Source of the DNA: a virus
Direction: 5' to 3' (one strand)
DNA length: 64,000 bases
IMG/VR virus record: IMGVR_UViG_3300035703_000053
Span: 1-64,000 of that record
Below the pieces are notes generated by a model. The model saw only the letters and a list, made by a program, of their open reading frames with translations, was not told the DNA's origin and did not search any database. The position numbers and the translations under genes were made by a program. This document shows, piece by piece, positions 1-64,000 of the stretch; position 1 is the stretch's first letter, and every line of letters begins with the position of its first letter.

Positions 1-1591
1 TTGTATTGCGTCTGTGAAAAATACGTTCAGCCCCAGCGCCTTCGCTTAAGTCAAAAATGCCTTGAGCAATATTTGCCACAGGCGCTGTATTAATATCCGC
101 AAACACCGTCCCCTCATCCTGCCGGTAGAAGCTACTAAAATTAGTCCCCGTGATGCTTACCACGTCAGCACTGCGGGTGACCGCTGTGCCAGAAGTCGGA
201 ATGACGCTCGTAGCAAACGCGCCCTGCTCTAGCTGGGGCAGGCCGATGCGGAGGGTGAAGTCAGCAACCCCTGTAGCCGTTGCGACGATTTGACTGGTCA
301 CACGCTCAATGGTTGCGCCTGAAGCCGTAAACACATTTACAGATCGCTGAGTAGCAAGCGAAGCGGATGTAGGGATAAAAGAAACATCATTGCTAGCCAC
401 TGCTACTCCTGTAACTGTTCTATATTGCAATCGATGTATAAAACTTACATTATTTAATGTGCCTCCAGATAGTTTTAGGTAGGCAGAGCTTGTCCAGGTT
501 TGTCCATTTGCGGCAACAATCTGAGTGGATGTTTCAAAAAGAGAAGCCAAAAAAGTCGCCGACCCGTTTGTTACATACCGTACATCGATGTAGTTAATTC
601 CGTTTTCGGATCCAATAGCAGTGATTTCGCTTGAAGCAATGTTTCCGGCAACTGCTGCTTGACTCCAATTCGTCGGCAGCGTCCCCGGGGTCCCCGCCAC
701 CGCACCCACCATCGTGTTGTTGCGGATGCTGTTTGTCCTCTGCTCCTCCACCAGCAGCCCCAGGCTTTCGCCGGTCGTGGGGTTGTGGTCGAAGCGGGGG
801 GCCGAGTTGATCGTGCTGGTGGTGGGGATGTACTCTCCGACCGTGCTGGATTGCTCTAGTTGGGCGCCCCAGAGGTAGATGCCGCTGGTGCCGTCGCCGG
901 TATAGGACTGATTGTTTGAGTTATCTAGAACGTAACAGTGAGCCCGAACTGTTGCGCCAGAAGACGCAGGGATTCCGATCAAAATGCAACGGTACCAACC
1001 ATTCCCAACAGAAATGACAGAAGCCGTTGCACCCGATCCAGTGCCCGCGTTTGTTGCCGAAATTACTGCTCCGGTGCTCAGGTTAAATATGCCTGAAATT
1101 GCGTTGGCTCCAGTATCGCTTACATACAACTGAAAACGGCTGCGCTGATTTGCTTTTGCGTAGACAGAAAAGGTTTGCGTCGCCGAGGCACTGGTAGATA
1201 CGTTTTGGAACGTAACGTGTGTTCCAGCAACAGCAGATTCGACCAAAGAGTCTGCGTTGCTTGATCCATCAGGTGTGGTCGTTACATTTGCAGAAACAGT
1301 TGCCTGAAACTTGCTCCAACTCGCATTATCAAACTCCTCACTCCTTAGCAGCAGGTTAGTCGTCGCCGTCCGCAGCACCCCATCACTGCCCACGTACGTG
1401 CCGCTGCTGGCGCGGGTGAAGGTGACCAGCGACTGCCCGGTAACGGCGTCGGTCAGGCTTTTGTTATCCGCAAACCGCAGGTCAAGACTAGGTACTGCAC
1501 GTGCACGGCGCCATAATTCGTTTTTTACCCAAGGACCAGCAAGGACACCGCCAGGTGCTACTCCTGTACGAAATACTGCAGAACCACGCAT
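1..1591 (-). CDS. Tail fibre / virion surface protein, partial (runs off window start)
   Basis: ATG at 1591 overlaps the upstream TGA; open to the window edge. Translation MRGSAVFRTG...SLDLRFAD...FTRASSGTYVGSDG...TNLLLRSEEFDN...WGAQLEQ...APRFDHNPTTGESLGLLVEEQRTN...ATSVIPTSGTAVTRSAD has modules typical of cyanophage fibre proteins. Absent from the ORF track because it is truncated. Confidence 0.8.
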   Translation of the reverse strand, partial: MRGSAVFRTGVAPGGVLAGPWVKNELWRRARAVPSLDLRFADNKSLTDAVTGQSLVTFTRASSGTYVGSDGVLRTATTNLLLRSEEFDNASWSKFQATVSANVTTTPDGSSNADSLVESAVAGTHVTFQNVSTSASATQTFSVYAKANQRSRFQLYVSDTGANAISGIFNLSTGAVISATNAGTGSGATASVISVGNGWYRCILIGIPASSGATVRAHCYVLDNSNNQSYTGDGTSGIYLWGAQLEQSSTVGEYIPTTSTINSAPRFDHNPTTGESLGLLVEEQRTNSIRNNTMVGAVAGTPGTLPTNWSQAAVAGNIASSEITAIGSENGINYIDVRYVTNGSATFLASLFETSTQIVAANGQTWTSSAYLKLSGGTLNNVSFIHRLQYRTVTGVAVASNDVSFIPTSASLATQRSVNVFTASGATIERVTSQIVATATGVADFTLRIGLPQLEQGAFATSVIPTSGTAVTRSADVVSITGTNFSSFYRQDEGTVFADINTAPVANIAQGIFDLSEGAGAERIFHRRNT

Positions 1592-2187
1592 CAGAGACTT
1601 GCCTCTAAAGTAGCAACGCGAATATCAATAGTACTAGCTGAAGCAGGTGTATATGCACCACGGGTTTCAAGCTCTGCGTATAGCGTTGTGCTTGCACTTG
1701 CAAGTTTAACTAAACGACCGGCGTAATCAGTTTGTGTGTATAGACTGCTACCAAAGTCTAAGGGTGCAGACAAATCAATATACCCCATGTAGTTAGCGCG
1801 TTCGCCACTCATTAAGTCAAATGGTGCATTATCTGCAATTGCATTGGGAGTTGCACTATATAAATGCAGTCGGAATGCACCCATGCCGCTGGGTACAGAC
1901 GTATCACTAAACACAAGACTAACGGATTGAATTAATACGTAGCCACCACTTGGGCCAATGTTGGATAAGGTAATAATCGCAGAGCCGCCTGTATCACCAA
2001 CAACATCACCTGCTGTATACGCAGTTGTGTTAGATGGTCTTGTTACCGTGACAGTGCTTCGATATGCTTTACCATCAACAGTAATAGCACTGCCACCGTC
2101 GCTAACAGTAACTGTTCCTGTTACAGACGCAGGGTTGGAGGAATCATTTGTAATTCTTACTTTCCAACCTTGATTAATATCTGACAT
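1591..2187 (-). CDS. Putative virion structural protein
   Basis: 198-aa T/S/G-rich beta-type ORF (TRPSNTTAYTAGDVVG), translationally coupled to the fibre gene. Confidence 0.6.
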   Translation of the reverse strand: MSDINQGWKVRITNDSSNPASVTGTVTVSDGGSAITVDGKAYRSTVTVTRPSNTTAYTAGDVVGDTGGSAIITLSNIGPSGGYVLIQSVSLVFSDTSVPSGMGAFRLHLYSATPNAIADNAPFDLMSGERANYMGYIDLSAPLDFGSSLYTQTDYAGRLVKLASASTTLYAELETRGAYTPASASTIDIRVATLEASL

Positions 2188-2238
2188 TTTGTTGTTTTAT
2201 TTTTTATTTTAACAGGCTTTTGTTTAGGTGCGACAAGC

Positions 2239-2264
2239 AAAAGTCCCGGTTGCTCAAGCCGGGA
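2239..2264 (-). terminator. Putative intrinsic terminator hairpin
   Basis: Minus strand TCCCGG-CTTGAGCAA-CCGGGA followed by CTTTT, downstream of the small basic ORFs. Confidence 0.45.
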
Positions 2265-2341
2265 TTTGGTACTAACTACATTCCGCCAATGCCTACGCCA
2301 CAAGACGTTAACATTGAGCCTTAGAAATATAGCAGAATACC

Positions 2342-2512
2342 TTATTTATTTTTAGTGTTGTTTTCTTTTTTCTTTGCAATCATTTCTTTGAATTTGTCAC
2401 GGGCTTCTGTCTGCTTGGCAGATGCGCCGCCTTTGCCTTTAACAGGGGGAGCAGCTTTGCCTTTGGTAGGAGGTACAGCTTTCTTGGGGGGAGTAGCCTT
2501 TTTCTTTTCCAT
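2342..2512 (-). CDS. Small Lys/Pro-rich basic protein (56 aa)
   Basis: Translated by eye: MEKKKATPPKKAVPPTKGKAAPPVKGKGGASAKQTEARDKFKEMIAKKKENNTKNK*. Confidence 0.65.
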   Translation of the reverse strand: MEKKKATPPKKAVPPTKGKAAPPVKGKGGASAKQTEARDKFKEMIAKKKENNTKNK

Positions 2513-2545
2513 GATGATCAGGAATCTTCATTAAGTATACGTGAA

Positions 2546-2755
2546 TTACTTATCTTTGTAACGTTTGGATGCGCGGGCTGCTTTACCAGCTTTCTTTGCT
2601 GTCTCTGTGTTAGGCACAAATTGTTTACCTTCTCTGCTACCAGCGCGTTTCTTGCGATCGGTCTCCTCTCTTTCTTCCCTAGATAAAGAAGCCCATGCTT
2701 TTTCTGGTAAGTAGCGTTTAGTGTAACCAGGTTGAATTGCTTTATCAGTTGCCAT
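2546..2755 (-). CDS. Basic protein, C-terminal half of DUF5872-like family
   Basis: MATDKAIQPGYTKRYLPEKAWASLS...RKKRAGSREGKQFVPNT; start placed at ATG 2755. Confidence 0.6.
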   Translation of the reverse strand: MATDKAIQPGYTKRYLPEKAWASLSREEREETDRKKRAGSREGKQFVPNTETAKKAGKAARASKRYKDK

Positions 2756-3029
2756 CTTTATACCTTTTGGCCGCAGCTTTAGCTTTAGATCTTTTTTCAT
2801 ATTCATCTTTGGTTTGCCACTTTTCTTTTCCCCACTTTTCTAGCGATTTTTGTTTTTCTCCCTTGCCTCCCTTGTATCCTCCACCTGCTTTTTTATATTC
2901 TTGTGCTACAAGCTGCGCCTTACGTGCAGACCACTGACCTGGCTTGCCGCCTTTAGAGCCAGCCATGACGCGATCTTTAATACTCTCTCTTAACTCAGGT
3001 TTTGAGTATTTAGTGTCGTCTTGCGCCAC
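2745..3029 (-). CDS. DUF5872-like basic protein (N-terminal half)
   Basis: GGKPGQWSARKAQLVAQEYKKAGGGYKG motif recognised from memory of the family. Confidence 0.7.
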   Translation of the reverse strand: MAQDDTKYSKPELRESIKDRVMAGSKGGKPGQWSARKAQLVAQEYKKAGGGYKGGKGEKQKSLEKWGKEKWQTKDEYEKRSKAKAAAKRYKDGN

Positions 3030-3173
3030 TTATCCTTTGTTTTTTTCTTTTAATATTTTAAGCCACTTACATTCTTTTGCAGATTTTGCCCAGTCCTTTC
3101 CAGGGTTGGGCATAATCCTCTCTAGTTGCCAAAAGTATTCTTCGAGGCGTTCAGCCTCGGTAGGAATCTTCAT
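3030..3173 (-). CDS. Hypothetical protein
   Basis: 47-aa ORF filling the gap between neighbours on the coding strand. Confidence 0.45.
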   Translation of the reverse strand: MKIPTEAERLEEYFWQLERIMPNPGKDWAKSAKECKWLKILKEKNKG

Positions 3174-3357
3174 TTGTTTTAGCACCAAACTTTTGCATAA
3201 TGTCTTCCATGGCTTCAAGGGATTCCAAGCGAATCAGTAGGTCTGCCAGTGTGTTGATGGTGATCGGATGCTCATCACGTGCAGCAAACGCAAGGGCATC
3301 ACGCAAACTTGTCGTTGCCTGCTGTACAGACTCTTTGACTTGGCTTGAAAGGGACAT
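3151..3357 (-). CDS. Hypothetical cyanophage protein
   Basis: MSLSSQVKESVQQATTSLRDALAFAARDEHP..., helical ORF. Confidence 0.6.
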   Translation of the reverse strand: MSLSSQVKESVQQATTSLRDALAFAARDEHPITINTLADLLIRLESLEAMEDIMQKFGAKTNEDSYRG

Positions 3358-3490
3358 CTCGGATTCTTTGGGTAGCCTTACTATAACGGTTGCCGGACGC
3401 ATGCGCACGCAAAACGGAATCATATATAAAACAGTATGACAAACACACCGTTTTATATGTGTAAAAACCCTAACAATACAGTGCGGAAAA

Positions 3491-4075
3491 CTAATCTTCT
3501 TCCCAGACCCAGGCTACTTGATAGTCGTTGATGTACGGTTTAACGCCCAAGGATTTCATTAATTCAAAAATCAACCGCCCCTTACCAAGGCGACGACCAA
3601 AGTTGTCAATGATATTGTCATCCACAACAATCAAGGTCCCGTTCTTGATAATGTTTTTGGCAGCGAACAACTCTTTGAGATGGTGTGCCGCAGGCGCCCA
3701 GTCATCAAACCAGTTCTTGATGTTGTATGAATCCAAGTACAGAAGGTCGGCTTTGCCGGTTAGTTCTCCTAAGGCTTCAACAGAATCTGAACAGATGACC
3801 TCTGCCCATTCCGTGCTTTTTTCTGCTAGCTCGCAAGCTTTTGGATCGATGTCGATGCTAATGAGTTCGCCGCCGTGGAACTCAACGTAGTTATCAAACA
3901 AAAGTGTGGAGCAACCATCGCCTGCGTAGTTGTTTTCCTCTCGGTATGTACCAGTTTCGATAATGACTGGACGATCAATCTTATCGAGGTAATCAAAGAT
4001 TGCTTGAAAACCCTTCTGTCGGTTACCCAGCTTGGGTTTGGTTTGGTAAAAATAATCTGCCCAGGAGTCACTCAT
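3491..4075 (-). CDS. Class I SAM-dependent methyltransferase
   Basis: IIETGT (motif I), ISIDID, DSVEAL, DLLYLDS and GTLIVVDD motifs. Confidence 0.8.
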   Translation of the reverse strand: MSDSWADYFYQTKPKLGNRQKGFQAIFDYLDKIDRPVIIETGTYREENNYAGDGCSTLLFDNYVEFHGGELISIDIDPKACELAEKSTEWAEVICSDSVEALGELTGKADLLYLDSYNIKNWFDDWAPAAHHLKELFAAKNIIKNGTLIVVDDNIIDNFGRRLGKGRLIFELMKSLGVKPYINDYQVAWVWEED

Positions 4076-4078
4076 GGC

Positions 4079-4240
4079 CTATAGGTCGACACGAATGTAG
4101 GTAATGTCATCTAACTTTAGCTGCTCTTCATGTTGATCTGCATCCAGTGTCTCGATGTCTTCATACACGCGACCATTAAAACAGCCTGTACGGCAGTCCT
4201 CGTCTACGTCGTAATAAAACCGAGTCAAATTAATAGACAC
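4079..4240 (-). CDS. Small acidic hypothetical protein (53 aa)
   Basis: GTG-start ORF translated by eye (SINLTRFYYDVDEDCRTG...YIRVDL*), fills the gap between hli and the MTase. Confidence 0.5.
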   Translation of the reverse strand: MSINLTRFYYDVDEDCRTGCFNGRVYEDIETLDADQHEEQLKLDDITYIRVDL

Positions 4241-4469
4241 CAATAAACTCCCAAATTGATTTATGGGTGATTAGCTCCCACTGCATGATGAAGATTACTG
4301 CAAGCATGGCGGCACGACCATTAACTCGCTCTGCGTACCAGAGGTAATCGGTAGGGTGCGTCGGCATATCATACAGGTTTAGGTCTGGACAATACTCCTT
4401 AACAAGTTCGTACACAAACCAGGAAATGCAAGACCACATCCCTTGAAGCCAGAGGATTGATTTTTTCAT
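4230..4469 (-). CDS. hli: High-light-inducible protein (HLIP), N-terminally extended
   Basis: AERVNGRAAML chlorophyll-binding helix motif followed by a TM segment and ELITHKSIWEFIG. Confidence 0.8.
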   Translation of the reverse strand: MKKSILWLQGMWSCISWFVYELVKEYCPDLNLYDMPTHPTDYLWYAERVNGRAAMLAVIFIMQWELITHKSIWEFIGVY

Positions 4470-4570
4470 TGGCGCGTGACGGTTTTGGTAATAATGAGGT
4501 AGGCATCAATGCCGACTACCGATAGCATAGCCAACAAAATCGCTCCGATAGCAACTTCAAAATTGTCCAC
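4466..4570 (-). CDS. Small single-TM peptide (34 aa)
   Basis: GTG start; DNFEVAIGAILLAMLSVVGIDAYLIITKTVTRQ*; stop overlaps the hli ATG. Confidence 0.45.
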   Translation of the reverse strand: MDNFEVAIGAILLAMLSVVGIDAYLIITKTVTRQ

Positions 4571-4622
4571 GCGCAATTAGTTACTTTATGGTATAGGATA
4601 AGAATAATATATAAACCTTTTA

Positions 4623-5477
4623 ATGGTTGCTAAAATTAAAGAAGGCGATCATTGGTCGCTGAAATACCAAGAGCAACCAGAGTTGATGCGGGAGCTGAAC
4701 AGCCGCCCCGCCCGAATTACAATCAACGGGAAACGACATTACCATACACCGTTTGTAACTGGGCCGGCGCCCTCGGTAACTACTATAATTTCGGAAACTG
4801 CATCTGAAGCAAACAAGCGCAAGCTTGAGATGTGGAGTAAGAATAATCCAGGTGTTAAAGAAGCTGCTGCCGAAAGGGGTACTGCCATCCACTATGGGAT
4901 GGAATGTTACTTAAAAGGGGATAAAAACCCAGAGATTCCAGAGGAGTATAAAGAATTTTGGGTAGGTATGCCAGGGATTCTTGATCAATTTGACGAGGTG
5001 TTGTGGGCGGAAACTCCTTTGCTTGATCGGCATCAGTTCACATTATCAGACGATGGGATTGGTAGGGTATGGGCTCATGATGAGGAAGGGAGGGCGTGGG
5101 TTGGTTCTCCTGACATCATTGGTGTTGTAGGAAACAAACTGACGCTTGCTGACTTGAAAACCAGTGTCAAACCTTACAGCAGGAAGTGGCCCAAAGACCT
5201 GGAAAAAGGGTCTATGGAGTGGAGAGATCTGTTGGGTGGTCACATGAAATTTAAAAAAACATGCAAACAGCTCGCAGCTTACGACATTGGTATCGAACAA
5301 ACTCTTGGGATGAGGGTCCAGCAGGCAGCCATTCTTGTTTCAACACCCTTGCGTACTCAAGTTTTTAAGATTTCCAGGGGATTTCTTGATTGTTTGAGGG
5401 ATGACTGGTTGAAAGTGGTGGCTGAATACTATGCACAAATTGAGAATAGCAATGAGTATGATGCTGATTTGATCTGA
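4623..5477 (+). CDS. PD-(D/E)xK exonuclease (phage exonuclease / Cas4-like fold)
   Basis: PSVTTI, RGTAIH, GSPD...LADLKTS and QLAAY motifs. Confidence 0.85.
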   Translation: MVAKIKEGDHWSLKYQEQPELMRELNSRPARITINGKRHYHTPFVTGPAPSVTTIISETASEANKRKLEMWSKNNPGVKEAAAERGTAIHYGMECYLKGDKNPEIPEEYKEFWVGMPGILDQFDEVLWAETPLLDRHQFTLSDDGIGRVWAHDEEGRAWVGSPDIIGVVGNKLTLADLKTSVKPYSRKWPKDLEKGSMEWRDLLGGHMKFKKTCKQLAAYDIGIEQTLGMRVQQAAILVSTPLRTQVFKISRGFLDCLRDDWLKVVAEYYAQIENSNEYDADLI

Positions 5478-5481
5478 AAGT

Positions 5482-5712
5482 ATGGCGTGGAATCCTAATG
5501 ATCCGATGGAATTACGCAAGAGGATTGCTTGGTCTGTCGCAACCTCGTCTTGCATTGAGACAAGGAAAGATCCGGTGACTGTCTACCAGCAGATCATGGA
5601 CGAATGGGATGAAGAAGATAAGAAAAAGTTATGTTCTACAGATGAGACTAATGAATCTAAAGAAAGTTCACGAAGATTGAAGGGTTCCTTTGGATTGGGC
5701 ACCCTAGGATAA
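5482..5712 (+). CDS. Hypothetical protein
   Basis: 76-aa ORF in operon. Confidence 0.55.
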   Translation: MAWNPNDPMELRKRIAWSVATSSCIETRKDPVTVYQQIMDEWDEEDKKKLCSTDETNESKESSRRLKGSFGLGTLG

Positions 5713-5736
5713 GAAGACACACAACCGAGACCTCCG

Positions 5737-5925
5737 ATGGAAATCCACCAGGTTTCCGTTGGTGAGTGGATGAATACGCTCCAAAGCCTCATGATGAATG
5801 CGGCGGATGGGGATTGTTTTTGTCTGCCCACCACGATGCATCTTCATGCATTTTTACTATTAAAAGAGGAGGTTTTCCCCACGCGAGATTTTAAAGTAGA
5901 AGTCAAACAATCAACGGAAGCATGA
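5737..5925 (+). CDS. Hypothetical protein
   Basis: 62-aa ORF, ATGA-coupled to the primase gene. Confidence 0.55.
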   Translation: MEIHQVSVGEWMNTLQSLMMNAADGDCFCLPTTMHLHAFLLLKEEVFPTRDFKVEVKQSTEA

Positions 5926-8549
5926 CCAGCAAGAACAAGTTATCCCTTAAGCCCGGAGAAGTACGTCTTGACTACATCCCCAAGGACTGGCCCCTCACTC
6001 CTCTCGGCGCTAACAAAAATCCATATGTATCCGGCTGGCAGAACAAACCGTTTGATGCGCAACAAATTGAGGAAGAAATACTCACGGGAAAATGCAAGGC
6101 TGTCGGTTTGGTTGGCGGGCCTGTTTACAACTATCCTTATGGTCTGGTCTGGGTTGATGTTGATGGACCAAGTGTATATAAACTCATTGAAGAGCTCTCG
6201 GGACTCCCATTTAATGAAGCACTGCCCCCAACCCTGACTATCTTCAGTGGAAGAGAAGGAAGGGAGCGGAAACTATATCGTTTGGACAGGGAGAAACATA
6301 AAAATTTTGTAAGGAATAAATACACCTGGCTTGGTGACGAGAACAAAGAAAAGCTAGAGATTCTTTGGAAGAGGTGCCAAGGGGTGTTGATGGGTCTTCA
6401 CCCTGATACCGATGGGTATTACACAGGGGAAGACCAAGGATTTGAGTGGGTGGATGAACTGCCTGAATTCCCCGACTGGTTGATGAACGCAATCATCAAC
6501 AAAAATATTCGGGTCGGTGTTCCAGCAAAGGAGGTGACTCGGGTTATTGGTCCGGGGTTTGCTGTCAATATTCAAATTGATCTTGAACGTGACATGAAGC
6601 TGGCAAAGGAGGCAATGTGGGCTATGCCTCCAGAAGCTGCTGATGACTACGACATCTGGATTGCGGTTGGCCAGTCGCTACATTCACTGGATGAATCGCT
6701 GGTGGATGAATGGGATAACTGGTCCAAGCAGTCAGATAAGTATAGGGATGGTGAATGCCACAAGCGTTGGTTATCTTTTAGTGGAAGTGGAGGCCGTGGT
6801 GTTGGATCACTTATCCATATTGCAAAAGAGCAAGGATGGACTCCACCCCAAGATCACAAAGTAATGTGCGTTGATAATGAAACACTGGAGCATGTGTCCA
6901 AAATGTTAGAAACGATTGAGAATGAAATGCCTGCTCCAGAAAAAACTGAGGAAACAAAACCAAAACAAGAAGTAAATAAAAAGAACAGCTGGTTTGAACC
7001 AAAAGAGGAGCCAGAGAAAAAGAAAAAAACAAGCAACAAAAATCCGCCGTCTAACCAAATTACAGAGACCTTGGTTCAACTTTATGAAGGAAACGTGAAA
7101 TACAGCCTGGGCCACGGGCAGTTTTTCATGTACCAGAAAAGGAGTGGGTATTGGGCTCCGGTTACCAAGATTGAAATGCTTGGTGATGTGCGTGAAAAAC
7201 TTGGATTACTTGGTGATCACTACCTGCCCAAAGGGTTTTCAATCAATTTAATGAACGATATTTATGCACAACTTCAATCGGTTTTTACGTTTAATGACTG
7301 GTATGACGGTAATGATTACCTTCTTTTCACCAATGGTGTGTTGCATGTTTCTTCTAAGGAGCTGCTTCCTTTTGATAAAGATTTGAATTTGTTGCAAGCA
7401 ATGCCGTATGAGTATGACCCAGGGGCATCTTGTGAACCAATCATTAAATGGTTGAAACATACTCAGCATGGAAGCTGGGAACGTGCTCAGGTTCTAAGAG
7501 CATGGTTGCGTGCAACACTTCTTGGTTGCTATGACATTCAAAAGTTCATTGAAATTGTTGGCCCAGGAAAGTCGGGTAAGTCCACCTATGCAAACCTGGC
7601 CGTAGCATTGGTTGGCAAACAAAATACTTATTCAACAGACTTTGAAAATCTGGAGAAGAATAGGTTTGAGGCGGCTAGCTACATGGGTAAAAAGTTATTG
7701 CTGTTCCAGGATGCAGACCGATGGGGCGGTTCAGTTTCTCGCTTAAAAGCAATTACTGGCAATGATTGGATTCGTTCTGAACGTAAGTACCAGACAGAAA
7801 GTCAAGATCCCTTCCAGTATCACGGGATGGTAATGATTACAGCCAATGAAGCAATTCAATCAACCGACTATACGTCTGGTCTTGCTCGTCGGCGTTTAAC
7901 CGTTCCATTCGATAGGCCGTTTGATGGGAGCCAAGCGGAACAGAAGGAACTGATTAAGTTTGATACGAAGGGTAATCCGCAAGGTGTTTTTGCTCCAATG
8001 CTGCCTGGTTTGGTGAACTGGCTATTGGACATGCCAGAACAGGATATGCGTAGGTACTTAATGGAGACTGGGCAAAATGTAAAATTCTTCCAGAAGTACG
8101 AGAAACAGCAAAGCCTACGTTCTAATCCTGTGCTGGACTGGTTAGATCACAAGGTTGTGTTTGATCCAGGTGTGAGAACTGCTGTTGGTTACTGCAAGGT
8201 GGTTGCAGGTGGTGGGTCTGGATACTACATGAACTGGAACCAGTGGTTGTACACCAGTTATGCAGAGTTCTGCCGCAGCTGTAATGTCAATATTATGTCG
8301 CGTGCCCGATTTGAACCCCTGTTCCTTGACATCTGTAAGCACCAGCTAAAAATTAATGTCTATGGTGTCAAGAGCAAGAAAGGCATGCAGGTATTTAACG
8401 CTGCTGTGATGGAGTCAAATCAAAAGTATGAGGTGTATCCATCCATTGTGGAAGTTGCATCCAATCCAGAGAAGTACAAAGAATTTTATGGAATGAGCAT
8501 TAATCAAATTAAAGATGAGACAATAGAAGATAATGCATCAGAACAGTGA
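5922..8549 (+). CDS. Primase-helicase: AEP Prim-Pol + PriCT-2 + D5-like SF3 helicase
   Basis: N-terminal WPLTPL..K.P...W and VDVD; DDYDIWIAVGQSLH...WDNWS (PriCT-2); Walker A GPGKSGKST; KAITGND and MITAN (SF3 motifs). Confidence 0.92.
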   Translation: MTSKNKLSLKPGEVRLDYIPKDWPLTPLGANKNPYVSGWQNKPFDAQQIEEEILTGKCKAVGLVGGPVYNYPYGLVWVDVDGPSVYKLIEELSGLPFNEALPPTLTIFSGREGRERKLYRLDREKHKNFVRNKYTWLGDENKEKLEILWKRCQGVLMGLHPDTDGYYTGEDQGFEWVDELPEFPDWLMNAIINKNIRVGVPAKEVTRVIGPGFAVNIQIDLERDMKLAKEAMWAMPPEAADDYDIWIAVGQSLHSLDESLVDEWDNWSKQSDKYRDGECHKRWLSFSGSGGRGVGSLIHIAKEQGWTPPQDHKVMCVDNETLEHVSKMLETIENEMPAPEKTEETKPKQEVNKKNSWFEPKEEPEKKKKTSNKNPPSNQITETLVQLYEGNVKYSLGHGQFFMYQKRSGYWAPVTKIEMLGDVREKLGLLGDHYLPKGFSINLMNDIYAQLQSVFTFNDWYDGNDYLLFTNGVLHVSSKELLPFDKDLNLLQAMPYEYDPGASCEPIIKWLKHTQHGSWERAQVLRAWLRATLLGCYDIQKFIEIVGPGKSGKSTYANLAVALVGKQNTYSTDFENLEKNRFEAASYMGKKLLLFQDADRWGGSVSRLKAITGNDWIRSERKYQTESQDPFQYHGMVMITANEAIQSTDYTSGLARRRLTVPFDRPFDGSQAEQKELIKFDTKGNPQGVFAPMLPGLVNWLLDMPEQDMRRYLMETGQNVKFFQKYEKQQSLRSNPVLDWLDHKVVFDPGVRTAVGYCKVVAGGGSGYYMNWNQWLYTSYAEFCRSCNVNIMSRARFEPLFLDICKHQLKINVYGVKSKKGMQVFNAAVMESNQKYEVYPSIVEVASNPEKYKEFYGMSINQIKDETIEDNASEQ

Positions 8550-8905
8550 GCAATGGTCGGCACTTAATTTTAGATTTATATGAGTGCGACTCAGCGCTCT
8601 TAGATAACTATGAGGAGCTTCAACGATTGCTTGAGGCTTCTCTTGTTATGGCTAAAGCTAATATCTTACGGATTATTGGGGAGAAGTTTCAACCGCAAGG
8701 GGTAACTCTACTGGCTTTGTTGGCTGAGTCCCATGCATCTTTGCATAGCTGGCCAGAGATTGGGTATTGTGCTATCGACCTTTACACCTGTGGTGACACA
8801 ACGCAAACGCATAAAGCTGCTGAATTTCTAAAACTAAAACTTAAGGCAAAAATTTCCGAACAAAAAGAGCTGACACGTTCGATTACCCCTACAACACTTG
8901 TATAG
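8546..8905 (+). CDS. speD: S-adenosylmethionine decarboxylase proenzyme family
   Basis: GRHLILDLY, FQPQGVT, LLAESHASLHSWPE (E|S self-cleavage) and DLYTCG. Confidence 0.92.
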   Translation: MSNGRHLILDLYECDSALLDNYEELQRLLEASLVMAKANILRIIGEKFQPQGVTLLALLAESHASLHSWPEIGYCAIDLYTCGDTTQTHKAAEFLKLKLKAKISEQKELTRSITPTTLV

Positions 8906-8931
8906 TTAATCGAGGGCTCTCAATTAATTAA

Positions 8932-10206
8932 ATGAGTAACAAACCAAAACTGCTTTGGGTGGGGGACTACCCAGCAATGACTGGCTTTGGCCGGGTATCT
9001 GATGCAATCCTGCCACGCCTCCGGGATGAATATGAAATCATTGTGCTCGGATGCAACTGGCATGGAGATCCTTGCAAAGAACAAGAGCTTTTTAAAATTT
9101 ATCCGGCATCCAATCGATTTCAGCAGGCACCTTTTGGTGAAGATCGTATTCGAGAAGTTGTTGAACGTGAAGAACCAGACATTGTCTGCACACTAAATGA
9201 TCCGTGGATTGTTAGTGAACAGTATCGTCGAATTGAAGATCTACATAAACAGGGTCGATTTAAGTTCTGTGCCTATCTCACCATGGATAGCTACAACTGG
9301 ATCGGCGGTATTGAATCGCACATCAATGACTGGGATGCAGTGATTGCATTTACAGAATTTGGTGCGCAAGAGTTTGTTAAAGGTGGGATGCGTAATCCAA
9401 TCGCTGTCATCCCCCATGGGTTGGATACTGAACGTTTCTATCCTGTAGATAAAAAAGCTGCACGAAAGGCACTGAATCTTTCTGATGACATTTTTATTGT
9501 CCTGAACGGAAATCGTAATCAATTCCGTAAGCGAATTGATATCACGATCTCTGCTTTTGCCAGGTTTGCCGTAGATAAACCGGATGCACAACTTTACCTT
9601 CACATGGGCTTGAAGGACCAGGGCTGGGATTTGATGGGGCTTTTTGCCAGGGAAATGCAAAAAGTTGGTCTTGATCCAAACGGTCGAATCATCTTGACTT
9701 CAAACACGCCCAACCCACCGAATGTTTCAGTTGAGATGTTGAATAACATTTACAACTGCGCTGATGTGGGTGTTAATACCTGCAAAGGTGGGGGCTGGGA
9801 ACTAGTCAATTTTGAAAATGCTTCCTGCCGCGTAGCTCAAGTAGTGCCGGATCATACCAGCACCAAAGAAATTTTTGAGGGTGCTGGAAAACTGATCCGC
9901 TGCGACCACGTAGATGTAGACGTCAACTACGCTAGGGAGATGCCCTGTCCTTCGGTTGAGAGCTTGACGGAGATCCTCAATGATTTGTACCAGGACCGTG
10001 GGGAGCTGGAGGCTACAGCACAGCGCTGTTATGAACGCGTGACGGAAGAGCGGTTCTCCTGGGATGTGATCGCCAAGCAGTTCGCTGGTGTGTTCCAAGA
10101 GGTGCTGGAGGGTCGCTTCCAGGATCATGCGGTGCCTGTGGAGGAGACGGAAGAAGAGCCGATTAAGGAAAATAAAAAGAAAAAGAAACGTGTGATCGGT
10201 AAATGA
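8932..10206 (+). CDS. GT-B (GT4-type) glycosyltransferase
   Basis: TGFGRV, IPHGLD, NRNQFRKRID, YNCADVGVNT...GGWELVNFE and FSWDVIA motifs. Confidence 0.85.
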   Translation: MSNKPKLLWVGDYPAMTGFGRVSDAILPRLRDEYEIIVLGCNWHGDPCKEQELFKIYPASNRFQQAPFGEDRIREVVEREEPDIVCTLNDPWIVSEQYRRIEDLHKQGRFKFCAYLTMDSYNWIGGIESHINDWDAVIAFTEFGAQEFVKGGMRNPIAVIPHGLDTERFYPVDKKAARKALNLSDDIFIVLNGNRNQFRKRIDITISAFARFAVDKPDAQLYLHMGLKDQGWDLMGLFAREMQKVGLDPNGRIILTSNTPNPPNVSVEMLNNIYNCADVGVNTCKGGGWELVNFENASCRVAQVVPDHTSTKEIFEGAGKLIRCDHVDVDVNYAREMPCPSVESLTEILNDLYQDRGELEATAQRCYERVTEERFSWDVIAKQFAGVFQEVLEGRFQDHAVPVEETEEEPIKENKKKKKRVIGK

Positions 10207-10228
10207 CCCTCGGGTAATTGAAGGGTAA

Positions 10229-10255
10229 GGCCCCGCTGAACAGGCGGGGTTTTTT
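10229..10255 (+). terminator. Intrinsic terminator of the replication operon
   Basis: GCCCCGC-TGAACAG-GCGGGGT followed by a T run. Confidence 0.8.
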
Positions 10256-10414
10256 GTGGGTATCGAGTCTCACATTGAGACTAACTGAGATTAGAGCCAG
10301 GGGTTTGGGCGTTTTTAGGTCTGGTTGGTTTGGTGGATTGAAGCAAGAGTCTTGACTGAGACTTGTTTTAAGACGGTAAATGGGGAAGAAAGTTGTGTAT
10401 ACCGGGAAAAGATA

Positions 10415-10735
10415 GCGGAAAAAAACCGGTATACCTATGGTTTTATCCTTAGATAAGCAGATTGACATTGTGATCAAAATGTCGGTTTGGTCTGGAGGTT
10501 GTGTCCTGAAAGTGCTGTATACCCGTAAAGTCCTACCAAATCTCAAGACGCATGAGTCGTAAGATTAGACTGCGTATTGCCACGGGGGGTGCGGGGGGAG
10601 ACACCAAAAACCCCCGGATAAGACCGACCACTTTCCGGGTAGACATGCACACTCAAACGACGAAAACGACATTGTGATCAAAGTGTCAATCTGCTTATAT
10701 AAAGATAAAAGTATAGGTATACCGGTTTTTATCGC
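10415..10735. repeat. ~70-bp imperfect inverted repeat pair (10415-10484 / 10667-10735); candidate replication origin
   Basis: AAAAACCGGTATACCTATGGTTTTATCCTTAGATAAGCAGATTGACATTGTGATCAAAATGTCG matches the reverse complement of the right arm with few mismatches; lies in a non-coding region after the primase-helicase operon. Confidence 0.75.
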
Positions 10736-10773
10736 AGCAGAGCCCTCGAAACTGATGTATGTCGGTGGTATAG

Positions 10774-11163
10774 TTGGTTTCCGTACTGCCCTGGACCGTG
10801 GCCCGCAGCTACACAAAGCTTTTACCTTTGTGGTTTCTCAAGTCCAAATTGAGACTCAGTGATAAATACCCCAGTGGTTTGGAGTGGGCCGACAGCTCCA
10901 ATGGCCACAAGGAGGGAGAGATGGCTGGCTACTGGAAAGAGCCCATTAAGCGGTACGTGCTGCACCTTGCGGGAGACTTCCTGTACGCCCACCGCGTGGT
11001 CTACTACCTACGCACAGGAGAGGACCCAGAGAACAAGGACGTCAGACATGGGGACGACAACTTAGAGCGCGACAACCGCAAGGAGCTAACTCTCTACGCA
11101 CGCAAAGCAACCAAGCAGCGCACTCGTCGCAATCGCCGCCAATCCGACTACGTGGGGTTTTGA
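10774..11163 (+). CDS. HNH endonuclease-like protein (start uncertain)
   Basis: YAHRVVYYLRTGEDP..KDVRHGDDN..RDN resembles phage HNH homing endonucleases. Confidence 0.6.
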   Translation: MVSVLPWTVARSYTKLLPLWFLKSKLRLSDKYPSGLEWADSSNGHKEGEMAGYWKEPIKRYVLHLAGDFLYAHRVVYYLRTGEDPENKDVRHGDDNLERDNRKELTLYARKATKQRTRRNRRQSDYVGF

Positions 11164-11169
11164 CTCAAC

Positions 11170-11856
11170 ATGGCAAACCTGAAGAACAAGCCCAGCCATC
11201 CCGTCTACCAGACAGAGCTTCGCTTTGTCTCAAGCATAGACTCACTTGATACAACTAAACTTAGCTCATTTGGTTACTACCGGGGTTTCCCTTGTCCCCA
11301 TGGCCACACCATCCGAGACAGCACCCACCACTGGTGCTATCACTGCGTAATGAAAATCAAAAGTAATGTCTGCGGTTTTGACGTTAACTATCTGGACGTC
11401 AACTACAAACAAAGCTATTACAAGCTATGGAAAAAGATTGAGGTGTTACATCCAGATGATTGCTGGCCCATTAGAGATGATGATGACAAAACACCCCAAC
11501 GTATAAGCCTTCCTTCGTATCGAAACCATTCAATCACCGATAAAAAGGATAATGTCAATGTACATAAGGCTATTTATCAAGTTGCTTGGGGCGATGTTGG
11601 TACCATGGTGGTTACACGTACGTGCAAAAATTTAAACTGCGGCAATCCCTTGCATATGGTATCAAGCTGGAACAGGCTTTACCCTCCGTCTAGACTGGCG
11701 TTTTTTGATGTTGAATTCAATGCCAAGAAACTAATGCAATACACACAATGCTGTATGAATAACACTGTTAATGCTTTACTTGAATCACAGTACATAAATA
11801 CGATCAAGCATCCGCTTGAAGCTCCCGATGCACCTTATTACAGCGAAGAACAGTAA
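11170..11856 (+). CDS. Zn-binding protein with degenerate HNH-like domain
   Basis: CPHGH...CYHC zinc motif; DDCW; VHKAIY...VTRTCKNLNCGNPLHM. Confidence 0.55.
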   Translation: MANLKNKPSHPVYQTELRFVSSIDSLDTTKLSSFGYYRGFPCPHGHTIRDSTHHWCYHCVMKIKSNVCGFDVNYLDVNYKQSYYKLWKKIEVLHPDDCWPIRDDDDKTPQRISLPSYRNHSITDKKDNVNVHKAIYQVAWGDVGTMVVTRTCKNLNCGNPLHMVSSWNRLYPPSRLAFFDVEFNAKKLMQYTQCCMNNTVNALLESQYINTIKHPLEAPDAPYYSEEQ

Positions 11857-11905
11857 GCAGATTGCTCCAGAGTAAGATGGTATTACCGAAATAGTTATAC
11901 GAATA

Positions 11906-12823
11906 ATGAGGGTATCCGCCCAACAACGGCAGAGAACCCAGGACAGCCCTTTGGACCTGGGTACGTTTGATACAACTTCTTTGCGTTACCTGAAGGGCAG
12001 CCTTGGACCTAAGAATCAAGTTGTCGGTAGGCGTGATACTAACCAATATTCAAATGGTGGCTTTGGCGGCGGAACATACAACCACTGGTTCAAAGTAACA
12101 CTTAAAGTTCCTGCTTGGATTATTACTGTAAAGGGCCCGCCGCGTCCTAAGTATATTCAAGTATCTGCTTATAGCTTGGATCAAAATCCAATTGAAGGGC
12201 GTAGTATTTTTGACGCCGACAGTGTTGTTCAGTTAAATAGTGGCGAAGTACAACATCCATATGCAGGGCACATAATGAGTGCTCAGTCTGATCTGTATAA
12301 TAATTTTGCTGTTAAACGTTTAGATCGCGGTGATGATCGTTATTTCACACTGAATCCAGGCAGCTATTTACTGTGTATTTCTACTACTCGCAACGAGCCT
12401 CTTGATTATGAAGTTGGTTTAGTTGTAGAGATTGAAAATACAGAAATTCAATTACTACTGGAAACTGGTGGCACTAATAAATTTGTATATGAAAATTCAA
12501 TTGATCTTAGCAATACCCTGGTAATTGGCCCAGATTTTTTTGTTAATTACACGTTACCAACAGGGCAGAATGGCTATACAAATACATTGGCCACTGTATC
12601 CACAGGTGTAACGGTTACAATACCTTCAGGAAGCGCGTGGTTCATTGATAACAATACCGTGTCAGCGTCCCAAGATTTTATCCTGCTTGACCTAACAGAA
12701 AACTATACTGGACAAGATGAACACCAACACTCCTTATCTGAATGGCAACAAGCATGGCAAAGAGACCACCAGCAAGATGACCGCTTTCCAGATGTATTTG
12801 TCCCATTAACTACTACGTCATGA
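11906..12823 (+). CDS. Hypothetical protein (beta-rich, possibly virion-associated)
   Basis: 305-aa ORF. Confidence 0.6.
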   Translation: MRVSAQQRQRTQDSPLDLGTFDTTSLRYLKGSLGPKNQVVGRRDTNQYSNGGFGGGTYNHWFKVTLKVPAWIITVKGPPRPKYIQVSAYSLDQNPIEGRSIFDADSVVQLNSGEVQHPYAGHIMSAQSDLYNNFAVKRLDRGDDRYFTLNPGSYLLCISTTRNEPLDYEVGLVVEIENTEIQLLLETGGTNKFVYENSIDLSNTLVIGPDFFVNYTLPTGQNGYTNTLATVSTGVTVTIPSGSAWFIDNNTVSASQDFILLDLTENYTGQDEHQHSLSEWQQAWQRDHQQDDRFPDVFVPLTTTS

Positions 12824-12966
12824 AAAAGTTTTCTGTCTGGTTTGTTTCTTGGTTTTTAAAACAGTTTTCAAATAAAACAACAAAACCCAAACAAATGTCT
12901 TTTCAAAAATATTGCGAAGAAAATCCCTGGGCAATTGAATGCCGAATTCATGATGTTTGATAGTCC

Positions 12967-13398
12967 ATGTCATACAGAATACAGAGGAAAAAGAAAACAA
13001 AAACAATTGTATTACCGCACAATCAAATCTTTAAAATGCGCTTAATCCCTTGGATTCGCACCGAAAACGGTTGTGTATGGTTGGCTAGCCTTGCAGTTGC
13101 AAAATCTAAACGACAACTAAATGATTGGCTATACAAGCGCCCCAAGAAATCTACGGTGCGGCTAAGCGCGTCTTTGACAGGTCAACATGGTCCAGGGATC
13201 CAAGCAATTGGAATCCGACAACTTCGACAGTGGCTAGAAGATATTCCAGCCGGAGATTCTATTTGTATGCGTTGCGAGTCAGCACTTCCTGACAAACAGT
13301 TTTCTGTGTGGAAAAAATGGTTTCAACGTCACGAAGACCCCCGTTGGGAAATATGTGAAGAAAATAAATCTTTTTTCTTTTACAAATCAAGACTGTAG
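12967..13398 (+). CDS. Hypothetical protein
   Basis: 143-aa ORF. Confidence 0.55.
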   Translation: MSYRIQRKKKTKTIVLPHNQIFKMRLIPWIRTENGCVWLASLAVAKSKRQLNDWLYKRPKKSTVRLSASLTGQHGPGIQAIGIRQLRQWLEDIPAGDSICMRCESALPDKQFSVWKKWFQRHEDPRWEICEENKSFFFYKSRL

Positions 13399-13422
13399 AA
13401 TAAAAGAAACGAAATACATCCC

Positions 13423-13587
13423 ATGGCACACCTTAACCAGTATTTGGAAGTTGCTCTCGCAATTCACGCAGCTTGTTCTGCTGTCTGCGCACTGACCCCG
13501 ACTCCTCGTGACGACCAGTTTCTGCGCAAAGTTTACAAGTTGTTTGAAATTGGTGGCTTGGTGATTGGTCGCGCCAAGATGCGTTGA
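13423..13587 (+). CDS. Small holin-like membrane protein (54 aa)
   Basis: MAHLNQYLEVALAIHAACSAVCALTPTPRDDQFLRKVYKLFEIGGLVIGRAKMR*; TPTPxDD motif; near the endolysin. Confidence 0.55.
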   Translation: MAHLNQYLEVALAIHAACSAVCALTPTPRDDQFLRKVYKLFEIGGLVIGRAKMR

Positions 13588-13749
13588 TTAATCAGTTAAC
13601 ACCTGCGTCCAGAAGATAGCACCATCGTTGTCTTCAACCCATTTTTTTGTTGCGTAAGCCTCTTCTTTACTGAGGGTTGCGCACTTTTTTTCGTCGTTAA
13701 CTTCCCAGCACATATTGATGCGGTGGCTATAATTTCTCTTTTGTTTCAT
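13588..13749 (-). CDS. Hypothetical protein
   Basis: Small ORF, ATGA-coupled to the endolysin stop. Confidence 0.5.
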   Translation of the reverse strand: MKQKRNYSHRINMCWEVNDEKKCATLSKEEAYATKKWVEDNDGAIFWTQVLTD

Positions 13750-14852
13750 TTTGATACCAAAATAGCCCAACCAGTGTTAGCACCATCGCATTCCCAACGG
13801 CGTAACCAATTTTTTTTGCTGTATTTAACCTTATTGCCACGTGATGCAGCATTACTAACGTAACCGCCGTTTATCATATCTGCTTCACCATTCGGGTCTA
13901 ATTGAACAAATGCATCCGGTGTAAAACCCACACAACAAGTCCAGTGTCCACCACCAGAAGGATTGTTTACATTTCCTTTATGTAACCAACCAACACCTAC
14001 GGGCCTGTTGTTACGAATTTCATTTTCCAATAATGCAGCATTTCCATTGGTAATAAACGTTGGCTTAAGTCCCAGGGCTTTCAATGCTGCTAACTGAGCA
14101 TCCTTATCAGTTGTGTCTCCGTATTTGGCGCGGATTTTATTGTACTCATCATCTGTTTTGACTTTGCCGTAATAAGCAGCAATCATTGCGCAAGTGGAAG
14201 AAAAACACTCGCGGTAACCAGTGCCAGATTGATTATCTAGTTGATAAAAGTATGGAACATCTAATGTTTTAGAGCTAATGATACCTGTTGAATTACCTCC
14301 TGGCGTACCAAGCTGTTGATCCATGATTTGGATTAACTTGGTACTGTAGTTAGGATCTGTAGCATATTGCTCGGTAACCAAGAGCTGAGCACATTCATTC
14401 CGGTTTGTAGCTCGGTTAACACCTTTGTAAGTGCCGTAGTCTTTGTACCAACGATCAACTAGATAACAAACACACGTGTATAAATCAGGAAAATCAAGGA
14501 ATCCAGCTTTGATTGTTACCCATTGACCGTTAATAAACTCTTTAGTATTGGCCTTAGTTCCTGACCCTTTCAGACCAAAGAAATTATTCTTACCTGACGT
14601 TGCTGCTCCCCAGCCAGATTCAAGCGCCCATTGGGCTGCCACAACTTCAGGGTATTTAGCCCCACTATTTTTTGCTGCTGCTACCACGCCGTCCCATGTA
14701 TTTAGATATGCGCTGTTAATCGGTGTGCGGTATTTAACAGCAAAAGACTCCAGGGCCTCAGGAGACACCTGAGCCTGGAGCCAACTCCACGCTTCAATTT
14801 GATGCTGTTTTTCTACAAAGAATTTTGCAGCATCAACTAATTTTATTGTCAT
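13746..14852 (-). CDS. Endolysin: GH73 glucosaminidase + C39-like peptidase
   Basis: AAQWALESGWG, NNFFGLKG and YATDPNY (GH73); VPYFYQLDN...ECFSSTCAM and GGHW...DP (C39 Cys-His-Asp). Confidence 0.85.
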   Translation of the reverse strand: MTIKLVDAAKFFVEKQHQIEAWSWLQAQVSPEALESFAVKYRTPINSAYLNTWDGVVAAAKNSGAKYPEVVAAQWALESGWGAATSGKNNFFGLKGSGTKANTKEFINGQWVTIKAGFLDFPDLYTCVCYLVDRWYKDYGTYKGVNRATNRNECAQLLVTEQYATDPNYSTKLIQIMDQQLGTPGGNSTGIISSKTLDVPYFYQLDNQSGTGYRECFSSTCAMIAAYYGKVKTDDEYNKIRAKYGDTTDKDAQLAALKALGLKPTFITNGNAALLENEIRNNRPVGVGWLHKGNVNNPSGGGHWTCCVGFTPDAFVQLDPNGEADMINGGYVSNAASRGNKVKYSKKNWLRRWECDGANTGWAILVSK

Positions 14853-14890
14853 GGCTCTAGATCTTTTTTACAAATCTAGACCAGAGAATC

Positions 14891-15196
14891 TTACCAAGGC
14901 ACACCAGCTGCTTTTGAAGGCGCGTGTTTTTCATCAAGTTGAGATTGAAGAGCAGCTTCAATTTCTTCAACTTTTTCTGTGCCAAATTTATCCTTCACCC
15001 ATTGCACTACAATTTCTTCCGTAAGAGAATCAAACGGAATCAATTGACCTTCAGGCCGCTCAAGACCAATAGATCCATAGGCACCAGCGGAGTATGTGCC
15101 ATCGTTAGAGTCAATCACATAATGAGCAGTAAAAACATAACCGTCAGCAGTTTCCCGCTCCAGGTTTGCAATTTTCCAGGTGGTTGTGGTGGTCAT
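14891..15196 (-). CDS. Fibre-associated small protein
   Basis: WKIANLER..DGYV..AHY...LTEE.V..WVK...GVPW; cyanophage family found beside fibre genes. Confidence 0.7.
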   Translation of the reverse strand: MTTTTTWKIANLERETADGYVFTAHYVIDSNDGTYSAGAYGSIGLERPEGQLIPFDSLTEEIVVQWVKDKFGTEKVEEIEAALQSQLDEKHAPSKAAGVPW

Positions 15197-15256
15197 AGGA
15201 CAAACGTTTTTTAACAGTATACCGTATCTAAGTAGTAGTGAGTAGGATTACTGGCT

Positions 15257-17260
15257 CTAGCAAGCCATCAGCACGCAGGGCACGCAGTAGCTTCCATCGT
15301 CGTAGGTGCAGGTGACATGGGTCGAAGTCACCTTGGCGACGGTTTTGCTGCGGATGATGTCGTCGTCTTGGGGTTTGGCGGTGCCATCACCAGCAGACAT
15401 CAGCAGATCACCCCGCTGCACTGTGACGCCTTCGGCAATGCGGATGATGAAGTCACCCGTCATTGCACAGTAGAAGTCATCGGTGTAGGTGTCGTCGTCA
15501 TCGTCCCAGTCTTGAAACACGCCAGACACGTTGGGGTCGCCTTCAACGTCGCTCACTTTCATACGGTTAAGCTGTTCGTTTTCTTCTTCACCCCAGTCGC
15601 ACATCTCATCGATGTTGCTTAGCACGGTGCCGCGCAGGATTTCTTCACGAGTAGCGCCACCAGGAAGTTGGGACCAGCGAGACAGGTGGGCACCGTTGTA
15701 GCTGACCGTGGTGCCGGATACGGAAATACTTCCCTCGTCGGTTCCATCTTGCCTAAATACAACCAATCCTCCGTCATTTGTATTTCTGCCAACAAACAAA
15801 CCGATGTCGCTGTCTCTAGTAAAGCCAGCGGTCCCAACACTGTTAATTAAAGATCCAGCAACATTAATGTCTGTGCTTGTTTTACCGACAAGAACAAATC
15901 CCTCGCTCGTAATCCTCATCCGCTCCGCCGGACTTGCAGCTCCGTCGGCGGTTGTGCTGAAGACAAGCCTGCCCGGCATGTCGTTGGCGCCGGGGGTGCC
16001 GTCTACAACCCCTTCAATAGCCGCCGCTACAAGTTGTTGAGTGCCATCGGTTCCAATAAACTGGAAATTTCCAAGACCATCGCCATTTGATACTAATGCT
16101 TGTGATCCAACACTGGTGCCGCGTGACTTTATTAACTGAAAATACGCTGGCGAAGTGTTGGCAGAGTTATTTGTAATTGTGCCAAGGGATGTGCCAAAGG
16201 TGGTGCCTTCGATTTGAAAGGCAGCACTTGTACGATTACTAGACGTCCCCACCAGCAGCCTGCCGGAGCTGTCGATGCGGGCGCGTTCGGCTTCTGCTGA
16301 ACCAGTGTCTGTGTAAAATGAAAGGAATTTACTTCCAGATCCTCCAAGGCGTTTGGCCGTCAGGCGAGCTTCACCTGTTGAATCGTTTGTATAAAGATCA
16401 ACACCGGTGTTGTTGTGCGAACCTAAAAAGACAGTATTAGCAGAAGAGACTTGAGAATGAAGTAATTGACTTGGGCTAGTAGTGCCAATCCCTACGTTGC
16501 CTGTAGGGGTGATAACTAGACGAGTTGATAACGTTGCGCTTGCATCTGCGCCACCTGTGTTCTGTGGTGCGGTTTCAAAACTTACGAATCCAGCGCTATT
16601 CGCAAGCTTAAACGCAGCAGCGTAACCATTATTGATGTATTTCCAAGCGCCATCAAAATACAAGTTGGAAGCTATGTAGGAGTTAGCTATATTGCTGTGA
16701 TCACCCGCTACATGAAGTAACGATTTAGGACTACTAGTCCCCAGACCTAACCTGCCGGAGCTGTCGATGCGGGCGCGTTCATTGCTATTAGTTGAGAGAG
16801 CTACTTGGTCTGCGCCAGGGCTGTAAATGCCGGTGTTTGGATCTGAAACAAAACTAATTGAAGGGTTGGTTGCAGTACCTGATGCAAATACCCCTGATGT
16901 GACCGTGCAAGTACCACCGCTAATACTGGTAAAGTTACCACTGGTAAAGTTTGCAGTTGTACCGGTTACGGTTGCGCCTGAGATTTGATTTGTAAAAATA
17001 CCAGACACAAAATTAGCATTTGCACCTGTAACAGTAGTTCCCGTTAAAGACGTGAACGTACCCGTGGTACCAATAACGGTAAGTCCTGATACCTGAGAAC
17101 TAAAAGTTCCTGTAGCAAACGTTGCCGTTACGCCTGAAACAGTTCCGGTAACCGTTAAGTTACCTGAGGTAGACGCAAATAATCCAGAAACAGTAATGCT
17201 TTTATCTACGCCACCATTGGTAAACGTAATCGTATCAACCCTGATTTCTCCGTACGGCAT
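15257..17260 (-). CDS. Tail fibre with C-terminal chaperone-like domain
   Basis: PSISF..DPNTGIYSPGADQVA, repeated ERARIDSSGRL, C-terminal CAMTGDFIIRIA...GSYCVPCVLMAC. Confidence 0.85.
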   Translation of the reverse strand: MPYGEIRVDTITFTNGGVDKSITVSGLFASTSGNLTVTGTVSGVTATFATGTFSSQVSGLTVIGTTGTFTSLTGTTVTGANANFVSGIFTNQISGATVTGTTANFTSGNFTSISGGTCTVTSGVFASGTATNPSISFVSDPNTGIYSPGADQVALSTNSNERARIDSSGRLGLGTSSPKSLLHVAGDHSNIANSYIASNLYFDGAWKYINNGYAAAFKLANSAGFVSFETAPQNTGGADASATLSTRLVITPTGNVGIGTTSPSQLLHSQVSSANTVFLGSHNNTGVDLYTNDSTGEARLTAKRLGGSGSKFLSFYTDTGSAEAERARIDSSGRLLVGTSSNRTSAAFQIEGTTFGTSLGTITNNSANTSPAYFQLIKSRGTSVGSQALVSNGDGLGNFQFIGTDGTQQLVAAAIEGVVDGTPGANDMPGRLVFSTTADGAASPAERMRITSEGFVLVGKTSTDINVAGSLINSVGTAGFTRDSDIGLFVGRNTNDGGLVVFRQDGTDEGSISVSGTTVSYNGAHLSRWSQLPGGATREEILRGTVLSNIDEMCDWGEEENEQLNRMKVSDVEGDPNVSGVFQDWDDDDDTYTDDFYCAMTGDFIIRIAEGVTVQRGDLLMSAGDGTAKPQDDDIIRSKTVAKVTSTHVTCTYDDGSYCVPCVLMAC
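16259..16780. repeat. 30-bp exact direct repeat in the tail fibre gene (16259-16288 and 16751-16780)
   Basis: CCTGCCGGAGCTGTCGATGCGGGCGCGTTC occurs twice, encoding ERARIDSSGR. Confidence 0.85.
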
Positions 17261-17304
17261 TTTTTTAAATACTTTTTACGATTCTAGCTTTTTAAAGCTT
17301 ATAT

Positions 17305-19278
17305 TCAAAGAATGATCAATGGACCTTTGATTATAAAACCACTTGCACTACCAGATACTACGCCAGAACAAACAATGGCTGGAGTTGTACCAGACGGTGT
17401 TGTGATTGCAAGCGTAGCCCCAGTAATGTTTGTAATGCTTGCATTGGTTCCGGAAATATTTGCACCCGAAAGAGTGCTGGTAAACGTACCAGAAACACCA
17501 GTGATGCTACTGAATTGACCAGTGTTACCAGTGATTGTTGCACCTGACAATTGAGTTGTGAACGTGCCGCTAACACCCGTTGCATTACTGAATTGTGCCG
17601 TGTTACCCGTGATTGTTCCACCTGAAAGGTAGGTGTATATACCGGAAACACCAGTGATGTTTGAAAATAATGCTGTGTCACCGGTAATAGTTGCACCTGA
17701 CAACCTTGTAGTAAATACTCCAGATACTCCTGTGACAGAAGTAAATGCAGCAGTTGTTCCTGTAACTGTTTGACCACTGATCGTTCCGGTTACAGATAGA
17801 CCCGAACCAATAAAACCAGAACCAACAACAGTTAGATCACCTGAGACTGTTGTATTGGTGAAGCTGAGGTTGGTTGCTTGAAGTGTAGTAAAAACACCTG
17901 TTGCCGCGTTGACCGTAACACCCGTGATCGTAGTGCCAGTGACGTATGTGAACGTACCAGTGGCTCCGGTAACCGTTGTACCGACAACAGTGGCACCTGA
18001 AACAGAAGTGGTAAATACAGCAGCAATACCTGTTACATTCGTAAACAAGCCTGCATCGCCTGTAATAACCGTTCCAGAAACATTGGTAAACTTCCCTGTT
18101 CCAGCTGTCAGCTGACTAAATAAACCCGTTGCACCTGTAATGGTTACGCCTGAAACTTGAGTTGTAAATACACCGGAAACACCTGTAACAGTAGAGGCCA
18201 GGATTGTGTCACCTGTAATGGTTGCTCCTGAAATACGGCTTGTAAATACCCCAGAGACACCAGTAATACTAGAAACATTTACTGTATTACCAGTAATAGA
18301 TCCACCGGATAAATTACTGTAAACTCCCGAAACACCTGTTACCGCAGTAAACTGTCCAATGCCGCCTGTAATAACAAATCCCGAAAGAAACTGAGAAAAG
18401 ACGCCAGAAATTCCACTTACGTTACCAAAAGACGCATTATTACCTGTAATAGTTGCACCAGAAACTCTGGCAGTAAAAGTCCCAGAAACTCCGGTTAAGT
18501 TGCTAAATAAACCTGTATTACCAGTAACGGTTGCACCTGATACGGATGTAGTAAATGTCCCTGAAACGCCTGTAACTGTAGAAAATGCTGACGTTGTACC
18601 TGTTATTGTTGTGCCTGATAGTGTGCCAGTGACTTGAACACTGTTAGCATATTGAGCAAGACCAGATACGGTCAAGCCACTACCAACGGTTAAATTGCCA
18701 GTTACGTTAAGAACAGGCGTACCAAGAGATTGGAACGTGCCGGTGGTTGCATTGATGTTTGTGCCGGTAATTGTCGTCCCGCTTAATGCAGAAAAAACGC
18801 CGGACGTGCCAGAGATCGTGTTTCCTGTGATTAATGCACCAGACAGAAACTGGAACTGGCCACTGGTAAAGTTTGCACTCGTTCCTGTTGCGGTGACAGT
18901 CGTTAATGTATTCGCATTTACGTTAGTGCCTTGAATATTTGTACCAGTTAACGTGGCACCACTTACGGTTCCGCTAACGGTTGTATTGGATTGAACAATA
19001 ATTCCACTGAAAGTAGATGTATTTGCAGCTGTAATGCCAGATGTGACAAGGTTTCCGGATACAACCAGACCACTTTGAATGGTCACATTGCCGCTGATGG
19101 TTCCTCCCGTTCGGGGAAGGTAGTAAACATTCAAGTAAACCTTGGTACCAGATACGGTAAGCTTTTTATTTTTTAACGCAGGATCAACTTCATTTACGTG
19201 AACGAGCGTAAATAGATCGACGTCATCAATGTCGCCTCCAGCAAGTTCCGGAAGGTCGCTGATCCTTCTATTTGCCAC
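17305..19278 (-). CDS. Repetitive G/T/S-rich fibre/spike protein
   Basis: Many ~21-22-aa repeats (SGATITG...F..ITGVSG.F); N-terminal ANRRISDLPEL. Confidence 0.8.
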   Translation of the reverse strand: MANRRISDLPELAGGDIDDVDLFTLVHVNEVDPALKNKKLTVSGTKVYLNVYYLPRTGGTISGNVTIQSGLVVSGNLVTSGITAANTSTFSGIIVQSNTTVSGTVSGATLTGTNIQGTNVNANTLTTVTATGTSANFTSGQFQFLSGALITGNTISGTSGVFSALSGTTITGTNINATTGTFQSLGTPVLNVTGNLTVGSGLTVSGLAQYANSVQVTGTLSGTTITGTTSAFSTVTGVSGTFTTSVSGATVTGNTGLFSNLTGVSGTFTARVSGATITGNNASFGNVSGISGVFSQFLSGFVITGGIGQFTAVTGVSGVYSNLSGGSITGNTVNVSSITGVSGVFTSRISGATITGDTILASTVTGVSGVFTTQVSGVTITGATGLFSQLTAGTGKFTNVSGTVITGDAGLFTNVTGIAAVFTTSVSGATVVGTTVTGATGTFTYVTGTTITGVTVNAATGVFTTLQATNLSFTNTTVSGDLTVVGSGFIGSGLSVTGTISGQTVTGTTAAFTSVTGVSGVFTTRLSGATITGDTALFSNITGVSGIYTYLSGGTITGNTAQFSNATGVSGTFTTQLSGATITGNTGQFSSITGVSGTFTSTLSGANISGTNASITNITGATLAITTPSGTTPAIVCSGVVSGSASGFIIKGPLIIL

Positions 19279-19330
19279 CCGTCATTCACATATATGTCTT
19301 AAATCAATTATAGTTCTACTATTTCAACAG

Positions 19331-19663
19331 TTACTTGACCTTGATTTCAAGGCGAGGAAGATTGCTTGAAATAAAGTTCCAGCCTGCTTGCGCTGCTGTT
19401 ACCAAACCACAGGAAAGGAGAAGAATCAAAACAAGTTCAGCAACCGTCAAGTTGCGTCGCACATAAATAATCTGAGGTTGCTGCTGGGGTACTTGCTGTT
19501 GAATAGCAGCTTGTTGGGCCATGGTTTGCTGAATTGCAAGTTCACGAGCCCTTGCCTTCATCTCTTCCAGTTGCTCAGGTGTGACTCGGTTTGTAAAGGG
19601 ATTTACACCAGTGGCTTCTGGTATTTGCACAGGCATTTGGCTTGCGGGTACTTGGTCTTCCAT
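19331..19663 (-). CDS. Hypothetical membrane protein
   Basis: Q-rich coil followed by a hydrophobic helix. Confidence 0.6.
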   Translation of the reverse strand: MEDQVPASQMPVQIPEATGVNPFTNRVTPEQLEEMKARARELAIQQTMAQQAAIQQQVPQQQPQIIYVRRNLTVAELVLILLLSCGLVTAAQAGWNFISSNLPRLEIKVK

Positions 19664-19716
19664 GGATAGACAAATTAGTTACACAAAGGTTAGCATCTAA
19701 CAAAACGTATTGCAAA

Positions 19717-20139
19717 ATGAAAACAGGAATAGTTAAGGCGCTGGAAGACGTCGCCTGGGAATTAAAAGGGATCAAGAATGTCCTTTCGTCTTTGTGGGAA
19801 TTTCGTTACAAAAACGGAGAAACAAACTTGTTGCACCCCGAAGCGTTTGCCGATGAGTATATCTCAATTGAGGAATGTGGTAAACGGTTAAATGTGTCCG
19901 AGCAAACTATTAGAAATTGGATTGCAATTGGCAAAAAAAATCCAGCTAAAGGCTGGAAGGAAGGTGTTCACTATGTCAATGTCGCCCCAGAGGAAGCGCG
20001 AAAAGTCGGAGTGCGTGTCCCTTGGAACCAATTGGTTCGTTCCTTCTCCCAAAACGAGAAAGTTACCAATGTTGACTTCCTGAATGGTGCAGCTTACGTT
20101 CCCAGACACAACCGACTTGACAATGGCTCACCGTTTTAA
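19717..20139 (+). CDS. HTH (MerR/excisionase-like) DNA-binding protein
   Basis: ISIEECGKRLNVSEQTIRNWI helix-turn-helix. Confidence 0.7.
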   Translation: MKTGIVKALEDVAWELKGIKNVLSSLWEFRYKNGETNLLHPEAFADEYISIEECGKRLNVSEQTIRNWIAIGKKNPAKGWKEGVHYVNVAPEEARKVGVRVPWNQLVRSFSQNEKVTNVDFLNGAAYVPRHNRLDNGSPF

Positions 20140-20575
20140 AAACATTGAAGTTCATCAAGTAACTCTTGATAACTACAGGGAAACATTAACAACATCTCTT
20201 GCGGATCAAGTTGAAATGTTTCTGCCTCCGGAGGGCTCGTTTGATGATGGTTGCCTGCAACGGTACTTAGAAAATGTCTTTAATTACGAACAGGAAGACG
20301 CAAACTCGAGCATGACGCTTGCAAATCGACTTCGGTTTGCGTTTCAAGACATGCAGCCGGACACAATTTGCGGCAAGTTTCCTTCTGCTGAACTTCCTTT
20401 GAAAAGGCGACTGAGGTGTGTTGCCGAATATCTTATTCGCTCAGGTGAATTTGATAAGCTGCGCGACGAAAAAGGACGACTCGTAAAAAAACGAGGTATT
20501 CTCGGTAAAATGGTGGTAATTTATACACCACTACCAAAGCTCATGGAATCTTTAATTCGTCAAGGATTGGTTTAA
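20123..20575 (+). CDS. Hypothetical protein
   Basis: ORF in plus-strand operon. Confidence 0.6.
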   Translation: MAHRFKNIEVHQVTLDNYRETLTTSLADQVEMFLPPEGSFDDGCLQRYLENVFNYEQEDANSSMTLANRLRFAFQDMQPDTICGKFPSAELPLKRRLRCVAEYLIRSGEFDKLRDEKGRLVKKRGILGKMVVIYTPLPKLMESLIRQGLV

Positions 20576-20577
20576 CA

Positions 20578-20967
20578 ATGAATAGGCGCGAAAAATTGCT
20601 AGCTTCAGCTATTGGTCCAGAGTTAAATGAGACCAAAGCCATGATGCTTGATGCCACCATAAAACTAGTTCTTGGTGACATGGGGCAACATTATGTCAAA
20701 ATGTGGCAGGCAGAGGGACCTGGAATTATGGTTTTTCAGCCGGACAGAAAGGACCGTTCAATGTTTTTTATGACCCTAAAAGAACTTCATGCTGCACAAG
20801 AAAGTTGTGAAAAAGAAAATAATGGAGACATGGCAGAATCTTTTAGGCGTATTTTATCAGCGGCACAAAAAATTAACCCAATGGAAAAAGCTGGGTATGT
20901 AATCAACGATTCAGAAGGAATTCGGTATATTGAAATTGATTACAACCAAGAGACTGACAAAAAATGA
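20578..20967 (+). CDS. Hypothetical protein
   Basis: 129-aa ORF in operon. Confidence 0.6.
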   Translation: MNRREKLLASAIGPELNETKAMMLDATIKLVLGDMGQHYVKMWQAEGPGIMVFQPDRKDRSMFFMTLKELHAAQESCEKENNGDMAESFRRILSAAQKINPMEKAGYVINDSEGIRYIEIDYNQETDKK

Positions 20968-21551
20968 GCCTGAAGGGTGCCAGGGTCAAGCGCGAAGATG
21001 TTGAGTGGATTAGCAATGCGGATCTTGTAGCTTGTGCTCATGAGTTAATGGGTGGAATTGACCTAGACCCTGCAAGCTCTAACCTTGCAAACGAGTATGT
21101 CCAAGCTGAAAAATACTACACGCCAACAGACGATGGTTTAAATTCTCAGCAGTGGCATGGAAAGGTTTATCTGTTTCCACCCTCCGGCGCTTACTTCTGG
21201 GACAAAAAGCAAGGGCGATGGAAGATGACAAGGACTTCTGCAATTTCCTTAACATCTTCACATGCAGTGTGGTTCCGCCGTTTGTACCACGCCTGGTTGA
21301 CGCGTGAAATCAAAGAGGCACTTTATTTTACCAACTGTCCCGACATGATTCGTTATGATCAACGAATCTTTGATTTTCCTGTGTGTATCTTCAGGACAAC
21401 ACCAATGCTGGTACGCAGGACCAAAGACGAGGTGTCTTCTTATAAGACTTGCACGTCTATTGCTGTATACATGCAACCCCATGAAAACCCAAGTGAGGCA
21501 ACGGAAAAATTTGTTGAGATTTACTCGCCTAGGGGTCGGATCCTCTATTGA
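20964..21551 (+). CDS. Phage N6-adenine DNA methyltransferase-like protein (motif IV altered)
   Basis: GGIDLDPASS..AN....AEKYYT..DDGL..QWHGKVYLFPPS; FPPS in place of NPPY. Confidence 0.7.
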   Translation: MSLKGARVKREDVEWISNADLVACAHELMGGIDLDPASSNLANEYVQAEKYYTPTDDGLNSQQWHGKVYLFPPSGAYFWDKKQGRWKMTRTSAISLTSSHAVWFRRLYHAWLTREIKEALYFTNCPDMIRYDQRIFDFPVCIFRTTPMLVRRTKDEVSSYKTCTSIAVYMQPHENPSEATEKFVEIYSPRGRILY

Positions 21552-21584
21552 ATTGCGTATACTAAAAAACGAATTGGAATCAGC

Positions 21585-22172
21585 ATGAGCATCCTTGCCG
21601 ATTGGGAGATCAAAAAGCTTGCCGAAGAAGAAGGTATGATTGATCCGTTCGTGGATCATCAAGTCAAACGAGAAGATGGCAAGCGACTTCTTAGCTATGG
21701 ACTCAGCTCATACGGCTATGACATCAGGTTGTCTCCAAAGCAATGCCTTATTTTTGGCAAGGTGCAGGCTGGTGATTGCGACCCAAAAGACTTTGATCCC
21801 GATATTCTCAAGCCAGCGGAATTACAAGAAGATTCAAAAGGAAAATACTTCGTGCTTCCTCCGTACGGTTATTGCCTAGGCGTTGCAATGGAGCACATTA
21901 AACTTCCTCCAGACGTCACTGTTGTTGCTGTGGGTAAATCTACGTATGCCCGATCGGGAATACTGGTAAATATCACCCCAGCGGAGGCGATGTGGCAAGG
22001 ACATCTCACCCTTGAAATCAGTAACTGCACAGGGCTCTTTAACAGGGTTTATGCCAATGAGGGTATTACGCAGCTCTTGTTTTATCGCGGTGAACCCTGC
22101 AAGGTTACCTATCAAGATAGGAAGGGCAAGTACCAGGACCAGCCTTACGAAGTTGTTTATAGCAAAGTGTAA
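21585..22172 (+). CDS. dcd: dCTP deaminase
   Basis: SYGLSSYGYDIRL, GKSTYARSG, EAMWQGHLTLEISN and YQDRKGKYQ. Confidence 0.95.
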   Translation: MSILADWEIKKLAEEEGMIDPFVDHQVKREDGKRLLSYGLSSYGYDIRLSPKQCLIFGKVQAGDCDPKDFDPDILKPAELQEDSKGKYFVLPPYGYCLGVAMEHIKLPPDVTVVAVGKSTYARSGILVNITPAEAMWQGHLTLEISNCTGLFNRVYANEGITQLLFYRGEPCKVTYQDRKGKYQDQPYEVVYSKV

Positions 22173-22384
22173 TGAAAGCTGAATTGCCTGACATTGCCGA
22201 AAGACTCGATATTGTCGAGTTAATTTTTAATCTTGTTATCAAACAGGAAAGTGAAGAGTTTTCAATTGTGCTTGATCAGTTCAAAGTAGAAAATGTGCAG
22301 TGGGTTTTGACTCAACTTTCCGATCCCATCGAACAACTTTTTGATTCTCTTGAACTGGAATACGAAAAGGCTGTAGATTATTAA
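22172..22384 (+). CDS. Hypothetical acidic protein
   Basis: TAATG-coupled to dcd. Confidence 0.5.
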   Translation: MKAELPDIAERLDIVELIFNLVIKQESEEFSIVLDQFKVENVQWVLTQLSDPIEQLFDSLELEYEKAVDY

Positions 22385-22752
22385 AAACTACGTCCAAATG
22401 ACGGTAGTGGTTTCCTGGCATAGCCTGTGCTTCCCACCTGTCCGTATGTATCCCCAAGGCTAGGCAACTCGGTTCCATCGATGTTTGCCTGACGCCTTGG
22501 GGTTTTGCCACGAATTTGTGGCTCATCTATCGCAGCTTTTTGCCTGAACTTTCCTGCGGTTTTGGCTGCCCTGAAATATTTCTCTACACGCCCCTGTTTG
22601 TCATTAACAGACTCTGCGGACGACCTGTCCCCTGGAGCAACACGGCGTAAATCAGTGTCATACGCTTGCTCGGGACGCAAGTCTGATACCTCAGCTCCAG
22701 AGGTACCCGAGAGTTGCCGTGGATCGTAGAGCGGGTTAAATAAATCAGCCAT
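22381..22752 (-). CDS. Hypothetical protein
   Basis: MADLFNPLYDPRQ... ORF. Confidence 0.55.
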   Translation of the reverse strand: MADLFNPLYDPRQLSGTSGAEVSDLRPEQAYDTDLRRVAPGDRSSAESVNDKQGRVEKYFRAAKTAGKFRQKAAIDEPQIRGKTPRRQANIDGTELPSLGDTYGQVGSTGYARKPLPSFGRSF

Positions 22753-22792
22753 GATAATATTGTAATAGGAATAAATCAAGACAATAAGTATC

Positions 22793-23134
22793 ATGCACGG
22801 CGCTGCAGGATTCCTTGATAGCTTTGTTCAAGACGAACTTAAGTGTCGTTGTTTAACTGAAGAGACTTTTGGTCAGCCTATTGACAATGCTGAAAATGAC
22901 GTGCCACTATACGACCAGTACAACCGTGGTTTAGTTGCATGTCAGCAAGGTTTGGAGAGGAACCCATTAAATCTCGAGGGGCAACGTCCCGGAACGACGG
23001 GCTATATTCCGACAATGGAGCAGGGTCTTCAGATGGGAGCCTCGCCAAAACCCAAAGCCCTGATGCTGGAGCTGGAGGGGCCGAGCGAGGAAATGCTGGA
23101 AGAATCCCGCAAACGTCGTGGTTTACTGCGATAG
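22793..23134 (+). CDS. Hypothetical protein
   Basis: 113-aa ORF. Confidence 0.55.
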   Translation: MHGAAGFLDSFVQDELKCRCLTEETFGQPIDNAENDVPLYDQYNRGLVACQQGLERNPLNLEGQRPGTTGYIPTMEQGLQMGASPKPKALMLELEGPSEEMLEESRKRRGLLR

Positions 23135-23430
23135 AAGAAGACACTGAATGCCCTGGTGGAGTATGCCCAGTACCCTGGGCCACACAAGAAACTTCTCCTG
23201 TGGTCCAAGAGGATGTAGTCAATCATCCCTCGCATTACACAGAGGGTGGTATTGAATGTATTGACGCCATTGAAGCGGCATTAACCAACGAAGAGTTCCG
23301 TGGTTACTGCAAAGGTAATTGCATCAAATATATTTGGAGAGAACGCCACAAAAACGGTACCGAATCACTGAAAAAAGCTCAGTGGTACTTGGATCGCCTT
23401 ATTGTTCTTGACGAAAGTCAGAACGGCTGA
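22939..23430 (+). CDS. DUF3310 family protein (T7 gp1.7 nucleotide-kinase-like); start uncertain
   Basis: DVVNHPSHYTEGGIECIDAI...GYCKGNCIKYIWR..HKNG.E.LKKAQWYL. Confidence 0.8.
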   Translation: MSARFGEEPIKSRGATSRNDGLYSDNGAGSSDGSLAKTQSPDAGAGGAERGNAGRIPQTSWFTAIEEDTECPGGVCPVPWATQETSPVVQEDVVNHPSHYTEGGIECIDAIEAALTNEEFRGYCKGNCIKYIWRERHKNGTESLKKAQWYLDRLIVLDESQNG

Positions 23431-23726
23431 CACTCTTCTTCATCTTCACCATCGTCCTCGTCGTCGTATACGCATGCGGCGGCGAGTTCTTCTAGTTCAA
23501 TATCAGTGGGAATATCAAAATCAAGCTCAATATTCTCTGATGCCATAATCTCTTTAACTGCGTGCCACTCCATCAGGCGTTGGTGATACAAGTTCAAAAG
23601 TGCTGCGTACAACTGCTCCCAAGTCATTTCTTGGGCATGCAACTCTGCTTTGCGCATGGAGAATTGAAGCTCCAAAGGAAGCTCAAACTCCCGTGGTTCA
23701 ACTGAACGCTCCATGCCGCTTTGCAT
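23418..23726 (-). CDS. nblA: NblA-like phycobilisome degradation protein with acidic tail
   Basis: LPLELQFSMRKAELHAQEMTWEQLYAALLNLYHQRLM aligns by eye to NblA (LSLEQQF..R.....V..MS.EQ....L..LY.Q.M). Confidence 0.65.
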   Translation of the reverse strand: MQSGMERSVEPREFELPLELQFSMRKAELHAQEMTWEQLYAALLNLYHQRLMEWHAVKEIMASENIELDFDIPTDIELEELAAACVYDDEDDGEDEEECQPF

Positions 23727-23750
23727 GTTTGTAATGCAACTATTCTAATT

Positions 23751-24425
23751 CTACCTGTCAAAGACAGCATTAAAGTCGTTTTCTGGGTACTCTTCTGGCG
23801 GGTATTCCTCCCACCAATTTTCAGCCACTTTGAAGTCATTAGCAAACCGAGAAAGCACATAAGGGTTGATGCGCTCTTCCAAGTTTTTAATTGCTTGTAT
23901 TTCGTAGGGTGCTCCAGCATAGATGCGGAATGCTGTGAGCAAAATCTCAGACGAAGGTGGCATCAGCTCTCCGGAGTCCTGGAGCAACAAGCTGATTTCT
24001 TCTCTGCGCCTGTCAAGAAGGTTCCCGATGACGTTATGGTCTACATCAAAAACCCACCGCGACATCTCTGCCGTAATTTCTGGCAGGTCGTCGGTTTCCA
24101 GGTTATCAACAATACTGCTGTAGAAAAAAGACTCCCATCCAATTGAATGGATAAACGAAATCAACGCCTGCCGTACTGAGTGCGTCAACACAATATTCAA
24201 TTTTGTTAGCTGCGTATCAATTACGTCAACTTCGTGAAACAAATATTCCAACGCTTTTTCTTTACTGCAAAGTTGACCACGCTTTACAGGTGAACCATCG
24301 GGATAGAACTGTGTTCCGTAACCAATGGTGTACGGCTCTCCACCTGTAAACGGATCAGGATAAGCCTTCTCGTTGAACCCCGAATACTTACAAATTAAAT
24401 TAATTGAATCAGTGTAATCAGTCAT
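23751..24425 (-). CDS. GH24 lysozyme-like protein (catalytic Glu replaced)
   Basis: LICKYSGFNEKAYPDP..GGEPYTIGYGT, ALISFIHSIG, RWV and LLDRRREE. Confidence 0.8.
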   Translation of the reverse strand: MTDYTDSINLICKYSGFNEKAYPDPFTGGEPYTIGYGTQFYPDGSPVKRGQLCSKEKALEYLFHEVDVIDTQLTKLNIVLTHSVRQALISFIHSIGWESFFYSSIVDNLETDDLPEITAEMSRWVFDVDHNVIGNLLDRRREEISLLLQDSGELMPPSSEILLTAFRIYAGAPYEIQAIKNLEERINPYVLSRFANDFKVAENWWEEYPPEEYPENDFNAVFDR

Positions 24426-24459
24426 AGGGGGCAACAAGCGTTACCCCCAATATACACAA

Positions 24460-24588
24460 TTATTTTTTACCTTGTCCTCGATAAGCTTTTCTGCCTTTGC
24501 GGCGAGGGCGACTATTAATGCCGTGGCCAATAGAAGTTGTCTTGGGCTTGGACTCAACGTGAACAGAAGTTGACTTTGGTTTTGCCAT
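24460..24588 (-). CDS. Small basic cyanophage protein (42 aa, YRGQG motif)
   Basis: MAKPKSTSVHVESKPKTTSIGHGINSRPRRKGRKAYRGQGKK*. Confidence 0.7.
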   Translation of the reverse strand: MAKPKSTSVHVESKPKTTSIGHGINSRPRRKGRKAYRGQGKK

Positions 24589-24593
24589 GGTTT

Positions 24594-24881
24594 CTACCAG
24601 GTCGCGTTACAGCTCCACCACCCCGGAGTAAGTTTGTTTTTCTTATCCGAGCAGTTGTGGCGGGCCTTAAAGTTAGCACGGCGCTTCTCGTCGTGGTGTT
24701 GTGTGTAGTCTTCGTAACCCCTGGCACCAAAGCGCACAATCGCCTCCTTGCCGTTGTCACAAGCCTTGACCACGTACTTGTGCTTATCCCCAGCAGGGGC
24801 ACGCTGTGGCTTATTACAGGCCATCTTATCTTTTTGATACCGCTTAGAAGCAGCAGCGGCTTTTCTATGTTTTTCAGCCAT
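24594..24881 (-). CDS. Basic viral protein (DUF5754-like)
   Basis: IVRFGARGYEDYTQHHDEKRRANFKARHNC...PGWWS. Confidence 0.65.
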   Translation of the reverse strand: MAEKHRKAAAASKRYQKDKMACNKPQRAPAGDKHKYVVKACDNGKEAIVRFGARGYEDYTQHHDEKRRANFKARHNCSDKKNKLTPGWWSCNATW

Positions 24882-27580
24882 TAAAGTCCTTTAAACATTG
24901 AGGTAAATTCACCAAGAATTTGTTGTCCAGTTTTAGATTTGTAATCCTGGTCTTCCTCGTTCTCTGTATCAAGTTTAAAATAACTATCCAAACCTGTAGT
25001 TGATTCTTTTTTACTGGAAGTTGTACTGTCTTCTTCAGTATCAAAGAAACTTTCAATAGTACCAAGGGAGGCGAAGGGGTCACTGAAGTCAAGCTTGTTC
25101 AACTTTAGCGCTTCATTCGATCCTGACTTAGTAAGCACAGCCTGCTCTGAACGATCTAAATCAGGGAAGAAGTTATTGTAAAACTCATCCTCTGATCCCT
25201 GAAATCCAGCAGATTGAAACACTTTATACAACTCGGTCTCTGGCTTTGCAGCTTCATCTTTATAGTCTTCTGCTCGCTCAATGTAAGTTAAGCCAAGCTT
25301 CTCTTGTGTTGGTCTTTGTTTTTTCTCATTGAGATATTTAATCTCTTCCCTGATTTTTTGAGCGGATCCCGTACGCAATGTCTCAGCTACGTACTCTTTC
25401 AATTCATCAACTGTGCCTTTAAAATCGGTAATGCCATAACGCTTAAGTATCTCATTCCAACTGTCCTTGTCGTTGGGATTCAGGCCTTTAAGAAGTTCGT
25501 CTGCAAACTCCTCTGGCTTAATAAATTGACCGAAGATCGTGCCCTGCTTCAAGGCTTCTTCTTTAAGTGCGGGAAGAATTTTTGTATAGATTTCATTCTG
25601 TACTTTGCTTGCATTTAAGATATCATCAGCTGCGTCATACCCCTTCCCTTGACCTTTCACCTGGAAGTGCATGCGGGCAAACTCTTCTTTGTTGTTTAGA
25701 TCAACACCAAACCTGTATGCCTGCTGAGTCCAATACCCATCGCCTTTCTTGGCTGCTTCCCAGTCTTCGGAGACGGTCTTAGCCTGGTCCAAATACGCAC
25801 TCTCTCGTGCCTTATCCCCGGTGGGGTTAAAGTAAAACTCAGAATCAAAATAACGATCACCTGTATTCTTCAATTGATCAAGATATTGTTTAGCCCTTAG
25901 TTCAGCGACAAGAGTCGCTGCATTAACCATGTCTTGTGTTTGGAAGGGGTTTTGTTCTTTCTGTCGCACATCAAGGTAGTCAACAAATTCATCCATCGAG
26001 CGAGACGTGTTAAAACGAGGAATTAAATAAGTGTCAATAAAGTTGCGTGCAAATTCTCCATCAATTTGCACCATCTGCTGAGCTTCTCCATCCGAGTAAC
26101 CAAGCTCAATAGCCTCATCATATTTATCTTTTAGTTTTGTATCAAACCATTGCTGCCAGTTATACGTTGCATTATTGTTTATACCAGTGATTCCTTTTAA
26201 ACTTTTCTCCAGGGATTCCTCAGCTTTTCCTCCTGACGTGAAGGAAAGCATGCCGCCTACCCCCGTGTCTCCAAGGATTGAGTTGGTTAGTTCTTTGTTG
26301 ATATTTGAAATTTCTGCGAAGCTATCAAATCCATTCAGCAGGCCAAGCATCTCTTCTTTCTGCTTTGCCTTCTTCATTTCGGCAATGGTATCCTTTAAAA
26401 CGTTCTGAGCTAATGCACCGAAACGTTTTACATCAACAGTAGCCTTCTCACCAACAGCTTGATTGATTGCATCTTCTAGTTCAGTGACGCCATACCCAGC
26501 GTTGATGTTGTACTTAAGACTTACCTGCTTGTCCTCTGGTCGATCAGACAACCTAAACAACGCAGCAAATTCATCTTTTTTGTCAGGGTTTAAAAACTTT
26601 TCTTTGGCTAATTTGCTCCAGTATGGATCTCCGTTTTTAGCTTTTTCCCACTCAGCAGCAATCTCTGGAACATTAATGAGACGATCAGTTTGTGTTGTGG
26701 AATCAACACCTAGTTGTAGATTTCGTACGTCCTGAAGGTCTCGATCAGTGGGAGCGCTTTCTTTATAAAGCTTGGCCGCAGCTGTTTCTTCGGTTGGATT
26801 TCCGCGTTTACCAGCGGGCTTGCCTTGTGTTGTGTAGTGTTGAAGATAATAACCGTTTTCACCGTATCGCTCTGTTATATCAATGTCATCATTTGCTACA
26901 GCATTTTTCCATGCTTCAGCAACTTCTGGATTTTGTTCTTTGTAATATTTAGGGTCAAAATTTCCATATTGAGGCTTTGACCCTAACGCAACGTCCCAGC
27001 CTTGAAGCTTTTCTGTTCTATAAAACGTTTTGTAATATTCCTCTAGTGTTTTCTTTGTGTCTTCCTCGATATCTAGTTTTCTAATTTGATCACGCATTTG
27101 AACGTAATCGCCACCCTTGGTCACACCAGCAACAGAAACGACTGTGTTATATGCGTTGTTATTTTTACTAGCTTTTGCGTTATACTCTGTACCTTTTTGA
27201 TTTAATTGTTCATTGTATTTGTTTGTTTCGCGTGTATCTTCTTGGGCCTGTTTTAGTGCATTTTCAGCTTCCCATGGATCGGGATTTGGTATGCCAGCGG
27301 CAATTAAAGAGTTGATGATATCCCAGTAGCTGTCATTAATGTCAACAGTGGCTGTACGTTTGTTTGTGACTAGTTGCCATTCATACTCTGGCTCGGCATA
27401 TGGGCTGTATACGGGTTCTCCATTCTCCCAATCTGTTTTTGGTGGTAACTGAACACGAACCCAGTCGCCAACATCCCGAGTTATAGATACGGTTTGAGCA
27501 ACTGGACGATCAGTTTTGTGATCAGTTTTTTCGTATTCTACTTTCCATTTTTTTGTAACAGGATCATATTCGATTCCCAT
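24881..27580 (-). CDS. Large putative virion protein (899 aa)
   Basis: Long ORF in the structural module; internal FDPKYY..NPEV..W...HY...G repeats. Confidence 0.7.
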   Translation of the reverse strand: MGIEYDPVTKKWKVEYEKTDHKTDRPVAQTVSITRDVGDWVRVQLPPKTDWENGEPVYSPYAEPEYEWQLVTNKRTATVDINDSYWDIINSLIAAGIPNPDPWEAENALKQAQEDTRETNKYNEQLNQKGTEYNAKASKNNNAYNTVVSVAGVTKGGDYVQMRDQIRKLDIEEDTKKTLEEYYKTFYRTEKLQGWDVALGSKPQYGNFDPKYYKEQNPEVAEAWKNAVANDDIDITERYGENGYYLQHYTTQGKPAGKRGNPTEETAAAKLYKESAPTDRDLQDVRNLQLGVDSTTQTDRLINVPEIAAEWEKAKNGDPYWSKLAKEKFLNPDKKDEFAALFRLSDRPEDKQVSLKYNINAGYGVTELEDAINQAVGEKATVDVKRFGALAQNVLKDTIAEMKKAKQKEEMLGLLNGFDSFAEISNINKELTNSILGDTGVGGMLSFTSGGKAEESLEKSLKGITGINNNATYNWQQWFDTKLKDKYDEAIELGYSDGEAQQMVQIDGEFARNFIDTYLIPRFNTSRSMDEFVDYLDVRQKEQNPFQTQDMVNAATLVAELRAKQYLDQLKNTGDRYFDSEFYFNPTGDKARESAYLDQAKTVSEDWEAAKKGDGYWTQQAYRFGVDLNNKEEFARMHFQVKGQGKGYDAADDILNASKVQNEIYTKILPALKEEALKQGTIFGQFIKPEEFADELLKGLNPNDKDSWNEILKRYGITDFKGTVDELKEYVAETLRTGSAQKIREEIKYLNEKKQRPTQEKLGLTYIERAEDYKDEAAKPETELYKVFQSAGFQGSEDEFYNNFFPDLDRSEQAVLTKSGSNEALKLNKLDFSDPFASLGTIESFFDTEEDSTTSSKKESTTGLDSYFKLDTENEEDQDYKSKTGQQILGEFTSMFKGL

Positions 27581-27581
27581 G

Positions 27582-27944
27582 TTAAACAGCCACCGATAAG
27601 GTATCTACTTGATAAACAAAAACATCAATAGGTTCTTGTTTGATCCAAGAGTTGATTCTATCCATCTTAGCTTGCGTAAAGAATTCTTGTTTTTCAAACC
27701 ACTCTTGTACTTTGCTGCTCGCTTTGGATGCATTACACTTGCGACAAGCTGGAACAAGATTGTTTCTGTTACTGGAACCAGATCTAAAGCGGGGGATGAC
27801 GTGGTCTAAGGATGTTGCCTGTTCGTCGCAATAAGCACATTTAGAGCCCCAGGCATCGTATATAGATTGGCGATATCTTTTCTTGGCTAGTTTAGGAGTT
27901 AGTTCAATGAGCAGGGCGAGAGGTTCTTGCTCGCTGTTGAACAT
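27582..27944 (-). CDS. HNH endonuclease
   Basis: CAYC....SLDHVIP...G....NNLVPACRKCN..K. Confidence 0.9.
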   Translation of the reverse strand: MFNSEQEPLALLIELTPKLAKKRYRQSIYDAWGSKCAYCDEQATSLDHVIPRFRSGSSNRNNLVPACRKCNASKASSKVQEWFEKQEFFTQAKMDRINSWIKQEPIDVFVYQVDTLSVAV

Positions 27945-28026
27945 ACTATTAGCAGCCGTTAACTAATTTTAAGTCCGCCTTACATTGACCAGAATAAATA
28001 AAGAGATAAAATTTTGCTTAAACCTC

Positions 28027-28054
28027 TTGACAGGCTCTTGCAGTCCTGTAGGTT
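28027..28054 (+). promoter_or_regulatory. Possible sigma70-type promoter for the HTH gene
   Basis: TTGACA-16 nt-TAGGTT, 25 nt upstream of ATG 28080. Confidence 0.35.
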
Positions 28055-28079
28055 ATGTGTGTACACGACTTCTCTAGTC

Positions 28080-28298
28080 ATGGCCAATCACCCTGGGTGG
28101 GTCTCCGTTCAACAAGCGGAAGAACTCCTTGGTATCGACCGCAAGCTTCTCTTCAAGTACCGCGACAATGGTACCCTGAAACTGGGTCCGCATTATGCAG
28201 CCTTCCCTGAGACCCGTTCACGTGATAGCTATCGCTGGAACGTAAGCGCCGTACGCAAACAACTGCAGAAGATGAACGCTTGTGAAATGGCGTCCTGA
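28080..28298 (+). CDS. HTH DNA-binding protein (excisionase-like)
   Basis: WVSVQQAEELLGIDRKLLFKYRDNGTLKLGPHY. Confidence 0.7.
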   Translation: MANHPGWVSVQQAEELLGIDRKLLFKYRDNGTLKLGPHYAAFPETRSRDSYRWNVSAVRKQLQKMNACEMAS

Positions 28299-28317
28299 GG
28301 CTGCTCACAGATGACAC

Positions 28318-28341
28318 AAGACCCCTTCGGGGGTCTTTTTT
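28318..28341 (+). terminator. Intrinsic terminator (possibly bidirectional)
   Basis: AAGACCCC-TTCG-GGGGTCTT followed by TTTT, between convergent genes. Confidence 0.85.
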
Positions 28342-28561
28342 ATGCTGGGCCGATGCCGCTGGCATAGGCTGCCCACGCATTACCTAGGGCTTGCATCGTT
28401 GAGGTTTCCCCTGTTTCGTATGGAAGATTTACTACGTCCCCTGGAGAATACAAAGTAGGACTTCCGCTGTAGTAAACTTCACTAAAACCAAATTTACTTG
28501 CCGCAAGTTGTTCTGCGGATAATACATAACGCGTTTCAACAACTTCACCAAAGTCAGCCAT
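28340..28561 (-). CDS. Hypothetical structural protein
   Basis: MADFGEVVETRY... ORF at the end of the structural operon. Confidence 0.55.
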   Translation of the reverse strand: MADFGEVVETRYVLSAEQLAASKFGFSEVYYSGSPTLYSPGDVVNLPYETGETSTMQALGNAWAAYASGIGPA

Positions 28562-28562
28562 G

Positions 28563-30077
28563 TTAATTTGCTGGGTACTCACCTGCACTCGGATTGTAAA
28601 AAGCGCCGGTCTTATCCTGCATTCTAAAATTCTCTAATCTAATAAAAGAAGCTGGAACGTTCAATAGTTTTTGCATCATTGGAAGCATTACTGGTGATTG
28701 AAAATTCTTTGGTGGCACATCCATTAAGGCCATGCCTCTTACAGCTTGCATGTCATTTATGTGTTTATTTGTCACTGACATTTCATACACTAACCTTTGT
28801 TCCCATTCCGTAATACTTTCTTCTGTTGCAAAGGGTAGATCAGATGGCTCTGGCGGTAGAATACCTTCTTCAAAGCGAAGAGCGTAAATATGTTTGCAAT
28901 AACGCATTTCATCTAATAACGGTGACCAGTAATCCGTATACGACGTTATTTGATTATTTTTTGCCGTGTAGTCCACAAATGTGGTAGGACCTTCCGCTCT
29001 GCGTGCTGCACTAAAGTTGCGAAGATAACGTCCACCAAAGTCATTGTATACACCAGGGTTATCAATAGATTGCGTTGCAAGTGCTAAGTCTCTGTTTTGA
29101 TTGGCATCCGTCATGGCGCTGTTGTTAACAGAACCAGTATTAGGGTCCGTTAATACTTCAGACCGTCCGTATTTTAAAAGTGCTGGTCTTGTAAAAGGAA
29201 AGCGTTTTTTCTCACTGCCTTCTAGATTCATCATAAAACTATAACTACGACGGCTAAAATCCTGGCATGTGCATGCATAACGTGTGCCTACTGTAAAAAA
29301 CCTCCCAACCGAAAAAGTTTTAGTAGCGGGAGTTAAATAAAGATTGTCCGGACTAGCTTCAAACGAACTGCTTTTTTGAAGTTTTAGAATCCCATTAGGA
29401 CCATCAACATCAATTAAAATTGCCTGAACGTATCCATATCTTTTTGATGTGGAGGGGTCTAGCGTGTCTTTGGTGATAGGTGACCCACCAACAGCAAGAA
29501 TTCGATCTTCTAAGATTTCACCCAGCAACGGCTTAATAGGGTCGCCGGATGGGTTTGGAACGTACAAAGGAGGGGGTAGTGGATTTGTTGTACTCCAGCT
29601 ACCAGCTAATTGTACATACCAAAATTCATCATCTTCTGTAATTGATGCAATTGTTGCAGGGGTACCTATTGAATCCCTGACGTTATCAAAACGCAAAATA
29701 GATCCAATACGACAACCTACCCAGTGAACTCCAAATTCTTTTCCTGCTGTAAAAAATCCTTGTACAACACCAAGAATTAAAGGTTGTCGGCCTTCAGCAG
29801 GCGGGGTCCCGTCTGGGCTGGGTATCTGATATTCAAACGGATATGTCAATGCATGCTGAATACCAACAGCAGTTGAAATCTCGTACCCACGGCGCCATCT
29901 GCTCCAGGCTGATTCCCGGTCCATGCGTACAATAGAGTTTGGAACGGAGCCCTTTGAAAACTCTGTTGTAATAGGCTTTATTTTATCAATGTCAGGTATG
30001 TCTTGCGCACCAAAGGTGCCAAAAGCTGTTCCTTTGTTTTTAAACGCACCAAAGGAATTACCCCCTTTGATTGCCAT
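28563..30077 (-). CDS. Protein with split SWIM-like Zn finger
   Basis: YACTCQDF ... RYCKHIYAL. Confidence 0.6.
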   Translation of the reverse strand: MAIKGGNSFGAFKNKGTAFGTFGAQDIPDIDKIKPITTEFSKGSVPNSIVRMDRESAWSRWRRGYEISTAVGIQHALTYPFEYQIPSPDGTPPAEGRQPLILGVVQGFFTAGKEFGVHWVGCRIGSILRFDNVRDSIGTPATIASITEDDEFWYVQLAGSWSTTNPLPPPLYVPNPSGDPIKPLLGEILEDRILAVGGSPITKDTLDPSTSKRYGYVQAILIDVDGPNGILKLQKSSSFEASPDNLYLTPATKTFSVGRFFTVGTRYACTCQDFSRRSYSFMMNLEGSEKKRFPFTRPALLKYGRSEVLTDPNTGSVNNSAMTDANQNRDLALATQSIDNPGVYNDFGGRYLRNFSAARRAEGPTTFVDYTAKNNQITSYTDYWSPLLDEMRYCKHIYALRFEEGILPPEPSDLPFATEESITEWEQRLVYEMSVTNKHINDMQAVRGMALMDVPPKNFQSPVMLPMMQKLLNVPASFIRLENFRMQDKTGAFYNPSAGEYPAN

Positions 30078-30080
30078 TAT

Positions 30081-30866
30081 TTAGAAGAAACCACCTTGTG
30101 CAATTACGTGAGCACCAGGAATGTAACCAGAACTGTTAGGACCGTCTGGAAATACGCCCACATAGACACGATCACCCCGCTCTAGATAAATACCCTTGTT
30201 GCGGAGGGGAGATGTTTCACCTAAGCCATTGGTATTACCTGCATGCATGACGGGCGCAGCAAGTTGCGGCATCACGTCTGAGCAATCAACTGTTTGTGTG
30301 TTGGCCGGTACCGTCTTGGCAAACAGTAGGCGATAATCCCCAGAAGCAGGAATGGGTGTGGTCGTGCCGCGAGTGTGATAAAACACAAACGTTACTGCAG
30401 GTTGATTACCGTAAGCAACGCCGTTATACAGAAAACCAGAAGCAATACCACCGGAATAGTTAAGTGCTGTATTTACACCGGTGAGAGTACCCGAGCCTGT
30501 ATAGGTGTAATAACCATAGCCACTGAACGGAGCGCCACCGCCAGTCAACACGCCGGTTTGTTGAACAAACACTACTTGTCCGCTGACTAATGAGATGGGA
30601 GTACCTGAAGTACCTGAGGCCACTGTGTAGTCTGTCGCACGATAAAAATCATTGCGTGTGATAGTGATTGAATCAACTACACCACCAGAATTATTGTCTT
30701 CGCTTAAGTTTGCATCCATGTCCACCAGTATGGACGGCGCCTGCCCACCTTGCACAAACAAGGTATTAGTAGCGGCGGCACCTACGGTTTGAGTGGTAAC
30801 ACGAACCGTATCAAGTAATGGCCGATCAGAAAATACGGGGGACTTGTTGGTTCCAGTAGAGCTCAA
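30081..30866 (-). CDS. Virion structural protein
   Basis: SSTGTNKSPVFSDRPL...AQGGFF; G/T-rich beta protein. Confidence 0.65.
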   Translation of the reverse strand: MSSTGTNKSPVFSDRPLLDTVRVTTQTVGAAATNTLFVQGGQAPSILVDMDANLSEDNNSGGVVDSITITRNDFYRATDYTVASGTSGTPISLVSGQVVFVQQTGVLTGGGAPFSGYGYYTYTGSGTLTGVNTALNYSGGIASGFLYNGVAYGNQPAVTFVFYHTRGTTTPIPASGDYRLLFAKTVPANTQTVDCSDVMPQLAAPVMHAGNTNGLGETSPLRNKGIYLERGDRVYVGVFPDGPNSSGYIPGAHVIAQGGFF

Positions 30867-30899
30867 AATTCTTACCCAATCTTTTTGTCAATTATAGCG

Positions 30900-31220
30900 T
30901 CAGGAATCAAGCCCAGGAGCTACTGCCAAAGCCTGAGTAAATCCTGCGGGCAACCTTAACTTGCCCTCAATAAGACTTTGCGGGTTTCTTTGGATGTTTA
31001 AAAACCGTTCAAACAAAGTAGATGGATCAGCACTTTTGGATTCAAAAGCGCTTTTCTTGTCAAAGATAGCCCCTATCAACGTTGGACTTTTTCTTCCAAG
31101 TAAACCGGATGCGGCTCCTGTTGAAACAAAAGGATTGGATCTTGATCCAGTGCTGTATTCCAGCCACTCACTTGGAAGTGAGGATTCAAGGTAAGACCGT
31201 CGTTGAGAGGGGCGTATCAT
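30900..31220 (-). CDS. Hypothetical protein
   Basis: TAATG-coupled ORF. Confidence 0.5.
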   Translation of the reverse strand: MIRPSQRRSYLESSLPSEWLEYSTGSRSNPFVSTGAASGLLGRKSPTLIGAIFDKKSAFESKSADPSTLFERFLNIQRNPQSLIEGKLRLPAGFTQALAVAPGLDS

Positions 31221-31936
31221 TAAGAGAACAGCTCCATGTAATCAGACAAGTACTGCTGGGGCATAGGCAGCGCTGTACTGATCGCACCAAGATTTAAATC
31301 TTGTGGATCAAAAGCACTCCGCTGTCGCAATACAGCCGGAACCATGTTTTTCAGAATGTCCTGAAGGAAATTGCCACCTAGAATATTGCCCTTTTGGCGT
31401 GAGCTTGCAGGAGCTTGTGCCGCATTTGAATTAGGGGAACCAGCTTGATTTAGAAGCTGTAACCCTTTTTGATATTTTTGTGGGTCCAGGGGATCAAAGT
31501 AGAAGTTACTTTGACCAGGGACTGGCATATAGTCGCCTGGCTTGCGTGCGCCATAAGCGCTGGTGCCCCTAAAGGACTGTGCACCCCTAGACTTGCGAAA
31601 CTGCTCACCAACAAATTGAGGATTGTTGACAATGTTGCGCAGTCGATTGAATTCACTTTCACCGCCTAAGACCTTTGCGCCAAATGCCGGATCGGCAAGT
31701 TGTTGCATGTTATAGCCTTTAACGGCTTCATACTGACCTGGTGCTGTGGCAATGTTTCTTACATCAATTCCGCCCCAGTTTCCTTTCAGACGCCTGGAAA
31801 GAACGTTTGCGGCAACGGCGGCAACATCAGGAGAGTTCTGCCCGCCGCGAAAACCTTCAAGGCCAGATAGGACGGTCAGAGCATTAAGCTCTTCTGGTTT
31901 AAGGTTAAAAAGCTCTTGAACAGTTCTTGGTGCCAT
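31220..31936 (-). CDS. SleB-like cell-wall hydrolase domain protein
   Basis: L..L...E..G....AAVA..VL.RR....W...V..I..APGQYE pattern of the Hydrolase_2/SleB family. Confidence 0.6.
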   Translation of the reverse strand: MAPRTVQELFNLKPEELNALTVLSGLEGFRGGQNSPDVAAVAANVLSRRLKGNWGGIDVRNIATAPGQYEAVKGYNMQQLADPAFGAKVLGGESEFNRLRNIVNNPQFVGEQFRKSRGAQSFRGTSAYGARKPGDYMPVPGQSNFYFDPLDPQKYQKGLQLLNQAGSPNSNAAQAPASSRQKGNILGGNFLQDILKNMVPAVLRQRSAFDPQDLNLGAISTALPMPQQYLSDYMELFS

Positions 31937-31938
31937 GG

Positions 31939-32850
31939 CTACATTTGTTTCAGTCGCAACATCTCGCGGTAAGCAAGTCCTGGGTTGGCTTTCACCCACT
32001 GCTGGAAGTTCTCGGGCGCCATGCCCGTCCCTGCACCCAGAGCTTGGAGCTCGCTCGCTAGGTTTCCTTTCTGCATCATACTCCTACCCAATTGCTGCTG
32101 GCCCTCATAGAAGGAAGAAAGAGGGACATTTGTAGGAGCAGAGTACTGCTGAGCAGCATTAAGTACTTCCTGAGAGAGTGTGCGGTTAAGAACATTTTCA
32201 CGTTGTGCGGGAACACCGGCCCCGTTAGACAAAACTCCAGTTCCAATTGGTGAAGGAGGTGGAGGTGTCTGTTGTCCGGCTTGCGGCCCGCTAAAAAGAC
32301 TTGAATTCAAGTCAGGGGCCGAAGGGGCTGGTCCAGGGGGAGCAGCACCCTCAAGATTGTATTGATAACGGTACTGCGTTGGTCCGTACCTGCCCCATTG
32401 CCCTGACCTGCCTGCAGCTTCTGAAACTTTTTGAGCACGACCTGCAGATGCTCGTTGTGGAGTATCTCCTTCAATCTGTCCCACTAAAAACATTGCTCCA
32501 GCCAAGCCTGTTGGTACTCCAGCAAGGCCGGCAACATTAGAAACAACTGGGTTGCGTAATCCAGGTACAGAAGAAAATACACTGGAAGGCTTGAATAAAG
32601 GTGCAGCTGCTGCTGGAACTCCACTGAGATTTCTTAAAACACCACGAGAGGTGTCAAGTATTGCACCAGGGATATTTCCTGCTTGACGAGTTAAATACTG
32701 CGCTTTTCCCTGCAGTAAACGCATAGGATCATCAAAAGGAACCGGTGGGGAGTTGGGGCCAGGGCGTAAACGACCTCCCAGAAAAACACGGGGAATGGGT
32801 GCTGCCGCTCCTTTTGATTGATTGAGTAGTTTTAAAAATGCTTTTAGCAT
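31939..32850 (-). CDS. P/G/A-rich virion-associated protein
   Basis: ~303-aa ORF in the structural operon. Confidence 0.55.
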   Translation of the reverse strand: MLKAFLKLLNQSKGAAAPIPRVFLGGRLRPGPNSPPVPFDDPMRLLQGKAQYLTRQAGNIPGAILDTSRGVLRNLSGVPAAAAPLFKPSSVFSSVPGLRNPVVSNVAGLAGVPTGLAGAMFLVGQIEGDTPQRASAGRAQKVSEAAGRSGQWGRYGPTQYRYQYNLEGAAPPGPAPSAPDLNSSLFSGPQAGQQTPPPPSPIGTGVLSNGAGVPAQRENVLNRTLSQEVLNAAQQYSAPTNVPLSSFYEGQQQLGRSMMQKGNLASELQALGAGTGMAPENFQQWVKANPGLAYREMLRLKQM

Positions 32851-33311
32851 TATCGCCACACCTCACGTAAGTACAGCCGAGAGCCGATTGCTGTATCTGC
32901 TGGACCCGGCAGTGCCTGAATAAATTCAGCACCAGAACGTTCGTAACGATAACGTGCCTGGAAAGGATCTTTGTAATTAGGTACGTAAAGAATACCAGCT
33001 AAACGATTTGTTTCGTATAGATAAATTTCGTCCCAAACTTTAAGGGCCTCTTTAGCATTGCTGGAGCGAATTGTACGATCAACGTCACCAGCAATACTTT
33101 CAAGACGCGTGGAGGGCGATGTAGCAACTTCCGTTTTCTTTTCGGCTGTGTCGCAACGACCAAGTTGAATTGAAATCTTATCGTAAAAATAAGAATCCGG
33201 CACTGTATTCATAGCCTCTTCCAGCCTGGCGTAATCACCAGCTGGTACAGAGACAACAAAGTAACCCAGGTGATACCTTACTCTGCTTTTATCGTAATCG
33301 CTGAGCTGCAT
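32850..33311 (-). CDS. Putative head-tail adaptor/completion protein
   Basis: QLSDYDKSRVRYHLGY; helical, located downstream of the capsid genes. Confidence 0.55.
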   Translation of the reverse strand: MQLSDYDKSRVRYHLGYFVVSVPAGDYARLEEAMNTVPDSYFYDKISIQLGRCDTAEKKTEVATSPSTRLESIAGDVDRTIRSSNAKEALKVWDEIYLYETNRLAGILYVPNYKDPFQARYRYERSGAEFIQALPGPADTAIGSRLYLREVWR

Positions 33312-33348
33312 CAATACCTCCGCGTTTTTTCATTATAAAGCCGTGTAA

Positions 33349-34089
33349 TCACATAAACTCATCTAACATTTCAGGCCTCAAAATATATTGGGAATACGGG
33401 TCACTTGTCCCAGCAAGAATAGAAGTTGGAATAAAACTATTCTTCTTGGCTAAAGCTTGTTGCAACAGGCTACCAACTAACGACTGAGCAAGGGTCTCTT
33501 TATTATCTTCTTTTGTGTTTGTTCCGAATAAGGATTGAAGCATAGTTAATGTGCGTGCATCATTTACACTTTGCTGTGGGTCACCAGGTAACACAGGGGC
33601 TGCGGGAACAGTGGTATCTCCTACCCTTGCTGTACCAGGGGCATTCTTTAGGTGAAAGACATCAACTTGGTAGCGGTTATCACCTGTGCGCAGCCTAGCT
33701 ACATTACCCGCATTCCCGTAGTTTGAGAGACCCTCAACCGAGCCTGAGCCAAGAAAACGTAAATCAGTTCCTTCGGGAAGACTGTAATCTTCTCCTGCAT
33801 GATAAGCCTGCCTTCCAGTAACAGGATGGGTGCGGTCTCCAACGGGACTCGTCAAAGGAGCATTTGGATTGGCCGCAAACTGGCCAGGTCCGGTCTGTCT
33901 GTATAGCTGCTGCCATTCTTGAGAACCTGGCAAACGAAATTGAATACGCTGACCAACATCAGTGCGTGCTTGTGATAATGGAATTAACTTATTTGTTTTT
34001 ATATCTCTAATTTCAAAATGCGCATGAGGACCAGTAACGCGACCGGTTCTGCCTACTTGATTTAAATATATTGCGGGACCAATTGACAT
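33349..34089 (-). CDS. M23 (LytM-like) peptidase, circularly permuted
   Basis: VGRTGRVTGPHAHFEI (H22-x-H24) precedes HAGED (H97..D101) and VFHL (H146). Confidence 0.8.
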   Translation of the reverse strand: MSIGPAIYLNQVGRTGRVTGPHAHFEIRDIKTNKLIPLSQARTDVGQRIQFRLPGSQEWQQLYRQTGPGQFAANPNAPLTSPVGDRTHPVTGRQAYHAGEDYSLPEGTDLRFLGSGSVEGLSNYGNAGNVARLRTGDNRYQVDVFHLKNAPGTARVGDTTVPAAPVLPGDPQQSVNDARTLTMLQSLFGTNTKEDNKETLAQSLVGSLLQQALAKKNSFIPTSILAGTSDPYSQYILRPEMLDEFM

Positions 34090-34115
34090 CTGACTTTTCT
34101 TTTTATTTTAAAACT

Positions 34116-34139
34116 AAAAAACCCCTGAGATCCAGGGGC
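34116..34139 (-). terminator. Intrinsic terminator after the capsid operon
   Basis: Minus strand CCCCTG-GATCT-CAGGGG followed by TTTTTT. Confidence 0.75.
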
Positions 34140-34152
34140 GTTAGGAGATGGT

Positions 34153-34563
34153 TTAGACGCGGATTAGATCAGCGGCAAACACTGCATCCCAGTCAATTTT
34201 TTTGATTTGCTTGAGCTGCTCAAGATTATTAAACCTTTCACCCGATAAGGACATTTGAAGGTCTTTAATATCTCGGGCTGTTTTCAAACCAATCCCCTTG
34301 ATATGGTCTGCGATCATTTGGGCCGTGGCCGTATTGACGTTTAGGCGGTTATCAGGGGGAAACGAACGGGGCGTCTCTTTTGCTGCTTTGTCTTTTACTT
34401 GAAGAGTTTTAACTTTTTTAGTTGCCTCTTCATCGGGCTCAAGCTCACTTTTGTAAGCAGTGAAAATGCGATTGTCCTGGTCTTCAACCATGAACCATTC
34501 GCCGTTGTCAAACTCACTTACAATCCTGACACGAGCACCGTTCTTCTTGTGTTTGTAAAGCAT
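34153..34563 (-). CDS. Helix-hairpin-helix (ComEA/PsbU-like) protein
   Basis: LNVNTATAQMIADHIKGIGLKTARDI......F..LEQL.QI. Confidence 0.75.
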   Translation of the reverse strand: MLYKHKKNGARVRIVSEFDNGEWFMVEDQDNRIFTAYKSELEPDEEATKKVKTLQVKDKAAKETPRSFPPDNRLNVNTATAQMIADHIKGIGLKTARDIKDLQMSLSGERFNNLEQLKQIKKIDWDAVFAADLIRV

Positions 34564-34603
34564 AAGGACCAGGGATTAAATCTCTGGTCCTAGTTTACCC
34601 TAA

Positions 34604-35407
34604 TCAGCTAACAGTGCGACCAGTCAGGTAGCCGTCAATGTCTTCGTAACCAGGAGCTTCATCGGGCTGGATGTAGCATACTTCCACAACCAGGTAACCA
34701 GTACGGCCAGCAGAGGCATCGCCACTGGAGATGTAGAAACCACCAGAAGTCGTGGTGCTGTTAGCAGTTTCCTTCGCAAACACCTTCAGGGTGGTAGCAG
34801 CGGTGGCAGCGTAGTTAACCACGGCACCAGACACACCTGCAGCACCGGTAGCAGTCAGGAAGGGGTTAGCGCTATAGCCTGCGGTGCCAGCGGCGAAGAA
34901 GATTTCGCCTGCCTGGGTACCAGAGGTGGTAGAAGTAATGTTGGCCTGAATCACGGCCTCACCCACGCCAGAAGCGGCGGTGGGGTTGTTGGAGCTAACA
35001 CGACCGAACGAAATAACATTACCGGTAGCGGCATACACACCAGAGGCCACGCGACCATCGCCCCAGCCAGAGGCCACGGAAATAGTGGAGCGGTACACGT
35101 AAGCAGGCAGGGTGGAGCTACCAGAAATCACCATGCCGGTGATATCGGGGCGAGTGTCGTCCTGGCGATAAGGCGAAGGAACGATCACATTGGCAGAAGA
35201 AACTGCACCAACGCCAGAGGTGGCGGTTACAGGGACGTAACCACGCTGCTGGAAATAACGATAACCAGGGATGGCCAACACCGAAGTGGGGCCTCCCTTA
35301 GAACCGTCATCAGTACCGTCTTGGGTGTTATCGATGTTCTTATACCAGCCGTTCAGGGGCTCAGCCCAGTTGCCGGGATAAATTTTCTTGGCGGACAAAT
35401 AAGTCAT
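34604..35407 (-). CDS. Capsid decoration / minor structural protein
   Basis: A/T/S/G-rich, highly biased codon usage, directly after the MCP gene. Confidence 0.65.
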   Translation of the reverse strand: MTYLSAKKIYPGNWAEPLNGWYKNIDNTQDGTDDGSKGGPTSVLAIPGYRYFQQRGYVPVTATSGVGAVSSANVIVPSPYRQDDTRPDITGMVISGSSTLPAYVYRSTISVASGWGDGRVASGVYAATGNVISFGRVSSNNPTAASGVGEAVIQANITSTTSGTQAGEIFFAAGTAGYSANPFLTATGAAGVSGAVVNYAATAATTLKVFAKETANSTTTSGGFYISSGDASAGRTGYLVVEVCYIQPDEAPGYEDIDGYLTGRTVS

Positions 35408-35442
35408 TTATTTTTTCCTGTGTTTTAGTTATTGTTTAATGA

Positions 35443-36341
35443 TCAAACAGCACCGTCGTCTTGGATAAAGCTGAACGCGGTGGTCACGAAGTCCTTGTTC
35501 AGGATTTCAAAACCAGCGTACAGTTGCCAAATCAGGATGATAAAGCGGCTGAAGTCATCGTTGTTGTTGATAAGCACCTGAGCGTTCGGGCCACCAATAC
35601 CCACGCCAATGGCCTGAGGACCAAAGAAGTAACCCTGGGCGACTTCCTTGGAAGCATAGCTGGAGCCACCATCAAAAGAGGCACTCACACTCTTGATCGG
35701 GAAGTTGGTTGACTCGAAGAACTTGACGCCTTCAAACTGAACGCCAGTCGGCATCACAGGCTCACCAGCCACAAAATAGGCTTGGCCAGCCTGGGGACCC
35801 ATGTAGAAGCTGGAGTTGTTAGGCATCATGGGGTTACCCATGTACATGCCTTGACCAGGGTTGCCAGCGTAACGGGCAATCTCACGGAAGTCCTGATCAC
35901 GACGCAGATGCATCATGAAGGTAGGATCGCAGATGCAGCGATACAGACCATCAGCGTAGGTCGGAACGTTACGCTTACGGAGATCCTTAACAATGGTCAG
36001 CAGGTCGGTACGCACCTGGAACTGCTGAACCTCATTTCCGTACTCAGTGGAAGTGTAAGAAACACGACCGGAAGAATCCTTAGTCTTTCCACCAGCGAAG
36101 TAGTAGCCGCCTTGGGTAGTCGAGGCAGCACCGTTAGCTTCAGCTTTGGACAGTTCGTCAATGAAGACGCGGTCGCGCCAACGACGATAGTCGTCCAGCA
36201 GCGTCAGACTACCGATCGACTGGTGGAACATATTAAGGTTGCCGGTATCCAGCAGCAAACGCTGGGCGGTGACCAGGGTCTCACGAGCAATCTTGAAGGT
36301 CGAGGGCTGGGTCGGATCGCCCGGATCAGCAGGGCCGGTGT
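35443..36341 (-). CDS. Major capsid protein, exon 2
   Basis: 899 nt beginning AC-ACC-GGC-CCT; joined to exon 1 it gives ...VLKE-Y-TGPADP... and a 387-aa HK97-type MCP (LRKRNVP, DPTFMMHLRRD, GVQFEGVKFFESTN, DDFSRFIILIWQ). Confidence 0.9.
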
Positions 36342-37334
36342 CAGTTTTGTTACCCCAAGGGCTCTTTATCCCTTGGTTCTACAGCTTTACCATTGCTGCA
36401 GCTCAGACTATATCATCACCCTTCAATTAACTATTGAGTTGGGTGCGGGGCACTCGTGTCGCCTTATCGTCCATTTCAGGTATCTGAAGTTTGGACTCGC
36501 TTAACCATTCAGAAACAGTTCCTGTTCGGTTAAGGTCGGCTTTGTATCCTAAGCAAGGAAGAATGTAAGGTTGTATTTTCTCAATTAAGTTTTTGCACTG
36601 TTGAGAATGCCACCTTAGATAATAACTTCCCGACACATGACGAACTTTTGTATATTTTGAGCCTGTTAAAGACTGAATCCAATCACCAACATTGTTGGTT
36701 TTTTCTTCATCTTCACAGACCGCAAGCCATGCTGACTTTTCAATTCTTATAGCCCCCGTTGGCCTGGTACGTTTTCGAACCTCAAGAGATCCGTCGTCCA
36801 TCCAAAATAGAGCAAGTTCTTGAAGTCCAAGACCATCGAGAACTTTGGGTGAAATGATCTTCTTGCCTATCGGATAAAGAAGTTCATACACTGGGGTCAG
36901 TATTTTCTTGTTTGTAACACCAAAACGAGCTGCCGGATATTTGCCTTTGTCAACAAAGCATTTAATACTTGCTTTGGTTCCAAGAATTGCATTTAGCTTT
37001 TCCAGTTGCCAAACAGCATAGGCAAGGTGTTGCTGCTTCCTTTGAATATGTAGCGTTACGGATCCAGATCTTTTACATCTAGACAAACACCCATCACCAA
37101 GGGAGCATCCAATCAAGAATCTTTGGCTTTCAAGGTTCGTCATGGGGCCGACAACGTTAGTCGTTGAACCTTCCATTTATTACTAAATGGCTTGGCTGCT
37201 GATTACCCTACCAGTATAGCTCTTTAGAGTACTGGCTGGGGGGCTTCCAGCAATTCACCCCGTTTTCGACGCAGATTACGCTGCGAAGGAGCTTACCGGA
37301 GTACCAGCAAAAGCACTGGTAATGACGGATGTCA
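36342..37334 (-). mobile_element. Group I self-splicing intron (993 nt) in the major capsid gene
   Basis: Exon 1 ends in U and the intron ends in G; P AAUUGCUGGAAG (37244-37255), Q AAUCAGCAG (37196-37204), R GUUCAACGACUA (37158-37169), S GAUAUAGUC (36406-36414); P3 CGGGGUG/UGCCCCG; P8 CACCC/GGGUG; IGS CCGGUAAGCUCCUU (37286-37299) pairs with both exons. Confidence 0.93.
36427..37143 (-). CDS. Intron-encoded LAGLIDADG homing endonuclease
   Basis: Two motifs FLIGCSLGDG and LALFWMDDG; ORF lies between intron elements R and P3'. Confidence 0.88.
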   Translation of the reverse strand: MTNLESQRFLIGCSLGDGCLSRCKRSGSVTLHIQRKQQHLAYAVWQLEKLNAILGTKASIKCFVDKGKYPAARFGVTNKKILTPVYELLYPIGKKIISPKVLDGLGLQELALFWMDDGSLEVRKRTRPTGAIRIEKSAWLAVCEDEEKTNNVGDWIQSLTGSKYTKVRHVSGSYYLRWHSQQCKNLIEKIQPYILPCLGYKADLNRTGTVSEWLSESKLQIPEMDDKATRVPRTQLNS

Positions 37335-37599
37335 ACTCTTTAAGCACAACAAGCACCTTTTCTTTGGTGATGTTGCGGCTGTTGGCGGTACCAATCGTTT
37401 GGTCAGCCACACGCTCGCGGCTGTCCTTCGTACCAGGGGTACCCCAGAACTTATAGCGGTCCAGCTGAACGGTTTGACCAGGCTGGCGGGTAAAGTCGTG
37501 GACCACCACGGGCTCTACCGCCATCTCGGCAATGTAAGCAGGGTGGGGACGGTAAAGTTCCGCACCAAGAATCTTTGGAAAGTCGGTATCAAGAAACAC
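37335..37599 (-). CDS. Major capsid protein, exon 1
   Basis: GTG start with GGAGG RBS; MFLDTDFPKILGAELYRPHPAY...KEKVLVVLKE; 265 nt (88 codons + 1 nt). Confidence 0.9.
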
Positions 37600-37699
37600 T
37601 TTGGTTTATCCTCCAGTGTTTGAACAATTATCGGGTGAAAGATTCGACATGTCAAATGTCTTATCTAACACAAATTTTAGCAGTTGGTAATTTATTTAA

Positions 37700-38329
37700 T
37701 TACATATACTGCATGGTGGGCGGCTTAACACGCGCACCAGGGGAATTACTAGAGCCGTAAGATTCGGGATCTGTGATTTGTTGCTGTTGGAAACCAGGGA
37801 CACCCATAGCTCCGGGGATGGCGCCAGCAGCAACACCACCTAGTCCGGCTAGACCAGCAGCAGCCGGAACTGCAAGTCCTGCAAGGCCGTATTTAAGACC
37901 TTGTCCAACCGCTTTTGCACCGGGAGCTTCTAGACCTTGAATAGCTCCTGCAAGACCACCTAACGCAGCTGCACGTTTGCTTTCACCAGCCATTTGTGCA
38001 CGAAGCTTATTAATGGCTTGTGCTTTAGCCGTTACCTCTGGAGTAGGCACCACGCCTGTATGCTCCATTTGTAGTGGCGGGTATATATTTTGCGATGCCG
38101 AGGTTAACGCATTTACCACAGACTTTTGGCCTGTTTGTAATGCAGATGCTACAGGCTCCGCATACTTGCCAGCTAACTGGCGAGCCCCAACCAAACCTGC
38201 TGCTGCACCAGCGCCACCGGCAAGACCAGCAAGAAGTGCAGTACCTGGATCTTCGCCTTGGGAAGCAGCGTACCCTGCAGTAGCTAAACCACCAACAATG
38301 GGTACGCCGTATTTAAGAAGAGGGCGCAT
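37700..38329 (-). CDS. Gly/Ala-rich hydrophobic protein
   Basis: 209-aa ORF between the scaffold and MCP genes. Confidence 0.6.
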   Translation of the reverse strand: MRPLLKYGVPIVGGLATAGYAASQGEDPGTALLAGLAGGAGAAAGLVGARQLAGKYAEPVASALQTGQKSVVNALTSASQNIYPPLQMEHTGVVPTPEVTAKAQAINKLRAQMAGESKRAAALGGLAGAIQGLEAPGAKAVGQGLKYGLAGLAVPAAAGLAGLGGVAAGAIPGAMGVPGFQQQQITDPESYGSSNSPGARVKPPTMQYM

Positions 38330-38333
38330 GACC

Positions 38334-39308
38334 TCACTCCATCACAAACAGTTTGTTTGCAATCACGTTCGGCTGAGCCTGGTTGATAACACGCCAGGCA
38401 TTCTGGGGATCACGCGCCATCATTTCGTTGAACGTGTTCCAGAAGTTTTCAGGTTGTTGAGGAGCAGCGGCAGCAGGCGGTGCAGGGAACTGACCCATTT
38501 CAGGCTGAGCCACTTGAGTGGGATAACCACGCGTCTCAAGCTGGGCTTCGTTTTCGTATACAGGGTACGGACCTTCGGGACCGAAGAACTTCAGCGTGTA
38601 ATCACTGAGTACATCAGGGTTGGTCAGAATCTCGTTATAAGCCAGATTCTCTTGGTGCTCGTTGACAGCAAAGTTGGCGTAGCCGGTGATTACGTTAGCG
38701 GCTTGATTTCCCCACGCGACGGCGCTGTCCAGCATTTGCTCCAGGTTTAGAGCGTAGTTGTTCAGCAGGGCCGGAGCCTCCAGTCCGAACGCGTCCATCA
38801 CCTGGCGGCTTTCCTGGCTCATTCCCACCAGATCCGCGATTTGCTCCAAGGAAGGAGTCGAGGAGGTTTGGGAAGAGTTGGGCGAGTATGCCTGGTTGGG
38901 AGACCAGGTCTGCGGAGCCGATTGTTGCGTAGCTTGGCTGCTGGCCAGACCGTAATTGGCCGGGGAATACTGAGTCGTCGGTGTTGACGACTGACCCTGG
39001 AACGGGGACTGGACTGGTGCGCTCAGCAGGTTCACCACCTTGTTGAACGCCGACTCCCAGGGATTCCCCGCCGAGGTTTCCGCCGGTTGGGATTGGGGGG
39101 CGTACTGAGTAGGGCTGGATTGGTAGCTGGGGCTCGCCTGAGGTACCGCTTGGGGGTAGCTGGTACCCACTTGGTACGCCACCGGACCCGCCTGGTAGCT
39201 GGCCGGAGCTGCTTGAGGTGCCGGAGCTGCCACCACGTAGCTGCTCGGAGCGACGGCCGCTGGCGCTTGGCTCGTCTGTGGGATCGATTGGACGGTAGCG
39301 TCCTGCAT
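38334..39308 (-). CDS. Putative capsid scaffolding protein
   Basis: Low-complexity Q/S/P/A N-terminus and helical C-terminus; GGAG RBS; between portal and MCP. Confidence 0.65.
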   Translation of the reverse strand: MQDATVQSIPQTSQAPAAVAPSSYVVAAPAPQAAPASYQAGPVAYQVGTSYPQAVPQASPSYQSSPTQYAPQSQPAETSAGNPWESAFNKVVNLLSAPVQSPFQGQSSTPTTQYSPANYGLASSQATQQSAPQTWSPNQAYSPNSSQTSSTPSLEQIADLVGMSQESRQVMDAFGLEAPALLNNYALNLEQMLDSAVAWGNQAANVITGYANFAVNEHQENLAYNEILTNPDVLSDYTLKFFGPEGPYPVYENEAQLETRGYPTQVAQPEMGQFPAPPAAAAPQQPENFWNTFNEMMARDPQNAWRVINQAQPNVIANKLFVME

Positions 39309-41058
39309 AACTCATCTCCTTTTGTAGAGCTTCTAATGTGCGATACAGATATGGGGTTAAATCCAATCTCGGATCCGCAGCCATCGGTAAGTCCGGTGAT
39401 TGCGGGTGGGGGGTCTGCATCATTCCACCCACTAGGCGAGCAAATTGAGAGTATGCACCCTGCAATTCGTTCACCATCCTGAAGGGGAACCCCGATAACA
39501 TCGCGGCCCGCTCCTCATCCGTTTTTGAAGGGAAGAGGTATTTCAGTGCTTCAATGCTATCAACACCTAATTCCTGCAGATTTCGTACCACGATGGAGTT
39601 GTTGAGGATGTCTTGGGTTGAATCCTCATAAACAGGGCCCAACCAACGCCAAAGCATGGTCACATCACCATCTGGGATTAATCCCAAAACTCCGGGAGGG
39701 ATTTGTTGTGTACGGAGACAAGCCATCATTAACTGCTTGACTCGATCTTCAAAAACATTAAGTGCTTCTTCATAAGCATTGATGTCTTCATCAGATGCGT
39801 TTTCCGGTAGATCCAGGGGGCGCTCTAATCCTGCTGCTGCGGCAAGCGTTTGACGGAATAACTTTTCTTCTTGGAAAATGATTAATTCAAGACAACGACA
39901 AACACCATAGGTGTACACCGCGTTTGCTTTTTTCTTTGCTGTGGCGGAAACGCGACCAAACAGAGATTTGTATTCGGTTGCCGTCACGCCAGCAGAGATA
40001 GAAAGTTCGTCAACACCGCCAAGTGCTGTGCGAATTTCTTCTCGATATTGACGAGCAAACGAGTTCTGGTCCCCTGTAATAGCATCCGGAACAATATAAC
40101 CAACACGGTCGTTAGGTTCCAGGTTTGCAATGACGCGGGGGACCCTGATAGTACCGTCAACACCACGACTAATTGGATCTTGCTTGAATGTAGAGCGGCT
40201 CAACGCCGACATGCTGTTAAAGCCTGAGTTGGCTGCGATAGACGGCCTTTGAACAACAGAGTCGCCTCCGGTCTCAATAAGGTCAGTTTTTGGACGAGAG
40301 GAAAGAAGTGTTGGATTACCAAAGAATGTGATGTTTTTCCGCATGGTGCGGACAATTTCATCATGCGTGACGATGTGATTAGCGAGTGCATCAAACTCTC
40401 CCACGCCTTCGTTTGAGAAGCCTTTGGGATTGTTAAAGATTTCTACGCAAGGAATGAATCCGAGAGTGTTTTTAAATGTCTTGGTTTTGCCAGGGATAGC
40501 CTGATGGTTAGTATCAAAAGAAATCTCGCCTTCCGAGTGGGTTTCTTCGATTGTTTTGCGCTTGATTGAAAGTCTGATATAACGTTTAATGCCTTGATTG
40601 CCAAGTGTAGCCATACCGGTAAGACTACTGGATGCAACATCTTGCTGATAACCAAAGCCATTACGCACCTTATAGCTATAGATGATTACAACTTCATCTA
40701 GCTCTCCGTCAATGTTGTAGAAACTTCTGTATTCGTGCTTGCGGAAGAAATAGAGGCGATAGTTGTTTTCTGTTGGACGAATATAAAAAATTCCTTGACC
40801 ATCACAAAGGAAATAATCCCAGATGGAATCTAAGCGCGTATCTAGTTGGTTGTATTTAATTATACGGTCGATGAAGTCTTTGCGTTGATTACCAAAGTTA
40901 TCTTGAGCTGGAAAAAATTCAACCCCTTGGCGAATACCAAACAGTTTCATCTGCGAAAGATGAGAGGCGACAATGCCCGTATCAATCATTGACCCACCGT
41001 CTTTTTCAAGGTAGGAGTCAATAATTTCTTTAAGTCGGGATTTAGCGTCGCCTGCCAT
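38695..41058 (-). CDS. Portal protein with long C-terminal extension
   Basis: Position between TerL and scaffold; NTLGFIPCVEIFN, GVGEF and FFGNPTL portal-like motifs; ~200 C-terminal aa overlap the scaffold gene. Confidence 0.8.
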   Translation of the reverse strand: MAGDAKSRLKEIIDSYLEKDGGSMIDTGIVASHLSQMKLFGIRQGVEFFPAQDNFGNQRKDFIDRIIKYNQLDTRLDSIWDYFLCDGQGIFYIRPTENNYRLYFFRKHEYRSFYNIDGELDEVVIIYSYKVRNGFGYQQDVASSSLTGMATLGNQGIKRYIRLSIKRKTIEETHSEGEISFDTNHQAIPGKTKTFKNTLGFIPCVEIFNNPKGFSNEGVGEFDALANHIVTHDEIVRTMRKNITFFGNPTLLSSRPKTDLIETGGDSVVQRPSIAANSGFNSMSALSRSTFKQDPISRGVDGTIRVPRVIANLEPNDRVGYIVPDAITGDQNSFARQYREEIRTALGGVDELSISAGVTATEYKSLFGRVSATAKKKANAVYTYGVCRCLELIIFQEEKLFRQTLAAAAGLERPLDLPENASDEDINAYEEALNVFEDRVKQLMMACLRTQQIPPGVLGLIPDGDVTMLWRWLGPVYEDSTQDILNNSIVVRNLQELGVDSIEALKYLFPSKTDEERAAMLSGFPFRMVNELQGAYSQFARLVGGMMQTPHPQSPDLPMAADPRLDLTPYLYRTLEALQKEMSYAGRYRPIDPTDEPSASGRRSEQLRGGSSGTSSSSGQLPGGSGGVPSGYQLPPSGTSGEPQLPIQPYSVRPPIPTGGNLGGESLGVGVQQGGEPAERTSPVPVPGSVVNTDDSVFPGQLRSGQQPSYATIGSADLVSQPGILAQLFPNLLDSFLGANRGSGGNEPGKPPGDGRVRTGGSGPAEQLRSKPGANAGQRRRVGKSSR

Positions 41059-41095
41059 TATCGTGATCGTTTAATAGAATACTAACAAAATATTT

Positions 41096-41617
41096 TTAAA
41101 TTGCGCCTGTTCCTAACTCGCCTTGTAAGCCAGGTCCTTGATAAGGACCAAAATACGGGCGGATACCGGGGCGCATTGGTTGGGTCATGCCTTGCGGCCA
41201 CCGATAATTTCGCAGAGGATTTACAGAATTGTTTTTACTTGGATCATACGGCATCCGTTCATCTAAAAGATTAGTGCGTGCTGCGCCAGGTATGTCAGTC
41301 CAACTTTCTTGCGTGCCGCGATCTAAAATTTGTTGCCACGAAGGTTTTGCTTGTGCAATCAAGCCGTCTACGTTACCAATTCCCGCAAGTGGAAGTTGCG
41401 GTCCAGTGCGGCGAAGAAAAATTTCTTTTTCGTTTGGGTTATCTGTTTTTATCCCTTTGTTATAAATTTTTTGCTGTCGTTGATCACGTTTGAAGGCTTC
41501 GGGATCAATAGCACTACCTTCTCCACCAATAAAATTTCCGCCGGCCAAAAAGTTGCTATTGGGGAGGGCTCCAGCATTGCCCATGTCAACTGGTTGGCCG
41601 CCGTAAACCCTATACAT
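41096..41617 (-). CDS. Hypothetical protein
   Basis: 173-aa ORF. Confidence 0.55.
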   Translation of the reverse strand: MYRVYGGQPVDMGNAGALPNSNFLAGGNFIGGEGSAIDPEAFKRDQRQQKIYNKGIKTDNPNEKEIFLRRTGPQLPLAGIGNVDGLIAQAKPSWQQILDRGTQESWTDIPGAARTNLLDERMPYDPSKNNSVNPLRNYRWPQGMTQPMRPGIRPYFGPYQGPGLQGELGTGAI

Positions 41618-41640
41618 ATTTCTTAAAAGTTTTTTTTATT

Positions 41641-41823
41641 CTACTCTTCTAAAACTTCATAACCAAACGAATCATGGACTTTGGTTAGCACAACTCCTTC
41701 GCCACGCAAATCCCAATTCAAAACATCGCCTTCTTGCCAGCCAAGCTCTTCAATCAATTCTTCGGGAAATGTAATGAACTGATCTCCGTTTTCGTCTTCC
41801 TGTACTTCAACAATGTAGCTCAT
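41641..41823 (-). CDS. AbrB/MazE/SpoVT-like small DNA-binding protein
   Basis: GDQFITFPEELIEELGWQEGDVLNW. Confidence 0.75.
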   Translation of the reverse strand: MSYIVEVQEDENGDQFITFPEELIEELGWQEGDVLNWDLRGEGVVLTKVHDSFGYEVLEE

Positions 41824-42113
41824 TTTGACAAAAGCTTTTCCATTAGCTTATCAAGCTTAATATTGATCTGCTTGAAGTTATCGTGCATTTCTTGGATTTC
41901 CCTTAGAAAGTCCACCTTAAGAACATACTCCAAAGGCATGCGATTGATTTGGTTTTCCAGGGAGTTAACCCGGTTTTCTTGTGCAGACAACATTAGATGA
42001 ACCTGCTTGATCCGTTCGTGTGCACGGCTTAAGATTCTGTTGGCTACCCAGGAACCCCCGGTAAAGGCAGAAACAGCAGCCGTAAGCCCGAGGGCTAGGT
42101 ATTCTGGGCCCAC
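41820..42113 (-). CDS. TM + coiled-coil protein
   Basis: N-terminal hydrophobic helix; LPLEYV.K.DF..E-type coiled coil. Confidence 0.6.
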   Translation of the reverse strand: MGPEYLALGLTAAVSAFTGGSWVANRILSRAHERIKQVHLMLSAQENRVNSLENQINRMPLEYVLKVDFLREIQEMHDNFKQINIKLDKLMEKLLSK

Positions 42114-42144
42114 AAGTAACAACGCATTTTTTTAATTCTAAAAC

Positions 42145-43671
42145 CTAGTAATCAAGATGTAACTCGCCCTTACGCATAAGACCATTAACCAACCAGACCA
42201 ATGCATCAACGCAGTCGTCGTGACTGCTAACACCAAAGTTGGTCAATTCTTCAAACATTGCAGTAAAGTTTCTAAACCGATTGAAAATAATTTTGCGATC
42301 TTCAAACATACCAATAATGCCTCTGAAACGAGCAAGTTTATCAGCCCTGAAACCTTTAACCGGGTGCCAATGCAAGTTATACAAGCTTTCATTGGTTAAA
42401 CAAATTCGTTTGAAATCGGCCTCCAGGGATGCCTGGTATGCAACTGCTTCACTCCAGATGTCACACGTTGAATAAGTAGGGAAATAATTACCTGCTTCAT
42501 CTCGACCAAGAATTGACCAATCATTAAGCAATTCTTTAAGAGCATCAAGTTTTTCCAGATTACCCATGACGCGCAACCGGCGATAATCAATAATATGTAT
42601 CTTGTCTCCAATGCGTCCACCAAGAATCATCACTGTATAGTCATTTTTTTCCTTTGTTCCAACAGAAAGGTCAACGCCAATACCAAGAGTGTCAAACTCT
42701 GTTGCAATTTCAGCTTTAACAATTAACTCTGGTGCCAGGGAGAGTTCATTTTGCCTGACAATTTGATTCATGTACTGGAATGAAAAAGCAATAGGAGCTT
42801 GCCGTTTCTTTTCTTTTAAGTACTCTAATGACCACATCTCTGGCCAATAAGACAGCTCATCCCCTGTTACTGGATCTGTTTTAATGGCAGGAAGAACGAT
42901 TTGCTGCCAGTTGTTTTGTTCATTGAAAGTGGTTGCATGAATATCGTCGTGACGGAAGCGAGTACCGAGACAAATCGCCCGCCCGCCTTCAAACATAGTT
43001 GGCGAGATCACAGCATTCCAGTTGTCCTGCATCATCTTTCTGATGTCAGGGTTGGCAATATCCGCAGAACTTTTAATAGCGTCGTCAATACAGATTAAGT
43101 GACTACGCTTAGAAGTCACTGAACCTTTTAGGCCTGCGGCACATAATGTAAATTGTTCGTCACCGGTAACATCAATGCCGGCAAACTTGTGATCAATAGA
43201 CCAATACTCGTTGCTAGTAACGTTTTTTAAAAGACGGACTGTTGGAAATACTTCTTGATATCGTTTGCTTTCAATGATTCGTTTGATGGTTGCAGACTTT
43301 GAACGAGCAATGTCAACGGTATATGACAGGTAAAGCACCTGCAAGGGTTTCTTTGCTGTTGTGTGGACGCCTATAGCCCAAGCGGCAAACAAGCCCAGTA
43401 CGGTGCTCTTGGCTGAGCCCCTAGGAGCTAAAAGGTCAATGTTTGGCCCAGCAATTTTTACCAGGCAAGAACTGTCTTGTCCTGTTACAAACTTATGGTG
43501 CCACTCTTTGTGGTGTTCTGCGGGAGGCTTATCAGCTACGTATTCACAAAAGTATCCAAAGTCTTCGCGTGCCCTCTGGATATCTTTAATATTTTTGGGA
43601 TCTTTAATTAACTTCCTTTGTGCAGCTGCTTTGGCGTTACGGCGATGTGCTAGGTGTACGTAAGCAGGCAC
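42145..43671 (-). CDS. terL: Terminase large subunit
   Basis: APRGSAKST (Walker A), LICIDD (Walker B), GTRF, GVDLS...DYT and HDDCVDA nuclease motifs. Confidence 0.93.
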   Translation of the reverse strand: MPAYVHLAHRRNAKAAAQRKLIKDPKNIKDIQRAREDFGYFCEYVADKPPAEHHKEWHHKFVTGQDSSCLVKIAGPNIDLLAPRGSAKSTVLGLFAAWAIGVHTTAKKPLQVLYLSYTVDIARSKSATIKRIIESKRYQEVFPTVRLLKNVTSNEYWSIDHKFAGIDVTGDEQFTLCAAGLKGSVTSKRSHLICIDDAIKSSADIANPDIRKMMQDNWNAVISPTMFEGGRAICLGTRFRHDDIHATTFNEQNNWQQIVLPAIKTDPVTGDELSYWPEMWSLEYLKEKKRQAPIAFSFQYMNQIVRQNELSLAPELIVKAEIATEFDTLGIGVDLSVGTKEKNDYTVMILGGRIGDKIHIIDYRRLRVMGNLEKLDALKELLNDWSILGRDEAGNYFPTYSTCDIWSEAVAYQASLEADFKRICLTNESLYNLHWHPVKGFRADKLARFRGIIGMFEDRKIIFNRFRNFTAMFEELTNFGVSSHDDCVDALVWLVNGLMRKGELHLDY

Positions 43672-43704
43672 AGTATTAATTCAGTGTATTAACTGAATCG
43701 TAGC

Positions 43705-43869
43705 CTATTTAGACTTAGATTTGGAACGTTTACTCTCTTGGTACTTACGGGCCTTGTCAAGAGCAGCTTTACGCTTTTCTTTGTCCGACATCTCAGTACC
43801 GTCTTCGTTCTTGGCTTCTTTTTTCTTGAGGTATTCAAGAAATTGAGGTGGCATTTTGCTACTAGCCAT
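43705..43869 (-). CDS. Small basic protein (54 aa)
   Basis: MASSKMPPQFLEYLKKKEAK...KSKSK*, translated by eye. Confidence 0.6.
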   Translation of the reverse strand: MASSKMPPQFLEYLKKKEAKNEDGTEMSDKEKRKAALDKARKYQESKRSKSKSK

Positions 43870-43920
43870 CAGCAAATAATCTGCAGAAGTTAAATTACTT
43901 TATGTTTATTTTAACTGGGA

Positions 43921-44538
43921 CTACTCTTCTAACTGCATTCGAGACCAAACGCTCATTGAAGCTTCTTCCAAGGGACCTTCGTAGGGGTCATCTTTGAAAA
44001 TCATAAGCAACTCACGGATGGCACGATCAGCACCAGCCATCAGCAAGCCCTTGCGATCTTTAGTAGATGTAAATTGCTCAACCTGTGCAATAGTCCCTCG
44101 TAACTCTTTTTGTAGTGCTGCGATACGTGCAACACCTGCATCTCGTTTTACGATTTTGTTTTCAATGTCTTCCCGAAGTTTTCGCATATCTTCCAGCATC
44201 TCCTCAATTTCCCCCAGTAGGGTTTTGCGGTGATCTGGTTTTCTATAGTTTTGTTTGATCCAAAGGTCGCACGCTGTGATACTACCGGTGTAACCAAGGA
44301 ACCTAGCGTAAAGATAAATTTCTACAACCGAATAATTGTCTTCGGCAAAATAGCAGAAAGTTTCTTGTTCTGCTGCATCTAAATTATCGACCCAGTGCTC
44401 AAAGAGCTCAATATCGATAAGCTCGTTGGGCCTGATTGTAGTCTCGCTCTTCGTCTCTTTGTCTGTACTGCTGTTGCTGCTCGGCAGAGGTGCGGGACTC
44501 TTCTGCACCTTTACCGATGGTTTCTCGCTCTTGTTCAC
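43921..44538 (-). CDS. Possible terminase small subunit (start uncertain)
   Basis: Helical coiled-coil protein upstream of terL; positional inference. Confidence 0.45.
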   Translation of the reverse strand: MNKSEKPSVKVQKSPAPLPSSNSSTDKETKSETTIRPNELIDIELFEHWVDNLDAAEQETFCYFAEDNYSVVEIYLYARFLGYTGSITACDLWIKQNYRKPDHRKTLLGEIEEMLEDMRKLREDIENKIVKRDAGVARIAALQKELRGTIAQVEQFTSTKDRKGLLMAGADRAIRELLMIFKDDPYEGPLEEASMSVWSRMQLEE

Positions 44539-44656
44539 CAGCAGTCTCCATTTTTTTCTTAGAGAATTCGTAAGCCACGCCAGCAGCCTGACGATATTTG
44601 TCTAGATCAAACCAATCATCAACATCGGTTTGCCCTGCGGGAACGGTGCTAGCCAT
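44408..44656 (-). CDS. Small virion-associated protein
   Basis: 82-aa ORF with DDWFDLDKY motif; overlaps the next gene. Confidence 0.6.
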   Translation of the reverse strand: MASTVPAGQTDVDDWFDLDKYRQAAGVAYEFSKKKMETAGEQERETIGKGAEESRTSAEQQQQYRQRDEERDYNQAQRAYRY

Positions 44657-44702
44657 GGCTTGTAAATCTTACAAAAAGTAAAAATTTTAACTATGCAAAA
44701 AT

Positions 44703-44849
44703 TTAAACATAATTAATGGGTTTGTTTTCCAGGGAACTTTGGCGCTGTTGTTCGTTTTTGGAACTAGTAAGTCGCTGGAGCAACTGTTCAAACTTATTGA
44801 TATCAAAGGAATCGTTTCCTTCAGGCTGTGAGGCAGAAGTAGATAGCAT
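44703..44849 (-). CDS. Small paralog of 44855-45151 (48 aa)
   Basis: MLSTSASQPEGNDSFDINKFEQLLQRLTSSKNEQQRQSSLENKPINYV*. Confidence 0.6.
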   Translation of the reverse strand: MLSTSASQPEGNDSFDINKFEQLLQRLTSSKNEQQRQSSLENKPINYV

Positions 44850-44854
44850 GGTTA

Positions 44855-45151
44855 TTAGAAATTACTCATCATAGAAGCAAGGCCTTGGGCAAAAATGTCA
44901 CGACGGCCTTCAACGGATTTTTGACGCTGTTGGCGACCCTTGGAGCCTTCCAAGCGTTGAAGAAGCGTATCAAACCGATCAATATCAAAGTCATCAGCAC
45001 CAAACTGCTTTTCTGCAGCTTGCTCTTTTAACGCATTGCGCTTAGCTTCATTGATTTCACCACGCTTGAATGCGTCTTCAATAGCACTTACTTTACCTGC
45101 ATAGACATTGTAATCCTCTCCTTTGCCAGTTTCCCACCAATTGCGAGCCAT
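44855..45151 (-). CDS. Small virion-associated protein
   Basis: DDFDIDRFDTLLQRLEGSKGRQQRQKS. Confidence 0.6.
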   Translation of the reverse strand: MARNWWETGKGEDYNVYAGKVSAIEDAFKRGEINEAKRNALKEQAAEKQFGADDFDIDRFDTLLQRLEGSKGRQQRQKSVEGRRDIFAQGLASMMSNF

Positions 45152-45203
45152 GTTGATAACCAATTAAGTGAACTTCTTGTTTATTATAGCAAATGTACCA
45201 ATA

Positions 45204-46097
45204 TCAAGAAAAATTAAACGAACCAATAAGAGCCTTGTACATATCACCGCTTGAGGAAATACGCTGAACTTCTTTAGCACCTTGATTCCTAAGGTCTTGT
45301 ACCTCTTTATCAATAGCACCTTGTAAACCAGTCAAACCAGCACTATATAAGTACTGCCTGGTATCACGGATGTTTTGAGTTTGCTCTTCAATTTCAGCAG
45401 GTGTACCAGTAAAGCTGTCACCAATTTGCGGAAGTTCGACACCAGCCCTGGACGCAATCTCGCCTTTATAAGTAGGAAGAAGATTTTGGGAAAATTTAAA
45501 CGCACGCTTGCCGGTTCTCTCTCCGGCTTGATCGGTCGTTTGTTGTCCATACATTGTGTCGTAATAGTTGTCGAGATAACTTTTATTGAATTTTTTTTGA
45601 AACTCGGGACTTTTAAGGATCGAATCCCGAAGGTCATCGTTACTTTTGTAATAACCCTGGTTAAAGCGTTCCAGGGCCTTTTGTTTTTCTTCTGCTGTTG
45701 CAGAGCGCCCCAGGTTTTCTTCGTATGCTGCTTCAATGGCCGTTGAACGCTGACCAGGAAGCAGTTCTTTGGTATAGATGTCAGTCAGCGCTGTAATATC
45801 TTCCTCAGGAGGATTTAGACTGTATTTAGATGCATAATCACGAAGTTGTGAAGTTGCATCTTGATAGTTAAGAAGACCCTGGCGCATTTGCGATTCAATG
45901 CCGCTACGCAAACCACCGTAGGCAAGTTGTGCCGACGCTTTTCTTGCCGCTTCTTTATTTATTGCTGCTTCTTTTTCTTCCTGCGCACGCTGATCAGCAA
46001 GACTTTCTTTTTCTTGTTGATACCTCAAATATTTCTCAAAGGAGTCATCCTTTGGAATATTGGGTGGTTGATAGTTAACCGTACGACTTCCGCCCAT
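45204..46097 (-). CDS. Putative internal virion protein with DUF4214/PBS-linker-like segment
   Basis: MGG start; IEAAYEENLGRSAT..E...L.DSILKSPEFQKKF. Confidence 0.55.
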   Translation of the reverse strand: MGGSRTVNYQPPNIPKDDSFEKYLRYQQEKESLADQRAQEEKEAAINKEAARKASAQLAYGGLRSGIESQMRQGLLNYQDATSQLRDYASKYSLNPPEEDITALTDIYTKELLPGQRSTAIEAAYEENLGRSATAEEKQKALERFNQGYYKSNDDLRDSILKSPEFQKKFNKSYLDNYYDTMYGQQTTDQAGERTGKRAFKFSQNLLPTYKGEIASRAGVELPQIGDSFTGTPAEIEEQTQNIRDTRQYLYSAGLTGLQGAIDKEVQDLRNQGAKEVQRISSSGDMYKALIGSFNFS

Positions 46098-46109
46098 TTT
46101 TACCTCCTG

Positions 46110-46604
46110 TTAGACAACCATAGAACTAACATTTGTTGGAGCTTTAGGCCCAAACATTGCAGCCATGCCGCCTTCAATTTGTGCCTGGTTGCGCTTCATA
46201 TTAAGCAGGTTTTCAAACCTTTGAGCAGCTTGTGCCTCAGGACTGATTTTGGCAAAACGCGAACGACGCGCTCCTTCTGTAATGCCTGCAAGTTCTTTTT
46301 CAAACCCTGGACCTAACTCCCACTCACGCCCGCGTTGCTGTCGACCAAATTCAAGGTCAGCAGCTGTTTGGCCAAAGACTCGTGCGCCGAGGTTTTCACC
46401 GAGTTGAGCATACATGCCCTCTCGGTTAAGCATTGCACTTGTTTCAAGTGCGGAGTTTTGTGCCCGGAGTTGTGCCTCCAGACCGGAGCGCATAATATCT
46501 TGCTGGCGCTGCTGGCTAGCAATCTGAAATGGCAAGCCAACTAGGCCAATACCTGCTGAAACCAGCGGACCACCAGCTCCTGACCAAAATCCCGATGCCG
46601 CCAT
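46110..46604 (-). CDS. Putative internal virion/ejection protein
   Basis: N-terminal hydrophobic glycine-rich helix plus Q-rich coil. Confidence 0.55.
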   Translation of the reverse strand: MAASGFWSGAGGPLVSAGIGLVGLPFQIASQQRQQDIMRSGLEAQLRAQNSALETSAMLNREGMYAQLGENLGARVFGQTAADLEFGRQQRGREWELGPGFEKELAGITEGARRSRFAKISPEAQAAQRFENLLNMKRNQAQIEGGMAAMFGPKAPTNVSSMVV

Positions 46605-46651
46605 TTAATCGACCTTAATTATTTGTATTTTAATACAGGTATTCAAGACAA

Positions 46652-47191
46652 CTAACCAAAGTAACGAGAGATGGGAACTCCGTAGCTCGCGCCTTGGATT
46701 TGTTGACGAGGGAATGTGCGATACGTTTCAGACACAACACCCGGGATATCTCCGTACAACCTAGCCATTAACTCGCGTTCACCAGCACCACCAAAGGCTG
46801 ATGCAATAGTTCCAGGGAGTTTATTAATTTGATTGTACATTGATGTGATGCCCAGACTTTCTTTACCTAGTTCCTGGGCACGTTTTGCATTTTCATATTG
46901 AATATCGGCGTTCATTTTTAAAAGTTTTTGGTAATCTTCCGGAGATGTCTTTTGAGATTCAGCAATAAGGCCGACTAGTCCAATAGCTTTTTCGTCGGGA
47001 GTTGCGTCTGCGTATCCAGGTGTATTACGGAGCTCGGCAATCTTTTCGACCAGGGTTTTGTTTTGTGTGGGTTGTGCAGAGCCAGGTGAAACAAGCTGAG
47101 GTGTATTAGCACCAAGGCCAAACATGCCTAATTTTTCTCCCGCAGACCAGCGGAAGTTATTTGGATTGAATGCTTGTTGATAATATCCCAT
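46652..47191 (-). CDS. Putative internal virion protein
   Basis: ORF in contiguous minus-strand block. Confidence 0.5.
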   Translation of the reverse strand: MGYYQQAFNPNNFRWSAGEKLGMFGLGANTPQLVSPGSAQPTQNKTLVEKIAELRNTPGYADATPDEKAIGLVGLIAESQKTSPEDYQKLLKMNADIQYENAKRAQELGKESLGITSMYNQINKLPGTIASAFGGAGERELMARLYGDIPGVVSETYRTFPRQQIQGASYGVPISRYFG

Positions 47192-47193
47192 GA

Positions 47194-48060
47194 TCAACCA
47201 AAGCTAATGGACGGCGCTTGCAGGGTTGAGCCAGAGTATGGGTTGGCGCTGATCGCAGTACGAAGAGTAGCGCCTGCTTCAGCCATGCCTTGACCAGCTA
47301 ACTTAAACGAGCCGGCTTGCCGTCCCAGGGTCTGATAGGCAGCTGACTGAGTGTTAATTAAAGCTTGTTGATTGATCAGCTGTTGACGCATTGTGCGTTC
47401 AGCTAAAGGCTGAAGAGATTTCTGGAGTTGAATATAGGAATTAACTTGATCTTGCATTGCTTGGCGATCAAGCCCTAGCTGGGACTGACCAATTGCACCT
47501 TGCCGTTGAACCTCATACTCAAGGTCGCGCTGACGCTGAATACGCTCGCGGGCCGCATCTGAAACAGGAATTTCAGGCGTTAAAGGAGTTCTGGGTACAG
47601 AAATATCGGCACCACCAGCGCCTTTCTTGCCTTCTTCTGCAGCCCCAAACAAAGATGCAGTACCTGCTTGTGCAGCGGCAGGAGCAAGTAATTGCAGTGC
47701 ACCACCAGCTAGCTTCATTGGCAGGCTACCTTTCATCAGTAAATTACTGAAGGGCGCCGTAATGGCTGCTGCACCAAGACCAGCGGCGGTACTAGCAATA
47801 CCTGGTACAAGCCCTTGTTGCTGGAAGGTTTGCAGTGCGCCAGGGGCAAGACCAATGGCCGTGGCACCATAGCCGGCAGCGGCACGCATTCTGCCTTGCG
47901 CAGCGGGGGCATCTAAGTTCTGCAGACCTTGCTGAAGATATTCACCTGCACCTCCCATGGCTTCACCCAGACGACGCTGGTAATAGCGCGTACGTGCGCC
48001 TAATAAAGTCAGTGGATCGTCTAAAGGGTTTAGCCTAGAACTAGGAGCCTGATCCGCCAT
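47194..48060 (-). CDS. Putative internal virion/ejection protein
   Basis: A/G/Q-rich helical protein. Confidence 0.55.
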   Translation of the reverse strand: MADQAPSSRLNPLDDPLTLLGARTRYYQRRLGEAMGGAGEYLQQGLQNLDAPAAQGRMRAAAGYGATAIGLAPGALQTFQQQGLVPGIASTAAGLGAAAITAPFSNLLMKGSLPMKLAGGALQLLAPAAAQAGTASLFGAAEEGKKGAGGADISVPRTPLTPEIPVSDAARERIQRQRDLEYEVQRQGAIGQSQLGLDRQAMQDQVNSYIQLQKSLQPLAERTMRQQLINQQALINTQSAAYQTLGRQAGSFKLAGQGMAEAGATLRTAISANPYSGSTLQAPSISFG

Positions 48061-48103
48061 ATCTAACTGTATTTATATGTTTAAATTCTATCAGTATTGA
48101 TAT

Positions 48104-49063
48104 TTAATACATTGGAAGTTGTGTATCATTTTGGCTAGCTGCAATAGCTTGGTTTGCAAGCACACCAGCGATTGCACCAGCTGCTCCACCTAATAAACCA
48201 CCGACCGTGCCACGGACTCCTTGGCCTTTGGGATGGATTTTTGTAGGAATGTTTTCGGGAATATTAGACAGCAAGGCCATTTGTTGTGCTTGCGGGGGAC
48301 GCGGTGCAGAAGCAAGTGCTGTACGTGCGCCAATTACGCCTCCAACCGCTGTCGTGACCGTAGGTATGCTGACCGGATATCCAAAGAGCCTAGCTTCGGG
48401 TACCCCTTGTAAATTCTCTGGTGTTACTTTGGCAACTCCCAAAATACCCGCTTGGTTGTATAAGAAGTCCATATAGTTTGCATAACGTTTTTTTGTGAGT
48501 GTTGGGATTTCTTCTTGTGCTTTTTCGTAAGCCAACGGACGCCCCTGTCTGCCTTGGATAAAACGTTCGAATATTTCTGTGCCCGGTTCAATTGATTGGG
48601 TTGGATCTTCTGAGTCGGGACGATTTTGTTTAAAGCCTTTTGGTCTGCCTAGCTCAGAGATATTAGTTGGATCGTATGCACCAGACAGGGCAAATGCTGG
48701 TGTAAGTATTGATGCACCGATGGCTGCTGACGTATATCTAGGAAGAGTTTTATTTGGGTCAATAAATTTTTGCGTTGCTTTTTCGGCAATAGAAATGGGA
48801 TGGTTGTAACGCCAATACACACCTCGCGTTTCATCTGCAACAATGTCACCTAAAACTCGCGATGCATACGCACCTAAAAATGCCTTAGGTGTTTCTTTAA
48901 AATTAATACCTTGAGCCTGGAGAATTTTTTGAAATTCTTTGTCTTGAATAGTGTTGACGCCGTAGGAAGGATTGACTTCCGCAGCTTGATACATGGCCCT
49001 TTTTCCGGCCCGAAAGCCGGGTATAAAGCCTTTAGTAGCTTGGCCTGGGAGCTGTGATGTCAT
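48104..49063 (-). CDS. Hypothetical protein with glycine-zipper TM segments
   Basis: 319-aa ORF. Confidence 0.55.
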   Translation of the reverse strand: MTSQLPGQATKGFIPGFRAGKRAMYQAAEVNPSYGVNTIQDKEFQKILQAQGINFKETPKAFLGAYASRVLGDIVADETRGVYWRYNHPISIAEKATQKFIDPNKTLPRYTSAAIGASILTPAFALSGAYDPTNISELGRPKGFKQNRPDSEDPTQSIEPGTEIFERFIQGRQGRPLAYEKAQEEIPTLTKKRYANYMDFLYNQAGILGVAKVTPENLQGVPEARLFGYPVSIPTVTTAVGGVIGARTALASAPRPPQAQQMALLSNIPENIPTKIHPKGQGVRGTVGGLLGGAAGAIAGVLANQAIAASQNDTQLPMY

Positions 49064-49605
49064 TGCATTGACTGCAGGAGTTCCAGGGTTTCCGGTGGCA
49101 AAGTAATGCCTGGATAATGAAACTCTTGGAATTGAGTTCCAGGGGAAAGGGGTTGTGCGTTGATGAGATTATTTACGCGTTGCCGTTGAGCTACTTGTTG
49201 GTTGATTTGACGCTCTTGTGATTGTTGCGCTGGTTGCAACTGCTGTTGCTGCTGGTATAGCGCACCTTGAGTGACGTAATCAACCAAGGGCATTGACGCA
49301 AGTGAAGCAATTAAATTAACACCTGTTTCAACACTGGAAGGAGAATATGGAATTTCACGTTTGGTGACGACGCCATCTTTTCCTTTAATTGTGGCCATAC
49401 CCCCTGGCGTACCAGGAAACATCTTGCGAGTTGCACCAACCAAAGGATAGTTAAGCAAGAAGTCGCCTGCGGCATACGCAGCACCAGCAGCTGGGCCACC
49501 CGCCATGGTACCAACAGCAAAGTTCAGTGCTGCTCCAGGGAGCGCTGCTTTTGCTGCTTGTCTTGAAGTTTGGCTTGTTAGTAACCGCCCCAGCTCCTTA
49601 AGCAT
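49060..49605 (-). CDS. Hypothetical protein
   Basis: 181-aa ORF, ATGA-coupled. Confidence 0.55.
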   Translation of the reverse strand: MLKELGRLLTSQTSRQAAKAALPGAALNFAVGTMAGGPAAGAAYAAGDFLLNYPLVGATRKMFPGTPGGMATIKGKDGVVTKREIPYSPSSVETGVNLIASLASMPLVDYVTQGALYQQQQQLQPAQQSQERQINQQVAQRQRVNNLINAQPLSPGTQFQEFHYPGITLPPETLELLQSMQ

Positions 49606-49634
49606 ATATCCTCCTTTGTCTCTTTATTTTAGCT

Positions 49635-50300
49635 TTAGCTATTCAATGTTTTACCTGGGGAGGTATTTGTTTCTACACTTGTATCATCAGCAGTTGTCTC
49701 GCCAGCGCTCTCTTCTTTTTTAGCGGTATCTGATTGAACTTTAAATTGTCCTTTTCTGTCAAGCAACTGTGCAATAGACGGTTTATCTTGTACTTCATTC
49801 TCTGCACGTTTTTCCGCCATTGCCATTAAGTAGCCATTAGGATCAGGATTGCGCATCCGTGGCATAGGGTTTTTAGCTACTTTGCCAGGATTTAAAGTTG
49901 GACTAAGTTTATATGCTTCGATCCACTGGGGATTGAAATCTGGTTGGTCTTGTGGACGTTGCTGTGTGCGTGCACGACCTTCGTTAAAGTCATAATCTTC
50001 TGGGCGGTTGAATCGACCAAGACCGTCAAACAGCTCGTACTCAGGGGTTACTTTTTGATTGTCATCAAAAAAAGGAGAGTTACTTACAAAATTAAGAGTT
50101 GGGTTGAGTGTTGTTTTGCGAGTCATTGCTCGCTTGGTTAGGTCCTCAGAACTAAACCTTGACGGGTTCCAAGGGTAAGCACCAGAGCTTGGTTTAGATC
50201 TAAACAGTTCATCAAAATCTAACCGCTTAGGGATTTCTCCTTGACGATTAAATGGGTTTCGGATGTAACGTCCAAGATCTAAGCGTGGGTCTTGAGCCAT
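49635..50300 (-). CDS. Hypothetical protein
   Basis: 221-aa ORF. Confidence 0.55.
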   Translation of the reverse strand: MAQDPRLDLGRYIRNPFNRQGEIPKRLDFDELFRSKPSSGAYPWNPSRFSSEDLTKRAMTRKTTLNPTLNFVSNSPFFDDNQKVTPEYELFDGLGRFNRPEDYDFNEGRARTQQRPQDQPDFNPQWIEAYKLSPTLNPGKVAKNPMPRMRNPDPNGYLMAMAEKRAENEVQDKPSIAQLLDRKGQFKVQSDTAKKEESAGETTADDTSVETNTSPGKTLNS

Positions 50301-50518
50301 TAGTTTTTAGCTTTTTCTTTTTTGTTTTTATGTAAGCCTACAAGCGTTTGACGCAACCTGGCTTGTTTCACCGTTTTTTCATCATATTTATCTGGGTTAG
50401 ACAAGACGTTCTCTTGTAATTGCGCGGTGGTAATACCCTTCTTTTTTGCTTTAGCAGTAAAAGCACCTTCTTGAATATCGGCACCTTGAATCCATTTTTT
50501 ATCTTTTTTTTCAACCAT
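50300..50518 (-). CDS. Small basic protein (KKWIQ family)
   Basis: KKWIQGA...GAFTAKAKK...KQARL..TL. Confidence 0.65.
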   Translation of the reverse strand: MVEKKDKKWIQGADIQEGAFTAKAKKKGITTAQLQENVLSNPDKYDEKTVKQARLRQTLVGLHKNKKEKAKN

Positions 50519-50520
50519 GA

Positions 50521-53500
50521 TTAACGACGCAAAGCAGAACGCATTAATTGTTGAATCATCCCTTCAGATGGCGCTTGATAAGGCCGAAGGGCATTTTGTC
50601 CCACTCCCTTGAGTTTAACACCTTGAATTGATGCGGGTCCTTCCATGCGCTCTGCTGCAGCTGAGATATAGTTGCCGATATGACGTGCAACGGCATCAGC
50701 ACGTGCTTGTTCTGGTGAAATTCCCTGAGGGATGGTAGCGTTACGGCGAGCGTAACCAGCCATTTCAGTACTCATAGGGGTTTTACGTTCTGTGGGCATC
50801 GGTGCTGGCGCTTGAAGAGGAGGGCTAGAAGGGCCTTGCTGGGGAGGAGGAGTGGCCGAAGTGGGCCCAGGTTGCATGCCACGTTTGTATGCTGCTTGTG
50901 CCATCAAGCGATTACCCGCTTCTTGTAATTGAGACCCTGTTACACCATAACGTGAAATTGTTTGTGATTCAGATAAAGTTCCAACACCTGCTGGGATTGC
51001 ACCCATTCCTCCTCCAAGTTGTAATCCACCCCTGGACACACGGCCACCAGGTGTGAGGTTTGCAGTTAATGCAAATTGATTAAGTTGTTCCAATTGAGAG
51101 CCGGAACGGGGTTCTAAATTAACGCGTAACTGTTGATTTGGATATTGATAGTCACCTGTATTGACGCGAGAAGCGGGACCCATTGCTGCTGCAGCAGCTC
51201 CTGTGTACGGATTTTGAGTACGTGCAAAAGAACCGGGAGACTTAACAGGAAAACCAACCGGAGGCGTTTCAAGATAAGGACGCGACCCAACAGAGCCTGG
51301 CTCGTTTACAGCAGGCCTTCCCGCACCAGGCTGAAGACGTTGTGGCGCCATCTCATTACGTTCAGCAAAAAATGTAAGCGGGCCTTCATATGTTTCTGTA
51401 TCAACTTCTTGTGCGGAAACTCCACCCGCGCCGCTCACCTTTGTTTTACCTGGTAATGGAACCGCTTCCATGTTGATATATTCTGGGTCAACAATAGGCG
51501 TTTCACGGATTTGACCTGTTTTAAAAGTTTTGCGATTTACAAGGGGGCGACCTTGTTCGTTAACTTTTGCCGGTTTTACATAAATGTTTGTTTCTTTTAA
51601 CCCAGGTTGAATGTTGTTAATAAAGTCAAAAGCTGCAGAAGATAAATATCTTTTTTCATTTTGCTGAAGAACAGGAAGTGTTATTTGTTTAGACGTTTTT
51701 AAATAGTTATCTAAACTTTGAATCAAATATGTTTGGCGTTCCAAGGCGGAACCACCACCTTGTGCCGACCACATTTCTGCGGCATTGTTTAAGACTCCGT
51801 TTAGTTCATTCCTGTTTAAAGAAATGTCACGAAGATTGGGATCAGCGCCGACACGACCTCGTAACGGTTGTTCGCCAGCAACTTTAGTTTTTGCTTGATT
51901 TACATACCAATTACCTTTTTCGTCTTGAATGAGACGTTCTTGGGCTGTCATGTATTTAGTTACAGGTTGAGTTGTGATTTCAGAGGAGGGTTCGGAGGTT
52001 GCTGGTTGATAACGACCCAGCAGTTTACCTCCTGAGGTAGGGTCATAGCTTGGATCATCAACGGTGATTGAACCTTGATAGGAACCTAAAGAACGCACTC
52101 GTCCTGTTTTTGTATCAACAATACGAATTGGTTTACCTGCAATATTGGTACGTGTTTCTTTGTTGCGTGTACCAGTGCCAGTTAAATAAGCTCTTCCGGT
52201 TTGTGGATCAAAAGTCCAACCAGCTGCCGGATCGCCTTCTAAAGTTTCACGCGCCGGAAGTACACGGTCAATTTCTCGTTCTTGGCGCATGGATCCAGGT
52301 AACGCACCACTGGACTCTGATATTTGTCCAGGAACTGTTGTTGTGCCGCTTTTTGTTCTTTCTTGGAACCCTTTAGTTAAAACAAATCCGCCAGGACCTT
52401 CTACATCTCCGTAATCAGCTGCATTTGCTTCGTAGTCTGTACCACGGCCACGATTAAGGTTTAAATCTTCTAAGTCAGCAGTAGTATCAATTTCAAATTG
52501 ACCGGTAGTTGGGTTATAAGCATATACATCACTACCAAACTCACCAACAATTCCCTCGCCTGCATTGCGTTCGGTCATGCCGCCGCCTTCGGCCATTACC
52601 TCGTAATCTAAATTCCTACCTACACGTCCACCACGAACAGCAAGCGTTGTACCAAGTAGGTCTTTAACGTTTTTAGTAGGAACAGTAGGGTCAAGTAAAG
52701 CAGCAACATCGAGTTGAGTTAATGGCTCCATAGAACCAGGGCGGTAGTCGCTAGCTGAAGCTGAGATACGATGGAAAATTTCTTCTTGCGTTAAGCCATG
52801 ACTTGGACCCATTACTTGTAAAGCCCTTGCGTTTTTAGGTGCTTTACTCCTTTGAGTTGCGAGTGCCCAGGCAGCGGCCTTTTGTGCCGCAGCCTCAGCT
52901 GAAATAGCTTCGGCTTGTTGGCTAAAAGTTTTAAACCCGCTGATTTTTCTTTGTTCTGCGCCAGGGGATTGAGCAAAATTTTCAATTTGATCGGTTGGTA
53001 ACCCATCTGGTAATTGAGAGGCAACTTGATTAATTGCTGTACCAGGTTCGTAGCCACTCATTTGAGAGGGCTGAGCCTCTTGCATCATTAAATGTTGTTT
53101 TTCAGCGACGTCGTCTTCAAGTGTTTCAATTTGAGACATGTCATAATCTTCATTACGTTGAAGTTGTGTTTTAATTCGACCAGTAACTTGGTCTTCCCCG
53201 GATTCAACTGCATTTGCAAGTTGGTCACGTGTTTGGGCTAATAAGTTGTTTTGGATTTCCGTAAGATCAGCAAATGATCCAGGTTGGTTTGCACGTTTAG
53301 GTAGTTTTGTTGCTTGGCCTTGAGGAATTTCTGCTAAGGAGCCAGTAGATTCAACGTATGCGCGTGGGCTAAAGCCTTCGGCTGGTTGCCTGGATTGAAT
53401 GCGAGGAGCAGGAGGTGGGGTAGATGGCCTCACTACAGGCAGACCAGCTGATTTGGTAGGTGCGGGCGCTTGGGGAATAGGCTCTGCTGCTGCACGCCTC

Positions 53501-53808
53501 ACTGCAGCACCACTGAGGTCAACAGTGGCTGGTTTTACGGCAGAGGCTGCAGCTTGAGCAGGGGGAGTACCGCGTAAAAAACGAGTGGCGCCATACGCAC
53601 CAGCCCCTAAGCCAGCTAAAGCAGCTCCTACGCCCAGAGCTTGGGCCAAATTAAAACCTTGGTTTTCCTCTTGGGACGGAGATTTGAGTTGATTACGACG
53701 AAATGCCAGGACCTCAGGGGCCATTTGAGCCTGTTCTTCCGGATCACGGGGGATTGGTGCTCCAGTGGCGCGGCTATATGCGTAGAAATCGGCCTGAGAT
53801 AACGCCAT
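50521..53808 (-). CDS. Large low-complexity putative internal virion protein (1095 aa)
   Basis: Long ORF with N-terminal hydrophobic helix. Confidence 0.7.
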   Translation of the reverse strand: MALSQADFYAYSRATGAPIPRDPEEQAQMAPEVLAFRRNQLKSPSQEENQGFNLAQALGVGAALAGLGAGAYGATRFLRGTPPAQAAASAVKPATVDLSGAAVRRAAAEPIPQAPAPTKSAGLPVVRPSTPPPAPRIQSRQPAEGFSPRAYVESTGSLAEIPQGQATKLPKRANQPGSFADLTEIQNNLLAQTRDQLANAVESGEDQVTGRIKTQLQRNEDYDMSQIETLEDDVAEKQHLMMQEAQPSQMSGYEPGTAINQVASQLPDGLPTDQIENFAQSPGAEQRKISGFKTFSQQAEAISAEAAAQKAAAWALATQRSKAPKNARALQVMGPSHGLTQEEIFHRISASASDYRPGSMEPLTQLDVAALLDPTVPTKNVKDLLGTTLAVRGGRVGRNLDYEVMAEGGGMTERNAGEGIVGEFGSDVYAYNPTTGQFEIDTTADLEDLNLNRGRGTDYEANAADYGDVEGPGGFVLTKGFQERTKSGTTTVPGQISESSGALPGSMRQEREIDRVLPARETLEGDPAAGWTFDPQTGRAYLTGTGTRNKETRTNIAGKPIRIVDTKTGRVRSLGSYQGSITVDDPSYDPTSGGKLLGRYQPATSEPSSEITTQPVTKYMTAQERLIQDEKGNWYVNQAKTKVAGEQPLRGRVGADPNLRDISLNRNELNGVLNNAAEMWSAQGGGSALERQTYLIQSLDNYLKTSKQITLPVLQQNEKRYLSSAAFDFINNIQPGLKETNIYVKPAKVNEQGRPLVNRKTFKTGQIRETPIVDPEYINMEAVPLPGKTKVSGAGGVSAQEVDTETYEGPLTFFAERNEMAPQRLQPGAGRPAVNEPGSVGSRPYLETPPVGFPVKSPGSFARTQNPYTGAAAAAMGPASRVNTGDYQYPNQQLRVNLEPRSGSQLEQLNQFALTANLTPGGRVSRGGLQLGGGMGAIPAGVGTLSESQTISRYGVTGSQLQEAGNRLMAQAAYKRGMQPGPTSATPPPQQGPSSPPLQAPAPMPTERKTPMSTEMAGYARRNATIPQGISPEQARADAVARHIGNYISAAAERMEGPASIQGVKLKGVGQNALRPYQAPSEGMIQQLMRSALRR

Positions 53809-53910
53809 TTGGTTTTATTACGTATATTTTGATCTGTTGTCATTCTATTGTTGACAAATCTGGGGAATAGAGGAGTTATATTAAAAGAAATAGCTTTGAT
53901 TACGCACCAG

Positions 53911-54126
53911 ATGGACGCTGGTACCAGGCAAAAACGAATTGAAGCCCTAGAAGCGATTAAAAACAACGCTCTTAAGTTGGCACGTGAGGGGCGTGACTCG
54001 TTGGAAGTGCGTGATTTTGTAACAGAAGCTAAAAAAGAATTGGCATATGAGCTTCCCGATGAAGAAGCTTTTGTAAAAGCAAAGAATGCAACATTGGCCT
54101 ATAAGAGGGCAAAAGAGGAAAAATAA
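53911..54126 (+). CDS. Hypothetical helical protein
   Basis: MDAGTRQKRIEALEAIK...; divergent from the late block. Confidence 0.55.
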   Translation: MDAGTRQKRIEALEAIKNNALKLAREGRDSLEVRDFVTEAKKELAYELPDEEAFVKAKNATLAYKRAKEEK

Positions 54127-54244
54127 AATTTTTAAAATTTGTAAAAAATAAAAATAAAACAAGGGCAAGTTAGGGTTTAAAGTTAGGGAATATTGGATAT
54201 TTTACCGACATAAATTAGTTTTTAGTTAATTTTTAATGTTGTGC

Positions 54245-54265
54245 GGCCCAAGTATGGGCTTTTTT
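54245..54265 (+). terminator. Intrinsic terminator
   Basis: GCCCA-AGTA-TGGGC followed by TTTTTT. Confidence 0.65.
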
Positions 54266-54398
54266 ATTACCTATTTGTAGTTAGGGCGGCCCCTATAGGG
54301 CCCAAATAGGATTAAAAATTACCTGACGCTTCTCCAACCAGCTAACCGAAGTGGAATGTGGGAAGAAAAAAAAGAATAGGTGAGTGGTTGAATATTGT

Positions 54399-54428
54399 AC
54401 GGGGGCTGCGCATCCGTTAATAACGCAG
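54399..54428 (+). ncRNA. Family P pseudoknot, copy 1
   Basis: ACGGG-GG-CUGCG-CA-UCCGU-UAAUAA-CGCAG; 22 nt before ATG 54451. Confidence 0.55.
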
Positions 54429-54450
54429 AGTTCTACCACAGGTTAGTTCA

Positions 54451-54687
54451 ATGACTGAGCGTGTGAAGCGTTTTGAGAGGGCAGCGAGCATGTTGGTTGC
54501 TGGCTGTAAGGTTAGCGTGTTGGTAAGTGAGTTACCGCAGGGTAACGTGCAAGCATGGCTAGCTGAATTGAAAGGTTACGTAATGTTTGGTCACACTGAT
54601 CCAGGGGATGAGTGGATTTATAAAGTTTACGTTACTGTGAAGAACGGTCGAGCAGTAGCGCAGGCGAAAGTAGTGTACGTTAATTGA
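54451..54687 (+). CDS. Early hypothetical protein
   Basis: 78-aa ORF, first of the plus-strand array. Confidence 0.55.
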   Translation: MTERVKRFERAASMLVAGCKVSVLVSELPQGNVQAWLAELKGYVMFGHTDPGDEWIYKVYVTVKNGRAVAQAKVVYVN

Positions 54688-54820
54688 GGATAAGTTGGTT
54701 TAATCCGACATTATCTGATAAGTAATTGTACTTACTTGTCAATTGTCAGCGTTTCCTGACACGACTTTTCGGCTACCCGGCGCGAGGCTTGCGGGAAAGA
54801 CCGTGTGACAGCTGGTAGTA

Positions 54821-54848
54821 ACGGGGGCTGCGCATCCGTACAACGCAG
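54821..54848 (+). ncRNA. Family P pseudoknot, copy 2
   Basis: ACGGG-GG-CUGCG-CA-UCCGU-ACAA-CGCAG; 23 nt before ATG 54872. Confidence 0.55.
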
Positions 54849-54871
54849 AACATTCCATCGCATTCAACGCA

Positions 54872-55048
54872 ATGATTTATTCGGTATGCATTAAGAGTTC
54901 GTTGTCGTATCAAGATTTCTTGTTTGCCAAAACATTGTATAGCTCAGTAGAGAAAGAGTTTTCTACTGAGCAACAAGCTCAACAATATATCCAATCTTTT
55001 GAAGATTGGGAGCGTAACTATTTACATATAGAAGTGTTTCCGTTCTAA
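54872..55048 (+). CDS. Early hypothetical protein (58 aa)
   Basis: MIYSVCIKSSLSYQDFLFAK...LHIEVFPF*, translated by eye. Confidence 0.5.
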   Translation: MIYSVCIKSSLSYQDFLFAKTLYSSVEKEFSTEQQAQQYIQSFEDWERNYLHIEVFPF

Positions 55049-55056
55049 GTTTTAAC

Positions 55057-55122
55057 GCCTGATGGTGCAGGAAGGGTTCGACTCCCTTCCCAGGCATTGC
55101 CCCCAGCGGAGATGGGCACCGC
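55057..55122 (+). ncRNA. tRNA-like element + pseudoknot, copy A
   Basis: GCCUG/CAGGC (5 bp) + GGAAGGG/CCCUUCC (7 bp), T-loop UUCGACU, discriminator A; then GCCC/GGGC with GCGG/CCGC pseudoknot. Confidence 0.7.
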
Positions 55123-55138
55123 ACAACAGGAGTTTCCT

Positions 55139-55234
55139 GTGGACTACACACCAGTCGGTCAGGTTATTGCACCTTACGTTTCACTGGTTGCAATATTCAT
55201 TGCTGCCTTTGTAATAGGTTACGTAACCGACTGA
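55139..55234 (+). CDS. Small TM peptide (31 aa)
   Basis: AGGAG RBS, GTG start; DYTPVGQVIAPYVSLVAIFIAAFVIGYVTD*; stop lies inside element B. Confidence 0.5.
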   Translation: MDYTPVGQVIAPYVSLVAIFIAAFVIGYVTD

Positions 55235-55302
55235 TCCGTATAAGCGGGTGACCAGGTGCAAACCCTGGTCCAGTTATTGCCCCCAGCGGAGATGGGCACC
55301 GC
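55229..55302 (+). ncRNA. tRNA-like element + pseudoknot, copy B
   Basis: GACUG/CAGUU + GACCAGG/CCUGGUC, loop UGCAAAC, side hairpin CCG-UAUAAG-CGG; same pseudoknot as copy A. Confidence 0.7.
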
Positions 55303-55319
55303 ACAATCCACTGCAAAGC

Positions 55320-55535
55320 ATGTACATCATCTTTGTTAATGGCGAACAGCATAGCTGCTATGGCTCTAACGAATACGTTGAGGCCATAGAAGAAGCTGCT
55401 CAGCTGGACCACATGTACAACTCACCTGAGTTGAACGGTGGCGTCCAGGGCGCCACAGCGGTCGAGATTCTGACTGTATCAGGCAGGATACTGTCTGATG
55501 CAGAGCTTGATGCTCGTGCAGCTATGGCTGACTAA
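55320..55535 (+). CDS. Early hypothetical protein
   Basis: MYIIFVNGEQHSCYG...; start just after element B. Confidence 0.6.
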   Translation: MYIIFVNGEQHSCYGSNEYVEAIEEAAQLDHMYNSPELNGGVQGATAVEILTVSGRILSDAELDARAAMAD

Positions 55536-55609
55536 CTGATCCGTACACACGGACTGGGAGGTGTGAGCCCTCCCTCAGTTATTGCCCGACCGTAGGGATG
55601 GGCTCCTAC
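55534..55609 (+). ncRNA. tRNA-like element + pseudoknot, copy C
   Basis: AACUG/CAGUU + (U)GGGAGG/CCUCCC(U), loop UGUGAGC; GCCC/GGGC with GUAGG/CCUAC pseudoknot (compensatory to A/B). Confidence 0.7.
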
Positions 55610-55613
55610 ACAC

Positions 55614-55910
55614 ATGGAGTTATCCATGGATTTGACTACAGGTTGGCAGCAACATCCCAACGTGCCTGGTGGTTACCACCTGGTTTACGTTGATGATCTG
55701 GTCGGTGACTTATCCATTGTTACTGGACCGAGAGGTTCAGGGCTAATGGCATCTAACGACCCAGGTCAGGAACCTACTTATGAAGTGTGGTTTCCAGGGA
55801 TGGCTGATCCAACCGGTCACCTAACACTTGATGAGATCAAAGGGATCATCAAGTACATGCGTCAACGTGAGCAGGAGCGTATGAACTACTGCTACAACGA
55901 AGACAACTGA
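55614..55910 (+). CDS. Early hypothetical protein (start 55614 or 55626)
   Basis: 98-aa ORF; stop TGA inside element D. Confidence 0.6.
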   Translation: MELSMDLTTGWQQHPNVPGGYHLVYVDDLVGDLSIVTGPRGSGLMASNDPGQEPTYEVWFPGMADPTGHLTLDEIKGIIKYMRQREQERMNYCYNEDN

Positions 55911-55973
55911 TCCGTATAAGCGGGAGGCAGGGTGCAAACCCCTGCCCAGTTATTGCCAACCACTGAGGTTGGC
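55905..55973 (+). ncRNA. tRNA-like element + hairpin, copy D
   Basis: AACUG/CAGUU + GGCAGGG/CCCUGCC, loop UGCAAAC; then GCCAACC/GGUUGGC hairpin. Confidence 0.7.
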
Positions 55974-55984
55974 TTGCAAACACA

Positions 55985-56158
55985 ATGGGCATTCGCAAAA
56001 CTTTGGCCAATGCACTTAACTCGACAGCAGCAATGCTGGAGAGTGACACATCTAAAGAGTACATCAGCGCCAAGCTGAGTGAGTACCGTATCCGTGCGGC
56101 AGCAATCATGATGCCAAAGGATATGGCATTCATCATTACTCCTAAGACAGACATTTGA
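55985..56158 (+). CDS. Early hypothetical protein (57 aa)
   Basis: MGIRKTLANALNSTAAMLES...PKTDI*, translated by eye. Confidence 0.55.
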   Translation: MGIRKTLANALNSTAAMLESDTSKEYISAKLSEYRIRAAAIMMPKDMAFIITPKTDI

Positions 56159-56189
56159 TCTCAACAGTCAACTTAATTCAATTCAGCTT

Positions 56190-56417
56190 ATGTTTATCTA
56201 TCAACCAAAGGATGCACTTGATCGTGTCGTATGGTATGGAGGTGAATCTACTCAGCTCCACTATGAGCAGGAAGTAGATGGATGGGACGGCAATCCTGAT
56301 TGGATTGAACGTTCAGTTCGTACTCTTGGTGGTGGTATACCAGCGGGAGTATCTGAACTACAAGCCGAGCTTGTGGATTATTACAACTACTGTCAGTGCG
56401 CAGTTAACTACGATTGA
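56190..56417 (+). CDS. Early hypothetical protein
   Basis: 75-aa acidic ORF. Confidence 0.6.
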   Translation: MFIYQPKDALDRVVWYGGESTQLHYEQEVDGWDGNPDWIERSVRTLGGGIPAGVSELQAELVDYYNYCQCAVNYD

Positions 56418-56418
56418 C

Positions 56419-56476
56419 TCCTGTAATTAACCCTTTGCTTTGGCAGAGGGTTTCCTACAGGATTCAACAATCCTGT
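56419..56476 (+). ncRNA. Family R long hairpin with alternative fold, copy 1
   Basis: UCCUGUA/UACAGGA, 3x3 loop AUU/UCC, AACCCUUUGC/GCAGAGGGUU; downstream UCCUGU. Confidence 0.65.
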
Positions 56477-56501
56477 CACTCAACTCAACTAGGACTCAAC
56501 A

Positions 56502-56741
56502 ATGACTCCTGCATACGTTGAACGGCTACTTACACAAGATGCTCGACTGCTTGCCAGGAGAGATTCCCCTGCCATTGACCAAGATCTTGAGCAGCAGCGT
56601 CAAGCTGCACTCGAAATCTTTTTCAAATGGCAGGATGATGCCTGTCAATTTGAAGACGTTATACCGTTCTGTGTTGTGCTCCAGCGCAAAGTAAATCTCA
56701 ATCGAGATTTGCTACGTTGGGAACGCCAGAACGCAGACTGA
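56502..56741 (+). CDS. Early hypothetical protein
   Basis: 79-aa ORF. Confidence 0.6.
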   Translation: MTPAYVERLLTQDARLLARRDSPAIDQDLEQQRQAALEIFFKWQDDACQFEDVIPFCVVLQRKVNLNRDLLRWERQNAD

Positions 56742-56742
56742 C

Positions 56743-56813
56743 TTCTGTACTTAACCTTCCGTTGATATGAATTCGTATCGGCGGTAGGTTTTCTACAGGA
56801 CTCAACATCCTGT
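56743..56813 (+). ncRNA. Family R long hairpin with alternative fold, copy 2
   Basis: UUCUGUA/UACAGGA, loop CUU/UUC, AACCU/AGGUU plus extended stem; downstream UCCUGU. Confidence 0.65.
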
Positions 56814-56856
56814 CACCAGTACATACGTACTACCAATCCAATTCAACACAACGGTC

Positions 56857-57276
56857 ATGTTTAGCAACACCATTATCGGTCGCGTTGTTTACATGGAGCC
56901 TGCCGTGCATGAAGGTAGGGAATTCCTGGCTATCAAGCTGGCAGTATCCGATATCTCTGGCAACGAGATCCGTATTAAATTCAACAACTCGAACGGGTTG
57001 TTTACTGCGTACAAGAATGGCACACTCGTTATTGGTCACCAGCTAATCCTTACTCAGTTCGACGTTCGTCTTAATAGCATTCGTACGCATTACCTCAAAG
57101 ATGGCCTGCTTCATCAGCTGAGGTATCCGGAGATTGCACTGACGAAGGTCAGAGCTTTTATGGGTTCAGCTCCAAGGCAGAAGGCAGAAGTGCCTCATGC
57201 CTACACCGATAACCAACAGGTGGAAGAGCTGACACCATACGGTGGCGAACCAACGCTAGAGACTGTACCGTTCTGA
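56857..57276 (+). CDS. Divergent SSB-like OB-fold protein
   Basis: TIIGRV......GREFL...LAV OB-fold pattern; acidic tail ending ETVPF. Confidence 0.5.
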   Translation: MFSNTIIGRVVYMEPAVHEGREFLAIKLAVSDISGNEIRIKFNNSNGLFTAYKNGTLVIGHQLILTQFDVRLNSIRTHYLKDGLLHQLRYPEIALTKVRAFMGSAPRQKAEVPHAYTDNQQVEELTPYGGEPTLETVPF

Positions 57277-57277
57277 A

Positions 57278-57345
57278 GTCTGCACTTAACCCTTCTGTCG
57301 AGAGACAGTGGGTTTTCTGCAGACATCTCACCGCAGGTGTCTGTA
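57278..57345 (+). ncRNA. Family R long hairpin with alternative fold, copy 3
   Basis: GUCUGCA/UGCAGAC, loop CUU/UUC, AACCC/GGGUU, CUGUC-GAGA-GACAG; downstream AGGUGUCUGUA. Confidence 0.65.
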
Positions 57346-57364
57346 CTATCCATCAGCTCAACTT

Positions 57365-57568
57365 ATGAAACATGTAATCAAGCTCAAGCCTAAACACTAT
57401 GTTCACCTCGATTCTTACGGTGAGTCTCATGAGACTCGCGGTAGTGAGGTGATTGTCCTGGCCTTGGGTATACTCATCAGTGCACTCACCGTAGGTGCAT
57501 TACTTGGCACTGATATTACTCAACCTACTCAACAGAACCATGGCAATTCACATCGCACTGATCGTTGA
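57365..57568 (+). CDS. Early membrane protein
   Basis: VIVLALGILISALTVGALLG TM segment. Confidence 0.55.
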   Translation: MKHVIKLKPKHYVHLDSYGESHETRGSEVIVLALGILISALTVGALLGTDITQPTQQNHGNSHRTDR

Positions 57569-57767
57569 TGCTACTGGCCGCTATGCCCATGTTTGGGGAG
57601 AAGCTTCAAGTTGGGATGACTTCATTGACCAACTTGAAGAACTAGGCGCAGAAGTAATTGAAGAACAAACTTCTGATTGGGAAGGTTATACCAAGGAAGA
57701 GATAGATGAAGATTGTATTTCAATTGGTAAGTTATTAATTGATACAGACTTTGTACCTTATGAATAG
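57540..57767 (+). CDS. Early acidic hypothetical protein
   Basis: MAIHIALIVDATGRY... Confidence 0.6.
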   Translation: MAIHIALIVDATGRYAHVWGEASSWDDFIDQLEELGAEVIEEQTSDWEGYTKEEIDEDCISIGKLLIDTDFVPYE

Positions 57768-57807
57768 GCCACCCATAACTGGAGTGGAATGACTCCAGAT
57801 TTGAGTA

Positions 57808-57856
57808 GGCTCCCCCTGGCCCCCGGCCAACAGCCAGCACCAGGGATATGGCTGTT
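57808..57856. repeat. Family Q C-tract + hairpin element, copy 1
   Basis: GGCTCCCCCTGGCCCCCGGC then AACAGCCA-(GCACCAGGGATA)-TGGCTGTT. Confidence 0.5.
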
Positions 57857-57922
57857 TAGTGTTTGACTTTACTTTATTAAGTATTTGAGTATTTGAAGTT
57901 TATTCAATTTACTTATATGGAT

Positions 57923-57949
57923 GGACCTGAGCATGTCCTTAAACTGCTC
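57923..57949 (+). ncRNA. Family K 27-nt pseudoknot, copy 1
   Basis: GGAC-CU-GAGCA-U-GUCC-UUAAAC-UGCUC. Confidence 0.7.
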
Positions 57950-57972
57950 AGCAAACTTATCTATTACACACC

Positions 57973-58245
57973 ATGACTACACTTGAAGATTTTGCACAAG
58001 AAAACGCTATATATCCTTGGCTTGCCAATGATTGTATGGCGGATAATGCTTTAGATCAGAACTACAACGCTGACTTGCTTGATTCCATGGCTGACATGGC
58101 CTACGAACAAGAGCAAGCCATGCGTGAATCAAATGAAGATGACTGGACCCTTGTAGATCGAACCGATGGAATTGTATCGGTAGATCTACTTAATGGCTAT
58201 GTAAACTTATTTGAAGACATTATCCATGATGACGAAACACACTGA
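57973..58245 (+). CDS. Early acidic hypothetical protein
   Basis: 90-aa D/E-rich ORF. Confidence 0.6.
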   Translation: MTTLEDFAQENAIYPWLANDCMADNALDQNYNADLLDSMADMAYEQEQAMRESNEDDWTLVDRTDGIVSVDLLNGYVNLFEDIIHDDETH

Positions 58246-58252
58246 TCCCACA

Positions 58253-58624
58253 ATGGATGACATAATTATTGTCATCCTTGCAATCATTTCAATCATCATT
58301 ACTGAACTAATCTCATGCTTCACCCCATCACTCAAGAAATCGCTGCAACCTTCGGGTACCAACCCTTCGACTCAGAAGAAGGTCAGCAGCAGTACCAAGC
58401 AGAGTGCGACTTCCAGAACGCACCAAAGGGAGCAATCCCCTGCACTGGTAACGTCTACAGAAACAAGCAGGGAGTCCTGCGTTGTTACTGGATTCCAGCC
58501 GGAGGTAACTACTCGGCCCAAGACAAGGAGGAACTCGAAGGCTGGTACGACATCCCAAGCAACGAAGATATCGAGGAGTGGGTGTTCGACAGCATCTGTT
58601 TCACACCAGCAGATGATGAAGTAG
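58253..58624 (+). CDS. Possible TM-anchored S/T-rich protein overlapping the next gene
   Basis: MDDIIIVILAIISIIITELISC then S/T/K-rich tail. Confidence 0.35.
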   Translation: MDDIIIVILAIISIIITELISCFTPSLKKSLQPSGTNPSTQKKVSSSTKQSATSRTHQREQSPALVTSTETSRESCVVTGFQPEVTTRPKTRRNSKAGTTSQATKISRSGCSTASVSHQQMMK

Positions 58625-58671
58625 AACCAGACCACCCTGATAGCTGGCTCTCAATCCTTGGATTGATTTAA
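58315..58671 (+). CDS. Early hypothetical protein
   Basis: EEWVFDSIC.TP.DDEVEPDHPDSWLSILGLI C-terminal motif seen in phage proteins. Confidence 0.65.
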   Translation: MLHPITQEIAATFGYQPFDSEEGQQQYQAECDFQNAPKGAIPCTGNVYRNKQGVLRCYWIPAGGNYSAQDKEELEGWYDIPSNEDIEEWVFDSICFTPADDEVEPDHPDSWLSILGLI

Positions 58672-58761
58672 CCTATGTCATATAACGCAAGTGTAATGAT
58701 GACATATGCCATTCGCGAATAGCGAATATGTAAGTACCAGGGGTATTGCCAGATAACCACT

Positions 58762-58807
58762 GGCCTACCCCCTGCACCCCCGGCAGAAGTACCAGGAGAT
58801 AACTTCT
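58762..58807. repeat. Family Q C-tract + hairpin element, copy 2
   Basis: GGCCTACCCCCTGCACCCCCGGC then AGAAGT-(ACCAGGAGATA)-ACTTCT. Confidence 0.5.
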
Positions 58808-58840
58808 ATTAGTAAATAACCTAACCAATGCATTAAGCCA

Positions 58841-59173
58841 ATGGCACAAACCAAATCATCTCAACGTAAACAACAACCATCTCCTGATTACCCTCAAGGT
58901 AAGCACACAGTTACATTCACAGACATAGATGAAGAAGATTGGTGGTTAATCACAAACTTATTCAAAGGACGTATTGATTACTTTAATCAACGTTTACAAG
59001 AAATTCAACATTCTAAAGATCCGGATTTAATACGGAGAAACACAGAGTGGCTAGAAGAAACAATAGAACGTTTGGAGATTAGACTACATCAGTTCGAAGA
59101 TCAGATCAGTCCTACATACTTTAAGCGTAAGCGTGCAGAACATGCCGCTCGCATAAAGCAACCAAACATTTAA
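58841..59173 (+). CDS. Early hypothetical protein
   Basis: 110-aa ORF. Confidence 0.6.
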   Translation: MAQTKSSQRKQQPSPDYPQGKHTVTFTDIDEEDWWLITNLFKGRIDYFNQRLQEIQHSKDPDLIRRNTEWLEETIERLEIRLHQFEDQISPTYFKRKRAEHAARIKQPNI

Positions 59174-59244
59174 ACACTGGGCATTCATGTATATACATGT
59201 TGTAAGTCCCAGGGGGTTTAGAAATTACTCAACACACTCTTGTC

Positions 59245-59571
59245 ATGACAAACAAAGTCTTGAAGTTTGAACCAACCATCTATAAGAAATCAGATGGTAC
59301 AGAGGTTGTATTCCAAGTCAATGATTCCACACGCATTGACATGATCATTACAGAACTACAAGCTATCTATGCACGTGAACAGAAACGTGACTTGATGGCA
59401 CTGCACCTTCCATATGAAGCACCTGAGCTGCTGCTGGAAGCCATTGGTCTGCTTGAGAAAGCAACTGAGTGGGGTGAACCAACAGACGATGATCTATGTG
59501 GTGAGCCACCAGTGACCATGGCTGAGATGCACTCAGCTGCATGGAAGGAACATCAAGAAGCACACCGGTAA
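59245..59571 (+). CDS. Early hypothetical protein
   Basis: 108-aa ORF (GEPPVTMAEMH..AW). Confidence 0.6.
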   Translation: MTNKVLKFEPTIYKKSDGTEVVFQVNDSTRIDMIITELQAIYAREQKRDLMALHLPYEAPELLLEAIGLLEKATEWGEPTDDDLCGEPPVTMAEMHSAAWKEHQEAHR

Positions 59572-59681
59572 CCATTCACATACCGCAAGGTTAAGAACTG
59601 GTTAACACAGTGGTCATGGCTTGACACCACCCGGTAGACTGGCCGTGACCACACACTCAACCTCTACAAAACCTACATTAA

Positions 59682-59885
59682 ATGTCCGACAAAATCAGCA
59701 TTCCAAACTCAATCAACTCCAACAATCTTGCTGCAATGCAACTTGTAGCCAAGATGAAAGAGTCTGCAGACAAGCATGGTATTGGCTTCATTGGGGGATT
59801 TATATCTCCCGATGGAGAGAAATTTATTATGACGAATATGGATGATGAAGATTCCCAGGCCTTGCTGCCTGAGAATCTTAAGTGA
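59682..59885 (+). CDS. Early hypothetical protein
   Basis: 67-aa ORF. Confidence 0.6.
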   Translation: MSDKISIPNSINSNNLAAMQLVAKMKESADKHGIGFIGGFISPDGEKFIMTNMDDEDSQALLPENLK

Positions 59886-59901
59886 ATCTTAAATTACACA
59901 C

Positions 59902-60207
59902 TTGAAAACAATGGATGATCGTGAAGCAATGATTGATGAAATCATTGATAAATTCAATTTTGAGAAAGTGCACATTGCTATGACTGCACTTGATTGGAAA
60001 TGGAAACCAACAGTTAGTAACACACCAGCTGTTCCATCAATCTCCAGGCTTAAGGAGATGGCTCGTCACTTGTTAAGTGAAGCTATCAACCATAAGGTTG
60101 TAGGTAGCGGAGGTTTCGAAGCTAAGTACATACCTAAGGTTGATAATGATCCAGAGTATTTCCATTTGAAATTCATTCTTTGCGAAGCTGATTCCTACGA
60201 TGACTAA
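59902..60207 (+). CDS. Early hypothetical protein
   Basis: IDEIIDKFNFEKVH..M..LDWKW...GGF; widespread phage family by recollection. Confidence 0.65.
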   Translation: MKTMDDREAMIDEIIDKFNFEKVHIAMTALDWKWKPTVSNTPAVPSISRLKEMARHLLSEAINHKVVGSGGFEAKYIPKVDNDPEYFHLKFILCEADSYDD

Positions 60208-60523
60208 TCAAGAACACAACGGCAACCGTACGTGTATCTCGATGACTGACCTCTCCCCCGCCGCTGCTGCTGTCAGGGCCGCTTACTCGGAAGGCTGCTA
60301 TTTGCTGATGCCGCACCGCAAGCATCAACTGGATGGCATGGCTTGCCCTGGGCTAACCTCCGCCATCCGCGCTATTGCGGATCAGGTGGTGCCAGAGGAA
60401 CCGGAGCCAGATCAATCAGCTATGACGTTTTCAGATTGGAATCTCAAAACTGAAAGCTGGGATGCCCGCATGGCTACTCGCTCCGCGATCCTCGCCATTG
60501 CCTACGAGCTGGAGGCTGTTTGA
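60200..60523 (+). CDS. Hypothetical protein (GC-richer module)
   Basis: MTDLSPAAAAV...AIRAIADQVVPE...ILAIAYELE. Confidence 0.6.
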   Translation: MTNQEHNGNRTCISMTDLSPAAAAVRAAYSEGCYLLMPHRKHQLDGMACPGLTSAIRAIADQVVPEEPEPDQSAMTFSDWNLKTESWDARMATRSAILAIAYELEAV

Positions 60524-60723
60524 TGATTAAACCTAAATCACCCATCAACTTCGATAAAACTATTGCAGGATTTAATATCACGGAACATGGTATCAAATCA
60601 TTTACTAAGTCAATTAAACTTGGTCCGTTACAAGTAACATTTAACGCCAGAGAATCTGGTGTACGTGCATCTGTATCATTACCTGGTACAGGACTATCAC
60701 GTCGTAACATCAAGTTACTTTGA
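60523..60723 (+). CDS. DUF4236-like small protein
   Basis: FTKSIKLGPLQVTFN...GVRASVSLPGTGLS. Confidence 0.6.
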   Translation: MIKPKSPINFDKTIAGFNITEHGIKSFTKSIKLGPLQVTFNARESGVRASVSLPGTGLSRRNIKLL

Positions 60724-60729
60724 TTGACT

Positions 60730-60756
60730 CGTCCTGGGCATGACGTTAAACTGCCT
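60730..60756 (+). ncRNA. Family K 27-nt pseudoknot, copy 2
   Basis: CGUC-CU-GGGCA-U-GACG-UUAAAC-UGCCU. Confidence 0.7.
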
Positions 60757-60778
60757 ATGTTCACTCAACTTAAATCAC

Positions 60779-60955
60779 ATGGAACCAGGACTTACTTTCT
60801 TTGACAGGCTGTCAATTGCGAATTGCGCCAAGCAACGAGCAGAACAGAACTGTTGCGACAGACGTCGTTTTACCGACGAGTTTTTCACTGCGCGCATGTG
60901 GGCTCGCTATCGGTGCTACATCACACGTGAGATTCAATTCGTGGAGCCTGATTGA
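60779..60955 (+). CDS. Early hypothetical protein
   Basis: MEPGLTFFDRLSIANC... Confidence 0.5.
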   Translation: MEPGLTFFDRLSIANCAKQRAEQNCCDRRRFTDEFFTARMWARYRCYITREIQFVEPD

Positions 60956-61203
60956 TGTCTGTACTTGCAGTCGAACACACTACTATTGATGGTAACGATG
61001 TTACTGTTACAGCAGTTGTTGATGAGATGCGTTTGCTTTATCGAGCAACACATCTTGATCCTGAAGAGTATGCTCCTGCATTGTGCCAGGTATATTTCAC
61101 AGTGGATGAGGGAGAACAAATCCCTACTGACGAAGATGGCTTCTGTCAGTATCTTGATTCACTCAATCTTGACTGGCAACTACTCCCTATAGAGAACGAC
61201 TGA
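60955..61203 (+). CDS. Early acidic hypothetical protein
   Basis: TGATG-coupled ORF. Confidence 0.6.
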   Translation: MSVLAVEHTTIDGNDVTVTAVVDEMRLLYRATHLDPEEYAPALCQVYFTVDEGEQIPTDEDGFCQYLDSLNLDWQLLPIEND

Positions 61204-61433
61204 TGATTGGATTATCAATTGAATTCAAACGCTGGTACATTGTTATCAGGGGCCCCAAGGGTAGAATTTATTTGGCCACTGGATTTGCCAGAAGCATGCC
61301 TGTGTTTATGCCAACAGGTACACTGACTCTTGGCGACCATATAGATGACAGTCACTCTGCAATCCTTGCAGATGAATGGAGAGAAGATGAAACGGATGAG
61401 GAACTGTTACAACAGTTAAAGGACATCCGTTGA
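61203..61433 (+). CDS. Early hypothetical protein
   Basis: TGATG-coupled ORF. Confidence 0.55.
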   Translation: MIGLSIEFKRWYIVIRGPKGRIYLATGFARSMPVFMPTGTLTLGDHIDDSHSAILADEWREDETDEELLQQLKDIR

Positions 61434-61438
61434 TCACA

Positions 61439-61465
61439 CGTCCTGGACATGACGTTAAACTGTCC
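61439..61465 (+). ncRNA. Family K 27-nt pseudoknot, copy 3
   Basis: CGUC-CU-GGACA-U-GACG-UUAAAC-UGUCC. Confidence 0.7.
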
Positions 61466-61495
61466 GCTACACTACGAACTTACTTCGAACTCACC

Positions 61496-63175
61496 ATGGA
61501 ATTTCAACTGCCATCTAACCTCAAGACTGAGCTAATCCCTTATGATGCCACGCTTAAGCAGCTGGCTAAACTTACCAAACAACCTGGTACTAAAGCAGCT
61601 AAGCCTAAGTACCCACTTGGTAATGTTAACGATTTAATTCCTGAAGACATTGTTGATCCTGCTGTATTGCAACAAGTTGTTGATCGCATCAACAATGTTT
61701 ATGCACAAGATCGTTGCCATACGTTTAGACCAACAGACGAAGGTGTTAAATCAACAGCTATCTTGTATCACTACGAACAACTGTGGATAGCTGCGTGGCT
61801 ACCACCTGAGGGTGAAGAGAATGTATATGTATATGGATATGCTTATGCATTTAAAGATACAGAATCTGCACGTAAATTAAATCGTGACTTGATTGCTAAT
61901 AATCAAATTGATACATTTAACAAGGTTAGTTACGGTCGCAGTCAATTCTTTGTACGTAAACGTTACGTCACTGTAGATGATATTAAGAATGGTGATGACA
62001 TACGTAATTGGAATCATAAATATATGTCATATGGTAAAGGTATAAACATTCGTCCTACTGTTATTTACTTTGAGAACGCATTGCGTCAAACAATTCCGCA
62101 ATGGCAGGACTCACGTTATATTTTTGAGCGTCTTAAAGATTCATCTATTCTTAATGTGTTGTTTGAAGGTAGGGGACAAGTTGATTCATACTTTAAAGAT
62201 AAGCGTAATAGCTGGTTGCCTAGTGCCAGTGCAGTCATTGATCTGCTTGACAACAATATTATTAACTTATCTCCAGCACCTGCTAATACTATTCGTCACA
62301 TTGTAGATAAACCATTTTTCCGTAAGTGGATTCAACAACAGTGTGATGAAGTGCTAGCTATTTATAACAACAAAGATAATAAATCACGCAAGGCTATTCA
62401 ACGTCCGTGGAACATAATTACTTTATTGTTTAATCGTCTTGCATATGTCAATAGGATTTGGCCTGACTGCCCTATTGATTACTACCAAAATAATATTGAT
62501 ACACTACTGACAATAGACTTTGGTTATTTTTCCAATAGGGCAGTTGATTATTGGCTGAATACATACATGCCAGTTGCTTCATTCTTTAATATTCTTAACA
62601 AGTTTAAAGAACAGAATACTAGTAACGGTTATACAAACAATGAGACAGGTTTGACAATTGCCACTCTATATAATTGGCGTGACACATATCAAATGCTTGG
62701 TCAGATTCTTAGCGCTGACAAAACTATTGAACCACCACGTCGTTGGCGTCTCAATGAATTCCATGATCATGTACAAGCAGAAGCATGGAAAATCCAACAT
62801 CCTAATAGTTCATTGCCCCAGGATTTATTCCCTGCTCCAGTACGTATTACATACAACGAACAGACCTGGTCATTCTTTCAGCCTATTGATACACATCAAC
62901 TATCTAGCTGGGGTCAGGCTGTACGTAACTGCGTTGGTAATGCATCTAGCTATGCAGAAGGTGTACGCAAGAAGAAACACTTTATTGTTCTGTGTATCAT
63001 TGATGGCAAACCAACATTTACTGTGCAGCTCACCGTTGATAACGGCATGATGTCTGTCACGCAGATTGTTGGTACATCTAATGCCAGGCTTAGCTCTGAT
63101 CAGCAAGCTGAATACACAGAAGCCTTCCGCCTTGCCTTGCAAGCACGGGAATCTGAGCTAGGATCAAAGGGTTGA
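61496..63175 (+). CDS. PcfJ-like domain protein
   Basis: WRDTYQM...EFHD...QP....L..WG..VRNCVG..SYA..V...TVQL...QI.G..N C-terminal PcfJ pattern. Confidence 0.7.
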   Translation: MEFQLPSNLKTELIPYDATLKQLAKLTKQPGTKAAKPKYPLGNVNDLIPEDIVDPAVLQQVVDRINNVYAQDRCHTFRPTDEGVKSTAILYHYEQLWIAAWLPPEGEENVYVYGYAYAFKDTESARKLNRDLIANNQIDTFNKVSYGRSQFFVRKRYVTVDDIKNGDDIRNWNHKYMSYGKGINIRPTVIYFENALRQTIPQWQDSRYIFERLKDSSILNVLFEGRGQVDSYFKDKRNSWLPSASAVIDLLDNNIINLSPAPANTIRHIVDKPFFRKWIQQQCDEVLAIYNNKDNKSRKAIQRPWNIITLLFNRLAYVNRIWPDCPIDYYQNNIDTLLTIDFGYFSNRAVDYWLNTYMPVASFFNILNKFKEQNTSNGYTNNETGLTIATLYNWRDTYQMLGQILSADKTIEPPRRWRLNEFHDHVQAEAWKIQHPNSSLPQDLFPAPVRITYNEQTWSFFQPIDTHQLSSWGQAVRNCVGNASSYAEGVRKKKHFIVLCIIDGKPTFTVQLTVDNGMMSVTQIVGTSNARLSSDQQAEYTEAFRLALQARESELGSKG

Positions 63176-63217
63176 AGCCAACAGCCAGCATCCTCGTCAC
63201 TGCTGGCTTTCATTCTT

Positions 63218-63469
63218 ATGTCAGGGTCCATTGCTCCAGGTGCAGACGATGATCAACAGCCACTATCAGTGGAGGATCAACGGCTGCTTGCAATGGCCCT
63301 GGCCAACCTTGGTCAATACATTCATGACAACTCACCACACTATGAGTTGATTGAAGATCCAAGGAACGATGATGACTATGACACCTGGGAGGTGGGTATG
63401 GAACCACTACCAGGTGATCATACTTGGCGGTCTAATTCCATAGACGTAAGTCCAAGTAACGGGGTGTGA
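63218..63469 (+). CDS. Acidic hypothetical protein; stop lies inside the tRNA
   Basis: 83-aa ORF ending at TGA 63467-63469. Confidence 0.5.
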   Translation: MSGSIAPGADDDQQPLSVEDQRLLAMALANLGQYIHDNSPHYELIEDPRNDDDYDTWEVGMEPLPGDHTWRSNSIDVSPSNGV

Positions 63470-63545
63470 TGAAATTAGAAACCATGACTGACTTAAAATC
63501 AGTTGGCCTTTGGCCTTGCAGGTGCAAGTCCTGTCACCCCGACCA
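63460..63545 (+). tRNA. trnL: tRNA-Leu (anticodon UAA), intronless, CCA encoded
   Basis: Acceptor CGGGGUG/CACCCCG + A-CCA; anticodon arm ACUGA-CUUAAAA-UCAGU; long variable arm GGCC-UUU-GGCC; T-arm GCAGG-UGCAAGU-CCUGU. Confidence 0.88.
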
Positions 63546-63566
63546 CTTACATACTTAACTCAAACC

Positions 63567-63929
63567 ATGAACATCTTTGCTTGTTTCAAACACATTGTTC
63601 CAGAGTTCCATGCATACAGTGATGAAGACAAACGCTACAACATCGGTGCTACATGGACTGGGCAAGATGGTTTGCATGACTATCATAATATTGAATTGAA
63701 GTATGTCCATAACTCTGAGCGTCTTGCGCTTCAGGGTGATCCACAACCTGATGGTAGCTGGAAGTATGTAGAACCCAATGGCAATGTCCATATCATTAGC
63801 GCTGAGCGTGCCAAGCATTTCATGGAAGCTACGCAACACAACGCAACAATCATGTGCAACATGCTTGACCGCCTCAGAGACTTAGGTGTGACTGGTGAGA
63901 CACTGGACACCAGTGCTGAACCCGTCTAG
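63567..63929 (+). CDS. Early hypothetical protein
   Basis: MNIFACFKHIVPEF...; starts 21 nt after the tRNA CCA. Confidence 0.6.
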   Translation: MNIFACFKHIVPEFHAYSDEDKRYNIGATWTGQDGLHDYHNIELKYVHNSERLALQGDPQPDGSWKYVEPNGNVHIISAERAKHFMEATQHNATIMCNMLDRLRDLGVTGETLDTSAEPV

Positions 63930-63947
63930 TATTCATGTGGAATGTTC

Positions 63948-63973
63948 AGGCCCCGGTGCAAGCCGGGGTCTTT
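63948..63973 (+). terminator. GC hairpin, terminator-like, with UGCAAG loop
   Basis: AGGCCCCGG-TGCAAG-CCGGGGTCT followed by TTC. Confidence 0.45.
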
Positions 63974-64000
63974 CTCTATGACACAACCCAACTTAAAACC

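Follow-up and report, generated by a model that had tools for sequence, protein, structure and literature searches.

Mitochondrial tRNA punctuation is a model in which tRNAs lying within a polycistronic RNA guide the processing enzymes. The tRNA-like mascRNA element of MALAT1 lies within a long transcript and is cut by tRNA-processing enzymes, which sets the ends of the flanking RNA. The early mRNA of phage T7 carries RNase III processing sites that are bulged hairpins between early genes, and RNase P cleaves pseudoknot substrates such as the tRNA-like structure of TYMV. In plant mitochondria, t-elements have been proposed to be RNase Z and/or RNase P cleavage signals at mRNA ends (PMC1920247). 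T4-type phages have PeSL elements, modules that lie between the genes of plastic early regions and seem to promote shuffling (PMC4122927). A catalogue made from IMG/VR contains thousands of covarying phage motifs, some of them tRNA-like and some upstream of genes, and its available text also mentions the pseudoknot in the T4 gene 32 leader (PMC10690425). That catalogue has the same data source as our searches; its available text names or describes none of the elements that we call T, K, P, R and C below, and its motifs are themselves anonymous.

The window analysed here is the first 64 kb (64,000 nucleotides) of the 83.7-kb (83,753-bp) genome of a relative of the Synechococcus phage S-EIV1, and the plus-strand array that it contains is this S-EIV1-like cyanophage's early/middle region. 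We scanned 18 large proteins and recognised no RNA polymerase among them, and therefore work on the assumption that the host transcribes the array into long plus-strand RNAs. Nearly every small gene of the early region has a conserved folded RNA element upstream. These elements form the families P (two copies), tRNA-like T (four), R (three) and K (three), and with one real tRNA-Leu they lie at gene junctions in the sense strand (Table 1). Three further K copies occur in the same genome beyond the window, and all 15 P, T, R and K copies of the genome are on the plus strand. A preliminary description had listed twelve elements in four families and a real tRNA; all twelve are where it put them, on the plus strand, and the tRNA is present. 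Its claim that pairing in T, R and K is kept by compensatory changes is supported by copies found when we searched for each family in IMG/VR phage contigs, where the counts given below include copies from related contigs, which are not independent events, and alignment columns some of which were fixed beforehand by the search patterns. Because G-U pairs greatly exceed A-C mismatches, by 107 to 25 in K, 33 to 1 at a single T pair and 12 to 1 in R, we conclude that folding takes place in the sense strand. The elements are almost certainly conserved sense-strand RNA structures, and they probably mark the site where a long message gets cut, protected or translated. Comparison with Rfam 15, where the preliminary description had foreseen that an already characterised motif might turn up, gave no match for any of the element families.

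Table 1. Structured RNA elements of the array, with further K copies in genome coordinates.
Element	Position	Strand	Structure	Score	Context
P1	54399..54428	+	Compact H-type pseudoknot candidate (CGG/CCG, CUGCG/CGCAG)		22 nt upstream of ATG at 54451; preceded by conserved ~100-nt A-tract region
P2	54821..54848	+	Second P copy; identical 19-mer in common with P1		23 nt upstream of ATG at 54872
T1	55057..55096	+	tRNA-like without D-like hairpin; 5-bp acceptor-like stem, 7-bp T-stem, canonical TTCGACT loop, then unpaired A	21.6 bits, E 9e-5; MFE -18.8, z -2.3	Model match 55055-55099; subtype also in L013 and L051
C1	55099..55122	+	H-type pseudoknot (GCCC/GGGC, GCGG/CCGC)		3 nt after T1; GGAG 3' of it, then GTG start of 31-aa ORF (55139-55234)
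T2	55229..55276	+	tRNA-like	76.5 bits, z -4.1	Model match 55227-55279; 5' strand holds TGA stop (55232-55234) of 31-aa ORF
C2	55279..55302	+	Pseudoknot, stems as in C1		
T3	55534..55581	+	tRNA-like, loop TGTGAGC	43.4 bits, z -2.9	Model match 55532-55584; upstream ORF stops at TAA 55533-55535, TGA of T3 out of frame
C3	55584..55609	+	Pseudoknot, second stem compensatory GUAGG/CCUAC		
T4	55905..55952	+	tRNA-like	76.9 bits, z -3.0	Model match 55903-55955; 5' strand holds TGA of upstream ORF (ends 55910)
Hairpin in place of C	55955..55973	+	Simple 7-bp hairpin (GCCAACC/GGUUGGC)		3 nt after T4
R1	56419..56476	+	Long hairpin (7-bp basal stem, 3x3 internal loop, upper stem) with downstream second partner	MFE -26.4, z -6.4	1 nt past TGA
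R2	56743..56813	+	As R1 with longer apical stem	z -6.1	Inner hairpin flagged terminator-like
R3	57278..57345	+	As R1; basal stem and second partner both altered (GUCUGCA / UGCAGAC / GUCUG)	z -4.5	Inner hairpin flagged terminator-like
K1	57923..57950	+	28-nt H-type pseudoknot (S1 4 bp, S2 6-7 bp, loop UUAAAC)		20 nt upstream of ATG at 57973, after 205-nt non-coding stretch
K2	60730..60757	+	Pseudoknot		TTGACT directly upstream, giving sigma-70-like match TTGACT-17-TAAACT
K3	61439..61466	+	Pseudoknot, S2 changed to GGACA/UGUCC		27 nt upstream of ATG of 559-aa gene
tRNA-Leu(UAA)	63460..63545	+	Encoded CCA, T-loop TGCAAGT	47.8 bits	Gene junction; upstream ORF's stop TGA (63467-63469) is tRNA positions 8-10
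Terminator-like hairpin	63948..63971	+	7-nt T-loop-like loop (TGCAAGC), then TTTCTCT		
Further K copies	67447, 71161, 75700	+			Ahead of replication genes

T resembles the top half of a tRNA. A 5-bp acceptor-like stem is stacked on a 7-bp T-stem to give a 12-bp helix with a T-loop, a spacer of two nucleotides separates the acceptor-like stem from a 4-bp D-like hairpin with an invariant AA at the end of its loop, the anticodon arm is absent, and an unpaired A-UU follows without CCA (of 118 copies, 96 have the A, 115 the first T and 114 the second). In the T-loop variants, positions 1, 4 and 5 remain T, a purine and A, respectively, and an unusual G at position 2 is common to T and the lineage's own tRNA-Leu (6 copies). 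Among the 118 distinct copies in IMG/VR phage contigs, 98.4% of 1886 cells are paired, against 34-51% in slid controls, and 13 of 16 pairs have changed on both sides, with none of 500 shuffles reaching the observed value. When a covariance model of T was applied to all 83,753 bp of the genome with its filters disabled, exactly four copies came out (E 9e-5 to 4e-24; MFE z-scores -2.3 to -4.1), and the next match has an E of 0.013. ARAGORN calls one T copy a tRNA, and those in the window go undetected both by ARAGORN and by the Rfam tRNA model. We regard the tRNA-like reading of T, which was also the label given in the preliminary description, as strong on the basis of the stacked helix, the T-loop pattern and the conserved trailer.

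The 5' strand of T holds the TGA stop of the upstream gene, and in 89.7% of 136 contexts this TGA closes an open frame of at least 40 codons (20.6% and 9.6% in the other frames). The tRNA-Leu likewise overlaps the stop of its upstream ORF, so that use of this tRNA would require a cut at its junction. On the 3' side of T, the next structure begins 3 nt past the discriminator-like A; it is a C pseudoknot, of which 57 copies were found in IMG/VR phage contigs with covariation in both stems, or a hairpin of the type found after T4, which recurs in many relatives.

R, with 61 copies in IMG/VR phage contigs, is a 17-23-bp bulged hairpin (MFE z-scores -4.5 to -6.4) whose 3' arm also has a conserved alternative partner. 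Of the 61 copies, 53 contain a perfect 6-nt second partner, compared with 73 of 1830 shuffles, and the A:B and B:C pairings are both conserved in these copies and are mutually exclusive.

The 67 K copies in IMG/VR phage contigs are 96.3% paired (slid controls 23-45%) and 6 of 10 pairs have changed on both sides; the interleaved stems covary within a single genome, where S2 has six different sequences, and the loop nucleotides (C, U, UUAAAC) are nearly invariant. P shows little covariation; in other phages its S2 has variants whose complements match, its loop nucleotides GGG and CAU are nearly invariant, and its sequence as a whole is almost so, which suggests that P is recognised by a factor or ligand and does not simply shield. 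Neither K nor P is special to this array, and their loci span 29-66% G+C. In other phages K lies ahead of ORFs, tRNAs and non-coding stretches, often with hairpins or terminator-like stems upstream of it. In 10 of 222 copies it is 0-9 nt upstream of a tRNA gene, and in those ten the 5' end of the tRNA is 7-10 nt past the TAAACT of K, a motif that is at least 90% conserved. What is new here is the occurrence of K and P in phages that, by comparison of fetched flanks, share no detectable protein with this one, and of K directly upstream of tRNA genes.

The junctions are organised much as the preliminary description had claimed, with elements that start at or near the upstream stop, end shortly before the AUG and are often followed by leaders lacking a Shine-Dalgarno (SD) sequence. 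The stop codon is inside T, or 1-5 nt from T, R and K; R starts 1 nt past TGA in 44 of 61 copies and K has a modal start 5 nt past the stop. Of 79 K copies, 73 leave 17-30 nt between their end and the ATG, and P is 21-23 nt from it in most S-EIV1-like copies. The leaders between element and AUG contain 5% G, and SD-like words occur in 2/76 of them for K, 3/30 for P and 3/27 for R. C goes with a different type of start: GGAG lies within 16 nt after C in 48 of 73 modules; of 81 modules of other kinds, 4 have an SD-like word. We looked for enrichment of sigma-70-like sites in the array and found none (14 sites, with 21.2 +/- 5.0 expected).

The explanation we favour, tentatively and at somewhat less than even probability, is a mechanism of structured cassettes in which we infer both cleavage and 5' protection; T and the real tRNA are the elements to which it applies most plausibly. 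Each gene would be a cassette headed by a sense-strand structured RNA module. T would be a miniature tRNA, and T and tRNA-Leu would be punctuation marks for the tRNA-processing endonucleases of the host, with RNase Z cutting T just 3' of the discriminator-like A and RNase P possibly cutting at its 5' side. R would be a long hairpin of the RNase III type, and its 3' arm, once the hairpin is cut or opened, would re-pair with the downstream copy of the 5' arm. The downstream pseudoknot or hairpin (C, K, P or the second hairpin of R) would then be within 2-3 nt of the new 5' end, and this compact structure, about 20 nt upstream of an AUG reached via a G-poor leader without SD, may shield the 5' end and insulate an unstructured ribosome landing site. 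Because the modules are common to unrelated genes, we propose that they also serve as homology patches for cassette exchange. Cutting and protection is favoured by the tRNA likeness of T and the position of the structure that follows it, the tRNA-Leu at a junction, the stop-proximal elements, the G-poor leaders, the lack of enrichment of sigma-70-like sites and the precedent of the plant mitochondrial t-elements. Against it, an RNase P cut 5' of T or the tRNA would remove the upstream stop codon, which looks costly, T has no anticodon arm and escapes the tRNA tools in the window, the helices of R are at the low end for RNase III, and a protective mRNA cap has no obvious use before tRNA genes, where the distance from TAAACT to the tRNA 5' end is the spacing expected downstream of a -10 box. 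Sensing of the ribosome as it terminates, or plain compaction, would account just as well for all three placements near stop codons.

It is also conceivable, if on balance unlikely, that no cleavage takes place and that the modules are translation devices: standby or S1 platforms that insulate a landing site, poor in G and without SD, some 20 nt ahead of the AUG. The elements begin inside the footprint of the terminating ribosome, with the stop inside T, 1 nt before R or modally 5 nt before K, so they may couple downstream initiation to upstream translation, and the switch between A:B and B:C in R would be the clearest case of this. The regular distances of K and P from the ATG, the near absence of SD-like words in the leaders, the mutually exclusive partners of R and the different starts that go with C are all expected of such devices. 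However, an insulator needs none of the tRNA features of T, and translation is irrelevant where K directly precedes tRNA genes or non-coding stretches in other phages. The K copies beside tRNA genes make a purely mRNA-cap or translational role an insufficient explanation and keep alive the reading of K as a transcription start. In that account, which we consider rather improbable for the array, the modules are transcription signals resembling the PeSL composite of terminator and promoter: the -10-like TAAACT of K would mark the starts of middle transcription units, the inner hairpin and U-run of R would attenuate, and P would be a promoter-proximal element, such as an antitermination RNA, at the operon head. 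The conservation of TAAACT and its spacing to tRNA 5' ends, the terminator-like stems that often precede K, the sigma-70-like match at K2, the location of K ahead of replication genes (67.4, 71.2 and 75.7 kb) and after the 205-nt gap at 57.9 kb, the terminator-like inner hairpins of R2 and R3 and the position of P1 after the A-tract region at the start of the array agree with it. But the -35 upstream of K is not conserved (a match at 4/6 or more positions in 30% of 79 copies, 15% at control offsets), sigma-70-like sites are not enriched, and the U-run of R is paired within the larger fold. A double-stranded promoter also does not explain the covariation of K stems in one genome and the G-U excess, which mean that K must be transcribed or single-stranded.

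A role at the level of DNA, compatible with the other readings, would make the modules portable homology patches, or sites for an unknown recombinase, for cassette swaps among co-infecting phages, with the RNA fold secondary. The recombination-joint idea of the preliminary description gains support from the varied gene neighbours that one and the same element links: 19 of 26 multi-member upstream gene groups have at least two different downstream groups, and in the reverse direction the count is 16 of 34. T supplies a stop codon to any preceding gene, K and P occur in phages without protein similarity, and PeSL elements provide a precedent (PMC4122927). Nevertheless we think it improbable that the fold is secondary, since patches need sequence identity and the strong strand-specific covariation shows selection on the fold; the scan of 18 large proteins showed neither an integrase nor a recombinase. 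Finally, K and/or P could be small self-acting RNAs, either a new self-cleaving motif or an exonuclease-blocking fold. As such RNAs need no host-specific factor, this would explain their spread across unrelated phages of such different G+C content, and it suits the near-invariant loops, the covarying stems and the range of sequences found after K. We consider it very improbable: at 28-30 nt, K and P are, to our knowledge, below the size of any self-cleaving class, and the Rfam ribozyme families give no match to either.

The t-elements and the punctuation model are similar to T in having tRNA-like folds in polycistronic RNA, with real tRNAs alongside the mimics. T differs from the t-elements in its bacterial-phage setting, in its reduced form, a three-way junction that lacks the anticodon arm, in its overlap with the stop codon upstream, in the dedicated pseudoknot that comes after it and in forming a conserved family of >100 copies. 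mascRNA is also a tRNA-like element within a long transcript, but it is eukaryotic and a full cloverleaf at a single locus, whereas T occurs in tandem copies between short ORFs. R shares a basal stem, internal loop and upper stem with the RNase III sites of T7; as a candidate site it differs from them in its 17-23 bp, its alternative partner for the 3' arm and its start 1 nt after the stop. PeSL elements resemble the array modules as short conserved intergenic modules joining unrelated genes. A PeSL is an early promoter with a terminator-like stem-loop, whereas no conserved -35/-10 pair was found for the array modules, which are tRNA-like folds and pseudoknots under RNA-level selection. Pseudoknots can mimic an acceptor/T-arm helix, as in RNase P substrates of the TYMV type, and the T4 gene 32 leader, like our modules, has a compact H-type pseudoknot upstream of an unstructured leader. 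In place of the single autoregulated gene 32, K, P and C head many unrelated genes.

All twelve of the small RNA structures that the preliminary description had placed at the gene junctions of the early array are present there, on the sense strand. The finding is real and richer than first described: conserved, strand-specific RNA folds lie between a stop codon and a G-poor leader. They fall into four families, P, T (tRNA-like), R (a long hairpin) and K (a pseudoknot), and T can be followed by a further pseudoknot, C. The leaders between an element and the next ATG are 5% G and, as the preliminary description had it, poor in Shine-Dalgarno (SD) sequences, with an SD-like word in 2/76 leaders for K, 3/30 for P and 3/27 for R. 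Its claim of compensatory pairing is likewise borne out, by pairs changed on both sides in T and K and by variable basal pairs in R.

The window covers the first 64 kb of an IMG/VR virus record that is 83,753 bp long. A 787-aa virion protein of this phage is 80% identical to a protein of Synechococcus phage S-EIV1, the only phage record matched. For the array, megablast against 50,697 phage records brought up no close DNA relative, a distant blastn search matched only S-EIV1 (13% query coverage), and no relative emerged when related loci were sought through the 559-aa protein. Past about 54.4 kb all genes are on the plus strand, some 30 small ORFs coming first and ThyX, a family A DNA polymerase and SSB following outside the window. 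PHROG and Pfam comparisons of 18 distinct large proteins (two in both libraries) recognised primase, DNA polymerase A, SSB, ThyX, terminase and structural proteins, and no RNA polymerase or RNase partner among the 18. The 1095-aa ORF that adjoins the array has no family in either library; it is reminiscent, in size, of virion RNA polymerases. The corresponding junctions of S-EIV1 hold P, two T, three K and an R-like element. Two runs from one wastewater study, with contigs of uncertain kind, gave 6% of sampled words, and on the array they yielded nine short pieces that are uninformative on RNA ends.

The T covariance model finds four copies in the whole genome and none other below E 0.01. An IUPAC pattern made from the window matched at least 119 IMG/VR stretches and, among the matches listed, 114 distinct cores share a three-helix structure that is 98.1% paired, with 10/16 pairs changed on both sides. 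A model built from T cores finds 181 copies at E <=0.001 in 100 sources (895 kb in all). In the best 150 of these 181 (118 distinct), pairing is 98.4% and 13/16 pairs have changed on both sides; 0/500 shuffles reach the observed pairing, and slid partners give 34-51%. Lower-scoring copies, which are free of constraint by the search pattern, have compensatory changes in the small hairpin from CCG/CGG to UCG/CGA, CUG/CAG and CAG/CUG.

The 5' side of T consists of a 5-bp acceptor-like stem, two unpaired nucleotides, a 4-bp hairpin with a tetraloop ending in an invariant AA, and two more nucleotides, while on the 3' side a 7-bp stem with a 7-nt T-loop is continuous with the acceptor-like 3' strand, followed by A, U and U. 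The 5 acceptor-like pairs and the 7 T-stem pairs are formed in 95.1% and 99.8% of cells, and MFE folds are consistent with the three-helix layout. Every loop variant seen follows the consensus T-(G/T)-(C/T)-R-A-N-N, keeping T at position 1, a purine at 4 and A at 5. The trailer lacks CCA and reads A (96/118), T (115/118), T (114/118) and G or A (117/118) in the distinct copies among the best 150 of 181. T is the top half of a tRNA, with a 12-bp stack and a CCA-less trailer, and it mimics the part of a tRNA that RNase P, RNase Z and the CCA enzyme measure. In the window the tRNA-Leu is the only call of the tRNA models of Rfam (RF00005) and ARAGORN, and T gave no tRNA hit with E allowed to reach 10, even when the search was narrowed to a 931-nt slice. 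In one related locus, ARAGORN called a T copy together with its upstream sequence (13268-13362) a tRNA of undetermined identity, which indicates that the 3' half is strongly tRNA-like.

The 5' strand of T contains a TGA in 134/136 contexts, and this TGA closes an open frame of at least 40 codons in 89.7% of the 136; the corresponding figures for the other frames are 20.6% and 9.6%. Inspection by eye led us to reject readthrough or selenocysteine decoding of the TGA, since several copies have in-frame stops further on. At one acceptor pair, G-U outnumbers A-C by 33 to 1, so it is the sense strand that folds. We also rejected a host origin for T: its pattern occurs in bacterial genomes at chance level (44 matches in 185,579 species genomes), and only two of the 44 exceed 40 bits, both of them on short MAG contigs and none cyanobacterial.

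Three nucleotides after the discriminator-like A of T lies the C pseudoknot in 57 distinct modules, with covariation in both stems, and a simple hairpin in the others. GGAG follows in 48/73 C modules, compared with an SD-like word in 4/81 other modules. The 31-aa micro-ORF of the window has a C-terminal GYVTD that is conserved in relatives; at its position the mechanical ORF list instead gives the overlapping ORFs 55062-55214 and 55097-55234, in other frames or with earlier starts.

A real tRNA, tRNA-Leu, occupies a junction equivalent to the T junctions, and its internal TGA is the stop codon of an upstream 83-aa ORF. Position 2 of the T-loop is universally U in tRNAs; in this tRNA it is G, as in T, and the loop is common to six copies in related contigs. 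The hairpin downstream, whose loop also follows the pattern of T, fits an intrinsic terminator well.

Coordinates of individual features (window positions unless S-EIV1 is named; L002 is the S-EIV1 locus)
Feature	Position	Strand	Remarks
1095-aa ORF	50521-53808	-	adjoins array, divergent from it; without PHROG or Pfam family
Conserved stretch of about 100 nt	54290-54398		upstream of first P copy; A run and G/T-rich block
31-aa hydrophobic micro-ORF	55139-55234		GTG start 6 nt after GGAG
C-rich motif CCCCCUG..CCCCCGGC..CCAGG	57805-57845, 58770-58800		two long non-coding array gaps
C-rich motif, S-EIV1	L002 about 7430-7500, 7640-7690		
Hairpin family CCUGGGC ... GUAAGUCCCAGG, variable inner hairpin	59179-59216		one copy, gene junction
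CCUGGGC ... GUAAGUCCCAGG hairpin, S-EIV1 copies	L002 about 6263-6312, 6962-7022		both at gene junctions
tRNA-Leu(UAA)	63460-63545		encoded CCA; T-loop TGCAAGT; TGA at tRNA positions 8-10
Terminator-like hairpin	63948-63971		7-nt loop TGCAAGC follows T-loop pattern of T

K is present in six copies in the whole genome, three of them beyond the window and ahead of replication genes. Across 67 distinct copies the fold has a 4-bp stem (S1), a 1-nt loop, a 6-bp stem (S2), a 1-nt loop and a loop UUAAAC, with 96.3% pairing (slid controls 23-45%) and 6/10 pairs changed on both sides, two of four in S1 and four of six in S2, as expected of an H-type pseudoknot. A second IMG/VR scan in which S2 was left free gave 122 distinct new matches, and 106 of these kept at least 5/6 S2 pairs. 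In 151 cores G-U exceeds A-C by 107 to 25; together with the covariation, this means that K must fold single-stranded, in sense polarity. Within this genome S2 differs between all six copies and is self-complementary in each, which rules out K as a sequence-specific operator. A likeness of its GTTAAAC to integron attC was rejected because the G varies with its pairing partner.

K most often starts 5 nt after the upstream stop, and in 73/79 copies it ends 17-30 nt before the ATG. Half of the 84 newly fetched loci with a true K show, in flanks of up to about 14 kb, no protein similarity to this phage, and their G+C ranges over 29-57%. In 10/222 copies a tRNA gene (tRNA-Asn, -Arg, -Lys or -Ser, in L340, L273, L292, L298, L360, L363, L371 and L376) follows K at a distance of 0-9 nt, and L340 has a repeating K-tRNA-K-tRNA array. 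The presence of K in phages unrelated by protein and its position before tRNA genes are additions to the preliminary account.

P, with two copies in the genome, is nearly invariant in S-EIV1-like phages (28 distinct cores), where 21-23 nt separate it from the ATG of varied small proteins. When its 5-nt stem was left free, a scan gave 99 distinct matches, and those with an exact complement in the tail carry CUGCG (24), GUGCG (3), CCGCG (3), GCGCG (3) or UUGCG (2). Loci with complementary stems have 37-66% G+C, and 15/31 are unrelated by protein. P is likely a pseudoknot as judged from these pairings, less secure than K because its CGG/CCG stem (S1) has a single compensatory change, CAG/CUG, in S-EIV1 and one other contig.

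R has three copies in the genome, and we analysed 61 distinct copies. The five basal pairs not fixed by the search pattern are 80-93% paired if G-U is included, and three of them occur as several pair types. In 44/61 copies a TGA precedes R by 1 nt. The 3' arm has a perfect 6-nt second partner within 30 nt in 53/61 copies, compared with 73/1830 shuffles. In the window the three intercistronic copies form 17, 23 and 17 bp with a 3x3 internal loop (z -4.5 to -6.4); RNase III sites of the T7 early type comprise some two turns of double-stranded RNA that include an internal loop, between cistrons. The inner hairpins of the second and third copies (R2 and R3) were flagged as terminator-like; an intrinsic terminator is a G+C-rich hairpin with a free U-run right behind it, and in these copies the U-run pairs within the longer conserved fold.

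We regard a cut-and-protect mechanism as possible but short of probable, a reasonable and testable model rather than a result. Host RNase Z would cut after the discriminator-like A of T; the upstream message would then finish in a tRNA-like 3' end, and in the downstream message a pseudoknot or hairpin would lie two nucleotides from the 5' end. R would be cut or opened, its 3' arm refolding as a 5' hairpin, and K and P would protect or insulate where T is absent. Among its main weaknesses, cleavage by RNase P would deprive the upstream gene of its stop codon, and K next to tRNA genes makes little sense as an mRNA cap. S-EIV1, a cultured isolate, has T, K, P and an R-like element and so allows a direct test of the model; a latent period exceeding 7 days is reported for the phage in PMC8790148.

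Other readings have to be set beside this one. The elements could be translation insulators or coupling devices, a reading suited to their place between stop codon and start codon that we nevertheless hold to be unlikely. It is improbable that they are transcription signals. K beside tRNA genes is compatible with a transcription start after TAAACT, and the conserved A-tract region at the head of the array, which precedes the first P copy and is common to most S-EIV1-like contigs, may be the early promoter region. No clear -35/-10 pair was found in that stretch, the array has no excess of sigma-70-like promoter matches (14 vs 21.2 +/- 5.0 in shuffles), a -35 match of at least 4/6 precedes K in 30% of 79 copies and turns up in 15% at control offsets, and the columns upstream of K carry almost no information. 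Quite improbable, in our view, is recombination joints as the main role, even with upstream gene tails joined through T to different downstream genes in 19/26 multi-member groups, counts that are rough because start-codon calls fell inside modules in about half of the rows. Least probable are self-acting RNAs. For K and P, a search of 426 ORFs of this phage genome against 212 K/P-pattern loci (tblastn, flanks up to about 14 kb; 64 loci matched) found no partner protein tracking them outside the S-EIV1-like group.

A broader proposal takes T punctuation, end-defining K/P pseudoknots and cassette joints jointly, as a modular RNA 'operating system' by which the lineage runs its early genes, and as a whole we think it doubtful. 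If it were true, T would be the first tRNA-mimic punctuation of bacterial-type mRNAs and, because T overlaps stop codons, cutting, stop-codon loss and translation would be linked. K and P would be new and very widespread phage pseudoknot classes, acting alone or via a universal host machine, that define and protect RNA ends before ORFs, tRNAs and non-coding RNAs and also serve as joints moving cassettes between unrelated phages. They would then be natural counterparts of synthetic parts that cut and insulate, RiboJ among them.

If tRNA-processing enzymes do cut T, bacterial phages would share the punctuation logic of mitochondria, with purpose-built mimics, and this would explain the expression of dozens of tiny SD-less genes from long transcripts. 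Being short and abundant, and occurring in phages without a detectable protein in common, K and P are good candidates for new RNA families and for compact parts for setting RNA ends or insulating translation starts. Shared modules are also a concrete mechanism for gene shuffling in phage early regions.

By the preliminary description, a match to an already characterised motif with another function would have told against the system. None of P, T, C, K and R matched Rfam 15, either at gathering score or with E relaxed to 10 (10-kb and ~0.9-kb searches); across the whole region and three small slices, the only hits were the tRNA and chance-level snoRNA or miRNA ones. In the literature searched we found no description of these cyanophage elements; they may be included among the 8,495 anonymous IMG/VR candidates of a 2023 catalogue (PMC10690425). 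By structure, P, T, C, K and R are new RNA families, compared with Rfam 15 and, by text only, with that catalogue.

By concept, they are a variation on tRNA-type punctuation and phage intercistronic processing. A tRNA cloverleaf has four arms, including the anticodon arm, whereas T has only three helices. With t-elements and minihelix substrates of RNase P and RNase Z, T shares the stack of about 12 bp of acceptor and T-stem and the 7-nt T-loop and, like RNase Z substrates, it has an unpaired discriminator-like A and a CCA-less 3' trailer. T7 RNase III sites are a near concept. Plant mitochondrial t-elements have been proposed as RNase Z/P signals at mRNA ends (PMC1920247). The PeSL cassettes of T4-type phages, as described in PMC4122927, are another near concept: their modules flank gene replacements and indels between related phages, as here, where 19/26 upstream groups have at least two downstream partners, but PeSL modules contain a sigma-70-type early promoter and, by the -35 and site counts, none was recognised in K modules.
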